DNA from: Escherichia coli
GTDB taxonomy: Bacteria; Pseudomonadota; Gammaproteobacteria; Enterobacterales; Enterobacteriaceae
NCBI RefSeq assembly: GCF_024223415.1
Contig: NZ_CP100500.1
Direction: 5' to 3' (one strand)
DNA length: 64,000 nucleotides
Part shown: in pieces, positions 1-64,000 of the stretch
Position numbering within the stretch: the stretch's first letter is position 1
Layout of the letters: every line of letters begins with the position of its first letter
The notes under the pieces: generated by a model
What the model was told of the DNA's origin: nothing
What the model saw: the letters and a program-made list of their open reading frames with translations, nothing else
Database searches by the model: none
Translations under genes and position numbers: made by a program

Positions 1-1164
1 GCACTCGCGCGTAATGTTGCTCACTGATCAACGCCGTCATTGCGCGGCTGATCGACGCTTCAATATCGATAGCCGGATAGTGCCCGGCTTCCGCCAGTCG
101 GCGAGACAGCACAATGTGACCGTCGAGGATCGCCCGCGCGGAGTCTGCAATGGGGTCCTGCTGGTCATCGCCTTCGGTGAGCACGGTATAAAACGCGGTA
201 ATCGAGCCGCCGCCGCTAATTCCATTTCCGGCACGCTCGACCAGTGCCGGTAATTTGGCAAACACCGACGGTGGATAACCTTTAGTGGCAGGTGGTTCGC
301 CAATCGCCAGCGCAATTTCACGCTGGGCCATCGCGTAGCGGGTGAGGGAGTCCATAATCAGCAACACATGCTGACCACGATCGCGAAAATCTTCGGCAAT
401 TCGCGTGGCATAGGCGGCACCTTGCATTCGCAGAAGCGGAGAGACATCCGCCGGAGCGGCAATCACCACGGAGCGTGCACGTCCCTCGGCACCGAGGATA
501 TTCTCAATAAAATCTTTTACTTCGCGCCCACGTTCACCAATCAAACCCACGACAATGACATCGGCGCGGGTGTAACGGGCCATCATCCCCAGCAGCACAC
601 TTTTACCAACGCCAGACCCGGCAAACAGTCCCATACGCTGCCCACGCCCAACGGTAAGCAGGGCATTGATTGGGCGCACGCCGGTGTCCAGCACATGTTC
701 AATCGGTGTACGTTGCAACGGGTTAAATGGCGGGGTAATCAGCGCACCGGTTTCCGTCGTATCGGGGGAGGGGAGGCCATCGAGCGGTTTACCGCTGCCG
801 TCCAGAACACGACCTAATAACGCCGGACCGAGCGGTAACTGCTTGCCGCTTTGCAGCCCTTCTGCCGAAATGTTTTTGGCATAAACACGCGCGCCGGGCA
901 GGACACCTTCGACTTCCTCCAGCGGCATTAAAAACAGCCGTTGACCGTTAAAGCCAACGACTTCACTTTCTACTTCGTGCGTTTCAGTGCCGTTCTGGCG
1001 TTCAATGACACAGGTTGCGCCGAGCGGCAATTGTAATCCGGTGGCTTCCAGCACCAGCCCGGTAGCGCGGGTTAATCGCCCATAGCGACGTACCGCAGGC
1101 AACTGCGCCATTTTGGCTTCAAAGTTATCCAGCGTGGTTAGCCAGCGAGTCAGGCGCGTGGTCA

Positions 1165-1165
<1 letters not shown>
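1..1165 (-). CDS. fliI: Flagellum-specific ATP synthase FliI (partial; 3' end lies beyond window start)
   Basis: Minus-strand translation from ATG at 1165 reads [33 protein letters not shown]; start overlaps fliH stop; no stop within window. Confidence 0.9.
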
Positions 1166-4490
<3,325 letters not shown>

Positions 4491-4704
4491 CGCGCACCTC
4501 GTGGCTGATTATGGACGGCGTTATTGGCAAAGTGGAACAAGACTCACTCCCGGGTCAGCAAACTCGAAAAATTGACGCTGCCATTATTTGTGCTTTCGTT
4601 TTTTTCTATCCGCCAATAAACCCGTTTTTTTGTTGCTATTTAGCGCCTTTGTCTTATTGACTTACTGGTAGGCTTTGCTACCAGAAATTATCCAGGAGAC
4701 GAAA
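4491..4704. promoter_or_regulatory. Divergent fliE / fliFGHIJK control region (class 2, FlhD4C2-dependent promoters expected)
   Basis: Intergenic between divergent fliF and fliE; promoter motifs not individually resolved. Confidence 0.5.
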
Positions 4705-5019
4705 ATGTCAGCGATACAGGGGATTGAAGGGGTTATCAGCCAGTTACAGGCTACGGCGATGAGTGCGCGTGCACAGGATTCACTGCCGCAACCGACCATT
4801 AGTTTTGCCGGGCAGCTGCACGCCGCGCTCGATCGCATTAGCGATACACAAACAGCTGCCCGCACGCAGGCAGAAAAATTCACCCTCGGTGAACCCGGCG
4901 TGGCGTTAAACGATGTGATGACCGATATGCAAAAAGCCTCAGTTTCTATGCAAATGGGGATTCAGGTGCGTAATAAGCTGGTGGCCGCGTATCAGGAAGT
5001 GATGTCCATGCAGGTGTAG
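4705..5019 (+). CDS. fliE: Flagellar hook-basal body protein FliE (104 aa)
   Basis: ORF track 4675..5019; internal ATG gives [24 protein letters not shown]. Confidence 0.9.
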
Positions 5020-5352
5020 GTTTTGTAACCTGTTGTTAATTACTTCCAATCTCACCGCTTGGGGCATGGATGGGGCAAACTCACTCAATTTCTGGTTTAA
5101 AATGGATACCTGATCCTGAAAGTTTTCTGCCATCCACGATCCGTAAACGCGATAACATGTTTTGTCTTCGCTTTGCTCATAGGAAGAGTGAACTCTTTTG
5201 TTAGCCTGGGGTTCCTTCTGATCATTATTGTTCCTGCCTTTATCTCTTGCCACGCCAGAGCCCCCTGGATACACATACACCAGGATGAAAACGGTGAGTT
5301 GTGTTCAAACTGTAGTACAATTCTCTCCAGTATGAACAGGAAAGAATATGCT

Positions 5353-5685
5353 ATGAACCCTTATATTTATCTTGGTGGCGCAATACTTGCAGAGGTCATT
5401 GGTACAACCTTAATGAAGTTTTCAGAGGGGTTTACACGGTTATGGCCCTCTGTTGGCACAATTATTTGCTATTGTGCATCATTTTGGTTATTAGCTCAGA
5501 CACTGGCTTATATACCTACAGGGATTGCTTATGCTATCTGGTCAGGAGTCGGTATCGTTCTGATTAGTTTGCTTTCCTGGGGATTTTTTGGCCAACGACT
5601 GGACTTGCCAGCCATCATAGGCATGATGTTGATTTGTGCCGGTGTGTTAGTCATTAACTTGTTGTCACGAAGCGCACCGCATTAA
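5353..5685 (+). CDS. emrE: SMR-family multidrug efflux transporter, EmrE-like (110 aa)
   Basis: MNPYIYLGGAILAEVIGTTLMKFSEGFTRLWPSVGT... near-identical to recalled K-12 EmrE (2 substitutions near C-terminus); start taken from ORF track frame. Confidence 0.85.
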   Translation: MNPYIYLGGAILAEVIGTTLMKFSEGFTRLWPSVGTIICYCASFWLLAQTLAYIPTGIAYAIWSGVGIVLISLLSWGFFGQRLDLPAIIGMMLICAGVLVINLLSRSAPH

Positions 5686-5853
5686 AAAATAATCATCCTT
5701 GAGATAACAGGAATCTGATTTGTGCATATTATGGCTAATGTTCGGGGCAACTTTATAATTATGATTGCATTTGCGCGATCATTGCGCCTTTTTGCATAAT
5801 GAGATCAATGCACATCAAATAAAATAACGATAGGTCACAACAAAGAGGTTTTT

Positions 5854-6405
5854 ATGAAAAAACTTATCGTTTCAAGTGTATTGGCATTCATAACATTTTC
5901 TGCGCAGGCCGCAGCATTTCAGGTCACTAGTAATGAAATAAAAACAGGAGAGCAACTTACAACGTCTCATGTATTTTCTGGATTTGGGTGTGAGGGGGGT
6001 AATACATCGCCCTCATTAACCTGGTCTGGTGCTCCAGAAGGCACCAAAAGCTTTGCCGTAACTGTGTATGATCCAGATGCGCCTACAGGCAGCGGATGGT
6101 GGCACTGGACTGTTGCTAATATTCCAGCAACGGTAACATATTTGCCCGCTGATGCAGGAAGACGTGATGGTACAAAACTTCCGACTGGTGCTGTCCAAGG
6201 CCGAAATGATTTTGGTTATGCGGGATTTGGTGGAGCATGTCCTCCCAAAGGAGATAAACCCCATCATTACCAGTTTAAAATATGGGCTCTAAAAACTGAT
6301 AAGATTCCTGTGGATTCTAATTCCAGCGGAGCGTTAGTTGGTTATATGCTTAATGCCAATAAAATTGCAACCGCTGAGATAATACCCGTTTATGAGGTAA
6401 AGTAG
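5854..6405 (+). CDS. ybcL: Periplasmic PEBP/YbhB-YbcL family protein with signal peptide (183 aa)
   Basis: ORF track; N-terminal signal peptide MKKLIVSSVLAFITFSAQA; PEBP-type motifs (DPDAP, GxHHY). Confidence 0.75.
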   Translation: MKKLIVSSVLAFITFSAQAAAFQVTSNEIKTGEQLTTSHVFSGFGCEGGNTSPSLTWSGAPEGTKSFAVTVYDPDAPTGSGWWHWTVANIPATVTYLPADAGRRDGTKLPTGAVQGRNDFGYAGFGGACPPKGDKPHHYQFKIWALKTDKIPVDSNSSGALVGYMLNANKIATAEIIPVYEVK

Positions 6406-6414
6406 GATAAGAGT

Positions 6415-7212
6415 ATGCTGGCAAAAGATAGGACTAACCTAAAGATTGAAGAAATACGGATGCATAAACATCATGAGATTCACAGGGTTAAGCCTCTTAT
6501 GCCAGCTTTATGTCGTATCCGTCAGGGAAAAAAAATTATCAATTGGGAGACGCATAGTCTAACTGTTGATAATAATCAGATAATATTATTTCCCTGTGGA
6601 TATGAATTTTATATTGCGAATTACCCAGAAGCAGGTCTTTATCTTGCAGAAATGCTTTATTATCCCATTGATCTAATTGAAAAGTTCCAAAATCTTTATG
6701 CGATAACCGATCAAATTCGTAACACGACAGGTTTCTGCTTACCTCAGAATCCCGAGTTAATATATTGTTGGGAGCAACTAAAAACATCTATTTCCCGAGG
6801 CTTCTCAACGCAAATTCAGGAACACTTAGCAATGGGCGTTCTACTTTCATTAGGAGCACATCATGTTAATTGTTTACTTTTATCAGATAGTAAACAATCA
6901 TTAATAAGTCGTTGTTATAACCTAATGCTATCCGAACCTGGAACAAAATGGACAGCAAACAAGGTAGCGAGATATCTCTACATTTCTGTTTCCACATTGC
7001 ATCGCCGTCTGGCAAGCGAGGGAGTAAGTTTTCAAAGTATATTGGACGACGTGAGGTTAAATAATGCGTTGTCTGCTATACAAACGACAGTAAAACCCAT
7101 CAGCGAGATTGCCAGGGAAAATGGTTACAAGTGTCCTTCTCGTTTTACTGAAAGGTTCCATAATCGTTTTAAGATAACACCAAGAGAGCTAAGAAAAGCG
7201 TCCAGAGAGTAA
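6415..7212 (+). CDS. ybcM: AraC/XylS-family transcriptional regulator (265 aa), YbcM-like
   Basis: ORF track; C-terminal AraC-type HTH region ([27 protein letters not shown]...[19 protein letters not shown]). Confidence 0.7.
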
Positions 7213-7503
7213 AAGTATTTTATGAAGGAGCAACAGCATAGATTTTTATTTTGGAAAATAAATACGGCATACTCAACCTATTGGAGCCTGAACAATCCGG
7301 TGACTTCTGCGCTAATCGGGGACGTTTATAAGCACATATAATTGATACTATCTTCCTCCATCACAATTTCAGAAATGCACGTGTGATTTTTTTGCATCCG
7401 GCGTTTGGACTATGTGGAGTTCAAGAGTGGGAAAGTTACAAGAGGTTGAGGGGATAATTAAAGGGATGCTTATGACATTAGATATCCGGATAGGTACGGA
7501 TAT

Positions 7504-7543
7504 CGTTGTTATTAAATCTAGTTCGTTGTTATTAAATCTAGTT
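7504..7543. repeat. Perfect tandem direct repeat, 2 x 20 bp (cgttgttattaaatctagtt)
   Basis: Read directly in sequence within the AT-rich non-coding stretch. Confidence 0.85.
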
Positions 7544-8175
7544 TATACGTTAAGATGCAGCTACAGCAGAAATTGCCACTGTTAATTTTTTCATCGTGAG
7601 CCTTTTATTTGAACTATTATTTAAAAATGATGTCACTGCACTACAAATATTCATCCAATCAATGAGATTATTTCAAGATGTAAGTTTTAGTTTCTCATTT
7701 AAATTGTGAAGTAGATCCCTATCTTTATCTGAACTGTTTCTATTGCACACAATGCATGACTATTTTGTGAACGAATATAAATTTGGTAGTTAAATTATAT
7801 TAAAGGTTGTTATTTATGATTGACTCATAATTTATTTATTTAATTTAAATAGCCTAGAAATAACCATGGAAATTATTTGCATGATGTTTGTTTAGATTTA
7901 TTAATGTAATTGAGGTGGTTTTATTTAATACGCAATATAGCGCCGCTTGATATTAGTTCTATTTTTTTTGCGTAAGATAGATGAGACAAACTGAGACGCA
8001 TAATGGTTTGCAAGGCTCTAATACTTTGATGTTGAGGATGTGATGGGGCATGTACGGGGCATAGTACAATGATGTCCATGCTGGTGTAGATAATCTCCAG
8101 GCTTATCCGGTGCGCCGTAAAACCCCGTCCTTCAGGGCAGGGATATAAGGCGTGGTTTTCCACCTGACCAGGTGT

Positions 8176-8595
8176 TTGCTGTTGTTCAATGTATTGGCGG
8201 ATGACGGATATTGGCGCACCTCCGCAGCTACTGGCAAAATAGCCAGGACTCCACAAAACGCCTTTGTAGTAATACCTGACTGCAATATCTGGTCGATCTC
8301 GTCGCAGTCACCTACCCGATACGCCTTTGAGGCTGTTTACCAGACTGGATATCGCCAGTTTGGGAGGATAGTTAATTAACAAATGGACGTGATCTGGTTC
8401 GCCATCCATTTCAACCAGTTCAGCTTCAAAATCAGCACATACATTTGAAAAGTAAGTGCGTAGTTTTTCTGTCGCGTCATGGTCAAAAATCTGACGTCGG
8501 TATCTGGTGACAAAGACCAGGTGAACATGCATCAGGAAAACACAATGCCTTCCACGCCGGATATCGGTTTCTTTTTTCACAGACCAAAGTATCAT
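8176..8595 (-). pseudogene. tnpA: IS200/IS605 Y1 transposase TnpA, disrupted (split over two frames)
   Basis: ORF 8308..8595 carries the HVHLL HuH motif; conserved WSPGYFASSCGGAPISVIRQYIEQQ is in another frame (ORF 7921..8256) and reads through without a nearby stop. Confidence 0.7.
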
Positions 8596-8602
8596 TTGGC
8601 CT

Positions 8603-9811
8603 GTGAAACGACTACAAGCATTTAAATTCCAGTTAAGACCCGGTGGTCAACAGGAGCGTGAAATGAGGCGCTTCGCAGGCGCATGTCGTTTCGTTTTCAA
8701 TCGTGCTCTGGCACGTCAGAATGAGAATCATGAGGTCGGTAATAAATACATCCCTTACGGGAAAATGGCTTCCTGGCTGGTTGAGTGGAAAAATGCCACT
8801 GAAACGCAATGGCTTAAAGATGCCCCGTCACAGCCATTGCAACAGTCACTGAAAGACCTTGAGCGGGCTTACAAAAACTTCTTCCAGAATCGGGCTGCTT
8901 TTCCCCGATTCAAAAAGCGGGGACAGAATGATGTATTCCGCTACCCGCAGGGCGTTAAGCTCGATCAGGAAAACAGCCGTATTTTTCTGCCGAAACTGGG
9001 CTGGATGCGCTACCGGAACAGCCGTCAGGTCACGGGTGTTGTGAAAAATGTCACTGTCAGCCAGTCCTGCGGTAAGTGGTACATCAGTATTCAGACAGAA
9101 AGTGAAGTATCAACTCCGGTTCACCCTTCAGCATCAATGGTCGGGCTGGATGCTGGCGTGGCTAAACTCGCCACGCTGTCAGATGGCACAGTCTTTGAGC
9201 CTGTAAACAGTTTTCAGAAAAACCAGAAGAAGCTGGCGAGACTTCAGCGACAGTTAAGCCGCAAGGTCAAATTCAGCAACAACTGGCAGAAGCAGAAACG
9301 CAAAATACAGCGACTGCATTCCTGTATCGCAAATATCCGCAGGGACTACCTTCACAAAGTCACAACGACCGTCAGCAAAAACCACGCAATGATAGTCATT
9401 GAGGATTTGAAGGTCAGCAACATGTCAAAGTCAGCAGCGGGTACGGTCAGCCAGCCGGGGCGCAATGTCCGGGCAAAATCAGGTTTAAACCGTTCGATAC
9501 TGGATCAGGGCTGGTATGAAATGCGCCGCCAGCTTGAGTACAAGCAGCTCTGGCGTGGCGGTCAGGTGCTTGCTGTTCCGCCAGCGTACACAAGCCAGCG
9601 TTGCGCGTGCTGTGGTCATACAGAGAAAGAAAACCGCCTGTCACAAAGTAAATTCAGATGCCAGGTATGTGGATATACAGCGAACGCCGATGTAAATGGC
9701 GCTCGTAACATTTTAGCGGCGGGGCACGCCGTTCTTGCCTGTGGAGAGATGGTGCAGTCAGGCCGCCCGTTGAAGCAGGAACCCACCGAAATGATTCAGG
9801 CGACAGCCTGA
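8603..9811 (+). CDS. tnpB: TnpB (IS605 OrfB family) RuvC-like RNA-guided endonuclease (402 aa), apparently intact
   Basis: ORF track; N-terminal [13 protein letters not shown]; Ruv[19 protein letters not shown], RuvC-II IEDLKV, zinc finger CACCGH...CQVCG, Ruv[13 protein letters not shown]. Confidence 0.9.
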
Positions 9812-9850
9812 ACGTAGCAGGGATCCTCGTCCTTCAGGGCGTGGAGGATG

Positions 9851-10522
9851 TCAACAAACAGGTTGAATTAACTCCGCGCCCTGGTTTTTGACATTACCTA
9901 CCGCGCGCGATACCGGGTGCCAGGTGAACTGGTTTGCTGGCACACAGCCGTTGGTAGCAATTTCTGATGCTTCTTTACCGCCAATCTCTTGCCGCATCCA
10001 TTCCTGTGCAGCTTCTGGCGACAGAACCAGCGGGCGGCGGTCATGAATATCTACCAGACCCTGGTCTGCTGCTGCAGTGACAATTAAAAATCCTTCGGCT
10101 TCGTCACCGCGCTCAAACGGTGTGCTACCTATCGCGGCCATAAAAACAGGTTGTCCATCAGCGCGATAGATAAAATAAGGCTGTTTTTTGTCGCCTTCTT
10201 TTTTCCACTCAAACCAGCCATCGGCAAAACAGATTGCCCGACCATGTTGCCAGAGCGGTTTAAACATACGACTGGTGGCCGCAGTTTCTACGCGGGCGTT
10301 AATCAGCGGCGGTTTATCCCACCATCCGGGAGCATATCCCCAGAAAACCGGATCCAGATGAAGGTGTTCATCACGTTCACTGAGCAGAAGAACTTTGGTT
10401 CCCGGCGCGACGTTGTATCTGCCAATGGGTTCGGGATCGTAGGGAATATCGCGTTCAATATCTTCCGCGAGAAGCGCAAGGTAATCTTCACGCGTTTGGG
10501 ATTGGGCAAAGCGTCCACACAT
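9851..10522 (-). CDS. yedK: SOS-response-associated peptidase (SRAP) YedK, abasic-site processing protein
   Basis: ORF track; MCGRFAQSQTREDYLALL with the catalytic Cys2 start typical of SRAP proteins. Confidence 0.9.
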   Translation of the reverse strand: MCGRFAQSQTREDYLALLAEDIERDIPYDPEPIGRYNVAPGTKVLLLSERDEHLHLDPVFWGYAPGWWDKPPLINARVETAATSRMFKPLWQHGRAICFADGWFEWKKEGDKKQPYFIYRADGQPVFMAAIGSTPFERGDEAEGFLIVTAAADQGLVDIHDRRPLVLSPEAAQEWMRQEIGGKEASEIATNGCVPANQFTWHPVSRAVGNVKNQGAELIQPVC

Positions 10523-10628
10523 AGAAACCTCCTGAGATCATACTGAAAAGAATAGGAGAGGGGGCGGGTAAAATCTATGTGTCAGAGGCAACGATGTTCC
10601 CGCTGTGGGCCACAGCGGGAATGAGGGA

Positions 10629-10862
10629 TTACTTCTGAATTAAATAACGAATGGTCGGCCCGTCTTGCTGAATATCCAGCACCGTATAGCCGTGATTACG
10701 CGCATCCAGTGGAATATTATTGATCGACTGTGGACAGTCGCTCACCACTTCCAGGATTTCCCCTTTTTTTAACTGCGGCATCGCCTCAAGAGTTGCGACT
10801 GCCGGATAAGGGCAGGGTTCACCCACCATATCAAGGCGGTAATCAGGAACGATATTTTTCAT
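10629..10862 (-). CDS. yedF: TusA-like sulfurtransferase family protein YedF (77 aa)
   Basis: ORF track; CPYP motif (MVGEPCPYPAV). Confidence 0.9.
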   Translation of the reverse strand: MKNIVPDYRLDMVGEPCPYPAVATLEAMPQLKKGEILEVVSDCPQSINNIPLDARNHGYTVLDIQQDGPTIRYLIQK

Positions 10863-12064
10863 GCGATCTCCTTAGCAGTCTGCGGTGCCGCACGGCGGAA
10901 GAAGCGTTTTTCCCAGCCGATAATCAACATCAGCGCAGTAAACAACAGCAAATATGTCACCAGCAGGCCACCCATCGGGCCAAAGGTTTTCAGCAGGTTG
11001 ATTTTGTCCCAGTCGGTGGCCAGCGCCGGAGCGAAATCATCCCAGTAATACGCCAGAATCGTCGAGCCGATCACATTGCCCAGACCGACCCACCAGTAGT
11101 GCACCTGGCCTTCTACCGCGCGGTACATCCAGCCGGTTTCGCAGCCGCCTGCCAGCACGATGCCAAAACCAAACAGTAAACCACCAATTACCGCGTTTGG
11201 TCCCGCCCACATGATTTTGGGTTCAACGCCTAACTGTACGTAACTGAAGATCCCGATGGCACTCACCGCCATACCGATAATGATTGCTTTCGCCATATGG
11301 GTACGTCCGGTGATCCACATATCGCGGAACGCCGAAGTAAAGCAGATTTGCGCACGTTCAATCAGTAAACCAAAGCCGACGCCAAACAGCATTGCCAGCC
11401 CCAGTTTGGGTTGGTTCATCGCCGTGAGCAGCGCCCAGCCCAGCATGCCGAAAAAGACCAGCATCCCGAGACGAAAACGACGCCGCGCCTGATCCGGTTT
11501 TTGCGTCAGCGGTGAGGCGGCAGAAACTTTCTGCATTTTCACGGGAATACGGAAGATGGGCAGCAGGGTAAAGCGCGCGCCAAACCATGAACCAATGGCC
11601 GTGGCGATGGCAAAGAACCAGGCATGCAGCGAGAACTGAGGAATGCCGGTAAAGAACGCCGCCAGGTTACAGCCCATTGCCAGACGCGCGCCAAAACCGG
11701 CGATAATGCCGCCAATAATGGCCTGCATAATGCGGATACGGCTGCGCGGCATGCGCAGTTTGACATTGTTGGCCCACAGCGCTGCGGCAAAGCAGCCGCC
11801 AAACATGCCGAGGATCATCATCCCGTCGATGCGGGTTAATGGCGATCCTTCCAGATGGATAATTTTAAAATAACCCCACTCTTCAGCATGGACGCCAAAC
11901 AGCTGCAGGAGCTGACCGCCCCAACGGGTAAATTCACCCGTGACAGCCCAAAAGGTGCCAGTAATGCCAAAATAGTAAGTGGAGAGAATACCCGCCGCGA
12001 TGACCGCAGGGATGGGTGCCCAGAATTTAATCAACCAGGCGTGTTTGAATTGCTGCCATGACAT
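10859..12064 (-). CDS. yedE: Inner-membrane selenium/sulfur-compound transporter family protein YedE (401 aa)
   Basis: ORF track; polytopic membrane protein; overlaps yedF start by 4 nt. Confidence 0.9.
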   Translation of the reverse strand: MSWQQFKHAWLIKFWAPIPAVIAAGILSTYYFGITGTFWAVTGEFTRWGGQLLQLFGVHAEEWGYFKIIHLEGSPLTRIDGMMILGMFGGCFAAALWANNVKLRMPRSRIRIMQAIIGGIIAGFGARLAMGCNLAAFFTGIPQFSLHAWFFAIATAIGSWFGARFTLLPIFRIPVKMQKVSAASPLTQKPDQARRRFRLGMLVFFGMLGWALLTAMNQPKLGLAMLFGVGFGLLIERAQICFTSAFRDMWITGRTHMAKAIIIGMAVSAIGIFSYVQLGVEPKIMWAGPNAVIGGLLFGFGIVLAGGCETGWMYRAVEGQVHYWWVGLGNVIGSTILAYYWDDFAPALATDWDKINLLKTFGPMGGLLVTYLLLFTALMLIIGWEKRFFRRAAPQTAKEIA

Positions 12065-12247
12065 GAATGTAGCCTCTGAACTCAGAAGGTTTGAAACAAG
12101 AATCGCGAATCATACATCATGCAAATTTATTTTCGGGGTAATAATTCACAAAAATAATAGTTAGATCAAATTTCTCTCTGAACCTGGAAAGGCTGGCGAT
12201 ATCAGGGCTTTAATGCCACAATCCTCTTTTCTTCTCATGCAGGACGA

Positions 12248-12664
12248 ATGATGAAAAAACTCGCAATTGCAGGCGCGCTCATGTTGCTGGCGGGCTGTGC
12301 CGAAGTCGAAAACTATAACAATGTCGTGAAAACCCCCGCGCCGGACTGGCTGGCGGGCTACTGGCAGACCAAAGGGCCGCAACGTGCGCTGGTCAGTCCG
12401 GAAGCGATAGGCAGCCTGATTGTCACTAAAGAGGGCGATACCCTGGATTGCCGTCAGTGGCAGCGGGTGATTGCCGTGCCGGGCAAGTTGACATTGATGT
12501 CTGATGATCTCACTAACGTTACCGTAAAACGTGAGCTGTACGAGGTTGAGCGTGACGGTAACACCATTGAGTACGATGGTATGACGATGGAGCGTGTGGA
12601 TCGCCCGACGGCAGAGTGTGCCGCCGCGCTGGATAAAGCGCCGTTACCGACGCCACTGCCGTAA
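12248..12664 (+). CDS. yedD: Lipoprotein YedD
   Basis: ORF track; lipobox LLAGC in signal peptide. Confidence 0.85.
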   Translation: MMKKLAIAGALMLLAGCAEVENYNNVVKTPAPDWLAGYWQTKGPQRALVSPEAIGSLIVTKEGDTLDCRQWQRVIAVPGKLTLMSDDLTNVTVKRELYEVERDGNTIEYDGMTMERVDRPTAECAAALDKAPLPTPLP

Positions 12665-12671
12665 TGAAATC

Positions 12672-12691
12672 TCCCCGGCTTGCCGCCGGGG
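12672..12691. terminator. Bidirectional hairpin between convergent yedD and amyA
   Basis: tccccggc-ttgc-gccgggga inverted repeat. Confidence 0.55.
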
Positions 12692-12697
12692 ATGAAT

Positions 12698-14185
12698 TTA
12701 AATCACCTCTTCGATAACCCACACGCTGACGCTGCCGCCGTTGCAAAAGAAGGTCGCTTCGCCGTTTTCGTCGGTCACTACGCTCTCTTGCCGATTCCCC
12801 AGAAAATCACGCCAGGTTTTATTGCCGTAATTCTCTCCCAGATGAATGGTTTTTTCGCCATCATCCCCGTTCGACATGACCACCACGCAGCCGGGATATT
12901 CGTCAGTGCCACTGCGACTAAAGGCAATGCAGTTCGGATGGTCGAAAAATAACGTCTGTACACCGTGGGCGAAACGCTGACGGGCGAGAATTAACTCATC
13001 AAGCTGTTCGATTATTGGCATATCTATCGGATAGGTTTGCCCGTCACCACCGACATCTTCGTAATGCGCACCGTAGAGGTCCGGATAGAATACCGAAGGA
13101 ACGCCATTTTCCCGCAACAAAATTAAGGTATACGCCAGCGGTTTAAACCACGGTTCGACCGGCGCTTCGAGGGCTTGCAACGGTTGGGTGTCGTGATTGG
13201 CAACGAGCGTCACGGCGTGGAAAGGATCGGCTTCCACTAATGTACCCGTGAAAATCTGCGTCATGTCGTAGTCGCGCCCCATGCGCGATGCTTCATGGAA
13301 TTTCATCTGCAGCGGCGCATCGAACAGCATGGTTTTGCCTTCCACCTGATCAATATACGTTTGCAGTTTATCGACTTCATGCGACCAGTACTCCGCCACA
13401 ATAAACAGCGGCTTTGGCGCAACTTCCTGTACGTGTTCGATCCACTCTTTATAAAACCACGCCGGAATATGTTTGACCGCATCAAGACGAAAACCGTCGC
13501 ATTGTGTTTGTTCCATCACCCAGCGCGCCCAGTATTTAATCTCTTCCGTCACGGCATGATTGCGGAAATCGATATTCTCACCCATCAGATAATCGAAATT
13601 ACCGAGTTCATCATCAACCTGATCGTTCCAGCCTTCACCGGTGTAGTCGTTAACAATTTTAAAAATGCCATCTTCATCAGGGTTTTCGATATGGTCGATA
13701 CCGCTAAAACATTTGAAATCCCAGATAAACTGCGAGTATTGCCCGGCACGGGCGGGGAAGGTGTAACGCGTCCAGCCTTCGCACTCTATGATTTCTTCGT
13801 CAATTTGCGTACGGTCATCAGCATTTACACGCTGCACGCGAATAGCTTCTTTTTCATCCGCGCCCATTTTGTGGTTGACTACCACGTCCAACAGCACCGC
13901 AATGTCATTACGTTTCAGAGCGTCAATGGCGGCCAGCAGTTGTGCTTTATCGCCATATTTAGTAGGGATGCTGCCTTTCTGATCAAACTCGCCTAAATCA
14001 AATAAATCATAGGAGTCGTAGCCGACCGAATACCCGCCCGATGCGCCTTTATAGGCGGGCGGCAACCAGACCATATTGATACCAATATCATTAAAACCGT
14101 CGGCGCGCTCGGCCAGTTCAGGCCAGAGCTTACCGCCTTCCGGGTAATACCAGTGAAAACATTGTAACAGCGTGGGATTACGCAT
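12698..14185 (-). CDS. amyA: Cytoplasmic alpha-amylase (495 aa)
   Basis: ORF track; [23 protein letters not shown]13 motifs. Confidence 0.95.
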
Positions 14186-14262
14186 TCTTCGACTCCATTC
14201 AAGGGGAACATTAGAAGCGTAGCCGTAATCGGATTATTCGCGAGCCATCGACTCGTTCAGAT

Positions 14263-14628
14263 TCAAAAGAGGTTATCCTGCGGAGCCAGCACAAAGCCGC
14301 CCTGATCGCCATAGGCACTTAACACCGATTTTTGCACCGATGACTGACCGACCAGTTTCGCCAGTTCATCCATCCGAATCTGTAATAACTGCTTTACCTT
14401 GCTTTCGTTGTCGAGAATCAGGCGCAGCATCGGGCGGAGCTGCTCCTGCATCGTGGTGGACGGGTCAATCTCTTCAGTCAGATGTGCAATCTCCTGCACC
14501 GCATTCACATACGCCATTTCGCTGGCGATGAGTTCTTCCCATTGTTCTTCCGTTGCCAGGCGTAACATGAGCTGGCTTTTTTCGACGAGTTGTTGCCAGG
14601 CGAAATACAAATGCGGTGCATGGTTCAT
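14263..14628 (-). CDS. fliT: Flagellar export chaperone / FlhDC anti-activator FliT
   Basis: ORF track; position after fliS. Confidence 0.9.
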
Positions 14629-15038
14629 CAGACTGGGTCCTGAATCAAAGAAGGGGAGAGTAACGACTCTTTCCAGGCATCGGCAATATTACGCATTAAT
14701 GCTTCCACTTCTTCGACTGCGGAGACATCGTTGCGTAAATTGGCTTGCAGCAAGCGCCTGACCATATAGCTATAAAGAGCAATCAAGTTTTGGGTTAATT
14801 CGTCTTTGCTCTCTTCATCAAGACTCACCCGCAGTCCGTTCTCAATGATGTTGATCGCTTTTGACAAAGAGACGCCTTTGCCTTGCTGATTGTTGTCCTG
14901 CATAAACAGGCGCGCTCTAACCAGTGCGCTCAGCACTCCATCAAATAGCATGGTGACCAGCTGCTGCTGGCTGGCGCTCATTACGGCGCTTTCGACGCCA
15001 ATTTGTGCATAGGCTTTTGAGCCGCTCGCGGTATACAT
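14628..15038 (-). CDS. fliS: Flagellin-specific export chaperone FliS
   Basis: ORF track; position between fliD and fliT. Confidence 0.9.
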
Positions 15039-15052
15039 GCTGACCTCCGTGA

Positions 15053-16465
15053 TCAGGAATTACTCATTGCAGTAAATTGTTGGCTGAGATAGGTACTGGT
15101 GTTATTCAGTTTGCTCATCATGGTATCTAATTGCGTAAACTGTGCAGTGTAACGCGCCACGGTGTCATCAATGCTGGCACTGACGGATAGATACTGTTTG
15201 GTTAGTTTTTTCAGTGTGGCGTTAATACTGTCCTGTGCGCTATCAATAATGCCATCATCGGCAAGGTAACCTTTTACCTCGGTGGCAATTTTGGTGGTAA
15301 TTCCTGTTTCTTTACCATCGCCTACCAGCAATTCACGTACGGATGCTGTATTTTCATTCAGGACTTTTTTGAGTTTATCATCATCAATTTTCAGCTTACC
15401 CGTCGTGCCGTCCTGCTTAATCCCGATCTCGTTTAATGTTTTGAAGGCACCGTCGCTGGCACCGTTTGCAAATTGTGCGCGGATGCCGCTTTGAATTGTA
15501 CGTACAACGCTGTCTCCGAGAAGTGCACCATTATTTTTATCTTGTGCTTCAGCACCTGGGTCTACTTCTTTATATTTTGTCAGGGTGTTAAAGGTGTCAA
15601 TGAGGGAGTTATATGAATCCACCCAGCCTTTAATTGCTTCGGTTGCTTTATCGTTGCTTTTTGTCACAGTGACCCGGACGTCAGTGACTTTTTTGGTCAA
15701 ATCGAGAGTCACTCCCTGAGGAGCATCGGTAATTTTGTTACTTGAACGTTCAATATCGATACCGTTAACGTTTAGCTGTGCATTTTGCGCGTTAACCAGT
15801 TCCTTCATATTCCCGGTGTTGGTCTTGCTGTCATAAGCCAGCAGATCATTTAATTTACTGTCACCCTCAACAGATATGGTCATTTTATTGGCCAGACCTT
15901 CACTGGCGGTCAATACCAATTGATAGTCACCATCTTTGACTTTAACGATACTAGCGGAAATTCCACTATCGGCATCGTTAATGGTTTTGCTGATCTCATC
16001 CAATGACGTCTGATCTTTATTGAGCTTGATTTCCAGCGGCTCTTTACGGCCGTCTTGGGTAATTTTTATTGTGCGTGTATCTGATGACTCATCACCCAGT
16101 GCATCTTTTGTTGATGCAATGATTGTCGGGGAATCAGTTCGTAAAGATTGCGCCTGCGCCAGTTGGGTTACGCTGATGGTATAGATACCGGGGGCAGCAC
16201 CTGCTTCGGTGGAAACTTTAAGGTCTTCATTGCTACTGGTAACGGTAGTGCTTTTGAACAGATCGGCTTTATTTAACGCAGTATTTGCAGTCTGGAATTT
16301 TTCTAATGCACTTTTTAATGTGCCATAGGCTGTCAGACGTGCGGTGTTGTCACTCTGTTGCTGAGTAATTGGGTTTAAGCGTTTTTTTTCAGCGATGGTC
16401 AGGTTGTTTAGCAATGTATCCAGCGGCAGATTCGAACCAACGCCAAGAGATGTAAATGAAGCCAT
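15053..16465 (-). CDS. fliD: Flagellar filament cap protein FliD
   Basis: ORF track 15053..16543; chosen start MASFTSLGVGSNLP has an upstream aggaa SD; earlier in-frame ATG would run through the promoter. Confidence 0.9.
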   Translation of the reverse strand: MASFTSLGVGSNLPLDTLLNNLTIAEKKRLNPITQQQSDNTARLTAYGTLKSALEKFQTANTALNKADLFKSTTVTSSNEDLKVSTEAGAAPGIYTISVTQLAQAQSLRTDSPTIIASTKDALGDESSDTRTIKITQDGRKEPLEIKLNKDQTSLDEISKTINDADSGISASIVKVKDGDYQLVLTASEGLANKMTISVEGDSKLNDLLAYDSKTNTGNMKELVNAQNAQLNVNGIDIERSSNKITDAPQGVTLDLTKKVTDVRVTVTKSNDKATEAIKGWVDSYNSLIDTFNTLTKYKEVDPGAEAQDKNNGALLGDSVVRTIQSGIRAQFANGASDGAFKTLNEIGIKQDGTTGKLKIDDDKLKKVLNENTASVRELLVGDGKETGITTKIATEVKGYLADDGIIDSAQDSINATLKKLTKQYLSVSASIDDTVARYTAQFTQLDTMMSKLNNTSTYLSQQFTAMSNS

Positions 16466-16503
16466 ACCTAATTCCTTTTGATTGCAAACAGTAGATAAGC
16501 GGG

Positions 16504-16530
16504 TTATCGGCAATTTGTGCGCAAAGTTTA
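16504..16530 (-). promoter_or_regulatory. sigma28 (FliA) promoter for fliDST
   Basis: Minus-strand TAAA-N15-GCCGATAA read from sequence. Confidence 0.75.
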
Positions 16531-16623
16531 ATAGTTGATTCACGAAGATGATGCGCAGAGTAGAGTTGTATATTACGGATATTTCAGCCGTTAAGAAAAA
16601 ACAGGAGAGAAACTAAAATTTTC

Positions 16624-16650
16624 TAAAGTTCGAAATTCAGGTGCCGATAC
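16624..16650 (+). promoter_or_regulatory. sigma28 (FliA) promoter for fliC
   Basis: TAAA-N15-GCCGATAC read from sequence upstream of fliC. Confidence 0.75.
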
Positions 16651-16719
16651 AAGGGGTACGGTGAGAAACCGTGGGCAACAGCCCAATAACATCAAGTTGT
16701 AATTGATAAGGAAAAGATC

Positions 16720-18180
16720 ATGGCACAAGTCATTAATACAAACAGCCTGTCGCTGTTGACCCAGAATAACCTGAACAAATCTCAGTCTTCTCTTGGCTCT
16801 GCTATTGAGCGTCTCTCTTCTGGCCTGCGTATTAACAGTGCTAAAGATGACGCAGCAGGTCAGGCGATTGCTAACCGTTTTACGGCAAATATTAAAGGTC
16901 TGACTCAGGCTTCCCGTAACGCGAATGATGGTATTTCTGTTGCGCAGACTACTGAAGGTGCGCTGAATGAAATTAACAACAACCTGCAGCGTGTACGTGA
17001 ACTGACTGTTCAGGCAACTAACGGTACTAACTCTGACAGCGATCTTTCTTCTATTCAGGCAGAAATTACTCAACGTCTGGAAGAAATTGACCGTGTATCT
17101 GAGCAAACTCAGTTTAACGGCGTGAAAGTCCTTGCCGAAAATAATGAAATGAAAATTCAGGTTGGTGCTAATGATGGGGAAACCATCACTATCAATCTGG
17201 CAAAAATTGATGCGAAAACTCTCGGCCTGGACGGCTTTAATATCGATGGCGCGCAGAAAGCAACTGGCAGTGACCTGATTTCTAAATTTAAAGCGACAGG
17301 TACTGATAATTATCAAATTAACGGTACTGATAACTATACTGTTAATGTAGATAGTGGAGCAGTTCAAAATGAGGATGGTGACGCAATTTTTGTTAGCGCT
17401 ACCGATGGTTCTCTGACTACTAAGAGTGATACAAAAGTCGGTGGTACAGGTATTGATGCGACTGGGCTTGCAAAAGCCGCAGTTTCTTTAGCTAAAGATG
17501 CCTCAATTAAATACCAAGGTATTACTTTCACCAACAAAGGCACTGGTGCATTTGATGGCAGTGGTAACGGCACTCTAACCGCTAATATTGATGGCAAAGA
17601 TGTAACCTTTACTATTGATGCGACAGGGAAGGACGCAACATTAAAAACGTCTGATCCTGTTTACAAAAATAGTGCAGGTCAGTTCACTACAACTAAGGTT
17701 GAAAACAAAGCCGCTACAGCATCGGATCTGGACTTAAATAACGCTAAAAAAGTGGGTAGTTCTTTAGTTGTAAATGGCGCTGATTATGAAGTTAGCGCTG
17801 ATGGTAAGACAGTAACTGGGCTTGGTAAAACTATGTATCTGAGCAAATCAGAAGGTGGTAGCCCGATTCTGGTAAAAGAAGATGCAGCAAAATCGTTGCA
17901 ATCTACTACCAACCCGCTCGAAACCATCGACAAGGCATTGGCTAAAGTTGACAATCTGCGTTCTGACCTCGGTGCAGTACAAAACCGTTTCGACTCTGCT
18001 ATCACCAACCTTGGCAACACCGTAAACAACCTGTCTTCTGCCCGTAGCCGTATCGAAGATGCTGACTACGCGACCGAAGTGTCTAACATGTCTCGTGCGC
18101 AGATCCTGCAACAAGCGGGTACCTCTGTTCTGGCGCAGGCTAACCAGACCACGCAGAACGTACTGTCTCTGCTGCGTTAA
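16720..18180 (+). CDS. fliC: Flagellin (486 aa); conserved N/C termini with variable central H-antigen domain
   Basis: ORF track; MAQVINTNSLSLLTQNNLNKSQ ... QNVLSLLR. Confidence 0.95.
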   Translation: MAQVINTNSLSLLTQNNLNKSQSSLGSAIERLSSGLRINSAKDDAAGQAIANRFTANIKGLTQASRNANDGISVAQTTEGALNEINNNLQRVRELTVQATNGTNSDSDLSSIQAEITQRLEEIDRVSEQTQFNGVKVLAENNEMKIQVGANDGETITINLAKIDAKTLGLDGFNIDGAQKATGSDLISKFKATGTDNYQINGTDNYTVNVDSGAVQNEDGDAIFVSATDGSLTTKSDTKVGGTGIDATGLAKAAVSLAKDASIKYQGITFTNKGTGAFDGSGNGTLTANIDGKDVTFTIDATGKDATLKTSDPVYKNSAGQFTTTKVENKAATASDLDLNNAKKVGSSLVVNGADYEVSADGKTVTGLGKTMYLSKSEGGSPILVKEDAAKSLQSTTNPLETIDKALAKVDNLRSDLGAVQNRFDSAITNLGNTVNNLSSARSRIEDADYATEVSNMSRAQILQQAGTSVLAQANQTTQNVLSLLR

Positions 18181-18222
18181 TTTACACTTATCGCTCAAAC
18201 CCCGCCAACGGCGGGGTTTTTT
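18181..18222 (+). ncRNA. Candidate FliX-type sRNA derived from the fliC 3' UTR
   Basis: Position only (fliC 3' UTR to terminator); based on published 3'-UTR-derived flagellar sRNAs, extent not determinable here. Confidence 0.3.
18198..18222 (+). terminator. Rho-independent terminator of fliC
   Basis: aaaccccgcc-aacg-gcggggtttttt hairpin plus T-run. Confidence 0.8.
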
Positions 18223-18344
18223 CTGTCCGCAATTTACCGGTAACCCCCAAATAACCCCTCATTTCACCCACTAATCGTCCGATTAAAAACCCTGCAGAAA
18301 CGGATAATCATGCCGATAACTCATATAACGCAGGGCTGTTTATC

Positions 18345-19064
18345 GTGAATTCACTCTATACCGCTGAAGGTGTAATGGATAAACACTCGCTGTGGCAGCG
18401 TTATGTCCCGCTGGTGCGTCACGAAGCATTGCGCCTGCAGGTTCGACTGCCCGCGAGCGTGGAACTTGACGATCTGCTACAGGCGGGCGGCATTGGGTTA
18501 CTTAATGCCGTCGAACGCTATGACGCCCTACAAGGAACGGCATTTACAACTTACGCAGTGCAGCGTATACGTGGCGCTATGCTGGATGAACTTCGCAGCC
18601 GTGACTGGGTGCCGCGCAGCGTGCGACGCAACGCGCGTGAAGTGGCACAGGCAATAGGGCAACTGGAGCAGGAACTTGGCCGCAACGCCACGGAAACTGA
18701 GGTTGCGGAACGTTTAGGGATCGATATTGCCGATTATCGCCAAATGTTGCTCGACACCAATAACAGCCAGCTCTTCTCCTACGATGAGTGGCGCGAAGAG
18801 CACGGCGATAGCATCGAACTGGTTACTGATGATCATCAGCGAGAAAACCCGCTACAACAACTGCTGGACAGTAATCTGCGCCAGCGGGTGATGGAAGCCA
18901 TCGAAACGTTGCCGGAGCGCGAAAAACTGGTATTAACCCTCTATTATCAGGAAGAGCTGAATCTCAAAGAGATTGGTGCGGTGCTGGAGGTCGGGGAATC
19001 GCGGGTCAGTCAGTTACACAGCCAGGCCATTAAACGGTTACGCACTAAACTGGGTAAGTTATAA
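18345..19064 (+). CDS. fliA: Flagellar sigma factor sigma28 FliA (239 aa)
   Basis: ORF track; sigma-70 family regions 2 and 4. Confidence 0.95.
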   Translation: MNSLYTAEGVMDKHSLWQRYVPLVRHEALRLQVRLPASVELDDLLQAGGIGLLNAVERYDALQGTAFTTYAVQRIRGAMLDELRSRDWVPRSVRRNAREVAQAIGQLEQELGRNATETEVAERLGIDIADYRQMLLDTNNSQLFSYDEWREEHGDSIELVTDDHQRENPLQQLLDSNLRQRVMEAIETLPEREKLVLTLYYQEELNLKEIGAVLEVGESRVSQLHSQAIKRLRTKLGKL

Positions 19065-19109
19065 CGTCAGTAAATGCCGCACTTTAATTTTGACTACCAG
19101 GAGTTCTTA

Positions 19110-19661
19110 ATGATGGTGCAGCACCTGAAAAGACGGCCATTAAGCCGCTATCTTAAAGACTTTAAACACAGCCAGACTCATTGCGCGCATTGCCGTAAAT
19201 TACTCGATCGCATTACCTTAGTTCGCGACGGCAAAATAGTGAATAAAATCGAGATTTCCCGCCTGGACGCGCTGCTTGATGAAAATGGCTGGCAAACGGA
19301 ACAAAAATCATGGGCGGCATTGTGCCGATTTTGCGGTGATTTACATTGCAAAACGCAGAGTGATTTTTTCGATATTATCGGCTTTAAGCAATTTCTTTTT
19401 GAGCAAACTGAAATGAGCCCAGGTACGGTGCGTGAATATGTCGTTCGTTTGCGCCGTTTGGGGAATCATCTACACGAGCAAAATATTTCCCTCGATCCGC
19501 TGCAGGACGGTTTCCTTGATGAAATCCTCGCCCCGTGGCTGCCCACCACCAGCACCAACAATTACCGCATCGCATTACGGAAGTATCAACACTATCAGCG
19601 TCAAACGTGTACCGGACTTGTGCAGAAATCCTCCAGCCTGCCTGCTTCTGATATATATTAA
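19110..19661 (+). CDS. fliZ: Regulator FliZ (183 aa)
   Basis: ORF track 19074..19661; start at MMVQHLKRRPLSRYLKDFKH. Confidence 0.85.
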   Translation: MMVQHLKRRPLSRYLKDFKHSQTHCAHCRKLLDRITLVRDGKIVNKIEISRLDALLDENGWQTEQKSWAALCRFCGDLHCKTQSDFFDIIGFKQFLFEQTEMSPGTVREYVVRLRRLGNHLHEQNISLDPLQDGFLDEILAPWLPTTSTNNYRIALRKYQHYQRQTCTGLVQKSSSLPASDIY

Positions 19662-19748
19662 ATAAGAATAAGATGTAGCGGAGTTGTTTTTGTGTTTACA
19701 AACAATGGCTCTACACTGCAAACAGACATAACAACATTCGGGGTAAAT

Positions 19749-21640
<1,892 letters not shown>

Positions 21641-21654
21641 CTCCGGGAACGCTC

Positions 21655-22323
21655 ATGCAAGAAAGTATACAACTGGTTATTGATTCCTTGCCGTTCCTGC
21701 TGAAAGGGGCTGGGTATACGCTGCAACTCAGTATCGGCGGCATGTTTTTTGGCTTACTGCTCGGGTTTATTCTCGCGCTGATGCGCCTGTCGCCAATCTG
21801 GCCCGTGCGCTGGCTGGCGCGTTTTTATATCTCTATTTTTCGTGGTACACCGCTCATCGCACAACTGTTTATGATCTATTACGGCCTGCCGCAGTTTGGT
21901 ATCGAATTAGATCCCATTCCGTCAGCAATGATTGGTCTGTCGCTGAACACTGCCGCCTATGCCGCCGAAACACTGCGCGCCGCCATTTCTTCTATTGATA
22001 AAGGTCAGTGGGAAGCAGCTGCCAGTATTGGTATGACGCCATGGCAGACTATGCGTCGCGCGATTTTGCCACAGGCGGCGCGGGTGGCGTTGCCGCCGCT
22101 GTCGAACAGCTTTATCAGCCTGGTAAAGGATACGTCGCTGGCCGCGACAATCCAGGTGCCGGAGCTGTTCCGTCAGGCGCAGTTGATTACCTCGCGCACG
22201 CTGGAGGTGTTCACCATGTACCTGGCGGCTTCGCTCATCTACTGGATCATGGCGACAGTATTATCGACGTTGCAGAACCATTTTGAGAATCAACTTAATC
22301 GCCAGGAGAGAGAACCAAAATGA
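21655..22323 (+). CDS. tcyL: L-cystine ABC transporter permease TcyL/YecS
   Basis: ORF track; polar amino acid ABC permease features. Confidence 0.9.
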   Translation: MQESIQLVIDSLPFLLKGAGYTLQLSIGGMFFGLLLGFILALMRLSPIWPVRWLARFYISIFRGTPLIAQLFMIYYGLPQFGIELDPIPSAMIGLSLNTAAYAAETLRAAISSIDKGQWEAAASIGMTPWQTMRRAILPQAARVALPPLSNSFISLVKDTSLAATIQVPELFRQAQLITSRTLEVFTMYLAASLIYWIMATVLSTLQNHFENQLNRQEREPK

Positions 22324-23072
22324 GTGCCATTGAAGTTAAGAACCTGGTGAAAAAATTTCACGGTCAGACGGTGCTGCACGGTATCGACCTTGAGGTAAAG
22401 CCTGGCGAAGTGGTGGCAATTATCGGTCCGAGTGGTTCCGGCAAAACCACGTTGCTACGCAGCATAAATCTGCTGGAACAACCCGAAGCGGGAACGATCA
22501 CCGTTGGCGATATCACTATTGATACTGCACGTTCATTAAGTCAGCAAAAATCGCTGATTCGCCAGTTGCGTCAGCACGTCGGGTTTGTCTTCCAGAACTT
22601 TAATTTGTTTCCGCATCGTACGGTGCTGGAAAACATTATTGAAGGGCCGGTGATCGTCAAAGGCGAACCGAAAGAAGAGGCCACGGCGCGCGCTCGCGAG
22701 CTGTTGGCGAAAGTTGGGCTGGCCGGTAAAGAAACCAGCTATCCACGTCGTTTGTCTGGCGGTCAACAGCAACGTGTTGCGATTGCACGTGCGCTGGCAA
22801 TGCGTCCTGAGGTGATTTTGTTTGACGAGCCAACGTCGGCGCTGGATCCAGAGCTGGTGGGCGAAGTCCTGAACACCATCCGTCAGCTGGCGCAGGAAAA
22901 GCGCACGATGGTGATTGTGACGCACGAAATGAGCTTTGCCCGGGATGTTGCGGACCGGGCGATCTTTATGGACCAGGGGCGGATAGTCGAGCAGGGGGCC
23001 GCAAAAGCGTTATTTGCCGATCCCGAGCAGCCTCGCACCCGCCAGTTCCTCGAGAAGTTTCTGCTGCAATAA
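22320..23072 (+). CDS. tcyN: L-cystine ABC transporter ATP-binding protein TcyN/YecC
   Basis: ORF track; Walker A GPSGSGKTT, signature LSGGQQQRV. Confidence 0.9.
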   Translation: MSAIEVKNLVKKFHGQTVLHGIDLEVKPGEVVAIIGPSGSGKTTLLRSINLLEQPEAGTITVGDITIDTARSLSQQKSLIRQLRQHVGFVFQNFNLFPHRTVLENIIEGPVIVKGEPKEEATARARELLAKVGLAGKETSYPRRLSGGQQQRVAIARALAMRPEVILFDEPTSALDPELVGEVLNTIRQLAQEKRTMVIVTHEMSFARDVADRAIFMDQGRIVEQGAAKALFADPEQPRTRQFLEKFLLQ

Positions 23073-23301
23073 TAAGAAAAAATCAGCCCCGACGATTCAC
23101 CTGTCGGGGCTGGACGCCATTTCAAGCCTGATAAAACTGCTTAACAAATCAGCATAACTCATTAATAACATAAGAGAATGCGATGGCTTGCAAAAGTAAT
23201 TCATTGCCTGAATAATATAAATTATATATAAATCTTATTTATGTGATAGTTTGAATTATCATTATAAATGATACTCACTCTCAGGGGCGTTGCGGTTTAC
23301 T

Positions 23302-24024
23302 ATGCAGGATAAGGATTTTTTCAGCTGGCGTCGCACGATGCTGTTGCGTTTTCAGAGGATGGAGGCCGCAGAAGAGGTCTACCATGAAATAGAGTTTCAG
23401 GCTCAGCAGCTGGAGTACGATTACTATTCGTTATGTGTTCGCCACCCGGTACCATTCACGCGACCTAAAGTGGCTTTCTACACCAATTACCCTGAGGCGT
23501 GGGTTAGTTATTATCAGGCAAAAAACTTTCTCGCAATTGATCCGGTGCTGAACCCTGAAAACTTTAGTCAGGGCCATTTAATGTGGAATGATGACTTATT
23601 CAGCGAAGCACAGCCGTTATGGGAAGCCGCGCGCGCACATGGTTTACGCCGCGGTGTCACTCAGTATTTAATGCTGCCAAACCGGGCGCTGGGCTTTTTG
23701 TCCTTTTCCCGTAGCAGCGCGCGCGAAATACCCATTCTTAGTGATGAACTGCAATTAAAAATGCAGTTACTGGTGCGCGAAAGTCTGATGGCTCTGATGC
23801 GTTTAAATGATGAAATAGTGATGACGCCAGAGATGAATTTCAGCAAGCGCGAAAAAGAAATTTTGAAATGGACGGCGGAAGGGAAGACATCAGCAGAGAT
23901 AGCGATGATTTTGTCAATCTCTGAGAATACGGTCAATTTCCATCAGAAAAACATGCAGAAAAAAATCAATGCACCAAATAAGACCCAGGTTGCCTGTTAC
24001 GCGGCCGCTACTGGCTTAATTTGA
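23302..24024 (+). CDS. sdiA: LuxR-family quorum-sensing regulator SdiA (240 aa)
   Basis: ORF track 23290..24024; start MQDKDFFSWRRTMLLRFQ; C-terminal LuxR HTH. Confidence 0.9.
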   Translation: MQDKDFFSWRRTMLLRFQRMEAAEEVYHEIEFQAQQLEYDYYSLCVRHPVPFTRPKVAFYTNYPEAWVSYYQAKNFLAIDPVLNPENFSQGHLMWNDDLFSEAQPLWEAARAHGLRRGVTQYLMLPNRALGFLSFSRSSAREIPILSDELQLKMQLLVRESLMALMRLNDEIVMTPEMNFSKREKEILKWTAEGKTSAEIAMILSISENTVNFHQKNMQKKINAPNKTQVACYAAATGLI

Positions 24025-24051
24025 TCGCTTTTCTTTCTGCGTGCCAGATGC

Positions 24052-24090
24052 AAAAACCGGCTGAAAGGCACGCTATCAGCCGGTTTTATA
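24052..24090. terminator. Bidirectional terminator between sdiA and yecF
   Basis: aaccggctga...tcagccggtt inverted repeat flanked by A/T runs. Confidence 0.6.
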
Positions 24091-24315
24091 TTACTGACGG
24101 TAGGCTTGTTTAATTTGCTTAACCGTTTTGGAAAATACTGCAGCCTGGGTTTCGTCTTCGATCAGCGCAAGCTGTTTTTCCATCTTTAACATCACGCGGC
24201 CCGCGTCAGCTTGTCCCATCGCCTGTAGCATCAGCGTCAGCATCGCTTTCAGGCAGGAGACTTCATTTGCCAGTTCTTGATTATTCTCGGCAGTAGAAAA
24301 ATCAGGCGTACTCAT
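24091..24315 (-). CDS. yecF: Small protein YecF (74 aa)
   Basis: ORF track; conserved position next to sdiA. Confidence 0.8.
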
Positions 24316-24480
24316 TTATTTTCCTCGTCATGTTGCAATGAAAATTTGCGGTGAAAAATGTTAAGGCGGCGGAGTATACCATAAGCTTTGCTAAAAATAG
24401 CAGTGGTTGTTTTTTGAGCGTGATATCGGCAGTGCTATAAAATACGTTAATATAATGACCAATTAGGTAATGACTCCAAC

Positions 24481-24984
24481 TTACTGATAGTGTTTTATGT
24501 TCAGATAATGCCCGATGACCTTGTCATGCAGCTCCACCGATTTTGAGAACGACAGTGACTTCCGTCCCAGCCTTGCCAGATGTTGTCTCAGATTCAGATT
24601 ATGTCGCTCAATGCGCTGAGTGTAACGCTTGCTGATAACGTGCAGCTTTCCCTTCAGGCGTGATTCATACAGCGGCCAGCCATCCGTCATCCATACCACG
24701 ACCTCAAAGGCCGACAGCAGGCTCAGAAGACGCTCCAGTGTGGCCAGAGTGCGTTCACCGAAGACGTGCGCCACAACCGTCCTCCGTATCCTGTCATACG
24801 CGTAAAACAGCCAGCGCTGACGTGATTTAGCACCGACGTAGCCCCACTGTTCGTCCATTTCAGCGCAGACAATCACATCACTGCCCGGTTGTATGCGCGA
24901 GGTTACCGACTGCGGCCTGAGTTTTTTAAGTGACGTAAAACCGTGTTGAGGCCAACGCCCATAATGCGTGCACTGGCGCGACAT
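24481..24984 (-). CDS. insB: IS1 InsB (transposase C-terminal part)
   Basis: ORF track 167 aa. Confidence 0.9.
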
Positions 24985-25178
24985 CCGACGCCATTCATGG
25001 CCATATCAATGATTTTCTGGTGCGTACCGGGCTGAGAGGCGGTGTAAGTGAACTGTAGTTGCCATGTTTTACGGCAATGAGAGCAGAGATAGCGCTGATG
25101 TCCGGCAGTGCTTTTGCCGTTACGCACCACGCCTTCAGTAGCGGAGCAGGAAGGACATCTGATGGAAATGGAAGCCAC
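24903..25178 (-). CDS. insA: IS1 InsA (91 aa)
   Basis: ORF track; zinc-finger [28 protein letters not shown]. Confidence 0.9.
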
Positions 25179-25550
25179 GCAAGCACCTTAAAATCACCAT
25201 CATACACTAAATCAGTAAGTTGGCAGCATTACCGACCAATTAATATTTTTATCATGAATGTTTTTTGCCCGTATTGTTCGGGTTAATTAATGTTACATAT
25301 TCAGCGGGCTGATTTTCATTTTTGCTGAATAAAGTCAATTTTTGTCACATTTCATCGTAGGGCTTACTGTGAAACGATCCGGTAAGCCGTTGGTGACGGG
25401 CGTGACCATAACTGTGGACAATCGAATTGACAAAAACGAGAGAAAAATCGAATACCCACCATTTTTAACGTTTCAAAGTTGCAATAAAAACCGCTAATAT
25501 ACGAATGACTAACTATCAGTAGCGTTATCCCTATTTCTGGAGATATTCCT

Positions 25551-26207
25551 TTGATCAACGTTCTACTTGTTGATGACCACGAACTGGTGCGCGCAGGGAT
25601 ACGACGCATTCTGGAAGATATAAAGGGTATAAAAGTCGTCGGTGAGGCATCGTGCGGTGAAGACGCCGTTAAGTGGTGCCGGACAAATGCCGTTGACGTG
25701 GTGCTAATGGACATGAGTATGCCGGGCATTGGCGGTCTTGAGGCGACGCGTAAAATCGCGCGTTCCACAGCTGATGTCAAAATCATCATGCTTACCGTCC
25801 ATACAGAAAACCCTTTACCAGCGAAAGTCATGCAGGCCGGTGCTGCGGGCTACCTCAGCAAAGGCGCGGCTCCGCAGGAAGTCGTGAGTGCGATTCGTTC
25901 TGTCTATTCAGGGCAGCGTTACATTGCTTCTGACATCGCTCAACAAATGGCGTTAAGCCAGATCGAACCAGAAAAAACAGAAAGCCCATTTGCCAGTTTG
26001 TCTGAACGTGAATTGCAGATTATGCTGATGATCACCAAGGGCCAGAAGGTCAATGAGATCTCAGAACAGCTCAATCTCAGTCCGAAAACGGTGAACAGCT
26101 ACCGCTATCGTATGTTCAGTAAACTAAACATTCATGGCGATGTTGAGCTGACTCACCTGGCAATTCGCCATGGTCTGTGTAATGCGGAGACATTATCAAG
26201 TCAGTGA
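25551..26207 (+). CDS. uvrY: Response regulator UvrY (BarA/UvrY two-component system)
   Basis: ORF track; receiver domain plus LuxR-type HTH. Confidence 0.95.
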
Positions 26208-28036
26208 GTGATCAGTTTGACGCAAAAGCGTTTTTAAAAACCGTAACCAGCCAGCCAGGCGTTTATCGCATGTACGATGCTGGTGGTACGGTTATCTATG
26301 TCGGCAAAGCGAAAGACCTGAAAAAACGGCTTTCCAGCTATTTCCGTAGCAACCTCGCTTCGCGCAAAACCGAAGCGCTGGTCGCCCAGATCCAGCAAAT
26401 TGATGTAACGGTTACTCATACAGAAACCGAAGCGCTGTTGCTGGAACACAACTACATCAAACTCTATCAGCCGCGTTACAACGTTTTGCTACGCGATGAT
26501 AAATCTTATCCTTTTATCTTCCTGAGTGGCGATACCCACCCGCGTCTGGCGATGCATCGTGGTGCGAAGCATGCCAAAGGTGAATATTTCGGCCCGTTCC
26601 CGAATGGCTATGCCGTACGTGAAACACTGGCGCTACTGCAAAAGATTTTCCCCATTCGCCAGTGCGAAAATAGTGTTTATCGCAATCGCTCGCGTCCGTG
26701 TCTGCAATATCAGATAGGGCGCTGTCTGGGACCGTGCGTTGAAGGACTGGTGAGTGAAGAAGAATACGCTCAGCAGGTCGAGTATGTGCGCCTGTTTTTG
26801 TCTGGCAAAGATGATCAGGTGCTTACGCAACTCATTAGTCGTATGGAAACTGCCAGCCAGAATCTGGAGTTTGAAGAAGCGGCACGTATTCGCGACCAAA
26901 TTCAGGCGGTGCGACGCGTCACCGAAAAACAGTTTGTTTCCAATACCGGCGACGACCTTGACGTTATTGGTGTGGCGTTCGATGCGGGCATGGCTTGTGT
27001 CCACGTATTGTTCATTCGTCAGGGCAAAGTGCTCGGCAGCCGCAGCTATTTCCCGAAAGTGCCTGGCGGTACGGAACTGAGCGAGGTGGTAGAAACCTTC
27101 GTAGGTCAGTTCTATTTACAAGGCAGCCAGATGCGCACCTTACCGGGTGAGATCCTGCTCGATTTTAATCTTAGCGATAAAACGCTGCTCGCCGATTCCC
27201 TTTCAGAACTGGCGGGACGCAAGATTAATGTTCAAACCAAACCTCGCGGCGATAGGGCGCGTTATCTGAAACTCGCGCGCACCAATGCGGCGACGGCCTT
27301 AACCAGCAAACTTTCGCAGCAATCTACCGTTCACCAGCGACTGACCGCGCTTGCCAGCGTGTTGAAATTGCCGGAAGTGAAGCGGATGGAGTGCTTTGAC
27401 ATCAGCCATACCATGGGCGAACAAACCGTCGCTTCCTGTGTGGTGTTTGATGCTAACGGCCCGCTGCGTGCGGAGTATCGGCGCTATAACATTACAGGCA
27501 TCACGCCGGGCGATGATTATGCGGCGATGAATCAGGTGCTGCGTCGGCGTTATGGTAAAGCCATTGACGACAGTAAGATCCCGGATGTGATCCTTATCGA
27601 CGGCGGCAAAGGCCAGCTTGCGCAGGCGAAAAATGTCTTCGCCGAACTGGATGTCTCATGGGATAAAAATCATCCGCTGCTACTTGGCGTTGCCAAAGGA
27701 GCAGATCGTAAGGCTGGACTGGAAACGCTGTTCTTTGAGCCGGAAGGTGAGGGATTTAGTTTGCCGCCAGATTCACCCGCGCTGCATGTTATCCAGCATA
27801 TTCGCGATGAATCACATGATCACGCGATTGGCGGGCACCGTAAAAAACGGGCGAAGGTCAAAAATACCAGTTCCCTGGAAACCATTGAAGGCGTCGGGCC
27901 AAAACGTCGGCAAATGTTGTTGAAATATATGGGCGGTTTGCAAGGTTTACGTAACGCCAGCGTCGAGGAAATTGCAAAAGTGCCGGGTATTTCGCAAGGT
28001 CTGGCAGAAAAGATCTTCTGGTCGTTGAAACATTGA
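26204..28036 (+). CDS. uvrC: Excinuclease ABC subunit C (610 aa)
   Basis: ORF track; GIY-YIG N-terminus ([23 protein letters not shown]); overlaps uvrY stop. Confidence 0.95.
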
Positions 28037-28092
28037 TGTCTCTGTAGCAACATAGGGGTAATCTTACTGACAACAGATAGTTACCCGTCATT

Positions 28093-28641
28093 ATGCAATT
28101 TAATATCCCTACGTTGCTTACACTGTTCCGTGTCATCCTTATCCCATTCTTTGTATTGGTCTTTTATCTGCCTGTCACCTGGTCGCCGTTTGCCGCCGCG
28201 CTCATTTTCTGCGTCGCGGCGGTGACTGACTGGTTCGATGGTTTTCTGGCACGCCGCTGGAACCAGAGTACCCGGTTTGGTGCTTTCCTTGACCCTGTAG
28301 CAGATAAAGTTCTCGTGGCTATCGCCATGGTGCTGGTAACCGAGCATTATCACAGCTGGTGGGTGACCCTACCGGCGGCAACGATGATCGCCCGTGAAAT
28401 TATTATTTCTGCGCTACGCGAATGGATGGCGGAGTTGGGTAAACGCAGTAGCGTGGCTGTCTCCTGGATTGGGAAAGTGAAAACCACTGCCCAGATGGTG
28501 GCGTTGGCCTGGCTGCTGTGGCGTCCGAACATTTGGGTTGAGTACGCCGGTATTGCACTTTTCTTTGTGGCTGCGGTACTGACTCTGTGGTCAATGTTGC
28601 AATATTTGAGCGCTGCGCGTGCAGATTTGCTTGATCAGTGA
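28093..28641 (+). CDS. pgsA: CDP-diacylglycerol--glycerol-3-phosphate 3-phosphatidyltransferase
   Basis: ORF track; CDP-alcohol phosphotransferase motif. Confidence 0.95.
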
Positions 28642-28691
28642 TCGTTTCGGCGTAATTTTCAGCAAACGATCAAAAGTGGTGAAAAATATCG

Positions 28692-28719
28692 TTGACTCAT
28701 CGCGCCAGGTAAGTAGAAT
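28692..28719 (+). promoter_or_regulatory. sigma70 promoter for the tRNA operon (TTGACT-16bp-TAGAAT)
   Basis: -35/-10 hexamers read from sequence about 75 bp upstream of tRNA-Gly. Confidence 0.7.
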
Positions 28720-28792
28720 GCAACGCATCGAACGGCGGCACTGATTGCCAGACGATAATAAAATCAAGTGATTAACTGATTGCTTGATGAAT

Positions 28793-28868
<76 letters not shown>

Positions 28869-28922
28869 GTTTAAAAGACATCGGCCTCAAGCGGATGTCT
28901 GGCTGAAAGGCCTGAAGAATTT

Positions 28923-28996
28923 GGCGCGTTAACAAAGCGGTTATGTAGCGGATTGCAAATCCGTCTAGTCCGGTTCGACTCCGGAACGCGCCTCCA
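28923..28996 (+). tRNA. cysT: tRNA-Cys (anticodon GCA)
   Basis: ggcgcgttaacaaagcggt...gattgcaaatcc...ggttcgactccggaacgcgcctcca. Confidence 0.95.
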
Positions 28997-29008
28997 CTTT
29001 CTTCCCGA

Positions 29009-29095
29009 GCCCGGATGGTGGAATCGGTAGACACAAGGGATTTAAAATCCCTCGGCGTTCGCGCTGTGCGGGTTCAAGTCCCGCTCCGGGTACCA
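29009..29095 (+). tRNA. leuZ: tRNA-Leu (anticodon UAA), long variable arm
   Basis: gcccggatggtggaatcggtaga...gggatttaaaatccc...gttcaagtcccgctccgggtacca. Confidence 0.95.
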
Positions 29096-29137
29096 TGGGA
29101 AAGATAAGAATAAAATCAAAGCAATAAGCAGTGTCGT

Positions 29138-29166
29138 GAAACCACCTTCGGGTGGTTTTTTTGTGC
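29138..29166 (+). terminator. Rho-independent terminator of the tRNA operon
   Basis: gaaaccacc-ttcg-ggtggttttttt. Confidence 0.8.
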
Positions 29167-29290
29167 CTGCAACTTGTCGTTACACCCTCCTTAATTTTTA
29201 ATCACCAGCAAAGCCACTCAAAAAGTATCTCTGATACGGACCGGCATGTAAGATAGGTGCTGGCGAGTTGAGATCCACAAGGAAAATCGT

Positions 29291-29956
29291 ATGAAAACGG
29301 GACCGTTAAACGAAAGTGAGTTGGAATGGCTGGACGATATTCTGACCAAATACAACACTGACCACGCCATCCTTGATGTGGCGGAGCTGGACGGTTTATT
29401 GACGGCGGTGTTGAGTTCTCCGCAAGAGATTGAACCGGAACAGTGGCTGGTTGCCGTGTGGGGTGGGGCTGACTATGTGCCGCGCTGGGCGTCAGAGAAA
29501 GAGATGACGCGCTTTATGAATCTGGCTTTTCAACATATGGCCGATACCGCAGAGCGTCTGAACGAATTCCCGGAGCAGTTTGAGCCGTTATTCGGCTTGC
29601 GAGAAGTTGATGGCAGCGAGCTGACGATTGTTGAGGAGTGGTGCTTTGGCTATATGCGGGGCGTGGCACTTTCTGACTGGTCAACGTTGCCCGATTCGTT
29701 AAAACCAGCGCTGGAGGCGATTGCGCTGCACGGTACTGAGGAAAACTTCGAGCGGGTAGAGAAAATGTCGCCAGAAGCGTTTGAAGAGAGCGTAGATGCC
29801 ATTCGACTGGCGGCGCTTGATCTACATGCGTACTGGATGGCGCATCCGCAGGAAAAAGCTGTTCAGCAACCGATCAAAGCAGAAGAGAAACCGGGGCGTA
29901 ACGATCCTTGCCCGTGCGGTAGTGGTAAGAAATTTAAGCAGTGCTGCCTGCATTAA
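29291..29956 (+). CDS. yecA: UPF0149 family protein YecA with C-terminal SEC-C metal-binding motif
   Basis: ORF track; C-terminal [13 protein letters not shown]. Confidence 0.9.
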
Positions 29957-30017
29957 GAGGTCAAATTGGGTGTCAGCGTTAATTCTGGCACCCAATAAGG
30001 AATTTGAGGCTATCTGA

Positions 30018-31229
30018 TCACCCCACTTCTGGTAACAACCCTGCCGCAATCAAAAATTGCACGCCAATCACAGCAATACCACAGAGAAACACCACCACCA
30101 GCGCCGGACGACCACCTTTCACCCGGTAACCCGCCTGAGGATTGTGCTTTCTGCTTTGCCAGGTCAACAGCGAAGGGATAATCAATGCCAGTACCGCCAG
30201 CGCCACACCGGCGTAACCCAGCGCCATCACAAATCCTCGTGGATAAAACAGTGCAAACGCCAACGGCGGCAGAAAGGTAATTGCACCAGTTTGCAACCGT
30301 CCACCAACGGTATTTGAACGCTGAAATAAATCAGCCAGATAATCAAATAAGCCTAACGCAACGCCGAGAAATGACGTGGCGAGGGCTAAATCAGCAAATA
30401 AATGCACTGCCAGCTCAACATGCGGAGAGGCCACCATTTCGCGTAACGCCTGTAACAGCCCGTTTAATCCAGCATGATTAGCCAGCAATCCCATAAAGGT
30501 TGTTGAATCAATGCTGCCAAGCGTTGCCACCTGCCAGAAAATATATGCCACCAAGGGGATCGCACTACCGGTTATAAACACCCAGCGTAGCTTACGAACG
30601 TTGCCATCCATATAGCTGACAATACTCGGCACGCTACCGTGAAAACCAAATGAGGTAAAAATCACCGGGATTGCTGACAGAGCCAGCCCCTGTTGCAACG
30701 GCAGGGTTAAAAGATTCACTTTGTGAATATGCGGTAGCAGCAATACCAGCATCACCACCAGAAAAATAATTTTGGCGCTGAACAGAAAACGGTTAAATAA
30801 ATCGACCAGCGATGTTCCAACACAAACCACGCCACCGGCAACAAAAGTGAACAACAGCACGCCAGCGGTTGCCGACATTGAAATACCTGTCCAGTCGCTG
30901 ATGCTGGAGGCCAACAATTCACCGGCACCGCTGATGTATGCCGCAGTCAGAGCATACATTAAGAACATCATACTGAAGCCCGTCAGCCATTGACCGTAGC
31001 GTCCCAGATAGCGTTTTGCCAGCGTGCCCAGACCGGTATCTGCCGGAACATGCTGGTACACCTCCAGCAGTAATAGCGCCGTGTAGCACATCAACGCCCA
31101 AAGCCCAATCAACAAGATTAACGTAACGCTAAAACCAACACCGGCCGCAGCCAGCGGCATTGCCAGCATGCCTGCGCCAATTGTGGTTCCCGCCACGATA
31201 AAAACACTTCCCAGGGTTCTGTTTTTCAC
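30018..31229 (-). CDS. tyrP: Tyrosine-specific transporter TyrP (403 aa)
   Basis: ORF track; [31 protein letters not shown]. Confidence 0.95.
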
Positions 31230-31320
31230 GCTTTCTTCTGTCCTGACGATCTTTATGAGTGATATCTGCGGCGCAGGTTAAGGCATAACGGCTGCTTCGT
31301 CAAACCGACGTTACATATGG

Positions 31321-31338
31321 TGTAAATATAAATGTACA
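31321..31338. promoter_or_regulatory. TyrR box upstream of tyrP
   Basis: TGTAAATATAAATGTACA fits TGTAAA-N6-TTTACA with one mismatch. Confidence 0.65.
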
Positions 31339-31419
31339 ATAAAAAGCATTCAGTCCTGCGCTGGCGCAAAGTCTTCATAAGCGGCAATCGCTACGCTAGG
31401 CTTTTTTTGAGGAGGGACG

Positions 31420-31659
31420 ATGGACTCTATTCACGGTCATGAAGTGTTAAATATGATGATTGAATCAGGCGAGCAATATACGCATGCCAGTCTGGAAGCT
31501 GCGATTAAAGCGCGTTTTGGTGAACAGGCACGTTTTCACACCTGCTCGGCAGAAGGGATGACAGCGGGAGAGCTGGTAGCGTTTCTGGCAGCAAAAGGCA
31601 AATTTATACCTTCGAAAGACGGTTTTTCGACCGTTCAGAGTAAGATTTGCCGTCACTGA
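31420..31659 (+). CDS. yecH: Small protein YecH (79 aa)
   Basis: ORF track; conserved position. Confidence 0.8.
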   Translation: MDSIHGHEVLNMMIESGEQYTHASLEAAIKARFGEQARFHTCSAEGMTAGELVAFLAAKGKFIPSKDGFSTVQSKICRH

Positions 31660-31666
31660 TTTGAAA

Positions 31667-31689
31667 CGGCGGCAGTAAACCTGCCGCCG
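31667..31689. terminator. Bidirectional hairpin between yecH and ftnA
   Basis: cggcggcag-taaac-ctgccgccg perfect stem. Confidence 0.6.
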
Positions 31690-31696
31690 GAGAGCA

Positions 31697-32194
31697 TTAG
31701 TTTTGTGTGTCGAGGGTAGAGAGTTCTTTGTCGATAAAATACAGACCTTCGCCGCTTTTGCCTGCCAGGCTTAATTTATCAATAATCGATTTGAACAGTT
31801 TCTCTTCTTCATGCTGCTCAGAAACATACCATTGCAGGAAATTAAATGTTGGGTAGTCCTGATTGGTCATTGCAGCATGAGCCAGTTCGTTAATTTTCTG
31901 GGTGATTAATTGTTCGTGTTTATAGGTTTCCTGGAATAATTCATCAAGTGAGGAATATTCAGCAAACGGAGATTCAACGGTATTAATACGCGGTAAATTG
32001 CCGGTATCAGTCAGGTAATCAAACAGACGCTGCATATGCGTCATCTCTTCCTGGGCGTGACGGCGCAGGAACGCGGCAGCACCTTCGAAGGTATGATAGC
32101 TGCACCAGGCGCTCATTTGCTGATAAAGCAGTGAAGAGTACAGTTCCAGGTTCATCTGCTCATTAAGTTTTTCAATCATTTCTGGTTTCAGCAT
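31697..32194 (-). CDS. ftnA: Ferritin FtnA (165 aa)
   Basis: ORF track 31697..32209; start [21 protein letters not shown]. Confidence 0.95.
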
Positions 32195-32364
32195 GATAGT
32201 GCTCCACAAAGGTTATATTTGTTGCTGTGGCGTCACTATAATTTGTTATTTTATTATTTGCAAAAGGTAAAATATAAACTTCAATTATTAAAAATACGAA
32301 TGGGAATAAAACGCATTACCGCTATTTCTTTAATCAGCGAAGATCCCCTCGCTGATTAAAATAT

Positions 32365-32688
32365 TTAGAGAAAGACAGGGAAGGCGGAATGATGGCACTG
32401 ATATGACAAAGTGAATTCCGTATTCAAACATAAGGAACCCGCAAAAAGGCTACAGTTGCCTACTGGCTGACCAAAGGGGACCGCGTGGGTATAGCCTTCC
32501 TGCTGGCATGCGCGATCGGCGATCCCGCGACTGACATAACGATCGGTATGGGCATGCTGCAAAAAAGCCTGGTCATAAACCAACCGTACAATACCTGTTG
32601 CCGCGTCAACTTCGCTCACATGGGCCTGGCGAGTAACCGTACACCCCGCCAGCGTTATTAATGAAAGAGTCAGAATCAGAAGTCTCAT
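32365..32688 (-). CDS. yecR: Lipoprotein YecR (107 aa)
   Basis: ORF track; lipobox LAGC. Confidence 0.8.
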   Translation of the reverse strand: MRLLILTLSLITLAGCTVTRQAHVSEVDAATGIVRLVYDQAFLQHAHTDRYVSRGIADRACQQEGYTHAVPFGQPVGNCSLFAGSLCLNTEFTLSYQCHHSAFPVFL

Positions 32689-32852
32689 GGTCCAGCCAGA
32701 AGAGTAAGAGAAAGCACTATTTTACGCGTTACAGCGCTGCGACAATGGCCGGAAAAGACGCCTGGCAGGCGCTATTTCTTGCCATCTGTAGGTGTCAGAA
32801 ATAGGGGGGCTGTTTTTTGATTATCATTTTTATAACATTAAAGGGGTATTTA

Positions 32853-32868
32853 TGTGATTTGCATCACA
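32853..32868. promoter_or_regulatory. CRP-like binding site upstream of azuC
   Basis: TGTGA-tttgca-TCACA palindrome read from sequence. Confidence 0.6.
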
Positions 32869-32950
32869 TAAAGATTGATTTTTGTGATGGTTGTCATATT
32901 ATAAGCGCAAAGACAATAACACCTGTATAACAAATAGTCGGAGTGCCGCG

Positions 32951-33037
32951 ATGAAACTGCGCAAAATCCTGAAAAGTATGTTCAATAACTATTGCAAGAC
33001 GTTCAAAGACGTACCGCCAGGCAATATGTTCCGATAA
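32951..33037 (+). CDS. azuC: Small protein AzuC (28 aa), encoded in the dual-function AzuCR RNA
   Basis: ATG at 32951 translates to MKLRKILKSMFNNYCKTFKDVPPGNMFR; followed by a terminator. Confidence 0.8.
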   Translation: MKLRKILKSMFNNYCKTFKDVPPGNMFR

Positions 33038-33042
33038 CAAAA

Positions 33043-33066
33043 AACCTGCTCCGGCAGGTTTTTTTG
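33043..33066 (+). terminator. Rho-independent terminator of azuC/AzuCR
   Basis: aacctgc-tccgg-caggttttttt. Confidence 0.75.
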
Positions 33067-33151
33067 TGTCCTGATGACGGTGGATGTGACTATCGCTGAA
33101 GATGTGAAGCCGCTACTATAACGGCTTTCAAAATGCTATCAGGAGTTTACG

Positions 33152-33403
33152 ATGTCCCAGCCGCTGAATGCCGATCAGGAACTGGTTTCTGATGTGGTTG
33201 CTTGCCAGTTGGTTATCAAACAAATTCTGGATGTTCTCGATGTAATCGCGCCCGTTGAAGTTCGTGAAAAAATGTCCAGTCAGCTGAAGAATATCGACTT
33301 TACTAACCATCCCGCCGCCGCAGACCCGGTCACCATGCGGGCAATCCAAAAAGCCATCGCGCTTATTGAACTCAAGTTTACCCCACAGGGTGAATCCCAT
33401 TAA
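33152..33403 (+). CDS. yecJ: YecJ, DUF2766 family (83 aa)
   Basis: ORF track. Confidence 0.8.
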
Positions 33404-33481
33404 AAAAACCGCTGCTTCAAACAGATGAGGCAGCGGTTTCTCAAAACCTTCATCGGCGCAATGCATTAGCGCCGATGATGA

Positions 33482-33985
33482 TCAATGCAGCTGGTGTGAC
33501 ACGACATTCAGAACATGTTGGTCGGTCTGCACAGGGCACATACCCGCAAGTTTCGCACTGCGCACTTCATCAAGAATGGTTTGCAGCAACAGACCATCAT
33601 GCTGCTGTTCTTTTTCCAGATCGCGCAGGAAATTGACGGTTGAATCATCATTCAGTTCTTTCGCTTCATCGGCTAACTGTGCCAACGTACTAGAACGTTG
33701 CTCGTATTCTTCCATCGTTTTTTGGAACAGTTCTTCCAGAGAGTTCAGTTTTTCACCGGGAACATCAATGGCTTTAACGATGGGGGTAGCGCCGACACTC
33801 TTCATAAAGTTAAACATGCGCATCATTTGGGTCACATTACTCTGTGCCTGGGCGCGAAGGAAAGTGGCGGTGCCGTTCAGACTCTGTTCAGAACACCAGT
33901 TACTCAGGTGAAGGTAGAGATTGGATGCGTAAAACTCGCGGTTCATTTGAGAGTTGAGTTTGAGAAGCATTCCAGCGGTTGCCAT
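33482..33985 (-). CDS. ftnB: Ferritin-like protein FtnB (167 aa)
   Basis: ORF track; ferritin fold residues. Confidence 0.9.
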
Positions 33986-34781
33986 ACCTAATATCCTTAT
34001 ATCCAGAAGTGGAGAGGTGCAAGATAAATCAAAACACCATAATTACTGTTTGCAGAATAATTCCTTTCTGCCGGTCCGAAATGTGATCGTGGAGTCAATT
34101 CTGACGATGATCTGAAATAAGAATAACGTCTGAACGGGTATAAGAAAATGCTTAAATCATCAAGTTTATATATTTTTACATTTCATTGATGAAATCAATG
34201 TAACTGCAATGAATTTTAATGATAGTGCTTTTTGTATCTTGTTGATATTAATCAATGAATTTGAATTCATGATGAAGTGATGATTTTATAAAGCGTTTTT
34301 TCATTTTTGCGAGATGGCTCTCATTATACGTGTTCTGTTAATTAATGAGCACAGTGATAATTAATGACGAAATGAATGACGTGCATTTTCCACATCTTTG
34401 AGTTGCGGTTATTACACCATTTCAAAAACTCAACGCCAGGTAATGCGGCCTATTGACTGGTTAAAAAGAAGACATCCCGCATGGGTACCAAAGACAACAA
34501 GGATTTCCAGGCTAATCTTATGGATTAATCTGCTGTGCATTCGACAATTTGTCTGACAAATTGGCTTTCCCTTATGTCTTTTCCCGCTAAATTTATGCAC
34601 GTTCTCACTGTAATTCTGCGATGTGATATTGCTCTCCTATGGAGAATTAATTTCTCGCTAAAACTATGTCAACACAGTCACTTATCTTTTAGTTAAAAGG
34701 TAATGCTTTGTTTTCCGATTAATTTAACGAATGTCATTCGTTTTTGCCCTACACAAAACGACACTAAAGCTGGAGAGAACC

Positions 34782-35771
34782 ATGCACAAATTTACTAAAG
34801 CCCTGGCAGCCATTGGTCTGGCAGCCGTTATGTCACAATCCGCTATGGCGGAGAACCTGAAGCTCGGTTTTCTGGTGAAGCAACCGGAAGAGCCGTGGTT
34901 CCAGACCGAATGGAAGTTTGCCGATAAAGCCGGGAAGGATTTAGGGTTTGAGGTTATTAAGATTGCCGTGCCGGATGGCGAAAAAACATTGAACGCGATC
35001 GACAGCCTGGCTGCCAGTGGCGCAAAAGGTTTCGTTATTTGTACTCCGGACCCCAAACTCGGCTCTGCCATCGTCGCGAAAGCGCGTGGCTACGATATGA
35101 AAGTCATTGCCGTGGATGACCAGTTTGTTAACGCCAAAGGTAAGCCAATGGATACCGTTCCGCTGGTGATGATGGCGGCGACTAAAATTGGCGAACGTCA
35201 GGGTCAGGAACTGTATAAAGAGATGCAGAAACGTGGCTGGGATGTCAAAGAAAGCGCGGTGATGGCGATTACCGCCAACGAACTGGATACGGCACGTCGC
35301 CGTACAACGGGTTCTATGGATGCGCTGAAAGCGGCCGGATTCCCGGAAAAACAAATTTATCAGGTACCTACCAAATCTAACGACATCCCGGGGGCATTTG
35401 ACGCTGCCAACTCAATGCTGGTTCAACATCCGGAAGTTAAACATTGGCTGATCGTCGGTATGAACGACAGCACCGTGCTGGGCGGCGTACGCGCGACGGA
35501 AGGTCAGGGCTTTAAAGCTGCCGATATCATCGGCATTGGCATTAACGGTGTGGATGCGGTGAGCGAACTGTCTAAAGCACAGGCAACCGGCTTCTACGGT
35601 TCCCTGCTGCCAAGCCCGGACGTACATGGCTATAAATCCAGCGAAATGCTTTACAACTGGGTAGCAAAAGACGTTGAACCGCCAAAATTTACCGAAGTTA
35701 CCGACGTGGTGCTGATCACGCGTGACAACTTTAAAGAAGAACTGGAGAAAAAAGGTTTAGGCGGTAAGTAA
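34782..35771 (+). CDS. araF: L-arabinose ABC transporter periplasmic binding protein AraF (329 aa)
   Basis: ORF track 34731..35771; start MHKFTKALAAIGLAAVMSQSAMA. Confidence 0.95.
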   Translation: MHKFTKALAAIGLAAVMSQSAMAENLKLGFLVKQPEEPWFQTEWKFADKAGKDLGFEVIKIAVPDGEKTLNAIDSLAASGAKGFVICTPDPKLGSAIVAKARGYDMKVIAVDDQFVNAKGKPMDTVPLVMMAATKIGERQGQELYKEMQKRGWDVKESAVMAITANELDTARRRTTGSMDALKAAGFPEKQIYQVPTKSNDIPGAFDAANSMLVQHPEVKHWLIVGMNDSTVLGGVRATEGQGFKAADIIGIGINGVDAVSELSKAQATGFYGSLLPSPDVHGYKSSEMLYNWVAKDVEPPKFTEVTDVVLITRDNFKEELEKKGLGGK

Positions 35772-35840
35772 TTTGCCGGAAAAATTCCCCTCTGCATGAT
35801 GCAGAGGGGGGGTGAACGACCAGTGATTCACGGAGACGTT

Positions 35841-55089: not shown

Positions 55090-57160
55090 TCTGGCCGCGA
55101 TGCTGCGCCTGCCCGCAAACCTGAAATCGACACAATGGCAGATCCTTGCCGGACCGATTTTGATCCTGTTGATCTTGTCGATGATGGTGCTGCCACTGCC
55201 CGCATTCATACTCGACCTGTTGTTTACCTTCAATATTGCCTTGTCGATCATGGTGTTGCTGGTGGCGATGTTTACCCAGCGCACGCTTGAGTTTGCTGCG
55301 TTTCCGACCATTTTGTTGTTTACCACGCTGTTGCGTCTGGCACTTAACGTGGCTTCAACCCGTATCATTTTGATGGAAGGGCATACCGGCGCAGCGGCGG
55401 CAGGGAAGGTGGTTGAAGCGTTCGGTCACTTCCTCGTTGGTGGCAATTTCGCTATCGGTATCGTGGTGTTTGTCATTCTCGTGATCATCAACTTTATGGT
55501 CATTACCAAAGGTGCCGGGCGTATCGCAGAAGTGGGTGCGCGCTTTGTTCTCGATGGTATGCCGGGTAAGCAGATGGCGATTGACGCCGACCTTAACGCC
55601 GGATTGATTGGTGAAGATGAGGCGAAAAAACGCCGCTCCGAAGTCACTCAGGAAGCCGATTTTTACGGCTCAATGGACGGGGCAAGTAAGTTTGTCCGCG
55701 GCGATGCCATCGCCGGGATCCTCATCATGGTCATTAACGTTGTCGGCGGGTTGCTGGTCGGTGTGCTGCAACATGGCATGAGCATGGGACACGCGGCGGA
55801 AAGTTATACGCTCTTGACCATTGGTGACGGTCTGGTGGCACAAATCCCGGCGCTGGTGATTTCTACCGCCGCGGGGGTCATTGTTACGCGTGTCAGCACC
55901 GATCAGGATGTTGGCGAGCAGATGGTGAATCAGCTTTTCAGTAACCCAAGCGTTATGTTGTTAAGCGCTGCCGTGCTCGGTTTACTCGGCCTGGTGCCTG
56001 GAATGCCGAACCTGGTATTTTTGCTGTTCACTGCCGGATTGCTGGGGCTGGCCTGGTGGATCCGTGGACGCGAACAAAAAGCGCCTGCCGAACCAAAACC
56101 GGTAAAAATGGCAGAGAATAATGCCGTTGTCGAAGCGACGTGGAACGATGTACAACTGGAAGATTCTCTGGGAATGGAAGTGGGTTATCGACTGATCCCG
56201 ATGGTCGATTTCCAGCAGGATGGTGAGTTGTTGGGCCGTATACGCAGTATCCGCAAGAAATTTGCCCAGGAGATGGGCTTCCTGCCGCCGGTGGTGCACA
56301 TTCGCGACAATATGGATCTGCAACCTGCCCGCTATCGCATTTTGATGAAAGGCGTGGAGATAGGCAGTGGTGATGCTTATCCGGGGCGCTGGCTGGCGAT
56401 TAACCCTGGAACCGCTGCCGGGACGTTACCTGGTGAGGCGACCATCGATCCGGCATTTGGCCTGAATGCTATCTGGATTGAAAGTGCGCTAAAAGAACAG
56501 GCGCAGATTCAGGGGTACACCGTGGTTGAGGCCAGCACGGTGGTGGCAACGCATCTTAACCACCTCATTAGCCAGCATGCCGCAGAGCTGTTTGGTCGTC
56601 AGGAGGCGCAACAGCTGTTGGATCGCGTCGCCCAGGAGATGCCAAAGCTGACGGAAGATCTCGTTCCTGGCGTCGTCACGCTCACCACACTGCATAAAGT
56701 GCTGCAAAATCTCCTCGATGAAAAAGTACCGATTCGCGATATGCGCACCATTCTCGAAACGCTGGCGGAACATGCACCCATCCAAAGCGATCCACATGAA
56801 TTAACCGCCGTCGTGCGCGTGGCGTTGGGACGGGCGATTACCCAGCAGTGGTTTCCTGGCAAAGATGAAGTCCATGTTATTGGCCTCGATACACCGCTGG
56901 AACGTTTGTTACTACAGGCGCTGCAGGGCGGGGGCGGACTGGAGCCAGGGTTGGCGGATCGTTTACTGGCGCAAACTCAGGAAGCGCTATCCCGTCAGGA
57001 GATGTTGGGTGCGCCGCCAGTATTGTTGGTGAACCACGCGCTGCGACCATTATTGTCTCGCTTTCTGCGCCGCAGCTTGCCGCAGTTAGTGGTGCTGTCG
57101 AATCTGGAACTATCTGATAACCGACATATCCGCATGACGGCGACAATTGGCGGTAAATGA
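55082..57160 (+). CDS. flhA: Flagellar type III export gate protein FlhA (692 aa)
   Basis: ORF track 55007..57160; start MSNLAAMLRLPANLKS; overlaps flhB end. Confidence 0.95.
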   Translation: MSNLAAMLRLPANLKSTQWQILAGPILILLILSMMVLPLPAFILDLLFTFNIALSIMVLLVAMFTQRTLEFAAFPTILLFTTLLRLALNVASTRIILMEGHTGAAAAGKVVEAFGHFLVGGNFAIGIVVFVILVIINFMVITKGAGRIAEVGARFVLDGMPGKQMAIDADLNAGLIGEDEAKKRRSEVTQEADFYGSMDGASKFVRGDAIAGILIMVINVVGGLLVGVLQHGMSMGHAAESYTLLTIGDGLVAQIPALVISTAAGVIVTRVSTDQDVGEQMVNQLFSNPSVMLLSAAVLGLLGLVPGMPNLVFLLFTAGLLGLAWWIRGREQKAPAEPKPVKMAENNAVVEATWNDVQLEDSLGMEVGYRLIPMVDFQQDGELLGRIRSIRKKFAQEMGFLPPVVHIRDNMDLQPARYRILMKGVEIGSGDAYPGRWLAINPGTAAGTLPGEATIDPAFGLNAIWIESALKEQAQIQGYTVVEASTVVATHLNHLISQHAAELFGRQEAQQLLDRVAQEMPKLTEDLVPGVVTLTTLHKVLQNLLDEKVPIRDMRTILETLAEHAPIQSDPHELTAVVRVALGRAITQQWFPGKDEVHVIGLDTPLERLLLQALQGGGGLEPGLADRLLAQTQEALSRQEMLGAPPVLLVNHALRPLLSRFLRRSLPQLVVLSNLELSDNRHIRMTATIGGK

Positions 57161-57552
57161 TGAGAACCTTATTAGCAATATTATTGTTTCCGCTGCTGGT
57201 GCAAGCCGCCGGGGAGGGGATGTGGCAGGCAAGTAGTGTCGGAATTACGCTAAATCATCGCGGTGAGTCGATGTCGTCTGCGCCTCTTTCTACGCGACAA
57301 CCTGCTTCAGGATTGATGACGCTGGTAGCGTGGCGTTATCAGCTTATCGGCCCGACACCTGCAGGACTGCGGGTTCGCTTGTGTTCGCAATCTCGTTGTG
57401 TCGAATTAGAGGGGCAGAGCGGAACCACCGTGGCCTTTTCCGGTATAGCGGCAGTAGAACCGTTGCGCTTTATCTGGGAAGTGCCTGGCGGTGGGCGGTT
57501 AATTCCGTCGCTGAAAGTACAACGTAATGAAGTGATTGTGAATTATCGCTGA
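57160..57552 (+). CDS. flhE: Flagellar protein FlhE
   Basis: ORF track 57157..57552; signal peptide MRTLLAILLFPLLVQA. Confidence 0.9.
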   Translation: MRTLLAILLFPLLVQAAGEGMWQASSVGITLNHRGESMSSAPLSTRQPASGLMTLVAWRYQLIGPTPAGLRVRLCSQSRCVELEGQSGTTVAFSGIAAVEPLRFIWEVPGGGRLIPSLKVQRNEVIVNYR

Positions 57553-57610
57553 AGGACAAAAAAAATTACGCGCTCGCGAGTATGTTTAATAACTCAGTGA
57601 AAAAGGCTGG

Positions 57611-57656
57611 ATGTTTTGTTGCAATCATTTATCAGGAATAGATTGCAACAAAACAT
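57611..57656. terminator. 15-bp perfect inverted repeat (16-nt loop) between convergent flhE and yecT; likely bidirectional terminator
   Basis: atgttttgttgcaat - catttatcaggaatag - attgcaacaaaacat. Confidence 0.55.
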
Positions 57657-57672
57657 GCCAAAAATATGTGAA

Positions 57673-58161
57673 TTATCCTCTTGTCAAAGGGCTTGGATAA
57701 AAATCTTCAGAGTTACGGTATAGCTGCAACTGGCGAGTTCGCGTATTGGTCTGTATGATCATACATGATAGCCATTCTGATTCAGAATAAGGGTCACTTA
57801 AATCCTGAACATCCTCATTTGAAAGGATTAATTCACATTCTTTGTCCCTAAAATCCAGCCAGGCTCGCTGTGATTTTTTAAGCAAGTTAAGTTGTTCAGT
57901 ATCAGGTTTTTTTGCACCTGTGCGTGGCACTTGTTCTATATAACGATAAGCTTCACCATAAGCTTTATTTAATTGCGCATCGACGAGATTGTATTCTTGT
58001 CGCAGGCATGATTTGATCACGTTAATGTCAGTATCATCATCTGAATTTTTTTGCCAACAATCTTTGATGGCTGAAATGTCATGGTCGTTTACTATAACCG
58101 TATCTTCTGCGTAAGCCTGGCAAGAGATAATGCCTAATGTTAATACAAGAAATTTAAACAC
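57673..58161 (-). CDS. yecT: Exported DUF1311/LprI-like protein YecT (162 aa)
   Basis: ORF track; signal peptide. Confidence 0.75.
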   Translation of the reverse strand: MFKFLVLTLGIISCQAYAEDTVIVNDHDISAIKDCWQKNSDDDTDINVIKSCLRQEYNLVDAQLNKAYGEAYRYIEQVPRTGAKKPDTEQLNLLKKSQRAWLDFRDKECELILSNEDVQDLSDPYSESEWLSCMIIQTNTRTRQLQLYRNSEDFYPSPLTRG

Positions 58162-58282
58162 TGCGGTATTCCTTAAATTGAACCGTTATCGTTTTCCTGG
58201 GCCTGGATATTACGCTTCTGGCCTCTTACTCAACAGTGAGAAAACGATGGCATGTCCGTTTTCAGAATACATTTAGATGGCA

Positions 58283-58317
58283 ATAAAAAAGCCTGATCGG
58301 CTAACCCTGATCAGGCT
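58283..58317 (-). terminator. Rho-independent terminator of argS
   Basis: aagcctgatc...gatcaggctt stem followed on minus strand by T-run. Confidence 0.7.
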
Positions 58318-58337
58318 TCACTCTCACGAAAAATCGA

Positions 58338-60071
58338 TTACATACGCTCTACAGTCTCAATACCCAGCGTATCCAGACCCAGCTTCAGCGTCTTCGCCGT
58401 CAGTTGTGCCAGTTTTAGACGGCTGTTACGCACTTCTTCGTTTTCTGCGCTGAGGATCGGGCAGTGCTCGTAGAAGCCAGAGAACAGACCGGCCAGATCG
58501 TACAGGTAAGCACACATTACATGCGGCGTGCCTTCACGGGCAACCACGGTGAGGGTTTCTTCAAACTGCAGCAGGCGAGCTGCCAGTTGCGCTTCACGAT
58601 CTTCACGGATGATAACCGGAGCTGCAGCCAGTTGCTCTTCGTCAATTTCTGCTTTACGGAACACGGACAATACACGCGTGTATGCATACTGCATGTAAGG
58701 CGCGGTATTACCCTCAAACGCCAGCATGTTGTCCCAGTCGAAGATGTAGTCCGTGGTGCGGTTTTTGGAGAGATCCGCATATTTCACCGCACCAATACCA
58801 ACCGCGTTAGCCAGTTTTTCCAGCTCGTCGGCTGGCATATCCGGGTTCTTTTCTGCCACCAGACGGCGTGCACGTTCCAGGGCTTCATCCAGCAGATCGG
58901 CCAGTTTCACTGTACCACCCGCGCGGGTTTTGAACGGTTTGCCGTCTTTACCCAGCATCATGCCGAACATGTGGTGTTCCAGCGGTACGGATTCCGGTAC
59001 ATAGCCTGCTTTACGGACGATCGCCCATGCCTGCATCAGGTGTTGATGCTGACGGGAGTCGATGTAATACAGCACGCGATCGGCATGCAGTGTTTCATAA
59101 CGATATTTCGCACAGGCGATATCAGTGGTGGTATAGAGATAGCCGCCATCTTTCTTCTGAATGATCACGCCCATCGGTTCGCCTTCCTTGTTTTTAAACT
59201 CATCAAGGAATACGACGGTCGCCCCTTCGCTTTCTACTGCCAGACCTTTGGCTTTGAGATCCGCCACGATTCCTGGCAGCATCGGATTGTAGAGGCTTTC
59301 GCCCATCACGTCATCACGGGTCAGCGTCACGTTGAGACGATCGTAGGTGATCTGGTTCTGCGTCATGGTGATGTCGACCAGTTTGCGCCACATCTCGCGG
59401 AAATATTCGTCACCGCTTTGCAGTTTTACCACGTAGTTACGTGCACGCTCGGCAAACTCTTCATCTTCGTCGTAATGCTTTTTCGCATCGCGGTAGAAAC
59501 CTTCAAGGTCAGCCAGCTCCATTTCACCGGCGTTTTCCTGCTGCTGCTTTTCCAGCCATGCAATCAGCATACCGAACTGAGTGCCCCAGTCGCCGACGTG
59601 GTTTGCGCGAATCACTTTGTGACCGAGGAACTCCAGAGTACGCACTGCTGCGTCACCAATAATGGTAGAGCGCAGGTGACCGACGTGCATCTCTTTCGCC
59701 ACGTTTGGCGCAGAGTAGTCAACCACAATGGTCTGTTTTTCTGGCGTAGCAACACCGAGACGATCGGACGCCAGCGCCTGCTGAACATGTTCAGCCAGGA
59801 ATGCCGGATCAAGGAAAATGTTGATAAAGCCTGGACCGGCGATCTCAACTTTGCTGGCGATACCGTTAAGATCCAGATGAGTCAGCACCTGCTCTGCTAA
59901 TTGTCGCGGTGCCATACCCAGTTTTTTAGCAACTGCCATCATGCCGTTAGCCTGATAGTCGCCGAACTGAACTTTTGCTGACTGACGAACCTGCGGTTCG
60001 CAATCCGCAGGCGCGCCTGCCGCAATCATGGCCTGACGGACTTTTTCTGAGAGAAGAGCCTGAATATTCAC
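58338..60071 (-). CDS. argS: Arginine--tRNA ligase (577 aa)
   Basis: ORF track; class I HIGH-type motif in [14 protein letters not shown]. Confidence 0.95.
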
Positions 60072-60286
60072 CGGAATACCTTACATTGATGAAGCGAGCA
60101 AAAATTGCCCGCACCAGTTAAAGAAATTAGGGCGGGAGTATACTGCAAATGGCTGTTTTCGTCAGCAACGTGCACGTGGCGTATTGCCGTTTTCACTATT
60201 GCATCAGAAGCGGCGTGAAATCAGCGGTTGGTTGGCGCAGGGCAACAGGGTAAATTAACGCTTTTACTGAAAGACGAAGAGTGATT

Positions 60287-60853
60287 ATGGCGAACTGGCA
60301 ATCTATCGACGAGCTGCAGGATATTGCATCGGATTTACCGCGATTTACCCACGCATTAGATGAACTTTCCCGCCGTTTGGGGTTGGATATCACTCCGTTG
60401 ACTGCCGATCACATTTCCTTGCGTTGCCATCAAAACGCCACCGCTGAACGCTGGCGTCGCGGGTTTGAACAGTGCGGCGAGCTTTTGTCAGAAAATATGA
60501 TCAATGGCAGACCGATTTGTCTGTTTAAATTGCATGAACCGGTACAGGTTGCGCACTGGCAGTTTTCCATTGTGGAGCTACCGTGGCCTGGGGAAAAACG
60601 TTACCCGCACGAAGGTTGGGAACATATTGAAATCGTTCTGCCGGGTGATCCAGAAACGCTGAATGCCCGTGCGCTGGCATTGCTTTCTGATGAAGGACTC
60701 AGCCTACCGGGGATCTCAGTGAAAACCAGTTCGCCAAAAGGTGAGCATGAACGATTACCGAATCCGACGCTGGCGGTCACCGATGGCAAAACAACCATTA
60801 AATTTCATCCGTGGTCCATTGAAGAGATTGTTGCCAGCGAGCAGTCGGCGTAA
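60287..60853 (+). CDS. yecM: YecM (188 aa), VOC-like metal-binding fold
   Basis: ORF track 60281..60853; start MANWQSIDELQDIASDLPRF. Confidence 0.85.
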   Translation: MANWQSIDELQDIASDLPRFTHALDELSRRLGLDITPLTADHISLRCHQNATAERWRRGFEQCGELLSENMINGRPICLFKLHEPVQVAHWQFSIVELPWPGEKRYPHEGWEHIEIVLPGDPETLNARALALLSDEGLSLPGISVKTSSPKGEHERLPNPTLAVTDGKTTIKFHPWSIEEIVASEQSA

Positions 60854-60857
60854 TTAA

Positions 60858-61613
<756 letters not shown>

Positions 61614-61649
61614 TTTTTACCGTTGCATCATGTCGCCCAATATGATGCT

Positions 61650-61683
61650 TGCTCGTACCAGGCCCCTGCAATTTCAACAGGGG
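61650..61683 (+). terminator. Rho-independent terminator of cutC
   Basis: aggcccctg-caatttcaa-caggggcc plus T-run. Confidence 0.75.
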
Positions 61684-62000
61684 CCTTTTTTTATCCCTGA
61701 ATAGTGTAAAAAATGAACGATTACCGCGATCTGTTGAGCGGGTGACAGTGCACATAGCGTTGTGCTAAAAATATTTTATATATTCACATTAATTATGTGA
61801 TTTAAATTGCTAAAACTGACAAATATATATTCTAAATAACAACTGGATTATTCCTTAGCAATTAATGATTACATTGTAATAAATCATATTCTTTAGCGAT
61901 TATTTCAGGCAGTGTTGTGCCGAATTAAGCAAGTAGTCAATTCGTTGTATATTTATTTATACAATGATTTCGGTGTTCTGGAATTTAATTAGAGGAATCT

Positions 62001-63101
62001 ATGCGAGGGAAAAAACGCATTGGGTTATTGTTTTTGCTGATAGCGGTTGTGGTTGGTGGTGGCGGGTTCTTGCAGGTGCAAAAAGCCTTACATAAAACGT
62101 CGGATACAGCATTTTGCCTTTCCTGCCACTCGATGAGTAAACCTTTTGAGGAATATCAGGGAACTGTCCACTTTTCGAACCAGAAAGGGATACGTGCGGA
62201 ATGTGCCGATTGCCATATTCCAAAGTCAGGGATGGATTATTTATTCGCTAAATTAAAAGCATCTAAAGATATTTATCATGAATTTGTTAGCGGCAAAATA
62301 GACAGTGACGATAAGTTCGAAGCTCATCGCCAGGAAATGGCCGAAACAGTATGGAAAGAATTAAAAGCAACTGACTCTGCAACGTGCCGTAGTTGCCATT
62401 CTTTTGATGCCATGGATATTGCCTCGCAAAGTGAATCTGCGCAGAAAATGCATAACAAAGCACAAAAGGGCGGCGAAACCTGTATCGATTGTCATAAAGG
62501 CATTGCCCATTTTCCGCCAGAAATAAAAATGGATGACAACGCGGCGCATGAGCTGGAAAGTCAGGCCGCTACTTCAGTGACTAATGGCGCACATATTTAT
62601 CCTTTCAAAACTTCTCGCATAGGCGAGCTGGCTACCGTGAATCCTGGTACCGATCTCACCGTCGTTGATGCCAGTGGCAAACAGCCGATCGTTCTGTTGC
62701 AGGGTTATCAAATGCAGGGCAGTGAAAACACGCTCTACCTGGCGGCAGGTCAACGGCTGGCGCTAGCCACATTAAGTGAAGAAGGTATCAAGGCGCTCAC
62801 GGTAAACGGGGAATGGCAGGCTGACGAATACGGCAATCAATGGCGTCAGGCGTCTTTACAGGGTGCGCTTACCGATCCCGCATTAGCGGACCGTAAACCG
62901 CTATGGCAATACGCTGAAAAACTTGACGATACCTATTGCGCTGGTTGTCATGCCCCTATTGCCGCCGACCATTACACCGTCAATGCGTGGCCTTCCATTG
63001 CCAAAGGAATGGGGGCACGAACCAGCATGAGCGAAAACGAACTGGACATTTTAACGCGGTATTTCCAGTACAACGCCAAAGATATTACCGAGAAACAGTG
63101 A
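62001..63101 (+). CDS. torY: Membrane-anchored pentaheme c-type cytochrome TorY (NapC/NirT family)
   Basis: ORF track; CxxCH heme motifs (CLSCH, CADCH, CRSCH, CIDCH, CAGCH). Confidence 0.9.
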
Positions 63102-63125
63102 TCCTCGTTGATCAGGGAGGAAGTT

Positions 63126-64000
63126 ATGACATTAACAAGACGTGAATTTATTAAACACAGCGGTATTGCCGCTGGAGCGCTGGTGGTGACATCGGCAGCA
63201 CCGCTACCCGCATGGGCAGAAGAGAAGGGCGGTAAAATCCTCACCGCGGGACGTTGGGGAGCGATGAACGTAGAAGTGAAGGACGGCAAGATTGTTTCTT
63301 CGACAGGCGCGCTGGCGAAAACCATACCGAACTCCTTACAGTCTACGGCGGCGGATCAGGTACACACCACGGCGCGTATTCAGCATCCGATGGTGAGAAA
63401 AAGCTATCTCGACAATCCACTGCAACCGGCGAAAGGTCGTGGCGAAGATACCTATGTACAGGTGAGCTGGGAACAGGCATTAAAACTGATTCATGAGCAA
63501 CATGAGCGTATTCGTAAAGCTAACGGACAATCGGCCATTTTTGCCGGATCTTACGGCTGGCGCTCTTCTGGCGTGTTGCATAAAGCGCAAACCTTACTGC
63601 AACGTTATATGAACCTGGCGGGCGGTTATTCCGGGCATAGCGGCGATTATTCAACCGGGGCAGCACAGGTGATCATGCCGCATGTGGTCGGTTCTGTAGA
63701 GGTGTATGAACAGCAGACCTCCTGGCCGCTGATTCTGGAAAACAGCCAGGTTGTGGTGCTGTGGGGAATGAACCCGCTGAATACCTTAAAAATTGCCTGG
63801 AGCAGTACCGATGAGCAAGGGCTGGAATACTTCCATCAGCTGAAAAAATCTGGCAAACCAGTGATTGCCATTGATCCTATCCGCTCCGAAACCATCGAGT
63901 TCTTTGGCGATAATGTCACCTGGATCGCGCCGAATATGGGCACCGACGTGGCACTGATGTTAGGGATTGCGCATACCCTGATGACACAAGGCAAACACGA
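63126..64000 (+). CDS. torZ: TMAO/N-oxide reductase TorZ/BisZ (molybdoenzyme), N-terminal part; continues beyond window
   Basis: ATG at 63126 gives [31 protein letters not shown] (Tat signal RREFIK); open to window end. Confidence 0.85.

Follow-up and report, generated by a model that had tools for sequence, protein, structure and literature searches.

Among described elements, those closest in content to the DNA analyzed here are the cryptic lambdoid prophage DLP12 of Escherichia coli K-12, which resides at argU and carries emrE, ybcL and ybcM with ylcJ and ybcK between emrE and ybcL, and the functional phage PhiR34_1 (PV340559). Genes of both run in the order int (minus strand), ren, emrE, ybcL, ybcM, nin, Q and porin (minus strand), other genes intervening between int and ren. 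The closest relatives by integrase family and by an attP/attB core at the fliE end are phage IdasGreatGrand (PP925829), which is a complete phage, and a prophage at fliE of UTAK-1, in which the integrase is full-length and the early and lysis modules are full. The part of the UTAK-1 prophage inspected, which stopped short of the right end, carries at fliE genes for int, xis, immunity, replication, nin, Q, lysis and terminase, and neither emrE nor ybcLM was seen in the inspected part of either element. By chromosomal site the closest counterpart is intG of K-12 ('cryptic prophage PR-G'), which lies with yedN and yedL between fliE and yedK; an earlier note on this DNA had given correctly both this arrangement and the placement of emrE, ybcL and ybcM in DLP12.

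In the window (i.e., the whole stretch of 64,000 nucleotides that was analyzed), the interval from 5020 to 9854 contains emrE, ybcL and ybcM, followed by a non-coding, AT-rich tract of approximately 900 bp and an IS200/IS605 element 1747 bp long, all of which the earlier note had located accurately. The interval is bounded by fliE (4705–5019, plus strand; TIGR00205, 89 bits, and RefSeq annotation of a 99.9%-identical locus) and by yedK (9851–10522, minus strand), the gene for an SRAP/abasic-site protein (NF007413, 492.5 bits). A comparison of base composition suggested in that note revealed a contrast with the flanks, GC content being 36–45% in the cassette and 50–59% on either side. This DNA is very probably a collapsed lambda-like prophage, reduced to approximately 3 kb, that integrated at the end of fliE and of which only emrE, ybcL and ybcM were kept as whole cargo genes. 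The element is of an already known kind, to which the remnant at fliE adds one more example.

The ends of the former prophage were indicated by a 20-bp direct repeat enclosing the phage-derived DNA, in keeping with the suggestion that att-like repeats be sought at the borders. The attL core (TGATGTCCATGCAGGTGTAG, 5000–5019) is formed by the last 20 nt of fliE, and the attR core (TGATGTCCATGCTGGTGTAG, 8070–8089), i.e., the displaced original fliE end, differs from it by one mismatch (19/20 identical) and is separated from yedK by 18 bp. A 30-mer across the core was never encountered in 100 shuffles. The second copy was found in all cassette-type loci that still retain the region, and this non-coding copy bears a different single mutation in window-type and in Nissle-type genomes. 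The attL core is identical to the attP core of IdasGreatGrand and identity runs on through 5035, the attP of this phage holding the same 36 nt (i.e., the fliE end plus downstream sequence).

Adjoining attL is the integrase-side prophage arm (5020–5155, minus strand), which includes a remnant of the C-terminal approximately 41 aa of a tyrosine integrase, equivalent to intG and with its stop codon removed by an 11-nt deletion. This remnant was 83% identical to the IdasGreatGrand integrase over 41 aa (tblastn) and 88.6% over 167 nt (blastn). An internal fragment of the same gene followed (5151–5260, minus strand; 75% over 116 nt to IdasGreatGrand int, 2543–2658 of L091, E = 2.5e-18). Both fragments are on the minus strand and directed towards attL, the arrangement of an integrated prophage. 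Full-length integrase genes abutting fliE were noted in 6 genomes, and an integrase remnant of the same family adjoins fliE in Franconibacter.

Four blocks in lambdoid order, collinear with PhiR34_1 as well as with DLP12, were observed directly, such that the window reads ren 3' end, emrE, ybcL, ybcM, Q 3' end, porin start and porin upstream region, with ylcJ-ybcK missing before ybcL and nin missing after ybcM. Homology to DLP12 and PhiR34_1 begins in the ren 3' end and emrE upstream region (5277–5352, plus strand), and identity was 92.5% between 5277–5687 and positions 1502–1912 of the PhiR34_1 sequence (L010, in which ren ends at 1510). The ybcLM block (5699–7429 against L010 4001–5731, 89%) extends beyond ybcM through phage DNA (7213–7428, plus strand) up to the position at which ybcN starts in intact phages. 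There follows the 3' end of a quuD-like antiterminator Q gene (7429–7523, plus strand; 82.5% over 97 nt to the 3' end of DLP12 quuD and to PhiR34_1 Q, E = 5e-22), the entire nin region and most of Q being deleted. Of a phage porin gene (nmpC/lc/ompD-like), the opening 13 codons (MKKLTVAISAVAA) were read from the sequence at 7554–7594 on the minus strand and by alignment to L004 from 9600 onward. The remainder of this gene is deleted in the window and intact at the same position in Nissle-type genomes (annotated in Nissle); a repeat search and alignment with Nissle revealed an exact 20-bp tandem duplication at the deletion junction (7503–7542). The AT-rich upstream region of the deleted gene (7595–7931), which accounts for most of the AT-rich DNA previously put at '700 bp', was 81.6% identical to L010 8833–9211 and 98.2–98.4% identical to Nissle, and many lambdoid phages match it beside their porin gene. 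It forms part of a non-coding stretch (7213–8107) in which GC content falls to 27%. The segment from 7932 to 8069, conserved with Nissle, is presumed from its position to be the prophage right arm adjoining attR, against which counts the failure of these 138 bp to match anything in the sequenced-phage collection. Between attR and yedK lies the ancestral spacer from the fliE stop to the yedK stop (8090–8107), the final two bases of which belong to the yedK stop codon.

These findings bear on the earlier proposal of a general recombination hotspot in the fliE flank, by which a three-gene cargo was captured from a DLP12-type prophage elsewhere in the genome. Several unrelated contents do occupy the same interval in different strains and the cassette is homologous to DLP12 cargo. 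On the other hand, phage homology extends beyond the three genes, in phage order, to the 3' ends of ren and Q and to the porin start with its upstream region; the island has fragments of integrase, as well as att cores, at its edges; the cassette genes differ from those of DLP12 at synonymous sites (dS 0.24–0.38), hence were not copied from a resident DLP12; and most cassette-bearing genomes hold a single copy (median of 1 place per genome). Capture of this kind is therefore highly improbable. The cargo is considered instead to have come in as part of an entire lambdoid prophage, which inserted by site-specific integration at the 3' end of fliE and then decayed in place; evidence for this is given by both att cores, the fragments of integrase, the remains of Q and porin and the collinearity with PhiR34_1.

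Although cassette and DLP12/PhiR34_1 sequences were 89–92% identical at the nucleotide level, the window remnant differs from DLP12 in its site (fliE 3' end as opposed to argU) and in being far more decayed (about 3 kb as opposed to 21 kb), and lacks the ylcJ-ybcK, nin, lysis and structural genes of DLP12 and PhiR34_1. DLP12 itself (argU, intD) was ruled out as the identity of the element by the fliE location and by the dS values, which point instead to separate integration of a related phage. Neither ORFs nor homology for repressor, replication, lysis or virion genes were found in 5020–8107, and the remnant is unable to excise or to form particles. Since it has no intact integrase and no xis, it is immobile and now inherited vertically with the flagellar region.

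Of 5426 complete E. coli genomes, 2620 had the contiguous cassette and 1073 the exact arrangement of the window. The cassette was at fliE in every genome inspected, a location that was checked by annotation in a handful of the 2620 and is implied for the others by the query, the first 120 bp of which are specific to this site. Values of dS between the window and Nissle were comparable for the cassette (emrE 0.079, ybcL 0.065, ybcM 0.024) and for flanking core genes (fliF 0.069, fliG 0.052, yedE 0.081). Thus, of the earlier description of a strain-specific accessory island, the accessory nature holds, given the several alternative contents of the interval, while strain specificity does not; presence at fliE in approximately half of complete genomes indicates an ordinary old prophage remnant as opposed to a strain-specific capture.

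Co-divergence of the cassette with its core flanks, together with the greater frequency of the fliE-linked emrE-ybcL-ybcM form than of the prophage form, might be taken to mean that these genes were ancestrally chromosomal at fliE and that lambdoid phages (DLP12, PhiR34_1) acquired them there. We regard this as very unlikely, since the duplicate att core on the yedK side and the integrase fragments on the fliE side place the cassette inside an integrated element, phage sequences (ren 3' end, Q 3' end and porin) are contiguous with it, and its GC content of 36–45% contrasts with more than 50% in the flanks. Moreover, the place of these genes in phages, between ren and nin, is one typical of morons, and many prophages carry emrE alone.

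The decayed prophage may have had a less than purely vertical history, i.e., homologous recombination in its flagellar and yed flanks may recently have carried the remnant from one E. coli lineage to another. The integrase remnant of the window shares its 11-nt deletion with K-12 despite the differing content of the two loci, and remnants in Nissle, E14 and PK8261, whatever their content, are without it; the integrase segment was also the most diverged part of the comparison with Nissle (92.7%). Opposed to this is the equality of cassette and flank dS between the window and Nissle, as vertical descent predicts, and we judge recent spread unlikely, albeit with an appreciable chance of being correct. 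Equal dS of cassette and flanks would also follow from exchange of whole segments that include the flanks.

Contents of the fliE-yedK interval in E. coli comprised a K-12 yedL/yedN type, an O157 espR4/espR3 type, a 392-bp minimal type and three cassette types. Like the window, K-12 has the C-terminal integrase remnant (the 5020–5155 segment, common to the window and intG) abutting fliE, with 97.5–98.4% identity up to 5156, and the 18-nt spacer beside yedK, which also abuts yedK in Nissle and in the minimal type. The K-12 cargo differs in having neither emrE nor ybcLM but a GNAT acetyltransferase and yedN, an espR3-like pseudogene for an LRR type III effector, and the Ser codon inside its fliE core is AGC, not TCC. 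K-12-type genomes, and minimal-type genomes likewise, have the integrase remnant and the spacer but no attR core, which counts against the prophage model favored here. Tentatively, and with somewhat less than an even chance of being right, the fliE 3' end may serve one integrase family as a conserved attachment site throughout Enterobacteriaceae, where serial integration and decay would have given rise to alternative cargo alleles, now immobilised, that hold emrE/ybcLM (porin present or absent), LRR type III effectors plus GNAT, or almost nothing. These alleles would now segregate in E. coli and be swappable by homologous recombination in the flagellar flanks, with fliE-linked emrE and ybcL domesticated and under purifying selection. 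If so, the EmrE and YbcL of the species would come mainly from the fliE locus, as opposed to the K-12 DLP12 copy, and the same would presumably apply to the UPEC YbcL allele.

The history that would account for the locus begins with integration of a DLP12-like lambdoid phage, by means of its tyrosine integrase, into the 20-bp core at the fliE 3' end. This would have occurred in an early E. coli ancestor, a date drawn solely from the comparison of the window with B2, when fliE and yedK were convergent and 16 bp apart. Successive deletions, in an order that we infer, would then have removed most of int, xis, the immunity and replication genes, ylcJ-ybcK, nin, most of Q and all lysis and structural genes, with additional loss of the porin gene in the window lineage. 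Three lysogenic-conversion genes (i.e., emrE and ybcL-ybcM) would have been left, and the IS200/IS605 element would later have inserted into the yedK stop codon.

The three proteins proved to be true homologues of EmrE, YbcL and YbcM and of phage origin, as the earlier note had held. The emrE gene (5353–5685, plus strand) encodes a predicted SMR proton/cation antiporter of 110 aa in which Glu14 is present (MNPYIYLGGAILAE); it scored 240.5 bits against NF042984 of NCBIfam (cut-off 226), was 98.2% identical to K-12 EmrE and identical to the proteins of Nissle and E14, and had a dN/dS of 0–0.02. By its K-12 counterpart, the protein would use proton coupling to export cationic drugs and osmoprotectants. 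The ybcL gene (5854–6405, plus strand; dN/dS 0.09–0.15) encodes a periplasmic PEBP/Raf-kinase-inhibitor-like protein that scored 400.7 bits against NF007330 (cut-off 277) over residues 1–183 and was 95.1% identical to K-12 YbcL, N-terminus with signal sequence included. A neutrophil-suppressing YbcL variant of UPEC, described by Lau et al. in 2012, reportedly has Thr at mature residue 78 (V78T). The corresponding precursor residue 99, on the assumption of a 21-aa signal peptide, is Ala in the window, Val in K-12 and Thr in Nissle, and the window protein is thus not that variant. The link of YbcL with uropathogenic strains to which the earlier note referred is indeed present in the literature (PMC4810123).

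The ybcM gene (6415–7212, plus strand) begins 9 nt beyond the stop codon of ybcL and encodes an AraC-family regulator with C-terminal AraC-type HTH matches over residues 153–264 and 91.3% identity to K-12 YbcM over 265 aa. It is intact in the window and frameshifted in the closest genome; dN/dS, from small counts, was 0.47 between the window and Nissle, and selection on ybcM may be relaxed. In the excerpted account of K-12 ChIP-exo results (PMC8464067), a YbcM site lies upstream of ybcLM and ucpA and ubiT are named among 12 sites, whereas emrE goes unnamed, which lends no support to the earlier suggestion of YbcM as the likely emrE regulator. By analogy with K-12, ybcL-ybcM would be an autoregulated operon in which a periplasmic PEBP protein is paired with an AraC-type regulator. 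Nor was support found for a joint move of transporter and regulator as had been supposed; emrE and ybcLM are separate cargo modules, because intact phages have ylcJ and ybcK between them and emrE occurs without ybcLM.

The IS200/IS605-family element (8108–9854, plus strand) is inserted inside the yedK stop codon. Its intact tnpB (8603–9811, plus strand) encodes 402 aa that scored 387.8 bits against NF040570 (cut-off 100), and its tnpA (about 8164–8595, minus strand; NF033573, 102 bits, HVHLL motif present) is a pseudogene with an in-frame stop at 8308–8310 (codon 96). The element resembles IS605/IS609-type elements in its divergent tnpA and tnpB and in a shared subterminal end motif, a 21-nt imperfect palindrome at 8123–8143 and 9825–9845. 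As in such elements, neither target duplication nor terminal inverted repeats were found at the insertion, which lies exactly between the bases of the Nissle empty site (TTATC|AAACAGG) with nothing duplicated. It differs from them in the in-frame stop of tnpA, because of which it is probably non-autonomous. Folding energies of the end hairpins were no better than those of shuffles (z about -0.8) and no Rfam RNA family matched. Compared with the ends of the K-12 and Nissle genes, yedK of the window is longer by one Cys codon, its new stop codon being supplied by the IS end.

The gene calls of an earlier note on the interval between fliE and yedK were borne out by ORF listing and family searches. 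Thus, fliE (4705-5019) is followed by emrE (5353-5685; NF042984, 240.5 bits, cut-off 226), ybcL (5854-6405; NF007330, 400.7 bits, cut-off 277), a gene for an AraC-family protein, YbcM (6415-7212), an IS200/IS605 element with an intact tnpB that encodes a 402-aa TnpB (8603-9811; NF040570, 387.8 bits) and, on the minus strand, yedK (9851-10522). Identity to the corresponding K-12 proteins was 98.2% for EmrE, 95.1% for YbcL and 91.3% for YbcM. In the K-12 record, the interval holds intG, yedN and yedL and the order emrE-ylcJ-ybcK-ybcL-ybcM lies in the cryptic lambdoid prophage DLP12; the K-12 layout given in the note was therefore right for both sites. GC content was 36-45% in the emrE-ybcL-ybcM cassette, as compared with 50-59% in the flanks, and 27% at 7601-8000. 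A search of 4500-10600 against Rfam at E <= 0.1 gave no matches, and known RNA families, including IS605-associated motifs, were therefore not detected. Promoter-like sites in a promoter and terminator scan of 5000-8150 numbered 5, versus 10.7 in shuffled sequence, and none was assigned.

What occupies the interval is a DLP12-like lambdoid prophage, now decayed, at an attB site in fliE; the IS element was inserted later. Pairwise comparisons with phage PhiR34_1 and with DLP12 identified four collinear blocks, which were the ren 3' end with emrE (5277-5687, 92.5% identical to phage), a segment that begins upstream of ybcL and reaches the ybcN start (5699-7429, 89%), the Q 3' end (7429-7523, 82.5%, E = 5e-22) and the first codons of the phage porin gene with its upstream region (7554-7931, 81.6%). 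The full order in PhiR34_1 is O-P-ren-emrE-ylcJ-ybcK-ybcL-ybcM-ybcN-ninE-ybcO-rusA-ylcG-Q-porin(-)-S-R-Rz. On the minus strand, 7554-7594 encodes MKKLTVAISAVAA, the start of the porin signal peptide, and the whole porin is still present at the corresponding position in strain Nissle 1917. Thus, the 700 bp of AT-rich DNA described earlier as non-coding is indeed present but is made up of phage remnants, namely the end of Q, the stub of the porin gene with the region upstream of it, and a short, presumed right arm (7932-8069). An exact 20-bp tandem duplication (two copies of TCGTTGTTATTAAATCTAGT) occupies 7503-7542 at the porin-deletion junction and is single copy in Nissle. The collinear remnants, together with integrase fragments and att repeats, mark emrE, ybcL and ybcM as survivors of prophage decay rather than as phage cargo captured as a cassette. 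This corrects a plausible misreading. For E. coli genome biology, nothing here is unexpected. The fliE-linked allele differs from the DLP12 copies in DNA sequence (about 10%), in the absence of ybcK and in its flanks.

Homology between the window and K-12 extends through 5156 and takes in the K-12 intG remnant, the translation of which matches the C-termini of phage integrases. The alignment of window 5155-5000 with the free phage IdasGreatGrand (88.6% identity, 167 nt) extends from the int terminus across the phage attP into the last 20 nt of fliE, and window 5260-5151 aligned with sequence inside that int gene. The check for att-like repeats at the island borders was positive, as a repeat search found a second copy of the 20-nt core TGATGTCCATGCAGGTGTAG (5000-5019) at 8070-8089, differing by one base and lying 18 bp from the yedK stop. 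The second copy in Nissle-type genomes carries a different single mismatch, and a 30-mer spanning the core had 0 occurrences in 100 shuffles. Judged by sequence, these direct repeats are attL and attR. Excision of all DNA between them would leave convergent fliE and yedK genes with stop codons 16 bp apart. A full-length integrase adjoins fliE in six genomes, and in strain UTAK-1 the fliE-adjoining integrase is followed, in the fliE-side part that was read, by xis, immunity, replication, nin, Q, lysis and terminase genes. A 20-bp attB in fliE is thus defined that appears to remain in use by lambdoid phages; a literature search on the fliE att site and on intG/yedN/PR-G found nothing relevant.

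In intervals of the K-12 and minimal types, the integrase remnant is still present, as is the 18-bp spacer beside yedK, but there is no attR core. The Ser codon within the att core in fliE (5005-5007) is TCC in cassette-type genomes and IdasGreatGrand and AGC in K-12-type and minimal-type genomes, a synonymous multi-nucleotide change which suggests that different elements supplied the fliE end. The integrase remnants of the window and K-12 have the same 11-nt deletion, which is absent from Nissle. Together, the codon, attR and deletion patterns suggest separate integrations or recombination among alleles.

The distribution of the island was determined among 5426 complete E. coli genomes. The whole arrangement (query 4700-10600, at least 80% coverage) was present in 1073, with best matches 99.5-99.9% identical. 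A cassette query (5157-7420), which contains 120 bp specific to the fliE site and for which emrE and ybcL must be contiguous, was matched at 80% coverage or more by 2620 genomes, with identity of about 98-99.9% among the matches listed; about 1,065 further genomes had prophage-type copies only. In every example inspected (CFSAN061772, Nissle 1917, E14 and F41), the cassette was at fliE. These counts do not fit the description of the island as strain-specific, since it is widespread, while its description as accessory stands in view of the alternative contents of the site. These include K-12-type yedL/yedN (1176 genomes at 80% coverage or more), the espR4 and espR3 modules of O157 and a minimal interval of 392 bp. 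In O157:H7 BB24-1 (L008 3930-8078), the modules are arranged in tandem as int'-espR4-GNAT' and int'-espR3-GNAT, and the second integrase remnant (L008 5879-5999) is 91.7% identical to window 5036-5155.

Three forms of the cassette were noted at fliE. In the Nissle type, emrE-ybcL-ybcM is followed by a minus-strand porin gene, still intact, and then yedK; in the window type (1073 genomes), the porin is deleted and the IS adjoins yedK; and in the E14 type (junction in 1102 genomes), deletions on either side of the IS have taken away part of yedK at its 3' end, together with the AT-rich DNA. A clean count of the Nissle type was impossible because its junction query also matched Q-porin junctions of DLP12-like prophages; subtraction left about 445 cassette genomes of neither the window nor the E14 type. 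In genomes of the E14 type (L005 8213-9468 in E14), deletions around the same IS also took attR and most of tnpB, and yedK, with its 3' third gone, is a pseudogene. These genomes number about 1100, and human clinical isolates are the source of many of them. In F41 (L006 4248-5140), IS1 lies immediately upstream of ybcL and is followed by yedP, dgcQ and yodC, and the position therefore lacks emrE, the whole fliE-fliR region, rcsA, dsrB and yodD, through deletion or rearrangement mediated by IS1.

The prophage remnant at fliE is old as well as widespread. Between the window and Nissle, which belongs to phylogroup B2, dS was 0.079 for emrE, 0.065 for ybcL and 0.024 for ybcM, as compared with 0.069 for fliF, 0.052 for fliG, 0.074 for fliE and 0.081 for yedE, and segment-wise nucleotide identity was alike within and beyond the cassette. 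Thus, the remnant has co-diverged with its flanks. Values of dS against the DLP12 copies were 0.24-0.38, and the phage lineage of the remnant therefore differs from that of DLP12 and split from it earlier. Ratios of dN/dS (0 for emrE, 0.10-0.15 for ybcL and 0.2-0.5 for ybcM, the last on few substitutions) indicate purifying selection on emrE and ybcL; ybcM is intact in the window and frameshifted in the closest genome. The remnant thus offers an example of moron genes long retained under purifying selection after loss of all phage functions.

By homology and from the literature, EmrE is predicted to be a dimeric SMR proton/cation antiporter, and the essential Glu14 is present in the window protein. 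In the window, 9 nt separate ybcL from ybcM. In passages of a K-12 ChIP-exo study, ybcL and ybcM form an operon with a YbcM site upstream, deletion of ybcM reduces survival after H2O2, and emrE is unnamed among YbcM targets (PMC8464067). In intact phages, ylcJ and ybcK stand between emrE and ybcLM, and in many prophages emrE adjoins ren without ybcLM. The suggestion that a transporter and its likely regulator moved together is therefore unsupported, as far as those passages go. On the same grounds, absence of linkage in phages and of ChIP evidence in those passages, YbcM was rejected as a dedicated regulator of emrE. [quoted passage not shown] Residue 99 of the YbcL precursor (window codon 6148-6150) is Val in K-12, Thr in Nissle and Ala in the window, which therefore carries a third allele. 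This residue is presumably the one (mature 78) reported to decide suppression of neutrophil migration, the deciding change of Lau et al. reportedly being V78T in the mature protein. To our knowledge, functional studies of EmrE, YbcL and YbcM have almost all used the K-12 DLP12 copies, while the fliE-linked allele is the one found in 2620 of the 5426 genomes.

Comparison with Nissle placed the IS200/IS605 element at exactly 8108-9854. The empty site in Nissle is TTATC/AAACAGG (slash at the insertion point), the IS-free junction reads TTATC/AAACAGGTTGAATTAA and there is no duplication in the window. Two diverged lineages have the IS at this one position. The IS splits the yedK stop codon (window 9851-9856 and 8104-8107), so that YedK gains one Cys and takes its stop codon from the IS end, giving 223 aa (…QPVC) as opposed to 222 aa without the IS. 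A repeat search found a 21-nt motif common to both IS ends, where hairpins predicted by folding were no better than those of shuffles (not significant). The tnpA gene has one in-frame stop (8308-8310).

Outside E. coli, a scan of genome contigs with YedK matched no further Escherichia species; its matches were mostly non-syntenic paralogues from other genera, the Franconibacter loci being the only syntenic ones. In Franconibacter pulveris (L083 about 12600-12860), the DNA separating yedK from fliE contains a fragment (…RHTYACWSLTAGANPSFIASQMG…) of an integrase from the same family, and the fliE end may therefore serve for attachment in further genera as well. Of the YedK homologues with 80-88% identity in Citrobacter, Enterobacter, Klebsiella and relatives (L012-L090), most were located away from yedE/yedF and fliE, and several of these genomes carried two copies. 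In these genera, genes of the yedK kind thus appear to be either mobile or paralogous. A 5.2-kb contig labelled "MAG: Lachnospiraceae bacterium" (SFGN01000137.1) carries yedK-porin-ybcM-ybcL-emrE-int', with proteins 85-100% identical to those of E. coli, and is most likely E. coli contamination or mis-binning. Enterobacterial-type YedK was also noted on contigs labelled Chryseobacterium, Streptococcus infantis and Streptomyces (L018, L063 and L079).

Follow-up and report, generated by a model that had tools for sequence, protein, structure and literature searches.

Phage 82 (X92588) and complete phages such as PhiR68_2 share the gene order ybcL-ybcM-orf33/ylcH-ybcN-ninE-ybcO-rusA-ylcG-Q-(porin, opposite strand)-S-R-Rz. 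In the phage 82 record (X92588), the spacer ahead of orf33 is annotated, at record positions 50 to 127, with a putative -35 and a putative -10 element, a palindromic “possible regulator-binding site,” and a ribosome-binding site for orf33. In the DLP12 prophage of Escherichia coli K-12, the Q antiterminator is QuuD, a protein that matches the Pfam family Phage_antitermQ, and the porin gene is nmpC. According to a review (PMC12197685), processing of the K-12 porin transcript yields the small RNA IpeX from the 3′ untranslated region (UTR) of the porin.

The locus described here lies in a 64,000-nucleotide stretch of the E. coli contig NZ_CP100500.1 (RefSeq assembly GCF_024223415.1), hereafter the window. 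Its positions 7213 to 8040 are very probably inert debris left by a lambdoid prophage of the DLP12/phage-82 kind, with a neutral VNTR in it. From emrE to the nmpC upstream region, the gene order is the same as in K-12 DLP12 and phage 82, with 82 to 92% nucleotide identity. However, the chromosomal site is different, fliE-yedK here and the DLP12 site in K-12. The window has no ybcK, none of the genes from ybcN to ylcG, only a small part of Q, and no lysis or structural genes. Both DLP12 and the window carry an inactivated porin gene, inactivated by IS5 in K-12 and by a deletion of codons 15 to 360 and the 3′ UTR here. The biological weight of the locus is small. It combines prophage decay, in which a deletion and not an IS5 insertion as in K-12 has cost the phage its porin, with slippage in dead DNA.

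The 20-bp array in this debris resembles bacterial VNTR or minisatellite loci (E. coli MLVA loci) in its head-to-tail units and in its range of one to five copies among near-identical alleles. As in MLVA-type loci, it shows the internal-unit expansion that is typical of slippage. The array sits in a pseudogene remnant, not in an open reading frame (ORF) or a REP-type element.

Remains of the nin-Q-porin module between fliE and yedK

The island that includes this stretch occupies window positions 5157 to 8107, between fliE (4675 to 5019) and yedK (9851 to 10522, minus strand), where K-12 has yedL-yedN-intG. Next to fliE, homology to the K-12 chromosome extends up to 5156; beyond an IS200/IS605 element, it restarts at 9855, right at the stop codon of yedK. 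After fliE come emrE, ybcL (5854 to 6405), and ybcM (6415 to 7212), an intact ORF of 265 codons for an AraC-type protein (Pfam HTH_18, E = 1.5e-16). A literature search on the gene combination of the island found nothing relevant. In strain CFSAN061772, ybcM (L001 5204 to 6000) is annotated as frameshifted, and the counterpart of 7213 to 8040 is 100% identical to that of the window; decay of ybcM may be under way in some lineages.

As the earlier note had described it, the DNA downstream of ybcM is AT-rich and has no long ORF: the GC content is 0.321 at 7213 to 8040, and 0.252 at 7595 to 7931, compared to 0.498 for the 64-kb window, and the longest stop-to-stop frame spans 79 codons. In the sampled genomes that carry the whole stretch, PGAP places no features under 7213 to 8040, barring IS1 insertions in a few of them, and an Rfam scan of positions 5000 to 10000 at E ≤ 1 produces no match inside it.

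The blastn searches show that window positions 5699 to 7429 align with positions 4739 to 6469 of the K-12 DLP12 segment (L010) at 89% identity, a block that includes ybcL, ybcM, the ybcM-ylcH spacer, and ylcH. Positions 7429 to 7523 align with L010 8242 to 8338, the last ~95 bp of quuD, at 82% identity, and positions 7554 to 7931 align, on the minus strand and again at 82%, with the first codons of nmpC and its upstream region. The DLP12 blocks, at 82 to 92% identity, come in the expected order and orientation, and the block with the porin 5′ end and upstream region has a ~82% match in 40 phage records, 434 and ev243 among them. Every block up to 7931 aligns with the nin-Q-porin module of DLP12 and phage 82, in agreement with the earlier suggestion of horizontally acquired DNA or decayed phage genes. 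Silencing by H-NS is plausible from the AT content of this DNA, which is of phage origin and has a GC content of 0.25 to 0.39, compared to 0.50 for the window. Beyond the porin upstream region, the window contains no DLP12 match, and intact Q, lysis, and structural genes are absent. As judged by these alignments, the stretch is a relic and not a prophage. Of Q, only ~32 codons survive, and of the porin only 14.

The homologue of the ybcM-ylcH spacer of DLP12 and phage 82 (7213 to 7328, plus strand) is part of the 89% block, and the left arm of the phage 82 palindrome is degraded in it. It is followed by a relic of ylcH, the orf33 of phage 82 (7329 to 7429, plus strand), whose start codon has changed from ATG to ATA and whose frame is broken; K-12 ylcH (L010 6369 to 6470) maps to window positions 7329 to 7430. 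Near 7429, this relic is fused directly to a 3′ relic of quuD (7429 to 7523, plus strand) with the last ~32 codons of the gene, whereas ybcN-ninE-ybcO-rusA-ylcG and most of quuD are gone. In addition to the blastn match, BLASTP aligns the Q relic with the QuuD C terminus (19 of 30 residues identical, E = 7e-11): the plus-strand frame over 7429 to 7523 ends in KLQEVEGIIKGMLMTLDIRIGTDIVVIKSS, and K-12 QuuD ends in RLQKAEGIIEGMLMALDIRLEMDIVVNNSN, followed by the stop. A 57-residue ORF that spans the Q relic bears the UniRef name “Antitermination protein” for strain ED1a. The terminator scan detects a weak plus-strand hairpin at 7481 to 7504, which is also present within the intact quuD coding sequence of K-12.

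Strain UPEC_U013 carries a less reduced version of the locus, in which ybcM is followed by 500 bp, an intact porin of 360 amino acids (Pfam Porin_1, E = 1.3e-153), and then yedK, with no IS. Such an intact-porin allele is found in ~455 of 5426 complete E. coli genomes. The deletion from ylcH to Q is common to the window and UPEC_U013 and is older than the deletion of the porin. Compared to UPEC_U013, the window is without L002 3779 to 5000, which contains porin codons 15 to 360, the 3′ UTR, and the terminator hairpin GGGGCGTTGAAACGCCCC. What is left is a remnant of an NmpC/Lc/OmpD-type porin (7550 to 7594, minus strand) that consists of 14 codons from the ATG, MKKLTVAISAVAAS, which represent the start of the signal peptide, and then a stop codon. 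Both K-12 NmpC and the UPEC_U013 porin begin with exactly this 14-residue peptide, MKKLTVAISAVAAS, and the upstream region is homologous as well. However, the window retains the signal-peptide start alone and has not kept a complete porin ORF with a Porin_1 domain, whereas other strains encode the intact 360-residue protein.

The junction of the porin deletion falls between 7553 and 7554, where GATACGTTAA on the left meets GATGCAGCTAC on the right, which results in the stop codon after porin codon 14. To the left of the junction, comparison with UPEC_U013 leaves ten bases, TATACGTTAA (7544 to 7553), as the remainder of the spacer between Q and the porin. The junction is identical in all 12 of the other porin-deleted alleles that were read, which argues for a single event, and no microhomology was found at it. 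The porin stump and the deletion junction, both missed in the earlier note, explain the anatomy of the stretch. The K-12 spacer between quuD and nmpC, with the porin 3′ UTR and its terminator hairpin, is deleted in the window: neither L010 8341 to 8529 of K-12 nor L002 3779 to 3958 of UPEC_U013 has a counterpart there. Because the porin 3′ UTR is deleted, the window has no homologue of IpeX.

To the right of the junction, window positions 7554 to 8107 match the intact-porin allele of UPEC_U013 at 98% identity. They include the upstream region of the porin (7595 to 7931, minus strand), with its 5′ UTR and promoter, whose AT-rich core has a GC content of 25%. By homology, this core is the orphaned porin promoter region, a point that the earlier note had likewise missed, and its AT content is most probably native to the DNA upstream of the phage porin. 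The promoter scan detects a single sigma-70-like site (7803 to 7774, minus strand), compared to 5 expected by chance. Several small differences among alleles occur in or near this region. Four to 7 nt upstream of the porin ATG, at 7598 to 7601, the window has GAGCC, whereas six other aligned alleles have GAGCCC. The (ATTT)3 microsatellite at 7830 to 7841, in the porin upstream region, has 2 units in strain 12867 and 4 units in strain 455, and match spans of 826, 830, 834, and 838 to 839 bp suggest 2 to 5 ATTT units across genomes. A poly-T run near 7964 to 7971 varies by 1 nt.

These features very probably reflect a history in which a lambdoid prophage once resided between fliE and yedK and two successive illegitimate deletions shrank its ybcL-ybcM-ylcH-ybcN-ninE-ybcO-rusA-ylcG-Q-(porin, opposite strand) segment. 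The older deletion would have joined the 3′ end of ylcH to the last ~32 codons of Q. The later one would have removed the porin unit from codon 15 through the 3′ UTR and terminator, so that the promoter region and the ribosome-binding site were left in front of a 14-codon stump. After this second deletion, the 20-mer at the dead end of Q was probably duplicated once. Replication slippage or unequal recombination between the copies would then have lengthened, and perhaps also shortened, the array, giving the present range of one to five.

Copy number of the 20-bp repeat

The VNTR (7504 to 7543) consists of two exact copies of CGTTGTTATTAAATCTAGTT, which start at 7504 and 7524. Tandem Repeats Finder reports it as 7503 to 7543, with a period of 20, 2.0 copies, and 100% matches, confirming the perfect 20-bp tandem duplication of the earlier note. 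The array is the sole exact tandem duplication with a unit of 12 to 40 bp in the 64 kb, against a chance expectation of ~1e-6 or less. The unit corresponds to the end of the dead Q frame, its final six codons up to the stop, (AT)C GTT GTT ATT AAA TCT AGT T(GA), and the C terminus that reads DIVVNNSN before the stop in K-12 QuuD reads DIVVIKSS in the window. The 20-mer is present in a single copy in K-12 and the phages (as the variant CGTTGTTAATAACTCTAATT), in all sampled intact-porin alleles, and in ST131.

Among the porin-deleted alleles that were read directly, there is one copy of the unit in KOr024, R32_14_1F, 13C1079T, 2013C-4282, and Santai; two copies in the window, CFSAN061772, 455, and 12867; three copies in 09-00049 and STEC2018-553; four copies in AH01 and SW070917; and five copies in 13KWH46. 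The array is a true VNTR. Class sizes were derived from megablast searches at an E-value limit of 1e-300, at which alignments that need a 20-nt gap are dropped and each query recovers its own class; these indirect and approximate counts, checked on sampled rows and fetched sequences, are 77 genomes with one copy, ~641 with two copies (APEC O78 carries this number), 264 with three copies (E. coli W falls in this class), and at least 34 with four or five copies. The classes total ~1016 genomes, compared to 1035 genomes in which 80% or more of the stretch is present.

A comparison of the flanks alone shows that the three divergent porin-deleted haplotypes, which are 14 to 28 SNPs away from the rest, have one copy each, so that one copy is the ancestral state. 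All multicopy arrays are found within a group of alleles that differ by no more than 10 SNPs, and one-copy alleles are found in that group as well. Strain SW070917, with four C-type units, is 1 SNP away from the one-copy KOr024. A second haplotype series runs C/C-GG, C/T/C-GG, C/T/T/C-GG, and C/T/T/T/C-GG and thus grows by an internal T-type unit. Taken together, this series and the SW070917-KOr024 pair show independent expansion on at least two occasions by the gain of internal units, which is a signature of replication slippage or unequal exchange. Flanking microhomology at the first duplication amounts to 1 nt at most, and DNA folding around the array (z = -1.7) reveals no notable structure that would explain slippage.

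The comparison of relatives, which gave 1, 2, 3, 4, and 5 copies, speaks for the recent slippage duplication that the earlier note had put forward, whereas its other suggestion, a repeated binding site, found no support in Rfam matches, DNA structure, or literature on the unit. No paper containing the unit sequence was found in the literature search. Slippage as the mechanism is inferred, and the array is most likely selectively neutral, as judged from its context and the small number of substitutions; per-segment divergence includes too few substitutions to show selective constraint.

It is very unlikely that the array functions as a repeated protein-binding site or as a phase-variable contingency locus, with its copy number tuning how much is transcribed from the orphaned porin promoter or how stable an antisense RNA running into ybcM-ybcL-emrE is. 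Copy number does shift recurrently among near-identical haplotypes, as noted above, but 232 of the 264 alleles with three copies match the query at 99% identity or more, and the large, stable allele classes look like inheritance, not rapid switching. The location of the array, directly 3′ of the minus-strand 14-codon ORF whose native terminator has been deleted, with no minus-strand terminator-like site found in 7150 to 8150, would suit such a role. However, the repeated unit is nothing more than the tail of the dead Q and is found once where an intact Q or porin is present; its length of 20 bp is not divisible by 3, and no conserved ORF contains the array. Further, it contains no known motif or structure, with a fold z-score of -1.7 and no Rfam match.

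The orphaned porin promoter, which keeps its upstream region, ribosome-binding site, and start codon, may still be active; with the terminator lost, its transcript would cross the 14-codon ORF and the VNTR and extend, in antisense orientation, into ybcM. In an even less probable version of the functional scheme, this transcript would run on through ybcM-ybcL-emrE, and the copy number, from 1 to 5, would serve as a heritable and quickly mutable dial on the antisense RNA. If this were true, it would represent a contingency locus made from prophage debris.

As a neutral VNTR in prophage debris, which is the preferred reading, the array belongs to a well-known kind of locus in a well-known kind of prophage relic, and this particular locus is apparently undescribed; to our knowledge, it is not among the published CVN or ms MLVA loci. 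Roughly one in five complete E. coli genomes carries the 20-bp VNTR, with its 1 to 5 copies, and the (ATTT)n microsatellite as polymorphic markers, which could serve fine-scale typing.

The 39-codon frame and the authenticity of the repeat

A 39-codon ORF (7222 to 7341, plus strand) starts 9 bp past the ybcM stop, at the position and with the translation given in the earlier note, where it was regarded as a possible small phage-region protein. It is extremely unlikely to be a genuine small-protein gene of the prophage island that follows ybcM or is coupled to it in translation. The ORF is intact, with 0 or 1 amino acid changes, in the window, UPEC_U013, and ST131, but its start codon and frame are not kept in other homologues: in K-12 DLP12 and phage 82, the ATG is replaced by AAG and a 1-nt insertion breaks the frame, and R32_14_1F has a TAG stop at codon 4, with the start region of the ORF being its most diverged part (9 of 116 nt).

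The tblastn search of 50,697 phage records, which the earlier note had proposed as a check, returned only two-piece, frameshifted matches to the 39-residue peptide (E = 0.01 to 0.04). The pieces lie in different frames and overlie the putative -35 and -10 elements, the palindrome, the ribosome-binding site, and the orf33 start of phage 82. The peptide has no match in Pfam and no exact copy among 15 billion predicted proteins, and PGAP never calls the ORF. No Shine-Dalgarno sequence is found upstream of 7222, and the AAGGAG motif falls inside the ORF. This frame most likely arose by chance over a former phage promoter region and is predicted to be noncoding; it should be kept out of small-protein catalogues.

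The least tenable reading takes the 20-bp duplication for an error of assembly or sequencing, or for a repeat that arose by chance in this low-complexity, AT-rich DNA, which contains other simple repeats, (ATTT)n and poly-T. The population data refute it: the two-copy allele is found in ~641 independently finished genomes, and the 1-, 3-, 4-, and 5-copy alleles are found in tens to hundreds of genomes and carry unit-specific SNPs. The chance expectation is ~1e-6 per window, and the arrays, at 100 bp or less, are far below the sequencing read length.

Right flank, IS elements, and the ST131 allele

The right flank of the island (7932 to 8107, ~176 bp) is 99% identical to L002 5348 to 5555 of UPEC_U013 and is contiguous with the yedK stop codon in IS-free strains. 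It has no match in K-12 DLP12 or in the K-12 interval between fliE and yedK. At 8045 to 8067, this flank, just outside the IS element, contains a near-tandem 11- to 12-bp repeat, GGGGCATGTAC GGGGCATAGTAC.

The IS200/IS605-family element (8108 to 9854, plus strand; boundaries from the comparison with the IS-free UPEC_U013) contains a tnpA pseudogene with an internal stop (8164 to 8595, minus strand) and an intact tnpB gene for a protein of 402 amino acids (8603 to 9811, plus strand), both as annotated by PGAP in an identical allele. In R32_14_1F, tnpA is intact at the same IS site. The element is inserted after GGCTTATC at the yedK stop, so that the end of YedK changes from IQPV to IQPVC, a gain of one residue. 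The only two hits of the Rfam scan, both sub-threshold, lie in 9738 to 9867, which covers the tnpB 3′ end and the right end of the IS, where a TnpB guide (omega) RNA would be expected; they are RAGATH-18 (25 bits, E = 0.16) and HgcC (19 bits, E = 0.31).

Recurrent activity in the island is displayed by IS1, which is inserted within 7213 to 8040 in several strains. In strain EC2641 (L011 3288 to 4073), an IS1-associated deletion takes out everything from emrE through window position 7967. This strain, which matches only 7968 to 8040, was considered as an island-free reference and rejected, as it carries the IS1-mediated deletion and is uninformative on the border of the island.

The ST131 allele shows a further deletion, between two GCAGCTAC octamers located at window positions 7557 to 7564 and 8227 to 8234. 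Its segment L003 4157 to 4681 corresponds to window positions 7369 to 7564 joined to 8235 onward, a fusion in which a truncated tnpA runs on into the Q relic, read in antisense orientation. The locus accounts for some odd automatic annotations, namely, the 57-residue “antitermination protein” fragments and the TnpA fusion of ST131. As a result of the octamer deletion, PGAP annotates the latter as an IS200/IS605 transposase, a chimeric “TnpA” of 174 amino acids (WP_001347174.1), in which prophage debris encodes the ~51 residues at the C terminus.

Follow-up and report, generated by a model that had tools for sequence, protein, structure and literature searches.

Why should a tnpB gene stay open beside a transposase gene that has been destroyed? 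The question arises in the window, by which we mean the whole 64,000-nucleotide stretch of Escherichia coli contig NZ_CP100500.1 that was analyzed, where a first-pass annotation placed an IS200/IS605 element at 8040-9850 and proposed that its TnpB protein might still act as an RNA-guided nuclease or have been co-opted. IS609 itself, the function of TnpB as an RNA-guided nuclease, and the survival of tnpB after the loss of tnpA are already established. Our literature search found no paper on the yedK locus at which this element resides, on a guide RNA of the insQ/ydcO copy, or on the activity of E. coli IS609 TnpB; in one paper, an ‘IS609’ TnpB was purified among nine candidates.

Boundaries and target site of the element

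The element belongs to a known insertion sequence, IS609, as an ordinary and already annotated copy, and is 98-99% identical over its whole length to IS609 copies at ydcO, in a TetR gene, at yfeD and at other loci. We adopted the name from the RefSeq product ‘IS200/IS605-like element IS609 family transposase’, which is assigned to a 98%-identical copy. Both ends were fixed to the base by comparing the occupied site with the empty site of strain NU14, which reads ...GGCTTAT followed directly by CAAACAGG..., and with copies located elsewhere.

8107-9854: IS609 copy of the IS200/IS605 family, 1748 bp, without terminal inverted repeats and without target duplication
8103-8106 (+): TTAT target tetranucleotide adjoining the left end, and predicted TAM, the motif that TnpB requires next to its target
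8123-8142 (+): subterminal hairpin of the left end, CCCCGTCC-TTCA-GGGCAGGG; in the window copy, 8126 and 8139 form a C.A mismatch
9824-9845 (+): right-end subterminal hairpin, also the last stem of the predicted guide-RNA scaffold, with a T.T mismatch (9827/9842)
9851-9854 (+): TCAA, the cleavage motif that terminates the right end

On the left, the alignment of copies from more than six other E. coli loci begins at 8103-8106. On the right, all 39 related elements stop at ...GAGGATGTCAA and their sequences part exactly after GTCAA. Eleven left ends were compared: TTAT lies 5′ of this end in the window, O157 and K-12 copies of E. coli and in six of the eight relatives, and TTAC takes its place in the other two. 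A published survey identifies TTAT as a common left-end cleavage motif among E. coli TnpB elements, and TCAA as the commonest right-end cleavage motif (PMC9956272).

The left and right hairpins are matched by direct repeat D3 and have CC(C/T)CGTCC-TTCA-GGGC... in common, at 8123-8142 and 9825-9844. The left-end hairpin of the O157 copy, GGGCGGGG, is fully paired, whereas the window copy carries its C.A mismatch. The T.T mismatch on the right is present in every sampled copy at the yedK locus, and this hairpin is kept in the relatives with compensatory changes (helix 7 of the comparative structure). The element thus combines a Y1 HUH TnpA, subterminal hairpins without terminal inverted repeats, and a tetranucleotide target without duplication, all of which are hallmarks of the IS200/IS605 family. 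The family and the divergent arrangement of tnpA and tnpB that were read from the sequence at first pass therefore stand, and RefSeq calls an intact relative ‘IS609’, but the ends had to be moved to 8107 and 9854. No second IS609 copy was found within the window.

The insertion also altered its host gene.

9851-10522 (-): yedK (SOS-response-associated peptidase), 223 amino acids, one Cys longer

IS609 entered after the top-strand TTAT and split the yedK stop codon between G and A. Where the empty site of NU14 ends in GTT TGA TAA (222 amino acids), the window reads GTT TGT TGA, and the complement of the right-end TCAA now provides the stop codon (9851-9853). YedK is longer by one Cys because IS609 sits inside its stop codon.

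The transposase gene is a pseudogene

8164-8595 (-): tnpA pseudogene (Y1/HUH transposase), in a single reading frame throughout
8308-8310 (-): in-frame TGA at codon 96 that truncates TnpA; TTA (Leu) in the intact O157 copy
8164-8166 (-): lost tnpA stop codon; CAG in the window, TAG in the intact copy

The gene remains readily recognizable, scoring 144.8 bits against the NCBIfam model transpos_IS200 (cutoff 55), with 97.9% identity between the window TnpA and the intact 143-amino-acid TnpA of O157. It had been described as disrupted, split across two frames and lacking a proper stop. The disruption and the missing stop are real, but single-frame translation shows that the ORFs of 95 and 111 amino acids share one frame, so that a frameshift is ruled out and a nonsense codon separates them. 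Without its stop, the frame reads through the left end into the flank, as far as 7921. The catalytic tyrosine, which we assign by homology to IS608 TnpA, presumably lies 3′ of the TGA, in ...IRQYIEQQ.

These lesions recur in other copies. Among ten sampled copies at the yedK locus, the TGA recurs in six, as it does in the K-12 copy at ydcO, and the stop codon is lost in nine, while a 5-bp deletion or loss of the ATG is found in other lineages; the gene has thus been killed in at least three different ways. RefSeq labels tnpA a pseudogene in all strains examined at this locus and notes an ‘internal stop’ in near-identical strains. Because tnpA is dead and each end hairpin contains a mismatch, the window copy cannot excise by itself, and the earlier judgment that it is probably immobile is a reasonable one for autonomous movement. 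In principle, an intact TnpA from another copy might still mobilize it.

The nuclease gene is intact in sequence

8603-9811 (+): tnpB, 402 amino acids, intact, GTG start, with RuvC triad and zinc finger
9149-9151, 9401-9403 and 9689-9691: codons of the TnpB RuvC residues D183, E267 and D363, respectively

TnpB scores 387.8 bits against the NCBIfam model guided_TnpB (cutoff 100) and aligns over residues 3-376 with ISDra2 TnpB (8EXA/8BF8/8H1J; E = 6e-55). In this alignment D183, E267 and D363 pair with D191, E278 and D361 of ISDra2, so none of the catalytic D/E/D residues has been lost, and the zinc-finger cysteines C334, C337, C353 and C356 (CxxC...CxxC) are all present, in agreement with what had been read from the sequence alone. 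The exact protein is WP_254539413.1, whose 90%-identity cluster holds 21,309 members; the window protein carries a private A341E substitution in the zinc-finger loop. TnpB is possibly still nuclease-competent.

The full tnpB ORF is kept in seven of the ten sampled yedK-locus copies. Pairwise dN/dS for tnpB is 0.2-0.3, and within the yedK locus we counted 19 nonsynonymous versus 17 synonymous variants (binomial p = 8e-4), which makes nonsynonymous variants about threefold under-represented. Such values point to moderate purifying selection on tnpB, a signal that may reflect selection on the whole IS609 family, because the alleles at the yedK locus are mosaics of variants also found at other loci.

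The annotated starts of tnpA and tnpB (8595 and 8603) are separated by a gap of only 7 nucleotides, which had been taken to suggest rearranged promoters. We rejected this idea, since the same gap is present in the intact O157 and the K-12 copies, and since no more than about 25 nucleotides separate the two starts in those relatives that were examined. This tight divergent arrangement is native to IS609. On the plus strand, a promoter and terminator scan revealed nothing beyond chance, with no sigma-70-like promoter between 7900 and 10100, and the GTG start of tnpB is not preceded by a Shine-Dalgarno sequence. A TATCAT hexamer stands 7 nucleotides upstream of the GTG, and the tnpB mRNA might be leaderless.

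A predicted, covarying guide-RNA scaffold and its guide

9708-9854 (+): predicted guide-RNA (omega RNA or reRNA) scaffold, about 147 nucleotides, part of which coincides with the 3′ end of tnpB and with the right end
9855-9874 (+): predicted guide of about 16-20 nucleotides, CAAACAGGTTGAATTAACTC, antisense to the final codons of yedK

Four features of the comparative data support a conserved RNA structure at the end of tnpB. First, the consensus derived from 39 related elements contains 38 pairs, with 94.5% of cells paired. Second, compensatory changes occur in 18 pairs, compared with 9.0 ± 1.6 in shuffled alignments (none of 500 reaches 18) and at most nine in slid controls; all five measures lie above all 500 shuffles and every slid control. 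Third, columns 85:91 covary at synonymous third-codon positions, where 23 sequences have AU and 15 have GC. Fourth, the structure includes G-U pairs that are compatible with the tnpB-sense strand alone. One of the 38 pairs was identified as broken in the window copy, namely the T.T of the right-end hairpin.

When 9640-9875 and 9704-9854 were folded as single sequences (z = -2.8 and -2.2, respectively), both 3′ hairpins reappeared, but the folds conflict with the comparative structure across the 5′ half, and our scaffold model follows the comparative structure. An Rfam search returned two sub-threshold matches, to RAGATH-18 (RF03064; 25.4 versus 44.9 bits) and to HgcC (RF00062; 19.3 versus 50). 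We rejected membership in either family because the scores fall far under the gathering thresholds; the faint likeness to both nevertheless counts in favor of a guide RNA.

The guide was derived from the right-end boundary and the published TnpB mechanism (PMC10055086), by analogy with which the variable sequence past the right end would be the guide and the target motif at the left end would be the TAM. TTAT plus CAAACAGGTTGAATTAACTC is exactly the empty-site sequence of NU14. Within the window, the sole match to the guide is the native junction, where TCAA occupies the position at which TTAT would stand. The guide RNA had initially been expected at about 9700-9850, close to the scaffold reported here, and its predicted guide does run into the antisense strand of the yedK 3′ end, beginning at 9855.

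Distribution and decay at the yedK locus

Junction-spanning queries detect IS609 at the yedK site in 1,094-1,095 of 5,426 complete E. coli genomes, or about one fifth (1,095 with the left junction; 1,094 with the right, tolerating the deletion described below). The 4,310 genomes retrieved by a 2-kb query were rejected as a locus count, because IS609 at other sites is enough to match more than 80% of the query sequence. Insertion at the same site across these genomes is explained most simply by vertical descent.

A contiguous right end is kept in 667 of the approximately 1,094 carriers, and an estimated 39% of carriers have lost the scaffold to a 100-bp deletion. In the two deletion copies that were sampled, tnpB additionally bears a Q69* nonsense codon, and in O111 strains IS1203 is inserted inside the gene. 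Because of the lost right ends, Q69* and IS1203, we concluded that selection to keep the TnpB module at the yedK locus is weak or absent.

What the stranded module might do

Taken together, these observations are probably best explained if 8107-9854 is a non-autonomous IS609 copy with a dead tnpA and a sequence-intact tnpB and scaffold, which constitute a largely idle retention or homing module. By analogy with the published TnpB mechanism (PMC10055086, PMC11870625), from which we infer the expression, nuclease activity and TAM specificity of the window protein, tnpB mRNA would be made and then processed to yield a guide RNA carrying the flank, CAAACAGGTTGAATTAAC..., as its 3′ guide. The TnpB-RNA complex would cut TTAT followed by CAAACAGGTTGAATTAAC..., which is the empty yedK site or ‘donor joint’, and would spare the occupied site, where TCAA is found in place of TTAT. 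The module would thus be the standard selfish retention and homing device of IS200/IS605 elements. Without TnpA, no donor joints would be made, and the module would be left largely idle and eroding in many lineages.

It is also possible, although we consider it somewhat doubtful, that the element is an inert fossil whose ORF and scaffold have simply not yet had time to decay, and whose TnpB is not made or is inactive. The absence of a promoter-like site on the plus strand and of a ribosome-binding site before the GTG start fits such an account, as do the mismatches in both end hairpins, the private A341E, and the attrition among carriers (the scaffold deletion in an estimated 39%, Q69* in two sampled deletion copies and IS1203 in the O111 tnpB). 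A published assay found no activity for HpyTnpB, the protein of the classic IS608 (PMC10055086), and thus an intact tnpB sequence is no guarantee of activity. A fossil, however, is harder to reconcile with the retention of all catalytic and zinc-binding residues, with the deficit of nonsynonymous variants, with full-length tnpB in seven of ten copies while tnpA was lost in at least three different ways, and with a scaffold in which a single pair was identified as broken.

Given that the predicted guide is an exact antisense counterpart of the yedK 3′ end and of the empty allele in insertion-free genomes such as NU14, that tnpB outlasts tnpA at this locus, and that TnpB drives its own inheritance as a gene drive in plasmids (PMC11870625), either the pair of TnpB and guide RNA or a read-through antisense RNA might serve the host or act as an allele drive. 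It might regulate yedK by way of the antisense guide region, or cut incoming DNA with the empty yedK allele. We judge this family of explanations to be quite improbable. The nuclease residues are intact, in contrast to those of domesticated TldR proteins (PMC10705468), the module is often lost among carriers, and the guide sequence is set by the insertion site alone. Moreover, the combination of intact tnpB and dead tnpA is also seen at the unrelated K-12 ydcO locus, and is therefore a property of the IS lineage rather than of yedK. The initial suggestion of co-option accordingly finds no sign in its favor.

Action of the stranded pair as a chromosomal allele drive, taken by itself, is unlikely. 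The guide with TTAT corresponds exactly to the uninterrupted yedK 3′ end of insertion-free genomes, which make up roughly 80% of E. coli. If such a drive operated, it would cleave incoming empty alleles as well as any site from which the IS had been lost precisely, with repair from an IS-bearing copy. This would help the insertion to persist and to spread among lineages, and could also account for the mosaic, recombinant alleles at the yedK locus.

Finally, the idea that tnpA is truly intact and that its lesions are sequencing or assembly errors has nothing in its favor except that each lesion is a single base change, and is exceedingly improbable given the TGA in six of ten independently sequenced yedK-locus copies and the K-12 ydcO copy, the stop codon lost in nine of ten, the 5-bp deletion or lost ATG of other lineages, and the RefSeq pseudogene flag in all strains examined.

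The importance of this locus beyond bookkeeping is small, since the RefSeq annotation already matches in every carrier strain examined. What the analysis adds for E. coli IS609 is a pair of ends defined to the base, TTAT as a predicted TAM, a model of the guide-RNA scaffold backed by covariation, and a yedK stop codon supplied by an IS. It also adds a population snapshot, in which the nuclease module erodes at one fixed position in the chromosome and is not maintained. This is modest natural evidence that TnpBs stranded in such a way are not routinely co-opted.

Comparison with known systems

The closest counterparts are the intact IS609 of O157:H7, which lies inside a TetR-family gene, and the K-12 ‘insQ’ copy by ydcO, both of which have the same layout, ends and TTAT left flank as the window copy. 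Both tnpA lesions of the window are shared by the K-12 copy. The window copy differs from these in its site within the yedK stop codon, in its hairpin mismatches and in A341E, and from the O157 copy in having a dead rather than an intact tnpA.

IS608 of Helicobacter pylori targets TTAC and has co-directional genes, whereas the window element has the target TTAT and divergent genes. The two share a Y1/HUH TnpA, subterminal hairpins, a tetranucleotide target without duplication, and a TCAA right end. IS608 is the reference model for transposition in the IS200/IS605 family (mechanism in PMC10055086).

RAGATH-18-derived RNAs are guide RNAs of IS607 TnpBs (PMC11061315). The central stem of the window scaffold, CCUGUGGAG...CGUUGAAGCAGGAA, fits both ends of the RAGATH-18 consensus, but the internal part spans 17 nucleotides rather than 44. 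The HgcC model (RF00062) aligns across the right-end hairpin and GGAGGAUGUCAAC.

TldR is a domesticated form of TnpB that is nuclease-dead and works as an RNA-guided transcription factor (PMC10705468). As with TldR, a tnpB homologue persists in the window beside a host gene and without a working tnpA. Unlike TldR, the window TnpB keeps its D/E/D residues, the left and right ends of the element remain, and the predicted guide is the flank of the insertion; TldR-like domestication is thereby ruled out.

A further counterpart is ISDra2 TnpB with its guide RNA, to which the window TnpB shows full-length homology and an aligned D/E/D triad and zinc finger. The TAM of ISDra2 is TTGAT, compared with the predicted TTAT of the window. 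As in ISDra2, the scaffold predicted here extends over the 3′ end of tnpB and over the right end, and the flanking DNA would specify the guide.

Boundaries and chromosomal setting of the IS609 copy

Sequence comparison places the element at 8107-9854 (1748 bp), inserted 3' of TTAT (8103-8106), with TCAA as its right end and no target duplication, since copies at other loci, an empty site and the ends of related elements all agree. IS609 copies elsewhere in E. coli, at loci that include ydcO (K-12), a TetR-family gene (O157:H7), yfeD and the genes for DUF3251 and DUF1869 proteins, are 98-99% identical to window 8103-9854/9856, and the empty site in strain NU14 reads ...CTCCAGGCTTAT/CAAACAGGTTGAATTAACTCC... 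The right ends of 39 related elements, from other Enterobacterales and beyond, all finish in GAGGATGTCAA and diverge thereafter; TTAT precedes the left end in three E. coli copies and six relatives, and TTAC in two further relatives. A tetranucleotide target, a TCAA end and an absent duplication are hallmarks of IS200/IS605 transposition, and TTAT and TCAA rank among the commonest left and right cleavage motifs when TnpB elements of E. coli are surveyed (PMC9956272). In RefSeq, the intact transposase of O157 carries the name 'IS200/IS605-like element IS609 family transposase'. The window copy passes every sequence-level test of membership that we ran. It is a copy of a known element, and its RefSeq annotation is the same in every carrier strain examined.

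Features of the window copy
7921-8256 and 8308-8595, minus strand: ORFs that jointly resemble a Y1 transposase (tnpA)
8164-8166, minus strand: tnpA stop codon TAG changed to CAG, relative to the intact O157 copy
8308-8310, minus strand: tnpA TTA (Leu96) changed to TGA, relative to the intact 143-aa O157 copy
8590-8595: hexamer TATCAT, 7 nt before the tnpB start, whose complement holds the annotated tnpA ATG
8603-9811, plus strand: tnpB, an intact 402-aa ORF
9708-9854: predicted guide-RNA scaffold
9851-9857: yedK 3' end, with the insertion point between the G and A of the stop codon

The 3' end of yedK reads GTT TGA TAA in the empty site and GTT TGT TGA when occupied, so that YedK gains a C-terminal Cys (223 aa versus 222 in NU14). 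In the occupied site, the complement of the right-end TCAA provides the stop.

The window is E. coli chromosome, 99.9% identical across 7900-9900 to strain CFSAN061772, where RefSeq gives the order ybcM, tnpA pseudogene ('internal stop'), 'RNA-guided endonuclease InsQ/TnpB family protein', yedK, yedF, yedE. Between fliE and the IS609 copy (window 6415-8102; 1455-3313 in comparison sequence L001) lie emrE, ybcL and ybcM, which in K-12 are part of the DLP12 prophage. The ybcM gene is intact in the window (265 aa, 6415-7212) and frameshifted in CFSAN061772. The ~880 bp from ybcM to the element (7222-8102) hold short ORFs only; in NU14 this place is taken by an ompC-like porin gene.

tnpA is a pseudogene

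The first-pass annotation described tnpA as split across two frames and lacking a proper stop. The first point is wrong, because translation in a single frame from 8595 to 7921 yields the complete TnpA sequence (144.8 bits against NCBIfam transpos_IS200) with one internal stop. The second holds: the normal stop is lost, and the frame therefore continues past the left end into flanking DNA. The catalytic tyrosine, presumably that in ...IRQYIEQQ by homology to IS608 TnpA, lies downstream of the nonsense codon. These lesions are real. The TGA is present in six of ten sampled yedK-locus copies and in the K-12 ydcO copy, and the lost stop in nine of the ten; two lineages among them instead carry a 5-bp deletion (8480-8484), and one has lost the tnpA ATG. 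Both window lesions are common to the K-12 ydcO copy and the yedK locus.

The window copy also has one mismatch in each subterminal hairpin, C.A on the left (8126/8139) and T.T on the right (9827/9842). The O157 copy has matching bases at both places, and the K-12 copy has them at the right end. These mismatches probably weaken recognition by TnpA even if it is supplied in trans.

TnpB retains its catalytic residues

As first noted, TnpB keeps its RuvC motifs and zinc finger. It scores 387.8 bits against guided_TnpB and matches ISDra2 TnpB structures over residues 3-376 (E = 6e-55), with D183, E267 and D363 aligned to ISDra2 D191, E278 and D361, and with zinc-finger cysteines C334/C337 and C353/C356. 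The exact protein, WP_254539413.1, belongs to a 90%-identity cluster of 21,309 members, in which this allele is rare; only A341E, which lies in the zinc-finger loop, is private to it. Compared pairwise with the O157 and K-12 copies, tnpB gives a dN/dS of 0.2-0.3, and seven intact yedK-locus copies hold 19 nonsynonymous and 17 synonymous variants (neutral expectation 3.5:1, p = 8e-4). The alleles at yedK are mosaics of variants found at other loci too, and therefore this selection signal may reflect the whole IS609 family rather than the yedK locus.

The close spacing of the two start codons had been read as rearranged promoters. However, the same 7-nt gap occurs in the intact O157 copy and in the K-12 copy, and distant relatives are similarly arranged, so the compact divergent layout is a family trait. 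In distant relatives, the tnpB ATG is preceded at exactly 7 nt by TATAAT, a Shine-Dalgarno sequence is absent, and TnpA apparently starts at MTKETD. The fixed position of this hexamer, its variable spacer and the absent Shine-Dalgarno sequence hint at a leaderless tnpB mRNA. Among relatives L006, L008, L012-L015, L019 and L020 (position ~1490) the -10-like hexamer is mostly TATAAT, with TGTAAT in L019. The E. coli IS609 tnpB start codon is GTG, and a GTG start is expected to be translated poorly without a leader. A 14-nt palindrome (8575-8608; TTTCACAGACCAAA / TTTGGCCTGTGAAA, 13/14 complementary) spans both start codons; the intact O157 copy has it too, K-12 has a weaker version, and among relatives it is poorly conserved.

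A predicted guide RNA directed at the empty yedK site

The expected guide-RNA position, at the tnpB 3' end and right end, proved right in substance. A search of Rfam gave only matches below threshold there, to RAGATH-18 (25.4 bits, 9738-9781) and to HgcC (19.3 bits, 9748-9867). IS607 TnpB proteins are known to use guide RNAs derived from RAGATH-18 (PMC11061315). Alignment of the terminal 200 nt of 39 related elements gave a nested consensus of 38 pairs, derived with RNAalifold plus one hairpin added by eye.

Helices of the predicted scaffold
Long-range helix, 9708-9713 with 9846-9851
Hairpin within the codons for AAGHAV
RAGATH-18-like stem CCUGU/GCAGG around an inner stem
Hairpin directly 3' of the tnpB stop codon
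Right-end hairpin

Pairing holds in 94.5% of alignment cells. Compensatory changes support 18 pairs, compared with 9.0 +/- 1.6 in shuffles and at most 9 in slid controls, and none of 500 shuffles reached any of the five structure measures. In one pair the covarying bases are synonymous third-codon positions (GCG/CAC to GCA/CAT; A-U in 23, G-C in 15). Several G-U pairs are conserved, and therefore the structure is specific to the tnpB-sense strand. TnpA also needs the right-end hairpin as single-stranded DNA, so specific evidence for an RNA comes from the upstream helices alone. The sole broken pair identified in the window scaffold is the right-end T.T.

Published work describes a mechanism in which DNA past the right end serves as the guide and the left-end target motif as the target-adjacent motif (TAM); TnpB cleaves the scarless donor joint that excision leaves behind, so that the element is restored by recombination (PMC10055086). 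Here, TTAT followed by the predicted guide, CAAACAGGTTGAATTAAC, is exactly the NU14 empty-site sequence, and the guide is antisense to yedK, much as first proposed. Within the window, the only near match to TTAT plus guide is the native junction, which has TCAA in place of TTAT and so differs at two positions.

TnpB can drive IS-bearing plasmids to fixation (PMC11870625). A drive acting on the empty allele of yedK would be plausible in mechanism but is an unlikely reading of the present data.

An inverted repeat at 9848-9894 (ATGTCAACAAACAGG / CCTGGTTTTTGACAT, 87% complementary, with a loop of 17 nt) would bring the tip of the right end and the predicted guide into pairing with more internal yedK codons, and on the other strand would form a hairpin at the yedK mRNA 3' end. 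Such pairing could hide the guide in a longer read-through transcript.

Loss of the module among carriers

Junction-specific searches found the yedK insertion in 1,094-1,095 of 5,426 complete E. coli genomes, and only 667 of the ~1,094 carriers have a contiguous right junction. Both sampled copies without one (L057 and L062) carry a 100-bp deletion (9741-9840), flanked by GTGGAG direct repeats (9741-9746, 9841-9846), that takes out the right-end hairpin and most of the predicted scaffold; both genomes also have Q69* in tnpB. The deletion share, ~427/1,094 (39%), is the difference of two counts extrapolated from those two genomes. In O111 strains, IS1203 lies within tnpB. On these figures, about 40% of carriers or more no longer have the TnpB-guide module, which argues against the suggested co-option of TnpB at this locus.

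Copies at yedK (window 8107-9854 compared with L004, L005 and L057-L063) are mosaic, with K-12 ydcO-type tracts (for example 8612-8827 in L057, L058 and L060) and O157-type variants (8998, 9019 and 9634 in L059), which implies that IS609 copies at separate loci have recombined or undergone gene conversion with one another.

Comparison with known TnpB systems

Domestication of the TldR type was considered and rejected, because the nuclease residues are intact. The TnpB module presumably acts in the manner of the ISDra2 and ISGst2 TnpB systems. For ISGst2, a difference between the left-flank motif (TAM) and the right-end motif (TEM) has been described, and the TTAT and TCAA of the yedK copy agree with it.

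Follow-up and report, generated by a model that had tools for sequence, protein, structure and literature searches.

The yedK gene of this Escherichia coli genome ends in insertion-sequence DNA. In the window, the whole 64,000-nucleotide stretch analysed here, an IS609-type element lies 3′ of a TTAT motif (8103-8106) that overlaps the native tandem stop codons of yedK (TGA TAA; TTATCA on the + strand). The explanation that best accounts for the locus, and that we consider very probably correct, is that the element inserted once 3′ of TTAT and split the yedK TGA, giving a Cys codon at position 223 and a new TGA, with the transposase gene tnpA now dead and tnpB intact; it further comprises an apparently single origin, a predicted guide RNA, a putatively active TnpB and a probably neutral Cys223. 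The anatomy of the element, its junction with yedK, the matching empty sites and the distribution of both states among complete genomes are direct observations.

An IS609 junction inside the yedK stop codon

The junction is made up of the following features, in window coordinates.

8103-8106, + strand: TTAT target motif and predicted TAM, adjoining the left end of the element; its final T pairs with the A that ends the native yedK TGA.
8107-9854, + strand (left to right end): IS609-type IS200/IS605-family element of 1748 bp, delimited by BLAST breaks and by the limits of other copies.
9851-9854, + strand: TCAA, the last four bases of the IS and its right-end cleavage motif; on the yedK strand it supplies T, which completes the Cys223 codon, plus TGA, the new stop.
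9854-9856, − strand: chimeric codon 223, TGT (Cys), a direct sequence reading, in which TG is the remnant of the native stop and T is the last IS base.
9851-10522, − strand: yedK, encoding an SRAP-family abasic-site processing protein of 223 aa; the RefSeq annotation of IS-bearing genomes has the same 672-bp gene.

On the + strand the site reads GGCTTAT, then the element (CCGGTG...GGATGTCAA), then CAAACAGG; the yedK strand of the occupied junction reads CCT GTT TG/T TGA, the slash here and below marking the insertion point. On the + strand this point separates T from CA in the triplet TCA and so lies within the native TGA; the new stop (9851-9853) consists wholly of IS DNA. A 501-bp query across the junction found matches in 5414 of 5426 complete E. 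coli genomes; alignments to IS-free genomes start at window position 9855, and those to IS copies at other loci end at 9854. BLAST alignments of two empty-site loci (L011 and L017) against the window stop at 8107 and restart at 9855, sharing a single base. The IS alone distinguishes occupied from empty sites, and the target is not duplicated. An assembly artefact was rejected, as the junction recurs in 1102 genomes, and chance is not at issue because the junction is a fixed sequence feature.

An earlier sequence-only reading of this DNA had proposed that the insertion replaced the native yedK stop and 3′ flank, and the IS-free genomes confirm this to the single base. It had also placed the yedK stop next to the IS; the close contact is real, but the stop actually lies inside the terminal TCAA, and the Cys codon likewise takes its third base (9854) from the IS. 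Its structural interpretation of the junction is supported and can now be stated to the base.

The TTAT at this site is present only because K-12-type yedK ends in TGA TAA, read on the + strand as TTATCA. Members of this family insert as single-stranded DNA, and because IS200/IS605 elements do not duplicate their target, the TGA was merely split. The A of the native stop now lies at the left end, at a distance of 1748 bp; the TG of that stop is fused to the last IS base to give TGT (Cys223), and the terminal TCAA of the IS supplies an in-frame TGA directly after it. In place of its native 3′ flank, yedK now has the right-end hairpin and an antisense tnpB.

YedK alleles with and without the element

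The YedK protein of the window begins with MCGRF, with the N-terminal catalytic Cys2 of SRAP proteins in place, and matches a full-length SRAP domain (Pfam PF02586, residues 1-211, 3e-52). Its C-terminus is AELIQPVC, followed by the TGA stop at 9851-9853; the ORF and the sequence itself agree with the 223 aa and the ending given by the sequence-only reading, whose description of K-12 YedK as a 222-aa protein ending in QPV was likewise correct (K-12-type YedK, L001: 222 aa, QPV, then TGA). PDB chains of crystallised E. coli YedK match residues 1-222 of the window protein (6e-153), with V at chain position 222 and the window's Cys223 unaligned.

At the corresponding site, K-12-type and other IS-free genomes have AATAATCTCCAGGCTTATCAAACAGGTTGAATTAAC, which on the yedK strand is CCT GTT TGA TAA and encodes a 222-aa protein ending in QPV before two tandem stops. 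Three IS-free loci, L011 (APEC O18), L014 and L017, share the window's left flank, namely the 3′ edge of a small island, and read GTGTAGATAATCTCCAGGCTTAT/CAAACAGGTTG. Empty sites with this flank have GGCTTAT/CAAACAGG, a junction that can also be written gtgtagataatctccaggcttat/caaacaggttg, and their yedK product stops at QPV after 222 aa. When the flanks of the window are joined without the IS, the result, GGCTTATCAAACAGG, is identical to the 222-aa allele of the empty sites sharing its left flank. We note that L017 (SFGN01000137.1), deposited as a MAG of a ‘Lachnospiraceae bacterium’, is 96-98% identical to the E. coli fliE-island-yedK region and is almost certainly mis-binned E. coli DNA.

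A 223-aa YedK also occurs without any IS. The native VC allele of IS-free L004 and L013 is GGTTAACAGACAGG, that is, CCT GTC TGT TAA, encoding QPVC; it has a TAA stop, GAC instead of AAC, and no TTAT, and it is present in at least 336 genomes, a count restricted to exact 60-nt matches. The allele of strain 315 (WP_001543845.1) is an example: like the window it encodes 223 aa with a C-terminal Cys, but unlike the window its Cys codon and TAA are both chromosomal, there is neither TTAT nor IS, and the flank is a DUF5503 pseudogene. Alleles among 14 IS-free E. coli loci read directly (including L018) were PV-TGA (n = 6), P(CCG)V-TGA (n = 2), PI-TGA (n = 2) and PVC-TAA (n = 2).

A wobble-degenerate pattern for the yedK 3′ end, run against species-representative genomes, matched one contig only (E. 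coli-like, filed as a Lachnospiraceae MAG). This pattern was too strict, missing for example the GCT-GCG haplotype, and the ancestral state was for that reason judged from protein homologues. Across the Enterobacteriaceae these have variable tails (PVT, PVG, PVS, PVE, PIS, PIK, PI and PL; 222-225 aa) and no clear ancestral state, the commonest condition in related genera being one extra residue after PV or PI.

That commonest condition, together with the IS-free QPVC genomes (L004, L013 and at least 336 exact matches), is what could be cited for a reading in which QPVC is the native or ancestral allele of the window and the IS landed just downstream, leaving the coding sequence unchanged. We find this reading scarcely credible, and for this haplotype it is already refuted: the window reads GTCAA/CAAACAGG, with its TGA stop within the conserved terminal TCAA of the IS; the VC allele differs from it in stop, in GAC for AAC and in lacking TTAT; and the rejoined window flanks restore the 222-aa empty-site allele. 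Thus the C-terminal Cys of the window does recur in IS-free genomes, but with a TAA stop and on a haplotype without TTAT, not in the same stop context. On this comparison, the native VC allele does not explain the window allele, because of its TAA stop, its lack of TTAT and the 222-aa allele to which the window flanks rejoin.

With Cys223 attributed to the insertion, the protein change itself is probably neutral, since IS-free genomes natively encode QPVC and YedK tails vary across the Enterobacteriaceae. That the IS-made residue is the same as that of the natural allele looks like coincidence, because the IS ends in A, whose complement placed after TG can only yield TGT.

Distribution, surroundings and 3′ flank of the insertion

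Occupied and empty alleles were counted in complete E. coli genomes.

Occupied junction, all forms: 1102 of 5426.
Occupied, with the full right end as in the window: 666 of 5426.
Occupied, with a 100-bp deletion: about 438 of 5426.
Empty TGA-type site in the island context: 455 of 5426.
Empty TGA-type site in the K-12/fliE context: 1470 of 5426.
Native QPVC allele, exact 60-nt match: 336 of 5426.

The remaining genomes are SNP variants missed by short exact-word searches. GTGGAG repeats at 9741 and 9841 delimit the 100-bp deletion, which removes the 3′ end of tnpB and the right-end hairpin (for example, L005 3080-3100), while GGATGTCAA is retained and YedK is still 223 aa in those genomes; this form represents the same insertion in a further, decayed state.

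Identical junctions and the 98-100% identity among occupied alleles suggest a single origin of the occupied state, in which the IS609-type element would have inserted once, in an ancestor of about one-fifth of sequenced E. coli. Several independent insertions, with the TTAT of the yedK stop as a preferred IS609 target, would be the alternative. The motif is available in roughly 1900 or more empty genomes, and IS609 occupies several TTTAT sites elsewhere; against this stand the inactivation of all tnpA copies examined, the 98.4-100% identity of occupied alleles across the junction, and the island-type left flank that the window and the 100-bp deletion variant have in common. On balance we judge repeated insertion quite improbable, and retain the single event as the preferred origin. 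ECCHD184 (L003), which is 100% identical to the window over the 501-bp query, has two IS1B copies in the island to the left of IS609 (L003 1-1887) that are absent there in the window.

The island itself spans ~3 kb between fliE and the IS, includes an AraC-family regulator (6415-7212) and is flanked on both sides by a directly repeated 20-bp sequence of the fliE 3′ end, TGATGTCCATGCAGGTGTAG (about 5000-5019) and TGATGTCCATGCTGGTGTAG (8071-8090); repeats of this kind would be expected after site-specific integration at the fliE end. The window is without ~1.2 kb of the island that is present in L017 (2543-3776), including a 360-aa ORF, and at the deletion point (7504-7543) carries a 20-nt tandem duplication, with CGTTGTTATTAAATCTAGTT occurring twice. 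In L011 and L014, a porin gene annotated as ompC lies on the island side of yedK. The fliE-yedK interval is highly variable in E. coli, with at least four arrangements (seen in L001, L002, L004, L009 and L011): a spacer of ~390 bp; an intG remnant with a DUF5503 pseudogene and yedL; a lone DUF5503 pseudogene accompanied by the native VC allele; and the AraC/porin island, in which IS609 may be present or absent. The yedK-yedD segment is up to 99.6% identical between genomes that are wholly different on the other side (L002 compared with the window), which implies a recombination breakpoint at the 3′ end of yedK.

Downstream of yedK, the insertion has changed the neighbourhood of the transcript. 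That tnpB converges on yedK, as the sequence-only reading had proposed, holds: 39 bp separate their stop codons (tnpB, 9809-9811; yedK, 9851-9853), and a terminator scan found no terminator-like site between them. The scan 3′ of yedK in K-12 found no intrinsic terminator either. Alignment with IS-free genomes, which the same reading had advised, fixed the exact junction; because the scan found no native terminator after K-12 yedK, no defined one can be called lost, and the loss of one is unsubstantiated. In the new 3′ flank a GC-rich hairpin of 8 bp sits at the tnpB stop, with CAUUUCGG after it; this flank folds at −33.4 kcal/mol over 92 nt (z −2.0), compared with −14.4 kcal/mol over 106 nt (z −0.1) for the native flank. 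In K-12, yedL lies 110 bp downstream of yedK in the same orientation; it is absent in the window.

An effect of the insertion on yedK mRNA 3′-end formation or stability, or antisense interference from tnpB and guide-RNA transcription, could on these grounds change YedK levels and with them abasic-site handling and mutagenesis. The convergent genes with their 39-bp gap and no terminator-like site, the far stronger fold of the new flank and the absence of yedL all lean that way. The allele nevertheless persists in 20% of genomes with the yedK frame intact, the scans found no canonical terminator after K-12 yedK that could have been lost, and no paper in the library searched names both yedK and TnpB. 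We regard such an effect as unlikely, and the insertion is read here as one that left yedK undisrupted.

Transposase, TnpB and predicted guide RNA of the element

Within the element the following features were recognized.

8124-8142, + strand: imperfect left-end hairpin, CCCGTCCTTCAGGGCAGGG, with a core, GTCCTTCAGGGC, common to the right-end hairpin.
8137-8595, − strand: tnpA (Y1 HUH transposase) pseudogene, annotated as such by RefSeq; the start codon ends at 8595, an in-frame TGA lies at 8308-8310 (codon 96), and the lower coordinate, 8137, marks the end of the translated stretch rather than a stop codon.
8603-9811, + strand: tnpB (insQ-type RNA-guided endonuclease), an intact 402-aa frame with its stop at 9809-9811.
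9824-9845, + strand: imperfect right-end hairpin (DNA fold −4.5 kcal/mol), conserved in other copies and lost in the 100-bp deletion variant.

Along its full 1748 bp, the window element shares 98.5% identity with the copy between ydcL and ydcO that carries insQ, which we take, from the K-12 annotation, to be the IS609 copy of K-12. K-12 IS609 (insP/insQ) matches the window element in length (1748 bp), in both ends, in the divergent arrangement of tnpA and tnpB, in the tnpA TGA and in the uninterrupted 402-aa tnpB frame; it differs in its insertion site, as the yedK site of K-12 is empty, whereas the window copy overlaps the stop and alters YedK by one residue. IS609 is the single IS200/IS605-family element listed for K-12, and no new insertions of it occurred in K-12 mutation-accumulation lines (PMC5009759).

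The ends of the element are conserved between loci. At four IS609 sites (yedK, ydcL/ydcO, hslO and ytfB) the motif (T/C)TTAT directly precedes CCGGTG or CTGGTG at the left end, and it is CTTAT at yedK compared with TTTAT at the other three. Right ends of the hslO, ydcL/ydcO and ytfB copies read GGAGGATGTCAA and then pass into unrelated DNA; all right ends examined finish with GGATGTCAA, with TCAA terminal. The left-end hairpin folds at −4.6 kcal/mol as DNA; neither it nor the right-end hairpin is more stable as DNA than shuffled sequence, and the hairpin assignments are based on conservation and position.

Pfam Y1_Tnp (PF01797) matches both halves of tnpA (4.7e-26 and 9.7e-6), and the translation at the in-frame stop reads GR*LRR. 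The TGA at codon 96 is common to the window, L003, L005 and L007 (yedK and ydcL/ydcO copies). The ytfB copy (L008) has TTA (Leu) at this codon but a 1-nt indel elsewhere, and the hslO copy (L006) has an internal deletion in tnpA. The element has the Y1_Tnp domain, TnpB, insertion 3′ of a fixed motif without duplication, subterminal hairpins and TCAA right end of the IS200/IS605 family; as for the ability to transpose, every tnpA copy examined is inactivated. The window copy is an IS200/IS605 member that has lost the ability to move, because its tnpA has an in-frame TGA.

The model element of the family is IS608 of Helicobacter pylori, which encodes a Y1 transposase and TnpB, has subterminal hairpins and a TCAA end, and inserts at a tetranucleotide target without duplication. 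The window IS609 shares with it the Y1 transposase and TnpB, the hairpins inside the ends, insertion 3′ of a tetranucleotide without duplication, and the TCAA. It differs in its target, TTAT rather than TTAC, in having tnpA and tnpB divergent rather than in the same direction, and in its inactivated transposase.

TnpB retains its full set of Pfam domains. It matches OrfB_IS605 (PF01385, 1.3e-34), the Cas12f1-like TNB domain (PF07282, 1.6e-24) and HTH_OrfB_IS605 (PF12323, 1.2e-13), as well as the ISDra2 TnpB structures 8bf8 and 8exa (5.7e-55). Its D183, E267 and D363 face Asp191, Glu278 and Asp361 of ISDra2 TnpB, positions that we take to be the RuvC catalytic residues of that enzyme. In each of the five tnpB copies compared, the 402-aa frame is uninterrupted, and pN/pS between loci is 0.16-0.36. 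Because every tnpA seen is dead while every tnpB is intact at these ratios, the sequences suggest that tnpB is maintained independently of transposition.

In related systems, for which the mechanism of IS200/IS605 transposition has been summarised, an omega-RNA is made from the 3′ end of tnpB and the right end of the element, its guide is the DNA flanking the right end, and the TAM required by TnpB is the transposon's own target motif (PMC10055086). By the same rules, two further features are predicted here.

9700-9854, + strand: predicted omega-RNA scaffold, overlapping the tnpB 3′ end and the right end, by homology to the ISDra2 and Geobacillus systems (PMC10055086); its 5′ limit is approximate.
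9855-9870, + strand: predicted 16-nt guide, CAAACAGGTTGAATTA, antisense to yedK from codon 218 through the second base of codon 223, by the right-flank guide rule (PMC10055086).

The predicted omega-RNA region has a fold z-score of −1.9. No Rfam family exceeded its threshold at the right end; at a permissive threshold, HgcC matched 9748-9867 (19.3 bits against a gathering threshold of 50, E 0.17), ending near the predicted guide end, and RAGATH-18 scored 25.4 bits (gathering 44.9, E 0.086). In tnpB-sense RNA (9838-9880, + strand), right-end GGCGUGGAG is predicted to pair with CUCCGCGCC in the yedK flank (9872-9880), enclosing the predicted guide (fold z −2.4); this pairing is probably due to chance, although in the folding model it could sequester the guide.

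By homology, TnpB with a guide from the first ~16 nt of flanking yedK would cut the empty site (TTAT followed by CAAACAGGTTGAATTA), and the occupied site, in which GTCAA precedes the guide match, would be spared, favouring retention of the IS. The ISDra2 and Geobacillus ISGst systems have homologous TnpB proteins with aligned acidic residues, and the same logic of right-flank guide, TAM and empty-site cleavage would be expected of the window element; its motif would be (T)TTAT and, unlike in those systems, with tnpA dead there would be no excision to counteract. Should TnpB require a five-base motif, the empty yedK site, with CTTAT in place of TTTAT, may be a poor target. At this locus an intact TnpB persists in hundreds of genomes despite the dead transposase (pN/pS about 0.2-0.36), and if it were still loaded with a guide matching the 3′ end of yedK, it could serve as an allele-specific homing or exclusion nuclease that cuts incoming IS-free K-12-type yedK (TTAT followed by CAAACAGG); we consider this a long shot. 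A literature search found no paper on yedK together with TnpB, on this locus or on IS609 TnpB activity.

The locus is an ordinary, long-fixed IS609 insertion, already annotated by RefSeq in >1000 genomes, and its value lies in annotation and in the reading of yedK variation. YedK proteins of 222 and 223 aa differ for two independent reasons, a natural TGT/TGA polymorphism and an IS609 that rebuilds the Cys codon and donates the stop, and neither 223-aa form should be taken for a functional variant of YedK unless data show it to be one. For the family, the locus shows an IS200/IS605 insertion inside a stop codon without gene disruption, because the strand opposite the conserved right-end TCAA contains a stop codon. 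Matched occupied, empty and motif-lacking yedK alleles offer a natural test set for the activity of E. coli IS609 TnpB. If the nuclease did act on incoming alleles, those with TTAA/CAGAC, CAGATA or CAAACC would be spared, their motif or first target bases being changed, and IS609 would shape recombination and polymorphism at the yedK stop codon.

Follow-up and report, generated by a model that had tools for sequence, protein, structure and literature searches.

The 64,000-nt stretch of Escherichia coli DNA analysed here (the window) carries an intact fliC gene, the allele of which we assign with high confidence to antigen type H27. The same high confidence applies to our best explanation as a whole, which comprises the intact fliC middle, the H27 allele, the domain layout and recombination. 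The open reading frame is uninterrupted over 486 codons. Over its full 1461 nt, the gene was 99.7-99.9% identical to fliC of 27 complete E. coli genomes, among them the O128:H27 strain 90-9281 and strains JE86-ST02 and JE86-ST05. Papers on MS-H mention H27 without giving its sequence. The serotype labels of these public genomes are the source of the assignment, and at least the JE86 labels are sequence-derived, as the JE86 strains were typed O86:H27 from fliC sequence (PMC7366661). In these named H27 strains (protein WP_000079825.1), the gene occupies the same locus, encodes the same number of residues and is identical at 1458 of 1461 nt; H27 strains also share the fliD allele and the flanking block with the window. 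The window allele differs from the common H27 allele by three nucleotides and two residues, at 16795 (S26G), 17546 (D276G) and 17826 (synonymous). Gly276 is also present in strain a7. The exact FliC protein is already public on 183 contigs; both allele and gene are ordinary and already known.

The central 751 nt of fliC were at least 99% identical in 29 of 5426 complete E. coli genomes and 95-99% identical in 4, which represent an H27 sub-variant with a four-residue insertion (ASSA) after residue 299. The next class, and next best type, stood at 78%, in line with the original prediction that this region sets the H type. That class, which includes NCTC9041, is 91% identical to H8, and it is probably H40 by the H8/H40 pairing, since H40 has been named as the partner of H8 (PMC7018530). 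Among labelled records, the central nucleotide identity to the window was 76% for H8, 75% for H21 and 74% for H11.

The locus is the standard E. coli flagellar region III, with the chromosomal context of fliC preserved: fliT, fliS (14628-15038) and fliD lie divergently on the minus strand, fliC, fliA (18345-19064), fliZ and tcyJ follow on the plus strand, and a promoter-like site of the sigma-28 type precedes fliC (Table 1). This site has two mismatches to the TAAAGTTT-N11-GCCGATAA consensus. The fliD promoter-like site comes from a scan of the window that gave 2 matches where 0.03 were expected. A perfect copy of TAAAGTTT-N11-GCCGATAA is located at 47383-47409, directly upstream of tar (47420-49102). 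Downstream of the gene, the terminator hairpin begins 16 nt after the fliC stop codon (18181-18219), and the hairpin alone is common to the window and K-12. In K-12, the fliC 3′UTR, annotated as the 195-nt sRNA FliX, separates the stop codon from the terminator (K-12 locus L005, 9913-10107). The FliX sequence is therefore mostly absent in this fliC class. An Rfam search of 14000-20000 returned no match, which leaves the fliC 3′UTR outside every curated RNA family. No second flagellin gene (flkA, fllA, flmA or flnA) was seen in the stretches that were examined or aligned to annotated a7 loci, which make up only part of the 64-kb window; these genes are alternative E. coli flagellin loci able to set the serotype (PMC7018530).

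Table 1. Features of the fliD-fliC region, in window coordinates.
Feature	Coordinates	Strand	Basis or remark
fliC, 486-aa flagellin, H27 allele	16720..18180 (incl. stop codon)	+	ATG-started ORF, Pfam, nt identity to H27-labelled genomes
Residues 1-198, N-terminal D0/D1 helices and D1 beta-hairpin region	16720..17313	+	Alignment, dS, model
Residues 194-209, GTDNYQIN-GTDNYTVN motif, two adjacent beta-strands	17299..17346	+	Sequence, alignment, model
Residues 199-313, H27-specific core of variable region	17314..17658	+	Alignment, dS/dN
Residues 314-364, outer-domain segment, anciently diverged yet protein-conserved	17659..17811	+	dS/dN
Residues 365-399, outer-domain end and right-hand transition into conserved end	17812..17916	+	dS 0.15-0.23, alignment
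Residues 400-486, C-terminal D1/D0 helices	17917..18177	+	Pfam, alignment
fliC promoter-like site, sigma-28 (FliA) class-3 type, TAAAGTTC-N11-GCCGATAC	16624..16650	+	Consensus match only
fliC intrinsic terminator, strong hairpin	18197..18219	+	K-12 homology picks up again here
fliD, filament cap	15053..16465	-	Co-varies with this fliC class; belongs to diverged block
fliD sigma-28 promoter-like site, TAAACTTT-N11-GCCGATAA	16504..16530	-	Consensus scan

The gene product is a bacterial flagellin of the FliC/FljB family, as both helical Pfam domains and the beta-rich outer insert are present. Flagellin_N (PF00669) covered residues 5-142 (E = 5e-45), Flagellin_C (PF00700) residues 400-485 (E = 1e-31), and the flagellin beta-sheet domain (PF22370) was found at residues 288-384. 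In flagellins, the middle part of the chain is exposed on the filament surface and antigenic, as is known from flagellin structure and H serotyping. We built an AlphaFold model of the monomer from an 11-sequence alignment. The model contained helices at residues 7-38, 45-101 and 106-129 and a beta-rich middle at about 178-391, with pLDDT of 85-94 over about residues 180-390; the terminal helices had modest pLDDT, as expected for a monomer. All top Foldseek matches were flagellins. The best was 3V47_C (TM 0.69 on the target, E = 6e-25), a flagellin of Salmonella Dublin solved in complex with TLR5; structures of flagellar filaments came next. Residues ~176-399 are thus predicted to form the variable beta-rich outer domains (D2/D3).

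The original prediction had placed a central variable flagellin domain at 17150-17900. This interval corresponds to residues 144-394, between the two helical domains, and the Pfam hits, the beta-rich model and the Foldseek match to 3V47_C all agree with that placement; the predicted length, shorter than K-12 FliC, is also right (486 versus 498 residues). The flanking ends are indeed conserved as the Pfam helical domains, but the proposed limit at about residue 140 was too short, as conservation reaches about residue 175 against K-12 and residue 198 within the closest family. The truly type-specific stretch in the alignment is residues 199-313, and residues 314-399 are partly conserved. The centre (residues 143-399) is richer in Thr, Gly, Asp, Ser and Asn taken together, as had been claimed (49% versus 42% in the N-terminal and 39% in the C-terminal end), but Ser and Asn individually are below the ends; Thr (12.8%), Gly (12.1%) and Asp (9.7%), plus Lys, account for the enrichment.

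Short repeats had also been described in the centre. The repeat GTDNYQINGTDNYTVN is real, with halves that match at 14 of 15 positions at the DNA level with 24-nt spacing, but it is the sole adjacent repeat and not part of an array; Tandem Repeats Finder detected no repeat array in fliC. Only two pentapeptides, GTDNY and IDATG, recur in the centre; in composition-preserving shuffles, at least two recurring pentapeptides appeared in 1.3% and at least one in 10%. The two-strand motif GTDNYQINGTDNYTVN is also present in H21 and, in a weaker form, in H8, H40, H11 and Salmonella (Berta), and AlphaFold modelled it as a beta-hairpin with strands at residues 193-200 and 204-209. Being shared across types and modelled as a hairpin, it is better regarded as a conserved structural motif, and we rejected a fresh duplication as its origin.

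Compared with K-12, divergence is not confined to the centre of fliC. The high-divergence block extends from the fliS/fliD junction (~15040) to the fliC terminator (~18197), with nucleotide identities of 54-62% in fliD and 70-84% in the fliC ends, an unalignable fliC centre, and 98-100% in the flanking genes. K-12 FliC (H48) has the same locus, function and flagellin fold, whereas the proteins are only 51% identical overall. By this alignment, the diverged unit is the whole fliD-fliC block, not just the fliC centre. With 70-84% identity in the fliC ends versus 98-100% in the flanks, the “conserved” ends fall short of the conservation seen in the genome background. Across the 5426 genomes, the classes are discrete: 862 have a fliD at least 95% identical to this one, and in the remainder it can hardly be aligned. 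For the first 426 nt of fliC, identity was at least 95% in 608 genomes, 90-95% in 114 and ~80% in the others.

The types H27, H40 (probable), H8, H21 and H11 form a family. These types share with the window the fliD class, the promoter region and the outer-domain architecture; they hardly differ in fliD and at the ends of fliC, and differences are confined to residues 199-364. Residues 1-198 have 98-99% amino acid identity (1-4 substitutions), residues 400-486 are 100% identical, and dS in the ends is 0.03-0.13. The centre can be aligned over its entire length at 74-78% nucleotide identity, whereas residues 199-313 are only 58-65% identical in amino acid sequence, with saturated synonymous divergence, and the serotypes are distinct. 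For these residues, comparison with H40-like, H8, H21 and H11 sequences gave dS of 0.8-1.6, dN of 0.29-0.38 and dN/dS of 0.24-0.34. Residues 314-364 retain 82-88% amino acid identity within the family even though dS is saturated (≥ 2), with dN/dS of 0.05. High dS with low dN/dS in residues 199-364, against low dS in the ends, points to the centre as an old, selectively maintained allele segment. We therefore read the fliC centre as an old segment lying between ends homogenised by recombination, and not as a fast-mutating patch.

The original prediction also described this region as a hotspot of horizontal exchange, which agrees with what we found among H27 genomes of differing backgrounds. For seven of them, originating from a variety of hosts and continents, mismatches to the window were counted per 500 nt. 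A shared block around fliC had 0-2 mismatches per 500 nt, as opposed to 5-17 per 500 nt (1-3%) in its flanks. The block starts at ~10000 (13500 in TW01221) and ends at ~18500, 19500, 20500 or 21000, depending on the strain. Such a near-identical block with strain-specific breakpoints is the mark left by a fliC-containing segment that spreads through recombination. The window matches 90-9281, E7476 and ECCHD184 as far as ~21000. Strain a7 (L001) is near-identical to the window at 1-18500 and 25500-33000 and ~2% different at 18500-24400. The alignments also suggest a further recombination patch over fliA to sdiA.

Other elements vary elsewhere in the window. An IS1 of 768 bp (24466-25233), with 23-nt terminal inverted repeats, lies in the 5′ end of yecU, upstream of uvrY, and is bordered by a 9-nt target duplication, GACCAATTA, at 24457-24465 and 25234-25242; it is absent from the yecU site in all genomes compared across that site. 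A variable island between fliE and yedK (~5170-9810) contains emrE, ybcL, a ybcM-like ORF (6415-7212), a degraded IS200/IS605 tnpA and an intact-looking ORF for a 402-aa TnpB/InsQ (8603-9811). The island is present in a7, SWYHX138, ECCHD184 and the H8 strain, and absent from K-12, 90-9281, E7476 and JE86-ST05.

Outside E. coli, the closest relatives of the block were found in Salmonella. The amino acid identity of FliD was 83% to g-complex Salmonella and 76% to S. Typhimurium, versus 50-51% to K-12. The FliC C-terminus was 85-89% identical to the Salmonella FliC sequences versus 71% to K-12, and the N-terminus was 91% identical to the g-complex allele versus 85% to K-12. We do not regard the N-terminal end as clearly Salmonella-like, as residues 1-175 are equally near S. 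Typhimurium FliC and K-12 (149 versus 148 of 175) and nearer only to the g-complex allele. The K-12 fliD-fliC block is equally distant from the window block and from Salmonella. FliS (the flagellin chaperone) and FliT (the FliD export chaperone) are of the E. coli type, with 63% and 31% identity, respectively, to Salmonella (window 14263-16465 versus Salmonella L018 5549-7745), and the change of class coincides exactly with the fliS/fliD junction.

In S. enterica g-complex FliC (S. Dublin 3V47 chain C; S. Berta FLIC_SALBE), the locus is syntenic and the ends are 85-91% identical to the window protein. 3V47_C is also the sole solved structure with a sequence-similar outer domain (E = 1e-23, 97 of 224 residues identical). 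The centre, however, has only 43-44% amino acid identity to the window and therefore represents a different antigen; FLIC_SALBE is longer (508 aa), and Salmonella has fliB between fliC and fliA, whereas the window does not. Membership of the g-complex would call for a near-identical centre with SNP-level variation; at 43-44% identity, the window FliC is a homologue of that group and not a member. In a HMMER search of 1.84 billion representative proteins, only 15 clusters matched the outer domain, which shows that the outer-domain family is narrow; FLIC_SALBE (44%) and a flagellin of Citrobacter freundii (42%) were among the full-length matches. A word-indexed protein search was uninformative, as most of its matches were truncated pieces of E. 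coli flagellins. When central-domain peptides were compared with representative genomes of 100,044 species, no other species with the domain was found. Apart from two matches that fell in the conserved first 35 residues, that scan gave a single 3.5-kb contig assigned to a Collinsella bin. The contig (L007, JAIJJM010000335.1), from a metagenome-assembled genome of Collinsella sp., encodes a flagellin centre 75% identical to H27, and we take it to be a mis-binned E. coli fragment.

Three other explanations have to be weighed against, or alongside, the H27 reading. The allele might represent another H type, or a new one, within the same family (H21, H8, H40 or H11), as the ends are identical family-wide, the fliD is the same, the lengths are similar (486-492 aa), H21 too carries the GTDNYQINGTDNYTVN motif, and serological cross-reaction inside the family is conceivable. 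Yet the identity of the centre to those types, 74-78% at the nucleotide level against at least 99.8% to H27-labelled genomes, together with the low amino acid identity of residues 199-313, makes this extremely improbable. The central domain, or the whole fliD-fliC block, could also have been acquired recently from a different genus, for instance Salmonella or Citrobacter. The G+C content of the block (41-45% versus ~50% in the flanks) would fit an import, as would the closer resemblance that FliD, the ends of FliC and its centre bear to Salmonella compared with K-12; the nearest central domains outside E. coli are those of the Salmonella g-complex and C. freundii. The synonymous divergence from Salmonella, however, is either saturated or no lower than that of the flanking orthologues: pS is 0.77 in fliD and dS is 0.84-1.35 in the fliC ends, whereas fliA, tcyJ, dcyD and amyA range from 0.76 to saturated. 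Moreover, the centre is only 43% identical to Salmonella, and no representative genome of another species has a close copy, the Collinsella-binned contig being the sole match. As synonymous sites against Salmonella are saturated, we rejected recent intergeneric transfer, which we consider very unlikely. The comparison favours instead an old lineage, probably shared with Salmonella. A more specific proposal is that the H27/H8/H11/H21/H40 fliD-fliC block would be the vertically inherited counterpart of the Salmonella g-complex-type block, a trans-species allele lineage in ~11-16% of E. coli genomes, with the far more divergent K-12-type block as an outgroup to both and with fliS and fliT of the E. 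coli type; we hold this tentatively, at somewhat less than even confidence. According to PMC7018530, E. coli and Salmonella have no form of the hypervariable region in common, which is compatible with the 43% identity.

The third explanation qualifies the H27 reading and does not exclude it. Transcription of the class 2 and class 3 flagellar genes requires FlhD4C2. In the window, flhC (42289-42866) lacks one G of a GGG run at ~42353/42354 (CACCCTGGGCGCT → CACCCTGGCGCT), and the reading of FlhC consists of 22 native codons, then 12 out-of-frame codons and a stop. The H27 fliC would then be intact but silent: the frameshifted flhC would yield no FlhD4C2, fliA and the class-3 genes would be off, and the strain would be non-motile (H-). 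A truncation after only 22 native codons argues for this, as does the report that O86:H27 isolates with this fliC are non-motile (PMC7366661). In addition, ORFs that are frameshifted in the nearest relative a7 (ybcL, tar) are intact in the window, which speaks against a generally error-prone assembly; fliA is intact as well. On the other hand, a sequencing error can also remove a single base from a short homopolymer, and the exact same flhC stretch in five other complete E. coli genomes may reflect either an artefact or a mutation that recurs. Translation restarting inside the gene, at 42363, would also give a predicted N-terminally truncated FlhC of 167 aa. We consider silencing and its absence about equally probable. 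Given the flhC frameshift, it is doubtful whether this strain expresses the flagellin; should the deletion be real, the H27 antigen may not be produced, and the strain may be H27 by genotype only.

Under the H27 reading, the N- and C-terminal helices (D0/D1) would build the filament core, and residues ~176-399 would form beta-rich D2/D3 domains on the filament surface that presumably are exposed and antigenic and carry the type-specific epitopes. The H27-specific part would lie mainly in residues 199-313, with a predicted link to the epitopes. The diversity represents old allelic variation and not fast mutation, and it is probably kept by selection for rare types, for which host immunity or phage are the putative agents. 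Homologous recombination moves fliC-containing blocks between lineages, usually with fliD along.

For strain typing, the H27 genotype call is useful, given that H27 is found in enterotoxigenic, enteroaggregative and Shiga-toxin-producing lineages, e.g. O86:H27 (PMC7366661); with a broken flhC, such a call can mislead on phenotype. The unit that recombines and has diverged is fliD plus fliC, extending beyond the fliC centre, and allelic age, as opposed to accelerated substitution, accounts for the “hypervariability” of fliC. If the proposed common descent with the Salmonella g-complex-type block is true, E. coli maintains fliD-fliC haplotype classes that predate the E. coli-Salmonella split.

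Follow-up and report, generated by a model that had tools for sequence, protein, structure and literature searches.

The stretch of DNA analysed here, referred to as the window, comprises 64,000 nucleotides of the Escherichia coli chromosome and is colinear with reference genomes on both sides, for more than 60 kb between the fli operons and torYZ. Our interest lies in the segment between yecF and uvrY. The yecF gene (24091-24315, minus strand), which encodes a DUF2594 protein, possesses its own GAGGA ribosome-binding site, and both the gene yecU and an insertion sequence lie upstream of it. On the other side, uvrY (25551-26207, plus strand) is intact and codes for 218 amino acids from a TTG start, as seen from the open reading frame and from annotation at homologous loci. 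Between the two genes sits a complete IS1 of 768 bp (24466-25233), the single IS1 copy in the window, whose transposase genes lie on the minus strand.

All testable defining features of IS1 are found in this element. Its terminal inverted repeats, the right end (IRR, 24466-24488) facing yecF and the left end (IRL, 25211-25233) facing uvrY, agree at 20 of 23 positions (GGTAATGACTCCAACTTACTGAT versus GGTAATGCTGCCAACTTACTGAT). The insA gene (24903-25178, minus strand) starts with GTG and encodes 91 amino acids matching Pfam families PF03811 (E 6e-20) and PF12759 (E 5e-30), while the insB reading frame (24481-24984, minus strand) matches PF03400 (E 1e-74); both products match NCBIfam model NF033558. 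The programmed -1 frameshift motif TTAAAAAAC, of the A6C type, is located at 24921-24929 on the minus strand (element position 305), and once the -1 fusion is built at this motif, an uninterrupted InsAB´ of 232 amino acids results. The length of 768 bp, the imperfect inverted repeats of about 23 bp, the insA and insB´ arrangement with A6C frameshifting, the size of InsAB´ and a 9-bp target duplication at an AT-rich target are all those of the IS1 family, and no difference from the family is present in the element itself. The complete 768-bp IS1 with insA and insB reported in the preliminary description is thus borne out, with its exact span now fixed.

The window element is 100% identical, over the full 768 bp, to chromosomal IS1 copies in many E. 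coli chromosomes. It differs by about 9% from the IS1A/IS1B type of K-12, and copies elsewhere labelled IS1A or IS1B by PGAP are 90.9-91.1% identical to it. Intact reading frames and ends, together with 100% identical copies at many sites, give indirect support to the view that this copy may be competent for transposition. Copies of this variant are labelled by PGAP simply as "IS1 family transposase".

IS1 is flanked by two copies of the 9-mer GACCAATTA, at 24457-24465 on the left and 25234-25242 on the right. These are the only plus-strand copies of GACCAATTA in the whole window, and beyond these 9 bp the flanks are no longer identical. Two given 9-mers would match by chance with a probability of about 4e-6. 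A single copy is present at the empty site of a near-identical relative, the genome L011, so that identical flanking 9-mers, already recognized in the preliminary description, represent a true target-site duplication. Between IS1 and the uvrY start codon (TTG, 25551) there are 317 bases, precisely the distance given before; between IS1 and the yecF start codon (ATG, 24315) there are 150 bases, so the previously assigned proximity is right and the count of 151 has to be lowered by one. The spacer between yecF and uvrY has a GC content of 36%, which falls to 22% within 30 bp on either side of the target.

The target is not plain intergenic DNA. At this spot RefSeq annotates a small gene, yecU (b4752, WP_000590347.1), in K-12 and in other genomes with the empty site. 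This gene has 58 codons and shares its strand with yecF, which follows immediately; the last 14 nt of yecU, stop included, overlap the start of yecF. When the open reading frame is rebuilt from its two parts (24302-24465 and 25243-25255, minus strand), it matches the whole of the YecU-like Pfam family PF23680 (positions 1-58 of 58, 150 bits, E 2e-44). The duplicated 9-mer corresponds to yecU codons 5-7, and 13 nt of unique sequence precede the break in the frame. What remains at the 5´ end is a reading frame of eight codons (25229-25255, minus strand), which starts with the ATG at 25255-25253, reads ATG ATA AAA ATA TTA ATT GGT CGG TAA (MIKILIGR) and terminates at a TAA inside the IRL. The other 54 codons, from codon 5 to the stop (24302-24465, minus strand; defined by annotation in empty-site genomes and by PF23680), lie beyond IS1, cut off from start codon and upstream DNA. 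IS1 thus destroys yecU and YecU is lost. Production of this protein was demonstrated in MG1655 by chromosomal epitope tagging and immunoblots (VanOrsdel 2018, PMC6001520). The preliminary description placed IS1 in a divergent control region of yecF and uvrY; the element does lie between these genes, but inside the yecU coding sequence, which had been overlooked.

A consensus scan of the minus strand between IS1 and yecF found no promoter scoring at least 9/12, although such a scan could miss one, and for this reason transcription of yecF probably starts upstream of yecU. IS1 is classically polar. We therefore suggest that the insertion, by placing 777 bp between yecF and its upstream promoter, probably lowers yecF expression. 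Some expression may be left over. Because the IS1 genes point in the same direction as yecF, read-through from insAB could supply it, and a weak minus-strand candidate at the junction near yecF, found by eye (TTGGAG-16-CATTAT, 8/12), might contribute as well. According to the preliminary description, expression of sdiA may be altered as well. This gene lies on the plus strand, convergent with yecF, and its promoter is upstream of 23300; since the promoter is thus more than 1.1 kb away and past yecF, we consider a direct effect unlikely from the geometry. No Rfam match with E <= 1 was found within 23000-26500.

For uvrY, the question is which parts of its control region are still connected to it. 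The 458-bp spacer is 99.8% identical to that of K-12, and coordinates and data obtained for K-12 uvrY can therefore be transferred to the window. In a reporter study (Krol 2018, PMC6307784), fragments comprising -358 to -9 and longer ones had equal basal activity at 37 C, while fragments -260 to -9 and -196 to -9 were about 1.8-2-fold more active (1.8-fold for the -260 construct). Deletion of hns raised uvrY reporter activity 2.4-3.9-fold, and the full region was strongly repressed at 26 C and pH 8.4, where its activity depended on NhaR and SdiA. Binding of NhaR was assigned to the interval between -358 and -196, SdiA-like boxes to -102 and -415, and an NhaR-dependent transcription start to T-542. 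Of the sites named NhaR3/4 and H-NS2/3 upstream of uvrY, most are in silico predictions from this one single-author study (PMC6307784).

In this frame, IS1 abuts position -317 and comes to lie between the proximal uvrY promoter region (within -196 to -9) and the distal regulatory region. On the far side from uvrY there is now an SdiA-box-like motif, AAAATTTGCGGTGAAAA (24341-24357, plus strand; -433 in empty-site numbering), which is probably the distal SdiA site reported at -415 (PMC6307784). We propose that uvrY keeps its proximal promoter region; the K-12 fragments -358 to -9 and -196 to -9 show full activity. At the same time, uvrY would be uncoupled from everything beyond -317, that is, from the distal SdiA-like box and the NhaR-dependent start near -542, and also from read-in transcription from the sdiA side and from part of the AT-rich tract presumed to be occupied by H-NS and NhaR.

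The closest functional precedent comes from K-12 itself. In some stocks of MG1655, a spontaneous IS5 insertion at -260 upstream of uvrY abolishes the effect of nhaR on the Csr circuit (Krol 2018, PMC6307784), and an arrangement denoted "uvrY-IS5-yecU" was recorded independently by a second group in MG1655 topA mutants (bioRxiv 10.1101/2024.10.07.617030). In both the K-12 stocks and the window, an insertion sequence sits in the same 458-bp spacer between yecF/yecU and uvrY, the proximal uvrY promoter stays attached and the upstream AT-rich region with its H-NS, NhaR and SdiA sites is displaced. The two cases differ in that the window carries an IS1, 57 bp further away from uvrY (-317), and in that IS5 lies upstream of yecU whereas IS1 lies inside it. 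Further, IS5 arose in a laboratory lineage, IS1 in a natural isolate. By analogy with IS5, we would expect uvrY expression to be retained or mildly raised and to become less dependent on NhaR and H-NS, possibly with some addition from an outward hybrid promoter of low strength. Alternatively, nothing might change, because -317 falls between the -358 construct, with unchanged activity, and the -260 construct, with 1.8-fold higher activity. Altered expression of uvrY and yecF is thus plausible by analogy, as the preliminary description had supposed. For uvrY alone, however, we would put the chance that IS1 causes any measurable change at even or slightly below.

There are two other ways in which IS1 might act on uvrY. 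Firstly, it might chiefly provide a new outward hybrid promoter, leading to constitutive extra transcription of uvrY and to more UvrY, CsrB and CsrC. Outward -35 boxes in IS1 ends are known to build hybrid promoters with a suitably spaced -10 box (Prentki 1986, as cited in PMC8764528), and in ST131 an upstream IS1 was accompanied by an increase of afaA by about 7 log2 (PMC8764528). In the window, the IRL contains an outward -35-like TTGGCA at 25220-25225, 8 bp from its tip, and a consensus scan returned a candidate IS1/flank hybrid promoter pointing at uvrY (25220-25249, plus strand, 9/12). The -10-like boxes are contributed by the flank: AATATT at a spacing of 16 nt and TATTTT at a spacing of 18 nt. 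Overall, seven promoter-like sites were observed in the scanned region where 2.2 were expected. The likeness to hybrid promoters such as that of afaA therefore consists in an outward TTGGCA in the IS1 end followed by a -10-like hexamer 16-18 bp further on. The difference is that both -10 candidates are weak (4/6 each) and miss the optimal spacing of 17 nt, and that uvrY, preceded by promoters of its own, lies at a distance of about 300 bp. Transcription would begin some 295 nt before uvrY, where the DNA is AT-rich and a predicted target of H-NS. Moreover, an upstream IS1 in ST131 does not always activate: osmB went down and ugd was unchanged (PMC8764528). Activation as the principal effect is consequently rather unlikely in our opinion, although such a promoter, weak and directed at uvrY, might make a minor contribution.

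Secondly, IS1 might lower uvrY expression by cutting off P1 (located before sdiA), the NhaR-dependent start near -542 and the distal SdiA site, with polarity on incoming transcription as an additional factor. The upstream starts and the distal SdiA motif are described for uvrY, and the long fragment does depend on NhaR and SdiA at 26 C and pH 8.4 (PMC6307784); all these elements are now beyond IS1. In the same study, however, fragments devoid of anything upstream of -358, -260 or -196 had equal or higher activity at 37 C as well as under stress, and uvrY was not silenced by IS5 at -260. We regard repression as improbable. Retained or mildly raised expression, uncoupled from the distal region, is in our view the most likely outcome.

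The origin of the insertion was traced with the help of the empty site, which was rebuilt by deleting IS1 together with one 9-mer. Its 800-bp version was searched against complete RefSeq E. coli genomes (n=5,426), and 5,361 of them match it in one place, with up to 99.9% identity. The 458-bp spacer alone served as a second query, with which the search tool was unable to bridge an IS1; 5,375 genomes match, only about 22 of them split in two places and about 5,350 unsplit. Taken together, the site is empty in about 98.5% of the 5,426 genomes, K-12 included; in agreement with the preliminary description, MG1655 has no IS1 at the site. The left junction, searched as one piece with a 140-bp query, is absent from the 5,426 complete genomes, as four apparent matches are two-piece joins to IS1 copies elsewhere. 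Exact scans with junction 41-mers (the left junction being ACGTTAATATAATGACCAATTAGGTAATGACTCCAACTTAC) likewise found no occurrence in GTDB representative genomes and none in JGI metagenome contigs, and an exact look-up of the 75-aa open reading frame spanning the junction gave no match.

The nearest complete genomes are just 99.5-99.7% identical over 20 kb, and the lineage of the source strain is for that reason unrepresented among complete genomes. A much closer relative was reached through an exact match to the window flagellin, the product of an intact fliC (486 aa, 16720-18180). This genome, L011 (GCA_958305785.1, contig CATQUZ010000003.1), has 5 mismatches in the 17,746 bp to the left of IS1 and none in the 3,724 bp to the right, which corresponds to 99.97-100% identity to the window flanks. 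Its site is empty: a lone GACCAATTA at L011 17738-17746 is common to the two flank alignments, and no base is lost. A Shigella origin, suspected at first from the 99.5-99.7% identity to complete E. coli genomes, was rejected in view of the intact fliC, this near-identical assembly and the single IS1 of the window. The empty site in so close a relative and the absence of the junction elsewhere argue for a simple, recent and strain-specific transposition. The insertion is shown by these searches as private to the strain or to a very narrow lineage, at the level of available sequences. The preliminary description had proposed a simple, relatively recent transposition and no rearrangement junction, had called for comparison with empty sites in other genomes and had made its reading depend on the duplication and on relatives free of the element. 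The colinear flanks, the duplication, the single 9-mer of L011 and the relatives lacking IS1 all speak in its favor.

Although this very insertion is confined to one strain, the region as such has received IS1 repeatedly. We looked for IS1 in the sdiA-yecF-yecU-uvrY region of the other complete E. coli genomes and give positions relative to the uvrY start. Copies in the same orientation near the site were found in 17 genomes; as the search joins only pieces on the same strand, it was repeated with IS1 flipped, which added 5 more genomes. Insertions upstream of uvrY are located at -723 in EC102, at -409 in Br_190_kylling, at -338 in YPE10, at -266 in YZLc23-1 (in the opposite orientation), at -35 in FDAARGOS_1291 and at -34 in TUM1857. 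In 2020N21-246 and AVS0786, different IS1 variants have entered a common target, TGATCAACG, at +1 in opposite orientations, and in N25 (+79) and GN03551 (+144) the element lies inside uvrY. In ABWA45, an IS1 is accompanied by a 345-bp deletion in sdiA and lacks a duplication; otherwise duplications of 8-9 bp accompany the insertions in other strains. Since positions and IS1 sequences differ (90.9-96.1% identity), these insertions are independent of the one in the window. Those of YPE10 and Br_190_kylling are inside yecU and split it too, whereas several others sever or interrupt uvrY, which the window IS1 does not.

At least 12 independent insertions have thus occurred within about 900 bp, with one 9-bp target used twice and two insertions 1 bp apart. 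There is also an apparent orientation bias of 14:4. We compared this with the occupancy expected from 59,374 chromosomal IS1 places in the 5,426 genomes, a crude test that ignores phylogeny. On this basis there is no enrichment of IS1 either in the searchable region, where 22 genomes were observed against about 35 expected with phylogeny ignored, or in the spacer plus the first 152 bp of uvrY, where, again with phylogeny ignored, 10 were observed against 7.2 expected. The idea of a population-level IS1 hotspot or of selection was dropped, since on this count IS1 occupies the region no more often than its density across the genome predicts. That certain sites were hit more than once looks like the ordinary preference of IS1 for AT-rich DNA and is no evidence of selection.

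These observations also bear on the age of the insertion. One could imagine an old insertion that became fixed in the lineage and has been kept by selection, given the many independent IS1 insertions at the region in other strains and the IS5 insertions between uvrY and yecU that arose in two K-12 laboratory lineages. Nevertheless, the window IS1 is still 100% identical to copies elsewhere and its two flanking 9-mers agree perfectly, it is missing from a relative that differs at 5 positions in 21 kb, the junction occurs in no other searched genome or metagenome contig, and IS1 occupancy at the region does not exceed the genome-wide average. An old, selectively maintained insertion is accordingly very improbable. 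Weaker still is the notion of a rearrangement or deletion junction, the end of a composite transposon or a misplaced repeat in the assembly: IS1-linked adjacent deletions are known nearby, as in E. coli B with its 41-kb deletion from uvrY to hchA (PMC3032704) and in ABWA45, but a perfect 9-bp duplication, which an assembler error would not make, contiguous L011 flanks sharing the 9-mer with zero bases lost, colinearity over the whole window and the single IS1 within it leave hardly any probability for such an origin, and we regard these possibilities as excluded.

A simple IS1 insertion, as a structural reading, is therefore secure, and the event is an ordinary, textbook one, a fresh instance of a well-known kind. 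The following course of events accounts for our observations. A common intact IS1 variant transposed recently into a very AT-rich target at the 5´ end of yecU, generating the 9-bp duplication GACCAATTA without rearrangement or deletion. As a whole, we consider it very probable that a recent simple insertion, with loss of yecU, likely reduction of yecF and uncoupling of uvrY from distal control, is the best explanation.

As a response regulator, UvrY drives CsrB and CsrC and thereby determines how active the global regulator CsrA is; CsrA in turn governs carbon metabolism, biofilm, motility and virulence. Differences between strains in the regulation of uvrY can hence confound comparisons of isolates, as documented for K-12 stocks with IS5 at this place. 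The window adds a natural isolate to these cases, with an IS1 located 57 bp further upstream than the K-12 IS5, with yecU knocked out and with yecF probably disturbed. One might go further and regard the natural insertions between yecU and uvrY, that of the window included, as selected switches that free the BarA/UvrY-Csr system from H-NS, NhaR and SdiA. We hold this to be improbable. If it were true, these insertions would be comparable to those upstream of flhDC that activate motility, and loss of YecU, perhaps along with loss of YecF expression, might belong to the selected phenotype. Otherwise, the insertion is an IS polymorphism of the routine sort. Its main practical value lies in the near-identical relative with the empty site, which comes close to an isogenic control already at hand for studying what YecU, YecF and the distal uvrY region do.

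Targets immediately upstream of uvrY are reused by IS1 at the level of the individual site. The IS1 copies of strains 2020N21-246 and AVS0786, each at 2119-2886 of its locus (L009 and L013, respectively, two loci extracted from other E. coli genomes), have the identical 9-bp target, TGATCAACG, which corresponds to 25552-25560 of the window and includes part of the start codon of uvrY or all of it. These strains are unrelated, the elements are inserted in opposite orientations and the IS1 variants themselves differ. In another pair, FDAARGOS_1291 and TUM1857, IS1 is found at positions -35 and -34 relative to the uvrY start, only 1 bp apart.

Orientation of the insertions around sdiA-uvrY appears biased. 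Across complete E. coli genomes, within the region equivalent to window 23200-25700, insAB points away from uvrY in about 14 independent events (the window counted) and in the opposite direction in about 4 (binomial p = 0.03), where genomes were grouped into events partly by inference. At the sdiA side of the region, strain ABWA45 (locus L014, 1167-2268) was verified to carry IS1 without a target duplication, together with a 345-bp deletion that takes the 3' half of sdiA. IS1 appears to be located in or next to sdiA in several more genomes, with positions outside ABWA45 deduced solely from the span of the match and the names of annotated features; the genomes with apparent sdiA insertions are those of matches H1, H2, H4, H5, H10, H12-14, H18, H178 and H179 of the IS1-plus-flank searches, plus L014.

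Two further features of the yecU-uvrY region in the window deserve mention. A promoter-like site, TTGAGC-18-TAAAAT (24414-24443, plus strand), lies inside yecU and is directed at uvrY. Because its predicted start is a few bases or less from the IS1 insertion point, any transcript from this putative promoter would now enter IS1 directly. Between yecU and uvrY, a 38-aa ORF (25293-25409, minus strand) is labeled by PGAP as "transcriptional regulator" or "hypothetical protein" in many genomes, often with a flag for incompleteness or for a stop codon within the frame. The window's copy contains such an internal stop (MVTPVTNGLPDRFTVSPTMKCDKN*...), and the annotation is probably spurious or decaying.

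Elsewhere in the window, fliC and the 3' end of fliD (15014-18200) are unlike those of the reference genomes used, a divergence which is the expected hypervariability of the H antigen. The fliC gene is intact (486 aa), and 261 blocks of the public collection contain its exact protein. Between fliE and yedK there is a variable island (about 4.7 kb, 5157-9849), present also in WCHEC020031 and at least in part in the near-identical relative L011 (GCA_958305785.1). Its annotation in WCHEC020031 comprises an emrE pseudogene, ybcL, ybcM and an IS200/IS605 tnpA pseudogene adjoining an InsQ/TnpB gene. ECONIH4 is devoid of this island and harbors other remnants at the same place.

Finally, IS1 is also found within uvrY itself, at +79 in strain N25 (locus L004, 2197-2964; window-equivalent 25630-25638) and at +144 in strain GN03551 (locus L008, 2262-3029; window-equivalent 25695-25703). 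Both strains are human clinical isolates, N25 from CSF and GN03551 from the bloodstream, and they represent invasive isolates with a natural knock-out of uvrY through IS1.

Follow-up and report, generated by a model that had tools for sequence, protein, structure and literature searches.

The azuC/AzuCR locus of Escherichia coli and its two predicted CRP sites

The segment described here lies within a 64-kb stretch of E. coli DNA (the window, 64,000 nucleotides, numbered from its first letter) and, as judged by sequence identity, is azuC/AzuCR (IsrB/IS092; b4663, b4434), a known, annotated and functionally characterised gene. We read the locus as a self-contained, CRP-repressed unit that encodes the small protein AzuC on a dual-function RNA, with a probability of roughly 0.95. 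The derepression in Δcrp, the interaction with GlpD and the pairing with cadA, galE and FnrS are taken from the literature; the identity of the locus, its sequence features and their conservation were computed here.

IS092/IsrB was first found as an sRNA candidate and was described by Raina et al. 2022 (PMC8915982), now under the name AzuCR, as an RNA of 164 nt that starts at K-12 position 1988001. AzuC is a 28-aa amphipathic inner-membrane protein that copurifies with GlpD and raises dehydrogenase activity, and both tagged-protein and ribosome-profiling evidence for it has been published (PMC8915982). By base pairing, AzuCR represses cadA and galE, and translation is repressed by FnrS, which pairs with a stretch 25–31 nt upstream of the ORF (PMC8915982). 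The level of AzuC-SPA was higher in glucose than in glycerol and was raised in Δcrp, and the RNA was abundant only in exponential growth on glucose (PMC8915982 and its bioRxiv version). The authors credited CRP-mediated repression, acting via “predicted CRP binding sites” (in the plural), and the sites are called “predicted” both there and in PMC12266141. Like SgrS-SgrT, Spot 42-SpfP and VcdRP, AzuCR combines two roles in one short transcript, that of a regulator acting by base pairing and that of an mRNA for a small protein of carbon metabolism; it differs from them in that the pairing region lies inside the ORF, so that translation and pairing compete (PMC8915982).

In the scheme that we propose, a sigma-70 promoter (TTGATT-16-TATTAT) between yecR and yecJ would drive an RNA of ~159–164 nt that ends at an intrinsic terminator. 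Transcription is high in glucose and is shut down by cAMP-CRP when glucose is lacking, probably via two tandem sites 30 bp apart. The RNA pairs through ORF-internal sequence with the cadA and galE mRNAs, leading to their repression, and the anaerobic sRNA FnrS pairs with CACCUGU in the 5' UTR, adding repression at the level of translation.

Identity and layout of the locus

The transcribed features and the neighbouring genes have the following positions in the window:

32365–32688, minus strand: yecR, neighbour of azuC, as in K-12.
32909..33067, plus strand: AzuCR (IsrB/IS092/azuR) transcript, transferred from K-12 1987843..1988001 through a gap-free alignment, the start being that of the annotation.
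32920–32926, plus strand: 5'-UTR block CACCUGU, complementary to the FnrS 5' end (GCAGGUG); the published site of FnrS repression.
32940–32943, plus strand: Shine-Dalgarno sequence GGAG, 7 nt before the ATG; conserved at 0.996.
32951–33037, plus strand: azuC CDS, with the ATG at 32951 and the TAA at 33035–33037; 28 codons plus stop, encoding MKLRKILKSMFNNYCKTFKDVPPGNMFR.
33037–33067, plus strand: intrinsic terminator, made up of an A-run, a CCUGC-UCCG-GCAGG hairpin and seven U; conserved at 0.95.
33152–33403, plus strand: yecJ, neighbour of azuC, as in K-12.

E. coli genomes matched the 501 bp around the ORF at 100%, and the feature at that position is annotated as “azuC: stress response protein AzuC”. 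Of 5426 complete E. coli genomes, 5419 contain the 501-bp region and 5418 a 231-bp core, the latter always at an identity of at least 95%. In K-12 MG1655, azuC (b4663, 1987873..1987959) is annotated within the ncRNA azuR (b4434, 1987843..1988001), between yecR and yecJ. The window carries this region in the reverse orientation, with no indels and two SNPs in ~330 bp, one of them in the spacer of CRP site 1 (TTTGCA in the window vs TTTGTA in K-12) and the other in the 5' UTR. It is the same gene with the same two neighbours, and the differences from K-12 are strain-level SNPs only.

An earlier note on this DNA had assigned the peptide to AzuC, a claim that a mismatch with the annotated protein would overturn. 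No such mismatch was found: the CDS is that of K-12 b4663 without differences, and the peptide matched the NCBIfam equivalog NF033642 with 75.9 bits (cut-off 30; E = 1.3e-21) over profile positions 1–26 of 26. The note's further assignment to the dual-function RNA AzuCR is borne out by the match of the stretch to K-12 azuC within azuR. A Pfam search with the peptide gave no match. An Rfam search of positions 30000–44000 at E ≤ 1 gave two sub-threshold matches (STnc370 on the minus strand, and rsmX), both from the terminator hairpin, and a search of seven related loci at the gathering threshold gave none. Rfam appears to be without a model for IsrB/AzuCR, and, since its matches were sub-threshold and driven by the terminator, it speaks neither for nor against the identification. 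The STnc370 match (33033–33097, minus strand; 33.4 bits compared to a gathering score of 54, E = 0.23) is essentially the symmetric azuC terminator on the opposite strand, and no gathering-level match to this family was seen in Salmonella or the other related loci searched.

Read along the plus strand, positions 32850–33070 run from ttaTGTGATTTGCATCACAtaa through TTGATT, TTTTGTGATGGTTGTCATATTATAAG and a 42-nt leader containing GGAG to the ATG…TAA frame and AAAAAACCTGCTCCGGCAGGTTTTTTT. With the coordinates transferred from azuR, AzuCR is a discrete transcript of ~160 nt with its own promoter-like site and intrinsic terminator. The published sizes disagree: PMC8915982 gives 164 nt with the ORF at nt 40–126, and RefSeq, together with the stated +1 (1988001), gives 159 nt with the ATG at +43. 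The exact ends are therefore uncertain by a few nucleotides.

The CACCUGU block forms a 7-bp duplex with nt 1–7 of FnrS in a calculation restricted to the FnrS 5' end, and its position agrees with the published pairing region 25–31 nt upstream of the ORF. A prediction of the full-length AzuCR–FnrS duplex was uninformative, as 21 of 300 shuffles were equally good. In the alignment described below, the ACACCTG block is conserved, and most of the other genera have CACCTGC, a perfect complement to FnrS. The terminator, described as strong in the earlier note, has a predicted fold of −15.2 kcal/mol (z = −5.0; 0 of 200 shuffles as stable), with seven T at 33059–33065; among the relatives its loop varies and the stem has one G·U change. 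A simple terminator scan did not pick it up, and we think that this is because pairing between the A-run and the T-run lengthens the stem and consumes the T tail.

Coding sequence and its conservation

The 28-codon ORF reported in the earlier note was recovered, and its peptide reads exactly as quoted there. It is indeed missed by a length filter, as the note had stated: the ORF listing has a default threshold of 60 aa, and the six-frame list holds only a 48-aa ORF with a TTG start (32891..33037), of which azuC makes up the last 28 codons. On the minus strand, a second 48-aa ORF (32894–33040) overlaps azuC codon for codon, in a frame that is free of stops in 57 of 58 aligned sequences. TTA, CTA and TCA codons are rare, and in a gene of only 28 codons this is the most likely reason for the antisense ORF.

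For homologues, we used 80 species-representative loci, with the neighbouring 83-aa YecJ as the anchor. The gene is present in 58 of the 80, and the 57 pattern-matched loci have it on the yecJ strand, 66–123 bp upstream of yecJ. The window and these 57 loci were combined into an alignment of 58 sequences, which covers azuC copies adjoining yecJ only. Some of the conservation stems from common descent, as the aligned sequences are related; the spacers and flanks, which have diverged, provide an internal control. The genera represented are Escherichia, the Citrobacter amalonaticus/sedlakii group, Enterobacter, Lelliottia, Leclercia and Kosakonia, together with Silvania, Pseudescherichia, Pseudocitrobacter, Huaxiibacter and Pseudenterobacter. 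A length of 27 aa, with the ending …GAMF, is found in most orthologues, and seven have a GTG start.

Among the yecJ-anchored loci, azuC was absent beside yecJ in Salmonella, C. koseri, the C. freundii group and Buttiauxella. In Salmonella enterica subsp. arizonae (locus L012, 1695–2333), a 212-aa ORF on the yecJ strand fills the slot between yecR and yecJ, with no trace of azuC. In Escherichia sp. MOD1-EC7003 (locus L003, 2246–2501), neither yecR nor azuC is present between ftnA and yecJ; a 28-bp remnant at 2387–2414 matches the azuC terminator, and nothing else of azuC is left.

The locus was discovered as an sRNA candidate, and its RNA has base-pairing targets, which would fit a purely non-coding IsrB/IS092, as first annotated, with an incidental ORF. 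The substitution pattern is that of a coding sequence, with non-majority fractions of 0.03, 0.07 and 0.24 at codon positions 1, 2 and 3. The third position varies in 23 of 26 codons, compared to 9 of 26 at positions 1 and 2, and pairwise codon differences comprise 9653 synonymous vs 5219 non-synonymous changes. The other sense frames contain stops (frame +2 in 58/58 sequences, frame +3 in 40/58), and, together with the three-base periodicity, this gives azuC the signature of a translated gene. The start codon, the Shine-Dalgarno sequence and the reading frame are kept in all 58 sequences, from at least 11 genera, and the motif TFKDVPPG is invariant. Third-position variation is low in codons 1–10 (0–0.23), below that of codons 11–25. 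This suggests, or is at least compatible with, an additional constraint on the RNA in codons 1–10, and it counts towards the non-coding interpretation. Given the periodicity, the conserved start, the NF033642 match and the published tagged protein and ribosome profiling, we regard an incidental ORF as extremely improbable and treat azuC as a protein-coding gene. Residues 1–21 have a helical hydrophobic moment of 0.50–0.60, a value matched by only 15–65 of 2000 shuffles, in agreement with the published description of an amphipathic inner-membrane protein.

CRP sites and promoter geometry

The promoter region contains two predicted CRP sites and a sigma-70 promoter, listed here with a comparator from elsewhere in the window:

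32853–32868, no strand assigned: predicted CRP site 1, TGTGATTTGCATCACA; TGTGA-TTTGCA-TCACA, 10/10 in the core, centred at −48.5 from the annotated start at 32909.
32875–32880, plus strand: −35 hexamer TTGATT of the sigma-70 promoter; conserved at 0.97 in the 58 sequences.
32883–32898, no strand assigned: predicted CRP site 2, TGTGATGGTTGTCATA; TGTGA-TGGTTG-TCATA, 9/10 with one mismatch, centred at −18.5.
32897–32902, plus strand: −10 hexamer TATTAT, ending 7 nt before the annotated start; conserved at 0.99.
41660–41675, no strand assigned: flhDC CRP site, TGTGATCTGCATCACA, a comparator outside azuC with an exact core, centred at −71.5 if the flhD 5' UTR is 198 nt long.

The promoter scan scored TTGATT-16-TATTAT with 9/12 matches. 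Exact matches to TGTGA-N6-TCACA occur twice in the 64-kb window (32853–32868 and 41660–41675), compared to an expectation of 0.02, and none of 100 shuffles contained two or more. Allowing one mismatch added two further sites in the window, 32883–32898 and 9040–9055. The latter, TGTGAAAAATGTCACT, lies within a gene of the InsQ/TnpB family (IS200/IS605) that is found in multiple copies per genome, and the CRP-like match there is probably due to chance. The earlier note had described a near-consensus CRP palindrome upstream of the ORF; the palindrome stands, but “near-consensus” is too weak a term for a perfect core. The second site, at 32883–32898, went unmentioned in that note and is added here.

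The 22-bp extent of site 1 ends 3 bp before the −35 hexamer, and site 2 extends over the promoter spacer into the start of the −10 hexamer. CRP activation of class I and class II takes place from positions such as −41.5, −61.5 and −71.5; with centres at −48.5 and −18.5, neither site occupies an activating position. Bound at site 2, a CRP dimer would get in the way of RNA polymerase, making this the occluding operator, and the perfect distal site, which abuts the −35 hexamer and lies nearly three helical turns from site 2, would serve as a high-affinity anchor or partner. This division of labour is what we infer from the geometry alone.

Conservation across the alignment delineates both sites, and the majority-base frequencies in the 58 sequences were as follows:

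Sequence upstream of site 1: 0.50.
Site 1, left half-site: 0.90, with GTGA in 58/58.
Site 1, spacer: 0.58, with 42 different spacers.
Site 1, right half-site: 0.98.
Site 2, half-sites: 0.99 for TGTGA and 1.00 for TCATA.
Site 2, spacer: 0.68, with 35 different spacers.

The flanks of the sites have majority frequencies of 0.50–0.60. None of the 58 sequences departs from G2, T3, G4, A5, T12, C13 and C15 at site 1, and every one of them has the two sites at an offset of exactly 30 bp. The half-sites are thus kept while the spacers drift, which is the pattern of a phylogenetic footprint. The complete module, consisting of two CRP sites 30 bp apart, the promoter, the FnrS site, the ORF and the terminator, has been preserved beside yecJ in no fewer than 11 genera of Enterobacteriaceae.

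We considered the possibility that site 1 serves a divergent yecR promoter, and this was ruled out. The site is present in 57 of 57 related azuC loci, and yecR lies within 2.5 kb upstream in only 18 of the 57, so the palindrome belongs to azuC. The unconserved sequence upstream of the site also speaks against an assignment to yecR.

The azuC and flhDC sites have the only two exact cores in the 64-kb window, and their 16-mers are identical at 15 of 16 positions. The flhD palindrome is the known CRP activating site of flhDC. The flhD ATG is at 41937, and we take the leader to be 198 nt, which places the start at 41739 and the CRP centre at −71.5; the annotated end of AsflhD, 1978395, is consistent with a leader of this length. 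The earlier note had called the two palindromes identically spaced. This is correct for the 6-bp gap between the half-sites, a gap common to all CRP sites, but not for the distance to the transcription start (−48.5 vs −71.5). The flhD CRP core is perfect in the window (…TCACA) vs TCACG in K-12 MG1655. Homology to K-12 ends near 41632, where MG1655 has IS1H, indicating that the strain of the window is without the IS1 insertion upstream of flhDC.

The 15/16 identity to the flhD site, and the placement of the palindrome upstream of the −35 hexamer, where activators usually bind, could be taken to mean that CRP activates azuC as it does flhDC, turning the gene on once glucose is exhausted. However, a centre at −48.5 is out of phase with the activating positions, and the second conserved site covers the −10 hexamer. 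Furthermore, AzuC-SPA is raised in Δcrp and the RNA is abundant only in exponential growth on glucose (PMC8915982). Activation is therefore very unlikely. The comparison with flhD could mislead, as both the position relative to the promoter and the sign of regulation differ: flhDC, a class I promoter, has a single site at −71.5 from which CRP activates, whereas azuC is repressed, with a pair of sites at −48.5 and −18.5. A parallel to the repressed azuC promoter, drawn in PMC8915982, is spf (Spot 42), likewise a small-RNA gene that is shut off by cAMP-CRP, its RNA being abundant in glucose. Where the two would differ is in the two tandem predicted CRP sites of azuC, 30 bp apart, and in its RNA being also an mRNA.

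CRP and FNR at the distal palindrome

The consensus sequences of CRP and FNR share TGA-N6-TCA and differ at one symmetric position, which is G/C for CRP and T/A for FNR. At site 1, all 58 sequences have G and C as these discriminator bases, and the mean match is 9.4/10 to the CRP core compared to 7.5/10 to the FNR core. The E. coli site has 8/10 matches to the FNR pattern TTGAT-N4-ATCAA and lacks its outer T/A. The constancy of the G/C pair argues that site 1 has been maintained as a CRP-type site. Repression of azuC by CRP and the prediction of the sites reportedly go back to Hemm et al. 2010 (J Bacteriol 192:46).

Ekdahl et al. 2025 (PMC12266141) assigned an FNR motif for isrB to K-12 1988042–1988058, and observed derepression upon mutation of the motif or deletion of fnr. 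This motif maps to positions 32852–32868 of the window, i.e., to the perfect CRP palindrome. The main occupancy changes in that study lay upstream of the annotated CRP sites (PMC12266141). In addition, an FNR ChIP site that Myers et al. 2013 assigned to yecR converts to approximately K-12 1988001. These observations, and the core TGAT-N4-ATCA that is common to both consensus sequences, favour the view that the distal palindrome serves FNR in the main, as an operator for anaerobic repression, and is not a CRP site, or that both proteins share it. Against it, the symmetric positions by which GTGA/TCAC differs from TTGA/TCAA hold G and C in 58/58 sequences (mean core match 9.4 vs 7.5 of 10). Moreover, any mutation of the motif would also destroy CRP binding, and the reporters were read in stationary phase (PMC12266141), so the published mutant data do not separate CRP from FNR. 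On balance, we consider a primarily FNR-dependent or shared operator rather unlikely, and continue to treat site 1 as a CRP site.

A more tentative thought concerns how the two sets of observations could be combined. The palindrome at −48.5 may be a conserved, shared operator at which CRP, responding to carbon, and FNR, responding to oxygen, compete or alternate, or it may be that the 2025 study took the distal CRP site for an FNR site; we hold this to be possible, with the odds tilted against it. If the latter were the case, the phenotype of the “FNR-site” mutant would be a CRP phenotype.

As a discovery, azuC/AzuCR carries little weight: RefSeq annotates it, and papers from 2008 to 2025 have covered what it does and how CRP and FnrS regulate it. 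It does illustrate that a real gene of 28 codons, complete with operator and terminator, can be recognised from the raw sequence. What is added here is the second CRP site, the repressive geometry, the footprint in 58 sequences and the argument from the bases that discriminate CRP from FNR. For specialists, there are two modest points: the 30-bp offset between the two CRP sites, which is invariant in 58 sequences with half-sites that are nearly so, and the presence of CRP-type discriminator bases in 58/58, which bears on the recent assignment of the same bases to FNR.

Follow-up and report, generated by a model that had tools for sequence, protein, structure and literature searches.

The 796-bp region between the divergent genes ftnB and araF of Escherichia coli (positions 33986-34781 of the window, i.e., of the whole 64,000-nt stretch of DNA analyzed here) consists of two conserved control regions and ~300 bp of fast-evolving filler, and its extra length is very probably a scar left by the loss of a DJ-1/PfpI gene, which joined two known control regions. 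Every Escherichia locus in our comparison lacks this gene, which lies between ftnB and araF in sister genera, and this argues for reading the extra length as the product of gene loss. The region is a real but ordinary feature of the chromosome.

Extent, composition, and partition of the ftnB-araF region

The region runs from the start codon of ftnB (coding sequence at 33482-33985, minus strand) to the ATG of araF at 34782. Its K-12 counterpart is NC_000913.3 1986129-1986924, in the opposite orientation, and the window as a whole is E. coli chromosome, with 99.9-100% identity to K-12-like strains. Of 5426 complete E. coli genomes, 5417 contain the region. It is left unannotated by both PGAP and the curated K-12 record, and no larger feature-free interval exists in the surrounding 50 kb of the curated K-12 annotation. 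The earlier note, written from the sequence alone, had drawn attention to an unusually long, AT-rich divergent region with A/T palindromes and without an open reading frame (ORF) of at least 60 codons, and this description proved accurate. The GC content is 0.349, compared with 0.498 for the whole window, and drops within 34100-34400 to a minimum of 0.26-0.30 per 200 bp, while the largest ORFs encode 56, 53, and 52 amino acids. We counted 10 perfect palindromes with 6-bp arms. Dinucleotide shuffles (n = 500) gave 1.8 ± 1.6, and 0.2% of them reached 10, although the count in the region itself is inflated by nested hits. The string that had been quoted as an example of these palindromes lies at 34242-34277.

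Scanning the region with the sigma70 consensus gave no site, against 3.6 expected, and terminator-like hairpins numbered two (0.7 expected), both of them weak and one inside the araF promoter. Matches to the H-NS high-affinity motif were scattered, each with one or two mismatches. The idea of an array of Fur boxes was dropped, since the scan of the region found no Fur box with fewer than 7 mismatches over 19 positions.

Alignment of the window with six other Escherichia lineages divides the region into three parts. The flank on the ftnB side (33986-34189, ~205 bp) carries a CpxR-like box and the sigma70 promoter upstream of the leader, and the flank on the araFGH side (34497-34781, ~285 bp) carries, ahead of its own promoter and leader, a CRP site and two AraC dimer sites. 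Both flanks are ~95% identical among these lineages, whereas the middle (34190-34496, ~300 bp; K-12 1986414-1986720) is barely alignable, save for a few short islands. The islands common to the Escherichia species, TTAATTAATGA...GTGATAATTAA at 34338-34366 and TAAAAAGAAGAC at 34461, could be functional sites, judging from their sequence conservation. The same pattern is seen within E. coli: four strains differ at 36 sites, of which the middle accounts for 26, the ftnB flank for 1, and the araF flank for 9, all nine of them between 34504 and 34569 and none in 34570-34781. Identity of 90-95% was found for the middle segment alone in 409 of 5416 matching E. coli records, and for the whole region in only 6 records.

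Mobile elements have also entered this DNA. In strain CUWW10, an IS1 element is inserted with an 8-bp duplication of 34227-34234, as mapped from its junctions, and three further strains have an equally long IS1 within the region. In strain TB354, an IS1-associated deletion truncates the 5' end of ftnB, and the remaining match begins at ~34415. The middle tolerates both IS1 insertion and deletion, and it is the most polymorphic part of the region within E. coli.

A DJ-1/PfpI gene separates ftnB and araF in related genera

We retrieved 38 loci encoding FtnB relatives. A full-length ORF of 185 amino acids, divergent from ftnB and codirectional with araF, lies between these two genes in 26 loci, which belong to Citrobacter, Salmonella arizonae/diarizonae, Lelliottia, Enterobacter, Huaxiibacter, Silvania, and Leclercia. 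The encoded protein matches the DJ-1/PfpI model PF01965 of Pfam (E value of 2.6e-29) and scores just under the NCBIfam cutoff for DJ-1 family glyoxalase III. The start codons of ftnB and araF are roughly 1100-1430 bp apart in these relatives, compared with 789-800 bp and no DJ-1 ORF in Escherichia (the window and six other loci, which span E. coli, E. albertii, E. whittamii, and further Escherichia spp.). No complete E. coli genome contains DNA resembling the Citrobacter DJ-1 gene, and tblastn searches with two Citrobacter DJ-1 orthologues found nothing at E values of up to 10 in the region or in any other Escherichia locus. The intergenic region between ftnB and the DJ-1 gene measures 490-560 bp in most relatives, 372-415 bp in three, and ~260 bp in two, with a GC content of 0.32-0.39, and the one between the DJ-1 gene and araF measures ~320 bp; the sum of the two is close to the 796 bp of E. 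coli. The gene has also been inactivated independently elsewhere, by internal deletions in each of three Citrobacter lineages and by a frameshift in Leclercia adecarboxylata NCTC13032, and it has thus been lost repeatedly.

The borders of the missing segment can be placed with a profile of the non-Escherichia loci (1394 columns, nhmmer), which matches the E. coli region at 33990-34257 (E value of 4e-34) and at 34494-34781 (E value of 4e-69), while profile columns 269-1105 (~840) are missing from it. The envelope of the second match starts at position 488 of the region, i.e., at 34473 of the window. Just inside this border, the plus-strand stretch at 34474-34496, which begins ATCCCGCATGGG..., resembles the left arm TCCCGAAT of a hairpin located after the stop codon of the Citrobacter DJ-1 gene, and it is probably a relic of the terminator hairpin of the lost gene. 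What remains between the borders is a lineage-specific AT-rich spacer of ~216 bp (34258-34473), which occupies the place taken elsewhere by the DJ-1/PfpI gene and its 5' region and shows no similarity to the non-Escherichia loci by either blastn or the nhmmer profile.

We propose the following course of events as the simplest account. The ancestor of the Enterobacteriaceae would have carried the 185-amino-acid DJ-1/PfpI gene at this position, transcribed toward araF, and the Escherichia lineage would have deleted its coding sequence. This deletion would have fused two former intergenic regions of ~510 and ~290 bp, and the gene's 5' region, left orphaned, would since have drifted under little or no constraint. 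As the ~216 bp retain no protein-level remnant of the gene and have no detectable similarity outside Escherichia, only position and length lead us to derive the spacer from this 5' region rather than from new DNA. H-NS coats the spacer owing to its AT-richness and, in K-12-like strains, masks in vivo the consensus FNR box located there at -137.

Two further observations concern the relatives themselves. A conserved inverted repeat, TGAAA-N5-TTTCA (e.g., TGAAATGCTGTTTCA), occurs between ftnB and the DJ-1 gene in four loci of Citrobacter and Salmonella and is a probable operator. It lies on the DJ-1 side of the CpxR-like box, ~100 bp away from it. At a similar distance, E. coli carries another palindrome, ATGAATTTGAATTCAT (34255-34270, 7-bp arms), which is not conserved. 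In addition, one locus of Salmonella enterica subsp. diarizonae (L010) has no araF beside ftnB, and its positions 1635-1827, downstream of the DJ-1/PfpI gene, resemble the promoter and leader of araF (window 34549-34667 and 34738-34781). This remnant looks like a second gene-loss scar, in this case for araFGH.

The ftnB-side flank contains a CsrA-repressed leader and its promoter

The 5' untranslated leader of ftnB occupies 33986-34113 on the minus strand. Its transcription start site (TSS) is listed at U00096.2 1984821(+) with 124 reads and a 128-nt untranslated region (Kim 2012), which corresponds to 34113 of the window, and a length of 127 nt was used in another study (Pourciau 2019), placing the start at 34112/34113. 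A sigma70 ChIP-seq peak labeled araF/ftnB lies at 1984820 (Myers 2013). The leader block is ~95% conserved in 7 Escherichia species and can be aligned to other genera. From the TSS and the sigma70 peak, we place the core promoter at 34114-34150 on the minus strand, within a conserved block, where the predicted -10 element is approximately TATTCT and the -35 element is weak.

The leader contains four GGA motifs on the minus strand (TCC on the plus strand), at 33994-6, 34002-4, 34062-4, and 34075-7. The first of them sits in the Shine-Dalgarno sequence of ftnB, and the third lies in a hairpin loop of the minimum free energy fold. CsrA was shown to bind at three of the four motifs, one of which overlaps the Shine-Dalgarno sequence, and to repress ftnB translation directly (Pourciau 2019). 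With multiple GGA motifs, one of them in the Shine-Dalgarno sequence, the leader is, as read from its sequence, of the CsrA-repressed type.

Two RNA 3' ends map to the minus strand of the leader by term-seq (Adams 2021), at 34054 and 34011 (K-12 1986856 and 1986899), and they are the only ones listed for the ftnB-araF region. The supplement entries class them as orphan ends upstream of the ORF (-69 and -26 relative to ftnB), and the entry for 1986856 is flagged "No," which we take to mean that it is not Rho dependent. The end at 34054 lies 8 nt past the hairpin that carries the GGA of a CsrA site in its loop, and no U-tract is found there. This end could be a product of processing or pausing tied to CsrA binding.

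Upstream of the promoter, at ~-60 from the TSS, a scan identified a CpxR-like box (GTAAAAATATATAAA, 34165-34179, minus strand) of the form GTAAA-N5-ATAAA, with one mismatch to GTAAA-N5-GTAAA. Escherichia, Salmonella, and most Citrobacter all carry this box equally far from ftnB. As listings of CpxR targets or iModulon members include ftnB, we putatively assign this box to CpxR.

The araFGH-side flank is the known araFGH promoter

To search for AraC sites, we used a 17-bp half-site motif, TAGC-N7-TCCATA, in direct repeats 21 bp apart. Two such pairs are present in the region, while among 2000 dinucleotide shuffles one pair occurred in 2.35% and two pairs in none. The distal dimer site (34498-34535, minus strand) is made up of the half-sites TAGCCTGGAAATCCTTG and CAGCAGATTAATCCATA, 21 bp apart, and the proximal one (34573-34610, minus strand) of TAGCGGGAAAAGACATA and CAGTGAGAACGTGCATA. 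In all genera compared, the conserved block on the araF side starts exactly at the distal AraC site, and the proximal site is invariant in the four E. coli strains and conserved across genera. The distal site is presumably araFG2 and the proximal one presumably araFG1 (the nomenclature of Hendrickson et al. 1990/1992).

Between the AraC sites and the promoter lies a predicted CRP site, TGTGATATTGCTCTCC (34622-34637), which has 2 mismatches to TGTGA-N6-TCACA and is conserved in Escherichia and across genera. It is followed on the plus strand by a weak -10 region, CGCTAAAAC, and a leader of ~110 nt (34657-34781 in total). Setting the center of the CRP site (34629.5) at -41.5 and taking the promoter sequence into account, the TSS of araFGH would lie near 34670. 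Hendrickson, Johnson, and Schleif are said to have established the order AraC-AraC-CRP-RNA polymerase at araFGH, with half-sites inverted relative to those of araBAD, and the segment 34497-34781 is the known araFGH promoter.

The stretch that separates the distal from the proximal AraC site contains a perfect 19-bp palindrome, CAATTTGTCTGACAAATTG (34545-34563). Its core, TTTGTC-nn-ACAA, is kept throughout Escherichia and conserved in the multigenus profile. Its 7-3-7 layout recalls the operators of FadR-subfamily GntR regulators such as PdhR and LldR. The araF side also shows a weak TSS at 34524(+), inside the distal AraC site and 258 nt upstream of araF; it is supported by 3 reads, is preceded by TAATCT, and is the only start on this side in a data set that was made without arabinose (Kim 2012). 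It could be a spurious promoter or a promoter that is occluded by AraC.

Evaluation of the middle segment

The strongest competitor to gene loss is the notion that the middle serves as an H-NS nucleation or silencing platform, which, together with an upstream FNR site and possibly other factors, acts at a distance on ftnB, much like the antagonism of H-NS and Fur at ftnA. The DNA is of the kind that H-NS binds, with a GC content of 0.25-0.35 against 0.50 (0.25-0.30 in the middle) and H-NS ChIP-chip enrichment reported at the FNR box discussed here (Myers 2013). This box, TTGATATTAATCAA (34242-34255, ~-137 from the ftnB TSS), forms the core of the palindromic string quoted in the earlier note and has no mismatch to TTGAT-N4-ATCAA, a perfect box arising in only 0.8% of shuffles. 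The same site is given in the supplement of Myers 2013 as TTGATTAATATCAA at 1984679 under araF/ftnB, with a position weight matrix score of 15.49. According to the summary in Troxell 2011, ftnB is induced at low oxygen, and Salmonella H-NS binds and represses ftnB, with Fur-dependent activation attributed to H-NS; the same paper, citing Partridge 2007, states that FNR bound the promoter region of E. coli ftnB at an unusually distant site. The few islands that the middle shares among Escherichia species would also fit with such a platform.

Against this stands the fact that no FNR ChIP-seq peak accompanies the site in wild-type cells (Myers 2013), and the other supplement tables of that study that were examined neither list ftnB nor record unmasking in hns stpA cells. 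The geometry also differs from that of FNR-dependent promoters, given that the box is centered at ~-137, compared with -41.5 for class II promoters or -61.5 and the like for class I promoters. Moreover, three further E. coli strains, from other phylogroups, have one or two changes in the right half of the box, and other Escherichia species keep the left half only. Other genera have no positionally equivalent FNR site; the homologous stretch of Citrobacter reads TTGATTTTAATGGC. A box that is lineage specific and polymorphic argues for a chance or recent site and against a conserved masked operator. No Fur box below the mismatch limit given above was found, and Troxell 2011 likewise recognized none at Salmonella ftnB. 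H-NS binding is a consequence of AT-richness and can arise without selection. We consider a selected platform unlikely, and gene loss followed by drift remains the preferred explanation for the middle.

A more specific version of regulatory function would be that the spacer, an H-NS nucleation patch in which K-12-like strains gained a consensus FNR box, is a recently evolved, strain-variable H-NS/FNR switch, which couples anaerobic or temperature-dependent relief of silencing to ftnB and possibly drives a long araF transcript from the weak start at 34524. We regard this as a long shot; if true, a promoter region orphaned by gene loss would have been exapted for regulation.

Replacement of the DJ-1 gene by foreign AT-rich DNA, through horizontal transfer or a mobile element, would explain why no homology to this place in other genera can be detected, and a middle that is AT-rich, bound by H-NS, and diverging faster than its flanks has the appearance of such DNA. 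However, the stretch left to explain is only ~216 bp long, has neither terminal repeats nor IS ends, belongs to a middle that is single copy in E. coli, and matches in length the ancestral 5' region of the lost gene. In addition, no phage relatives of the spacer were found, and its matches in the plasmid database were confined to 7 E. coli records of 0.39-4.9 Mb, which we take to be chromosomal sequence. Finally, the ancestral similarity fades gradually at both borders, including half of the FNR box on one side and the terminator arm on the other. Foreign origin is thus highly improbable, compared with descent from the lost gene's own 5' region.

The earlier note had raised the possibility of unannotated small RNAs or proteins, and no support for such genes in the surplus DNA came from Rfam, RNA folding, ORF conservation, or tables of TSSs and 3' ends. 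It is true that the region holds several ORFs of 23-56 codons, that a 26-codon ORF at 34376-34456 (+) is intact in four E. coli strains, and that the 3-read TSS lies upstream of araF. However, in other E. coli strains or in the Escherichia lineage closest to E. coli, the small ORFs of the middle are disrupted by stop codons, frameshifts, or lost start codons. Most of their substitutions are nonsynonymous, and the pattern expected of an ORF maintained under purifying selection is not seen. A search of 31000-36000 against Rfam at E values of up to 1 gave nothing within the region, the predicted folding of the middle is no better than that of shuffled sequences on either strand (z-scores of 0.13 and 0.11), and the sequence of the middle is not conserved, being unalignable among Escherichia species. 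The tables of Kim 2012 and Adams 2021, which cover few conditions, without arabinose and with H-NS present, list no TSS and no 3' end in 34190-34496. The small-ORF table of Stringer 2021 has no entry at the coordinates of the region, a table in which azuC was likewise not found. For the region as a whole, the TSS and 3'-end tables show only the strong ftnB TSS, the 3-read TSS, and the two 3' ends in the ftnB leader. With an IS1 insertion tolerated at 34227-34234 and a curated K-12 annotation that is blank here and otherwise rich in small RNAs and small proteins over the same 50 kb, we give hidden genes hardly any credence.

Two observations from the annotation searches are worth recording. In some assemblies (NZ_CP032667.1 and NZ_CP020516.1), the numbering of the PGAP locus tags jumps over one tag between ftnB and araF (RS09310 to RS09320 and RS15800 to RS15810), whereas it is continuous in others; the skipped tag may correspond to a call in the spacer that was later withdrawn. 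Outside the region, a subthreshold Rfam match to the enterobacterial small RNA STnc370 (33.4 bits against a gathering score of 54, E value of 0.08) lies at 33033-33097 on the minus strand, just downstream of azuC/AzuR and between azuC and yecJ.

Discussion

The functional elements of both flanks, as well as the H-NS-masked FNR site, have already been described. The one new point made here is comparative, namely, that the unusual length of the ftnB-araF region most probably reflects the loss of DJ-1/PfpI in the Escherichia ancestor. Such a loss would explain how a long AT-rich, H-NS-bound, and IS1-prone stretch came to lie between two well-behaved promoters. The importance of this finding beyond a tidy annotation is small; it does carry the caution that length and AT-richness alone are no sign of hidden genes or regulatory arrays.

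This bears on the suggestion of the earlier note that the region is larger than two promoters need and may therefore hold extended regulator-binding arrays. The first half of the suggestion is borne out insofar as the region contains leaders of more than 100 nt, two AraC sites, a CRP site, a CpxR-like box, CsrA sites, an FNR box, and H-NS binding. The second half fails for the ~300 bp of surplus, which is unconserved between Escherichia species, while the recognizable elements fill the conserved flanks. Of the ChIP evidence that the note had recommended consulting, the data on nucleoid proteins flag H-NS enrichment at the FNR box (Myers 2013).

Both flanks compare closely with known systems. 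The araF side has the same AraC pairs, and the same CRP site abutting the promoter, as the araFGH system that Hendrickson, Schleif, and colleagues reportedly characterized between 1990 and 2000, and we noted no differences. On the ftnB side, the leader has the same 127/128 nt and four GGA motifs as the known CsrA-repressed ftnB leader, and its TSS coincides with the sigma70 peak. The box at ~-60 is placed provisionally in the CpxR regulon from its sequence and conservation alone.

The middle invites comparison with two systems involving H-NS. The box at 34242-34255 is literally among the "silent" FNR sites listed by Myers 2013 as occluded by H-NS; unlike a conserved site of this type, the one at ftnB/araF is lineage specific and polymorphic. 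A second ferritin-family gene, ftnA, likewise has an AT-rich, H-NS-bound region upstream. There, Nandal and colleagues reportedly described in 2010 an antagonism between H-NS and Fur, whereas the upstream region of ftnB has no recognizable Fur boxes.

As a whole, the region resembles the gene-loss scars and decayed pseudogenes of enterobacteria, where a gene present in sister genera is likewise absent and the flanking regulatory DNA is kept. It differs from decayed pseudogenes in that Escherichia retains no residual coding similarity, only the neighboring noncoding DNA, and for this reason it should not be annotated as a DJ-1/PfpI pseudogene. The partial deletions of the DJ-1 gene in Citrobacter represent earlier stages of the same process.

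Follow-up and report, generated by a model that had tools for sequence, protein, structure and literature searches.

The inverted repeat between the convergent genes flhE and yecT in this stretch of Escherichia coli DNA is best read as the 3'-end hairpin of yecT, which would act as an atypical intrinsic terminator in one direction only, while on flhBAE transcripts it would form a stem-loop that lacks a U-tract, with Rho probably acting further downstream; we assign this reading, in which the perfection of the stem is a lineage-specific trait, a probability of roughly 0.55. The hairpin is an ordinary feature, and its analysis sharpens the picture of transcription at a single E. coli locus, which in itself matters little. 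What changes in that picture is that yecT appears to own an atypical one-directional terminator, and that flhBAE, cut off by the yecT segment from a presumably ancestral bidirectional terminator, is probably reliant on Rho.

The window, by which we mean the whole 64-kb stretch of DNA that was analysed, carries the repeat at exactly 57611-57656, between the two convergent stop codons of flhE and yecT (Table 1). The gene order is flhA, flhE, hairpin, yecT, yecV, and argS, with the annotation taken from identical and related E. coli records, and over 501 bp the DNA of the locus is 100% identical to that of E. coli strain SCU-316. A plus-strand open reading frame at 57616-57723 (35 aa, TTG start) was judged spurious. 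The arms of the repeat are 100% complementary, with 16 of 16 positions paired around a loop of 14 nt. A previous examination of the letters without database searches (the sequence-only reading) had described a perfect inverted repeat between flhE and yecT with a stem of 15 bp and a loop of 16 nt; its perfection is confirmed and its outer coordinates were exact, but the innermost pair, C57626-G57641, had been missed, and the real stem is 16 bp long with a 14-nt loop. The same reading had judged that the repeat surpasses the typical intrinsic terminators elsewhere in the window in length and cleanness, and this is correct because no other perfect inverted repeat with a loop of 3-40 nt in the 64 kb is as long as 57611-57656 (16 bp, against 12, 12, and 11 bp for the next longest), because the longest arm never exceeded 12 bp in 20 dinucleotide-preserving shuffles, and because the 120-nt intergenic RNA folds more stably than shuffled versions of it, both on the plus strand (z = -4.66) and on the minus strand (z = -3.96). 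The next-longest perfect inverted repeats lie at 24053-24087, 32329-32360, and 33039-33064. The core stem is low in G+C, with 5 G/C in 16 positions (31%).

Table 1. Coordinates in the window of the hairpin, its flanks, the neighbouring genes, and the polymorphic segment that contains them in part
Feature	Position	Strand	Sequence or remark
flhA	55007-57160	+	
flhE, last gene of flhBAE	57157-57552	+	stop codon 58 nt before the left arm and 52 nt before the closed hairpin
Polymorphic AT-rich segment (hairpin, yecT, yecV, argS terminator)	57549..58334		786 bp here vs 53 bp in empty-site genomes
Tail after the closed stem, yecT-sense	57597..57604	-	UUUUUCAC; adjoins the closed stem and would be the U-tract of a yecT intrinsic terminator
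3-nt bulge, then GCC	57605..57610	-	bulge CCA here, and CGA, GGA, or GAA elsewhere; GCC never varies and makes up the 3' side of the closing helix
Left arm	57611..57626	+	ATGTTTTGTTGCAATC; 16-bp perfect stem
Loop, 14 nt	57627..57640	+	ATTTATCAGGAATA on the plus strand, UAUUCCUGAUAAAU on yecT-sense RNA; the same in all E. coli alleles seen
Right arm	57641..57656	+	GATTGCAACAAAACAT; 16-bp perfect stem
GGC, 5' half of the closing 3-bp G+C helix	57657..57659	-	invariant in 8 of 8 distinct alleles
Tail after the stem, flhE-sense	57660..57667	+	AAAAAUAU; lacks a U-tract
yecT, LprI/DUF1311 family, signal peptide	57673-58161	-	stop codon 13 nt upstream of the closed hairpin
argS	58338-60071	-	

The anatomy of the hairpin is clearest on the yecT-sense (minus-strand) RNA, which reads UAUUUUU-GGC-[AUGUUUUGUUGCAAUC]-UAUUCCUGAUAAAU-[GAUUGCAACAAAACAU]-CCA-GCC-UUUUU-CAC, with the two arms in outer brackets. 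The minus-strand fold lengthens the stem, which is then followed by CC-UUUUU-CAC, and in the window allele a conformer in which GGC/GCC abuts the U-tract lies only 0.6 kcal/mol above the minimum-energy form. In the yecT orientation the window allele has a hairpin energy of -24.1 kcal/mol and the remaining alleles lie at -19 to -20 kcal/mol; over all alleles and both strands the energies range from -19 to -25 kcal/mol. The U-tract is kept in E. coli and in Escherichia sp. E1V33, and it is degraded to GUUUAACC in E. whittamii. Like a Rho-independent terminator, the structure places a stable hairpin soon after a stop codon (13 nt past that of yecT), closes it with a G+C helix, and continues with a U-rich tract, five U, immediately 3' of the stem. 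It differs from such terminators in that its stem is long (14-16 bp plus 3) and AU-rich, its loop measures 14-18 nt, and a 3-nt bulge interrupts it, where a compact G+C-rich stem with a loop of 3-8 nt is typical and this one has 5 G/C in 16 and a 14-nt loop; it also differs in having no mapped 3' end, and a simple scan for promoter and terminator consensus sequences called no terminator at the hairpin. We propose that the yecT transcript would run into this structure 13 nt past its stop codon, where an A/U-rich stem of 16 bp (most strains have 14 bp), the GGC/GCC closure, and the five U would release it, probably with only moderate efficiency given the long AU-rich stem, the large loop, and the 3-nt bulge. 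Separately, a mini-palindrome at 57569-57578 reads CGCGCTCGCG on the plus strand and CGTGCTCACG in Escherichia sp. E1V33, a symmetric double change of C-G to U-A that would keep its 3-bp stem and 4-nt loop; UAAUUUUUUUU comes next to it on the yecT-sense strand, on its 3' side, and its helix is very weak and absent from the minimum-energy fold.

On the flhE-sense (plus-strand) RNA the hairpin is as stable as on the yecT-sense RNA (-24.8 kcal/mol), but the tail after the stem holds no U-tract, and the hairpin is therefore not a canonical intrinsic terminator for flhBAE. Both flanking T-runs lie on the minus strand (TTTTTGGC...GCCTTTTT), and the plus strand reads AAAAAGGC...GCCAAAAA. As the two T-runs share one strand, the palindrome extends no further than GGC/GCC, and the symmetry of a bidirectional intrinsic terminator, in which an A-tract lies 5' and a T-tract 3' of the hairpin and both transcripts end in hairpin and U-tract, is absent. 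In the canonical bidirectional terminators of the window the palindromes take in the A and T runs, as AAAACCGGCTGA/TCAGCCGGTTTT at 24053-24087 and AAAAAACCTGC/GCAGGTTTTTT at 33039-33064. With these two, and with the terminator between flhE and argS in E. coli that lack yecT, the flhE/yecT structure shares the arrangement of one hairpin between convergent genes that is stable on both strands; unlike them, it has no A-tract/T-tract symmetry and a U-tract after the stem on one strand only. The sequence-only reading had considered a bidirectional terminator most likely, and a role in termination or at a 3' end is indeed the best reading, but the structure is terminator-like on the yecT strand alone.

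The absence of a U-tract on the flhE-sense strand can be set beside published maps of transcript ends. The curated K-12 Term-seq data for three growth conditions (Adams et al. 2021, PMC7815308) contain no 3' end at MG1655 19624xx-19626xx on either strand, in a setting where yecT is silenced by H-NS and flhE coverage is very low, and the TERMITe supplements make no mention of flhE or yecT. The same study reports a Rho termination region at MG1655 1962401 on the minus strand, antisense to yecT (PMC7815308). The hairpin corresponds to MG1655 1962476-1962521, so that, going in the flhE direction, the Rho peak comes 75 nt after it, near 57731 in the window. This region is weak (800-nt windows, about 30 reads; PMC7815308), and with bicyclomycin (+BCM) the coverage is 119 downstream and 33 upstream of it (PMC7815308). 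A Rho region beyond the hairpin fits flhBAE transcripts that pass the hairpin and are then stopped by Rho; the downstream excess in +BCM might just as well come from antisense transcription that starts within the AT-rich yecT segment and is suppressed by Rho, and not from read-through of flhE. Transcripts whose termination depends on Rho have been found to end at stable stem-loops that have no U-tract and are shortly followed by rut sites (Dar and Sorek 2018, PMC6061677). The flhE-sense structure resembles these protective 3' stem-loops in being stable, U-less, and shortly upstream of a reported Rho region, but it differs from them in that no steady-state 3' end is reported at its base and the RNA downstream of it is not C-rich (39 C and 37 G in 200 nt). 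For flhBAE transcripts, we suggest that the U-less hairpin would most likely be no terminator by itself and at most a pause or a barrier to 3'-exonucleases, and that Rho would probably stop transcription at a later point, within antisense yecT.

To see how the locus is distributed, we searched 5,426 complete E. coli genomes and found the whole of it in 3,546. In about one third of the matching genomes (~1,745 of 5,291) the match ends 11 nt past the flhE stop codon. The segment that is present in some genomes and absent from others has a G+C content of 36-40%, and its flanks have 50-60%. In yecT-less genomes flhE is followed by AAAAAGCCGATGTC-tgccat-GACATCGGCTTTT and then by argS, an arrangement that constitutes a canonical bidirectional terminator common to flhE and argS. 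Given that flhE abuts a canonical terminator where yecT is absent, the yecT segment parts flhE from its proper terminator and carries one of its own, oriented for yecT. In strain EC96 (L015), an IS1 end, GGTAATGACTCCAACTTATTGATAGTG, starts 5 nt past the U5 tract and replaces the flhE side of the locus.

The perfect stem is one of several allelic states, which we describe on the yecT-sense strand by the top of the left arm and the start of the right arm. The E. coli C type (...AAGC / AATT...) has a 14-bp stem and no other change. The K-12 type shares these letters and the 14-bp stem and carries one A->G change in the right arm, which gives a U-G wobble on yecT-sense RNA and a C-A mismatch on flhE-sense RNA. 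The O157 type (...AAGC / GATT...) is otherwise unchanged and has 14 bp plus one C-G pair across the mismatch, and the window type (...AATC / GATT...), again with no other change, has the 16-bp perfect stem. Counted as exact 85-mers, the K-12 type occurs in 2,450 genomes, the C type in 391, and the window type in 182, which makes the perfect stem a minority allele (182 of ~3,500 locus-carrying genomes); the change in the 2,450 genomes of the K-12 type is the sole polymorphism within the 14-bp core. The outgroups E. whittamii and Escherichia sp. E1V33 both have AAGC with CATT or AATT and a 14-bp stem, and since this holds for both of them, the 14-bp stem is ancestral and the perfect 16 bp derived. 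Perfection of the stem is thus a lineage-specific derived state and neither a functional requirement nor a hallmark, and a "perfect" repeat should not be equated with a "functionally special" one.

The polarity of these alleles also bears on how the perfect stem arose. The A->G step to the O157 type adds a C-G pair, and the G->T step to the window type adds a U-A pair (57625-57626 and 57641-57642; alleles in L010-L020), so each of the two changes makes a pair that is templated by the opposite arm, as template-switch mutation of a quasipalindrome would do; two base changes would each have added a pair at the top of the ancestral 14-bp stem. The perfecting of quasipalindromes by template switching is documented in E. 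coli (PMC7202029, PMC5941160). As in quasipalindromes corrected in this manner (Ripley model; Lovett laboratory; Lavi et al. 2018), an imperfect ancestral repeat has been perfected here and each change matches the opposite arm; the difference is that there are only two changes, apparently in separate steps with the O157 type as intermediate, and not one templated event. Because there are just two events, with a chance probability of ~1 in 9, an origin of the perfect stem in replication template switching is only suggestive, and chance or selection for stem stability may instead lie behind the two pair-making changes. The allele series from 14 bp through 14+1 to 16 bp perfect is in any case a tidy natural example of imperfect palindromes becoming perfect.

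Across 8 distinct alleles from three Escherichia species, GGC/GCC and 13 of the 16 stem pairs do not vary. The hairpin of E. whittamii (L005 3550-3600) differs at 3 of 46 positions and has lost the U5 tract, and the spacer towards flhE is heavily diverged there, with a deletion of ~10 nt. Given that E. whittamii keeps the hairpin and has lost the U-tract, the hairpin has possibly been retained for a role other than termination, or for none. Conservation alone proves little because all of the sequences are very close (mean column identity 96%), and the covariation analysis is uninformative for lack of divergence, with 0 compensatory pairs in 8 alleles and a shuffle control equal to the observed value. 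A genome scan with YecT for conservation outside Escherichia returned only E. whittamii and Escherichia sp. E1V33, and no comparable hairpin lies downstream of the ~60%-identical YecT homologues, two of which are in T6SS clusters (L007 and L008) and one beside flagellar genes (L009).

We also compared the repeat with other classes of element. An Rfam search at permissive E-values found no family at its gathering threshold: the top match, to 23S-methyl (E = 0.88), scored 23.6 bits where 50 are required, and all others were chance matches to miRNA hairpins. In up to 3,523 E. coli genomes the hairpin was found at a single site each, and all 39 matches in metagenomes have the yecT/flhE surroundings too; since it is single-copy and its context is constant, it is not a REP/BIME, ERIC, or MITE-type repeat. 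Neither strand of 57540-57690 contains the R'' (RYYYAAC) and R' (GTTRRRY) motifs of an integron attC site. In the flhE-yecT intergenic region a simple scan found no promoter-like sites, and a search of 57600-57670 for the FlhD4C2 box in both spacings gave no match at <=3 mismatches, a threshold at which the pattern is barely above chance. An operator is unlikely because there is no promoter-like site, because the repeat lies between stop codons with half-site centres 30 bp apart, and because there is no FlhD4C2 match; the suggestion of the sequence-only reading that a dimeric regulator might bind here is, for these same reasons, unsupported.

Several other explanations can be weighed against this evidence. 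That flhBAE and yecT are both stopped at this hairpin by a canonical bidirectional intrinsic terminator is what convergent genes, a single strong hairpin between them, and equal stability on the two strands would lead one to expect, but we give the idea little credence, given the flhE-sense tail that lacks a U-tract, the placement of both T-runs on the yecT-sense strand, and the true examples in the window and at the empty site, which hold their A/T tracts inside the palindrome. Furthermore, the majority K-12 allele weakens the flhE-sense stem through its C-A mismatch and not the yecT-sense stem, and the reported Rho region lies beyond the hairpin in the flhE direction. That Rho region would instead suit a main role on the flhBAE mRNA, in which the hairpin is a U-less protective stem-loop after downstream Rho termination and any effect on the usually silent yecT is incidental. 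We hold this to be unlikely. In its favour, yecT is repressed by H-NS and requires activation by BglJ-RcsB (PMC3950696), whereas the flhBAE operon is expressed; the hairpin has the traits reported by Dar and Sorek 2018 (PMC6061677), with the Rho region 75 nt downstream; and E. whittamii keeps the hairpin without the yecT-side U-tract. Against it, the foot of the hairpin does not coincide with any steady-state 3' end in the curated K-12 Term-seq data, the commonest allele is mismatched on exactly the flhE-sense strand, the downstream RNA is not rich in C, and the Rho data are low in coverage and ambiguous.

The hairpin could also be a relic that has no current function, brought in with a horizontally acquired yecT segment, kept by short divergence, and perfected by template switching. 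The closeness of the sequences (96% mean column identity, no compensatory changes), the status of the perfect form as a minority derived allele together with documented template-switch correction, and the AT-rich and dispensable nature of the yecT segment all agree with this, yet we regard it as rather improbable, as the E. whittamii hairpin is far better conserved than the adjacent spacer, and the position, orientation, closing GC helix, and U5 tract suit a yecT terminator too well. Still harder to sustain is a function that depends on symmetry or on opposing polymerases, either as an operator for a dimeric regulator or as a member of the class of collision-type bidirectional terminators reportedly described by Ju et al. 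in 2019. The half-sites are perfectly symmetric in the window and the collision model calls for a stem-loop between convergent genes, but both versions are very unlikely: to the missing promoter-like site in the intergenic region, the position between two stops, the 30 bp between half-site centres, and the missing FlhD4C2 box at <=3 mismatches may be added that the majority allele breaks the DNA symmetry, and head-on collisions would be rare because yecT is normally silent. A one-directional, atypical terminator of yecT remains our preferred account of the hairpin.

Homologues of YecT (LprI/DUF1311, signal peptide) that are ~60% identical lie inside T6SS clusters (L007 and L008, 3001-3486), and DUF1311 proteins are known as T6SS immunity proteins (PMC12135965, PMC12981562); by analogy, and because of these two observations, E. 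coli yecT looks like an orphan T6SS immunity gene. One could go further and suppose that promoter, yecT, and hairpin together make up a mobile "orphan immunity gene" cassette of which the hairpin is the working end; it would have served as a structured DNA site when the cassette entered between flhE and the flhE/argS terminator, or would have been selected as an insulator that protects yecT against antisense read-through from the flagellar operon. If true, this would account for why the segment is present in some genomes and absent from others and for why the stem has drifted to a perfect match, but we consider it barely credible. As for the homologues themselves, the one in L008 is preceded by genes for VgrG, for a protein with a weak match to the Pesticin domain, and for a second LprI, and a PAAR gene is next; the one in L007 is downstream of a CHAP-domain gene, with a PAAR gene next and an IcmF/TssM gene further downstream.
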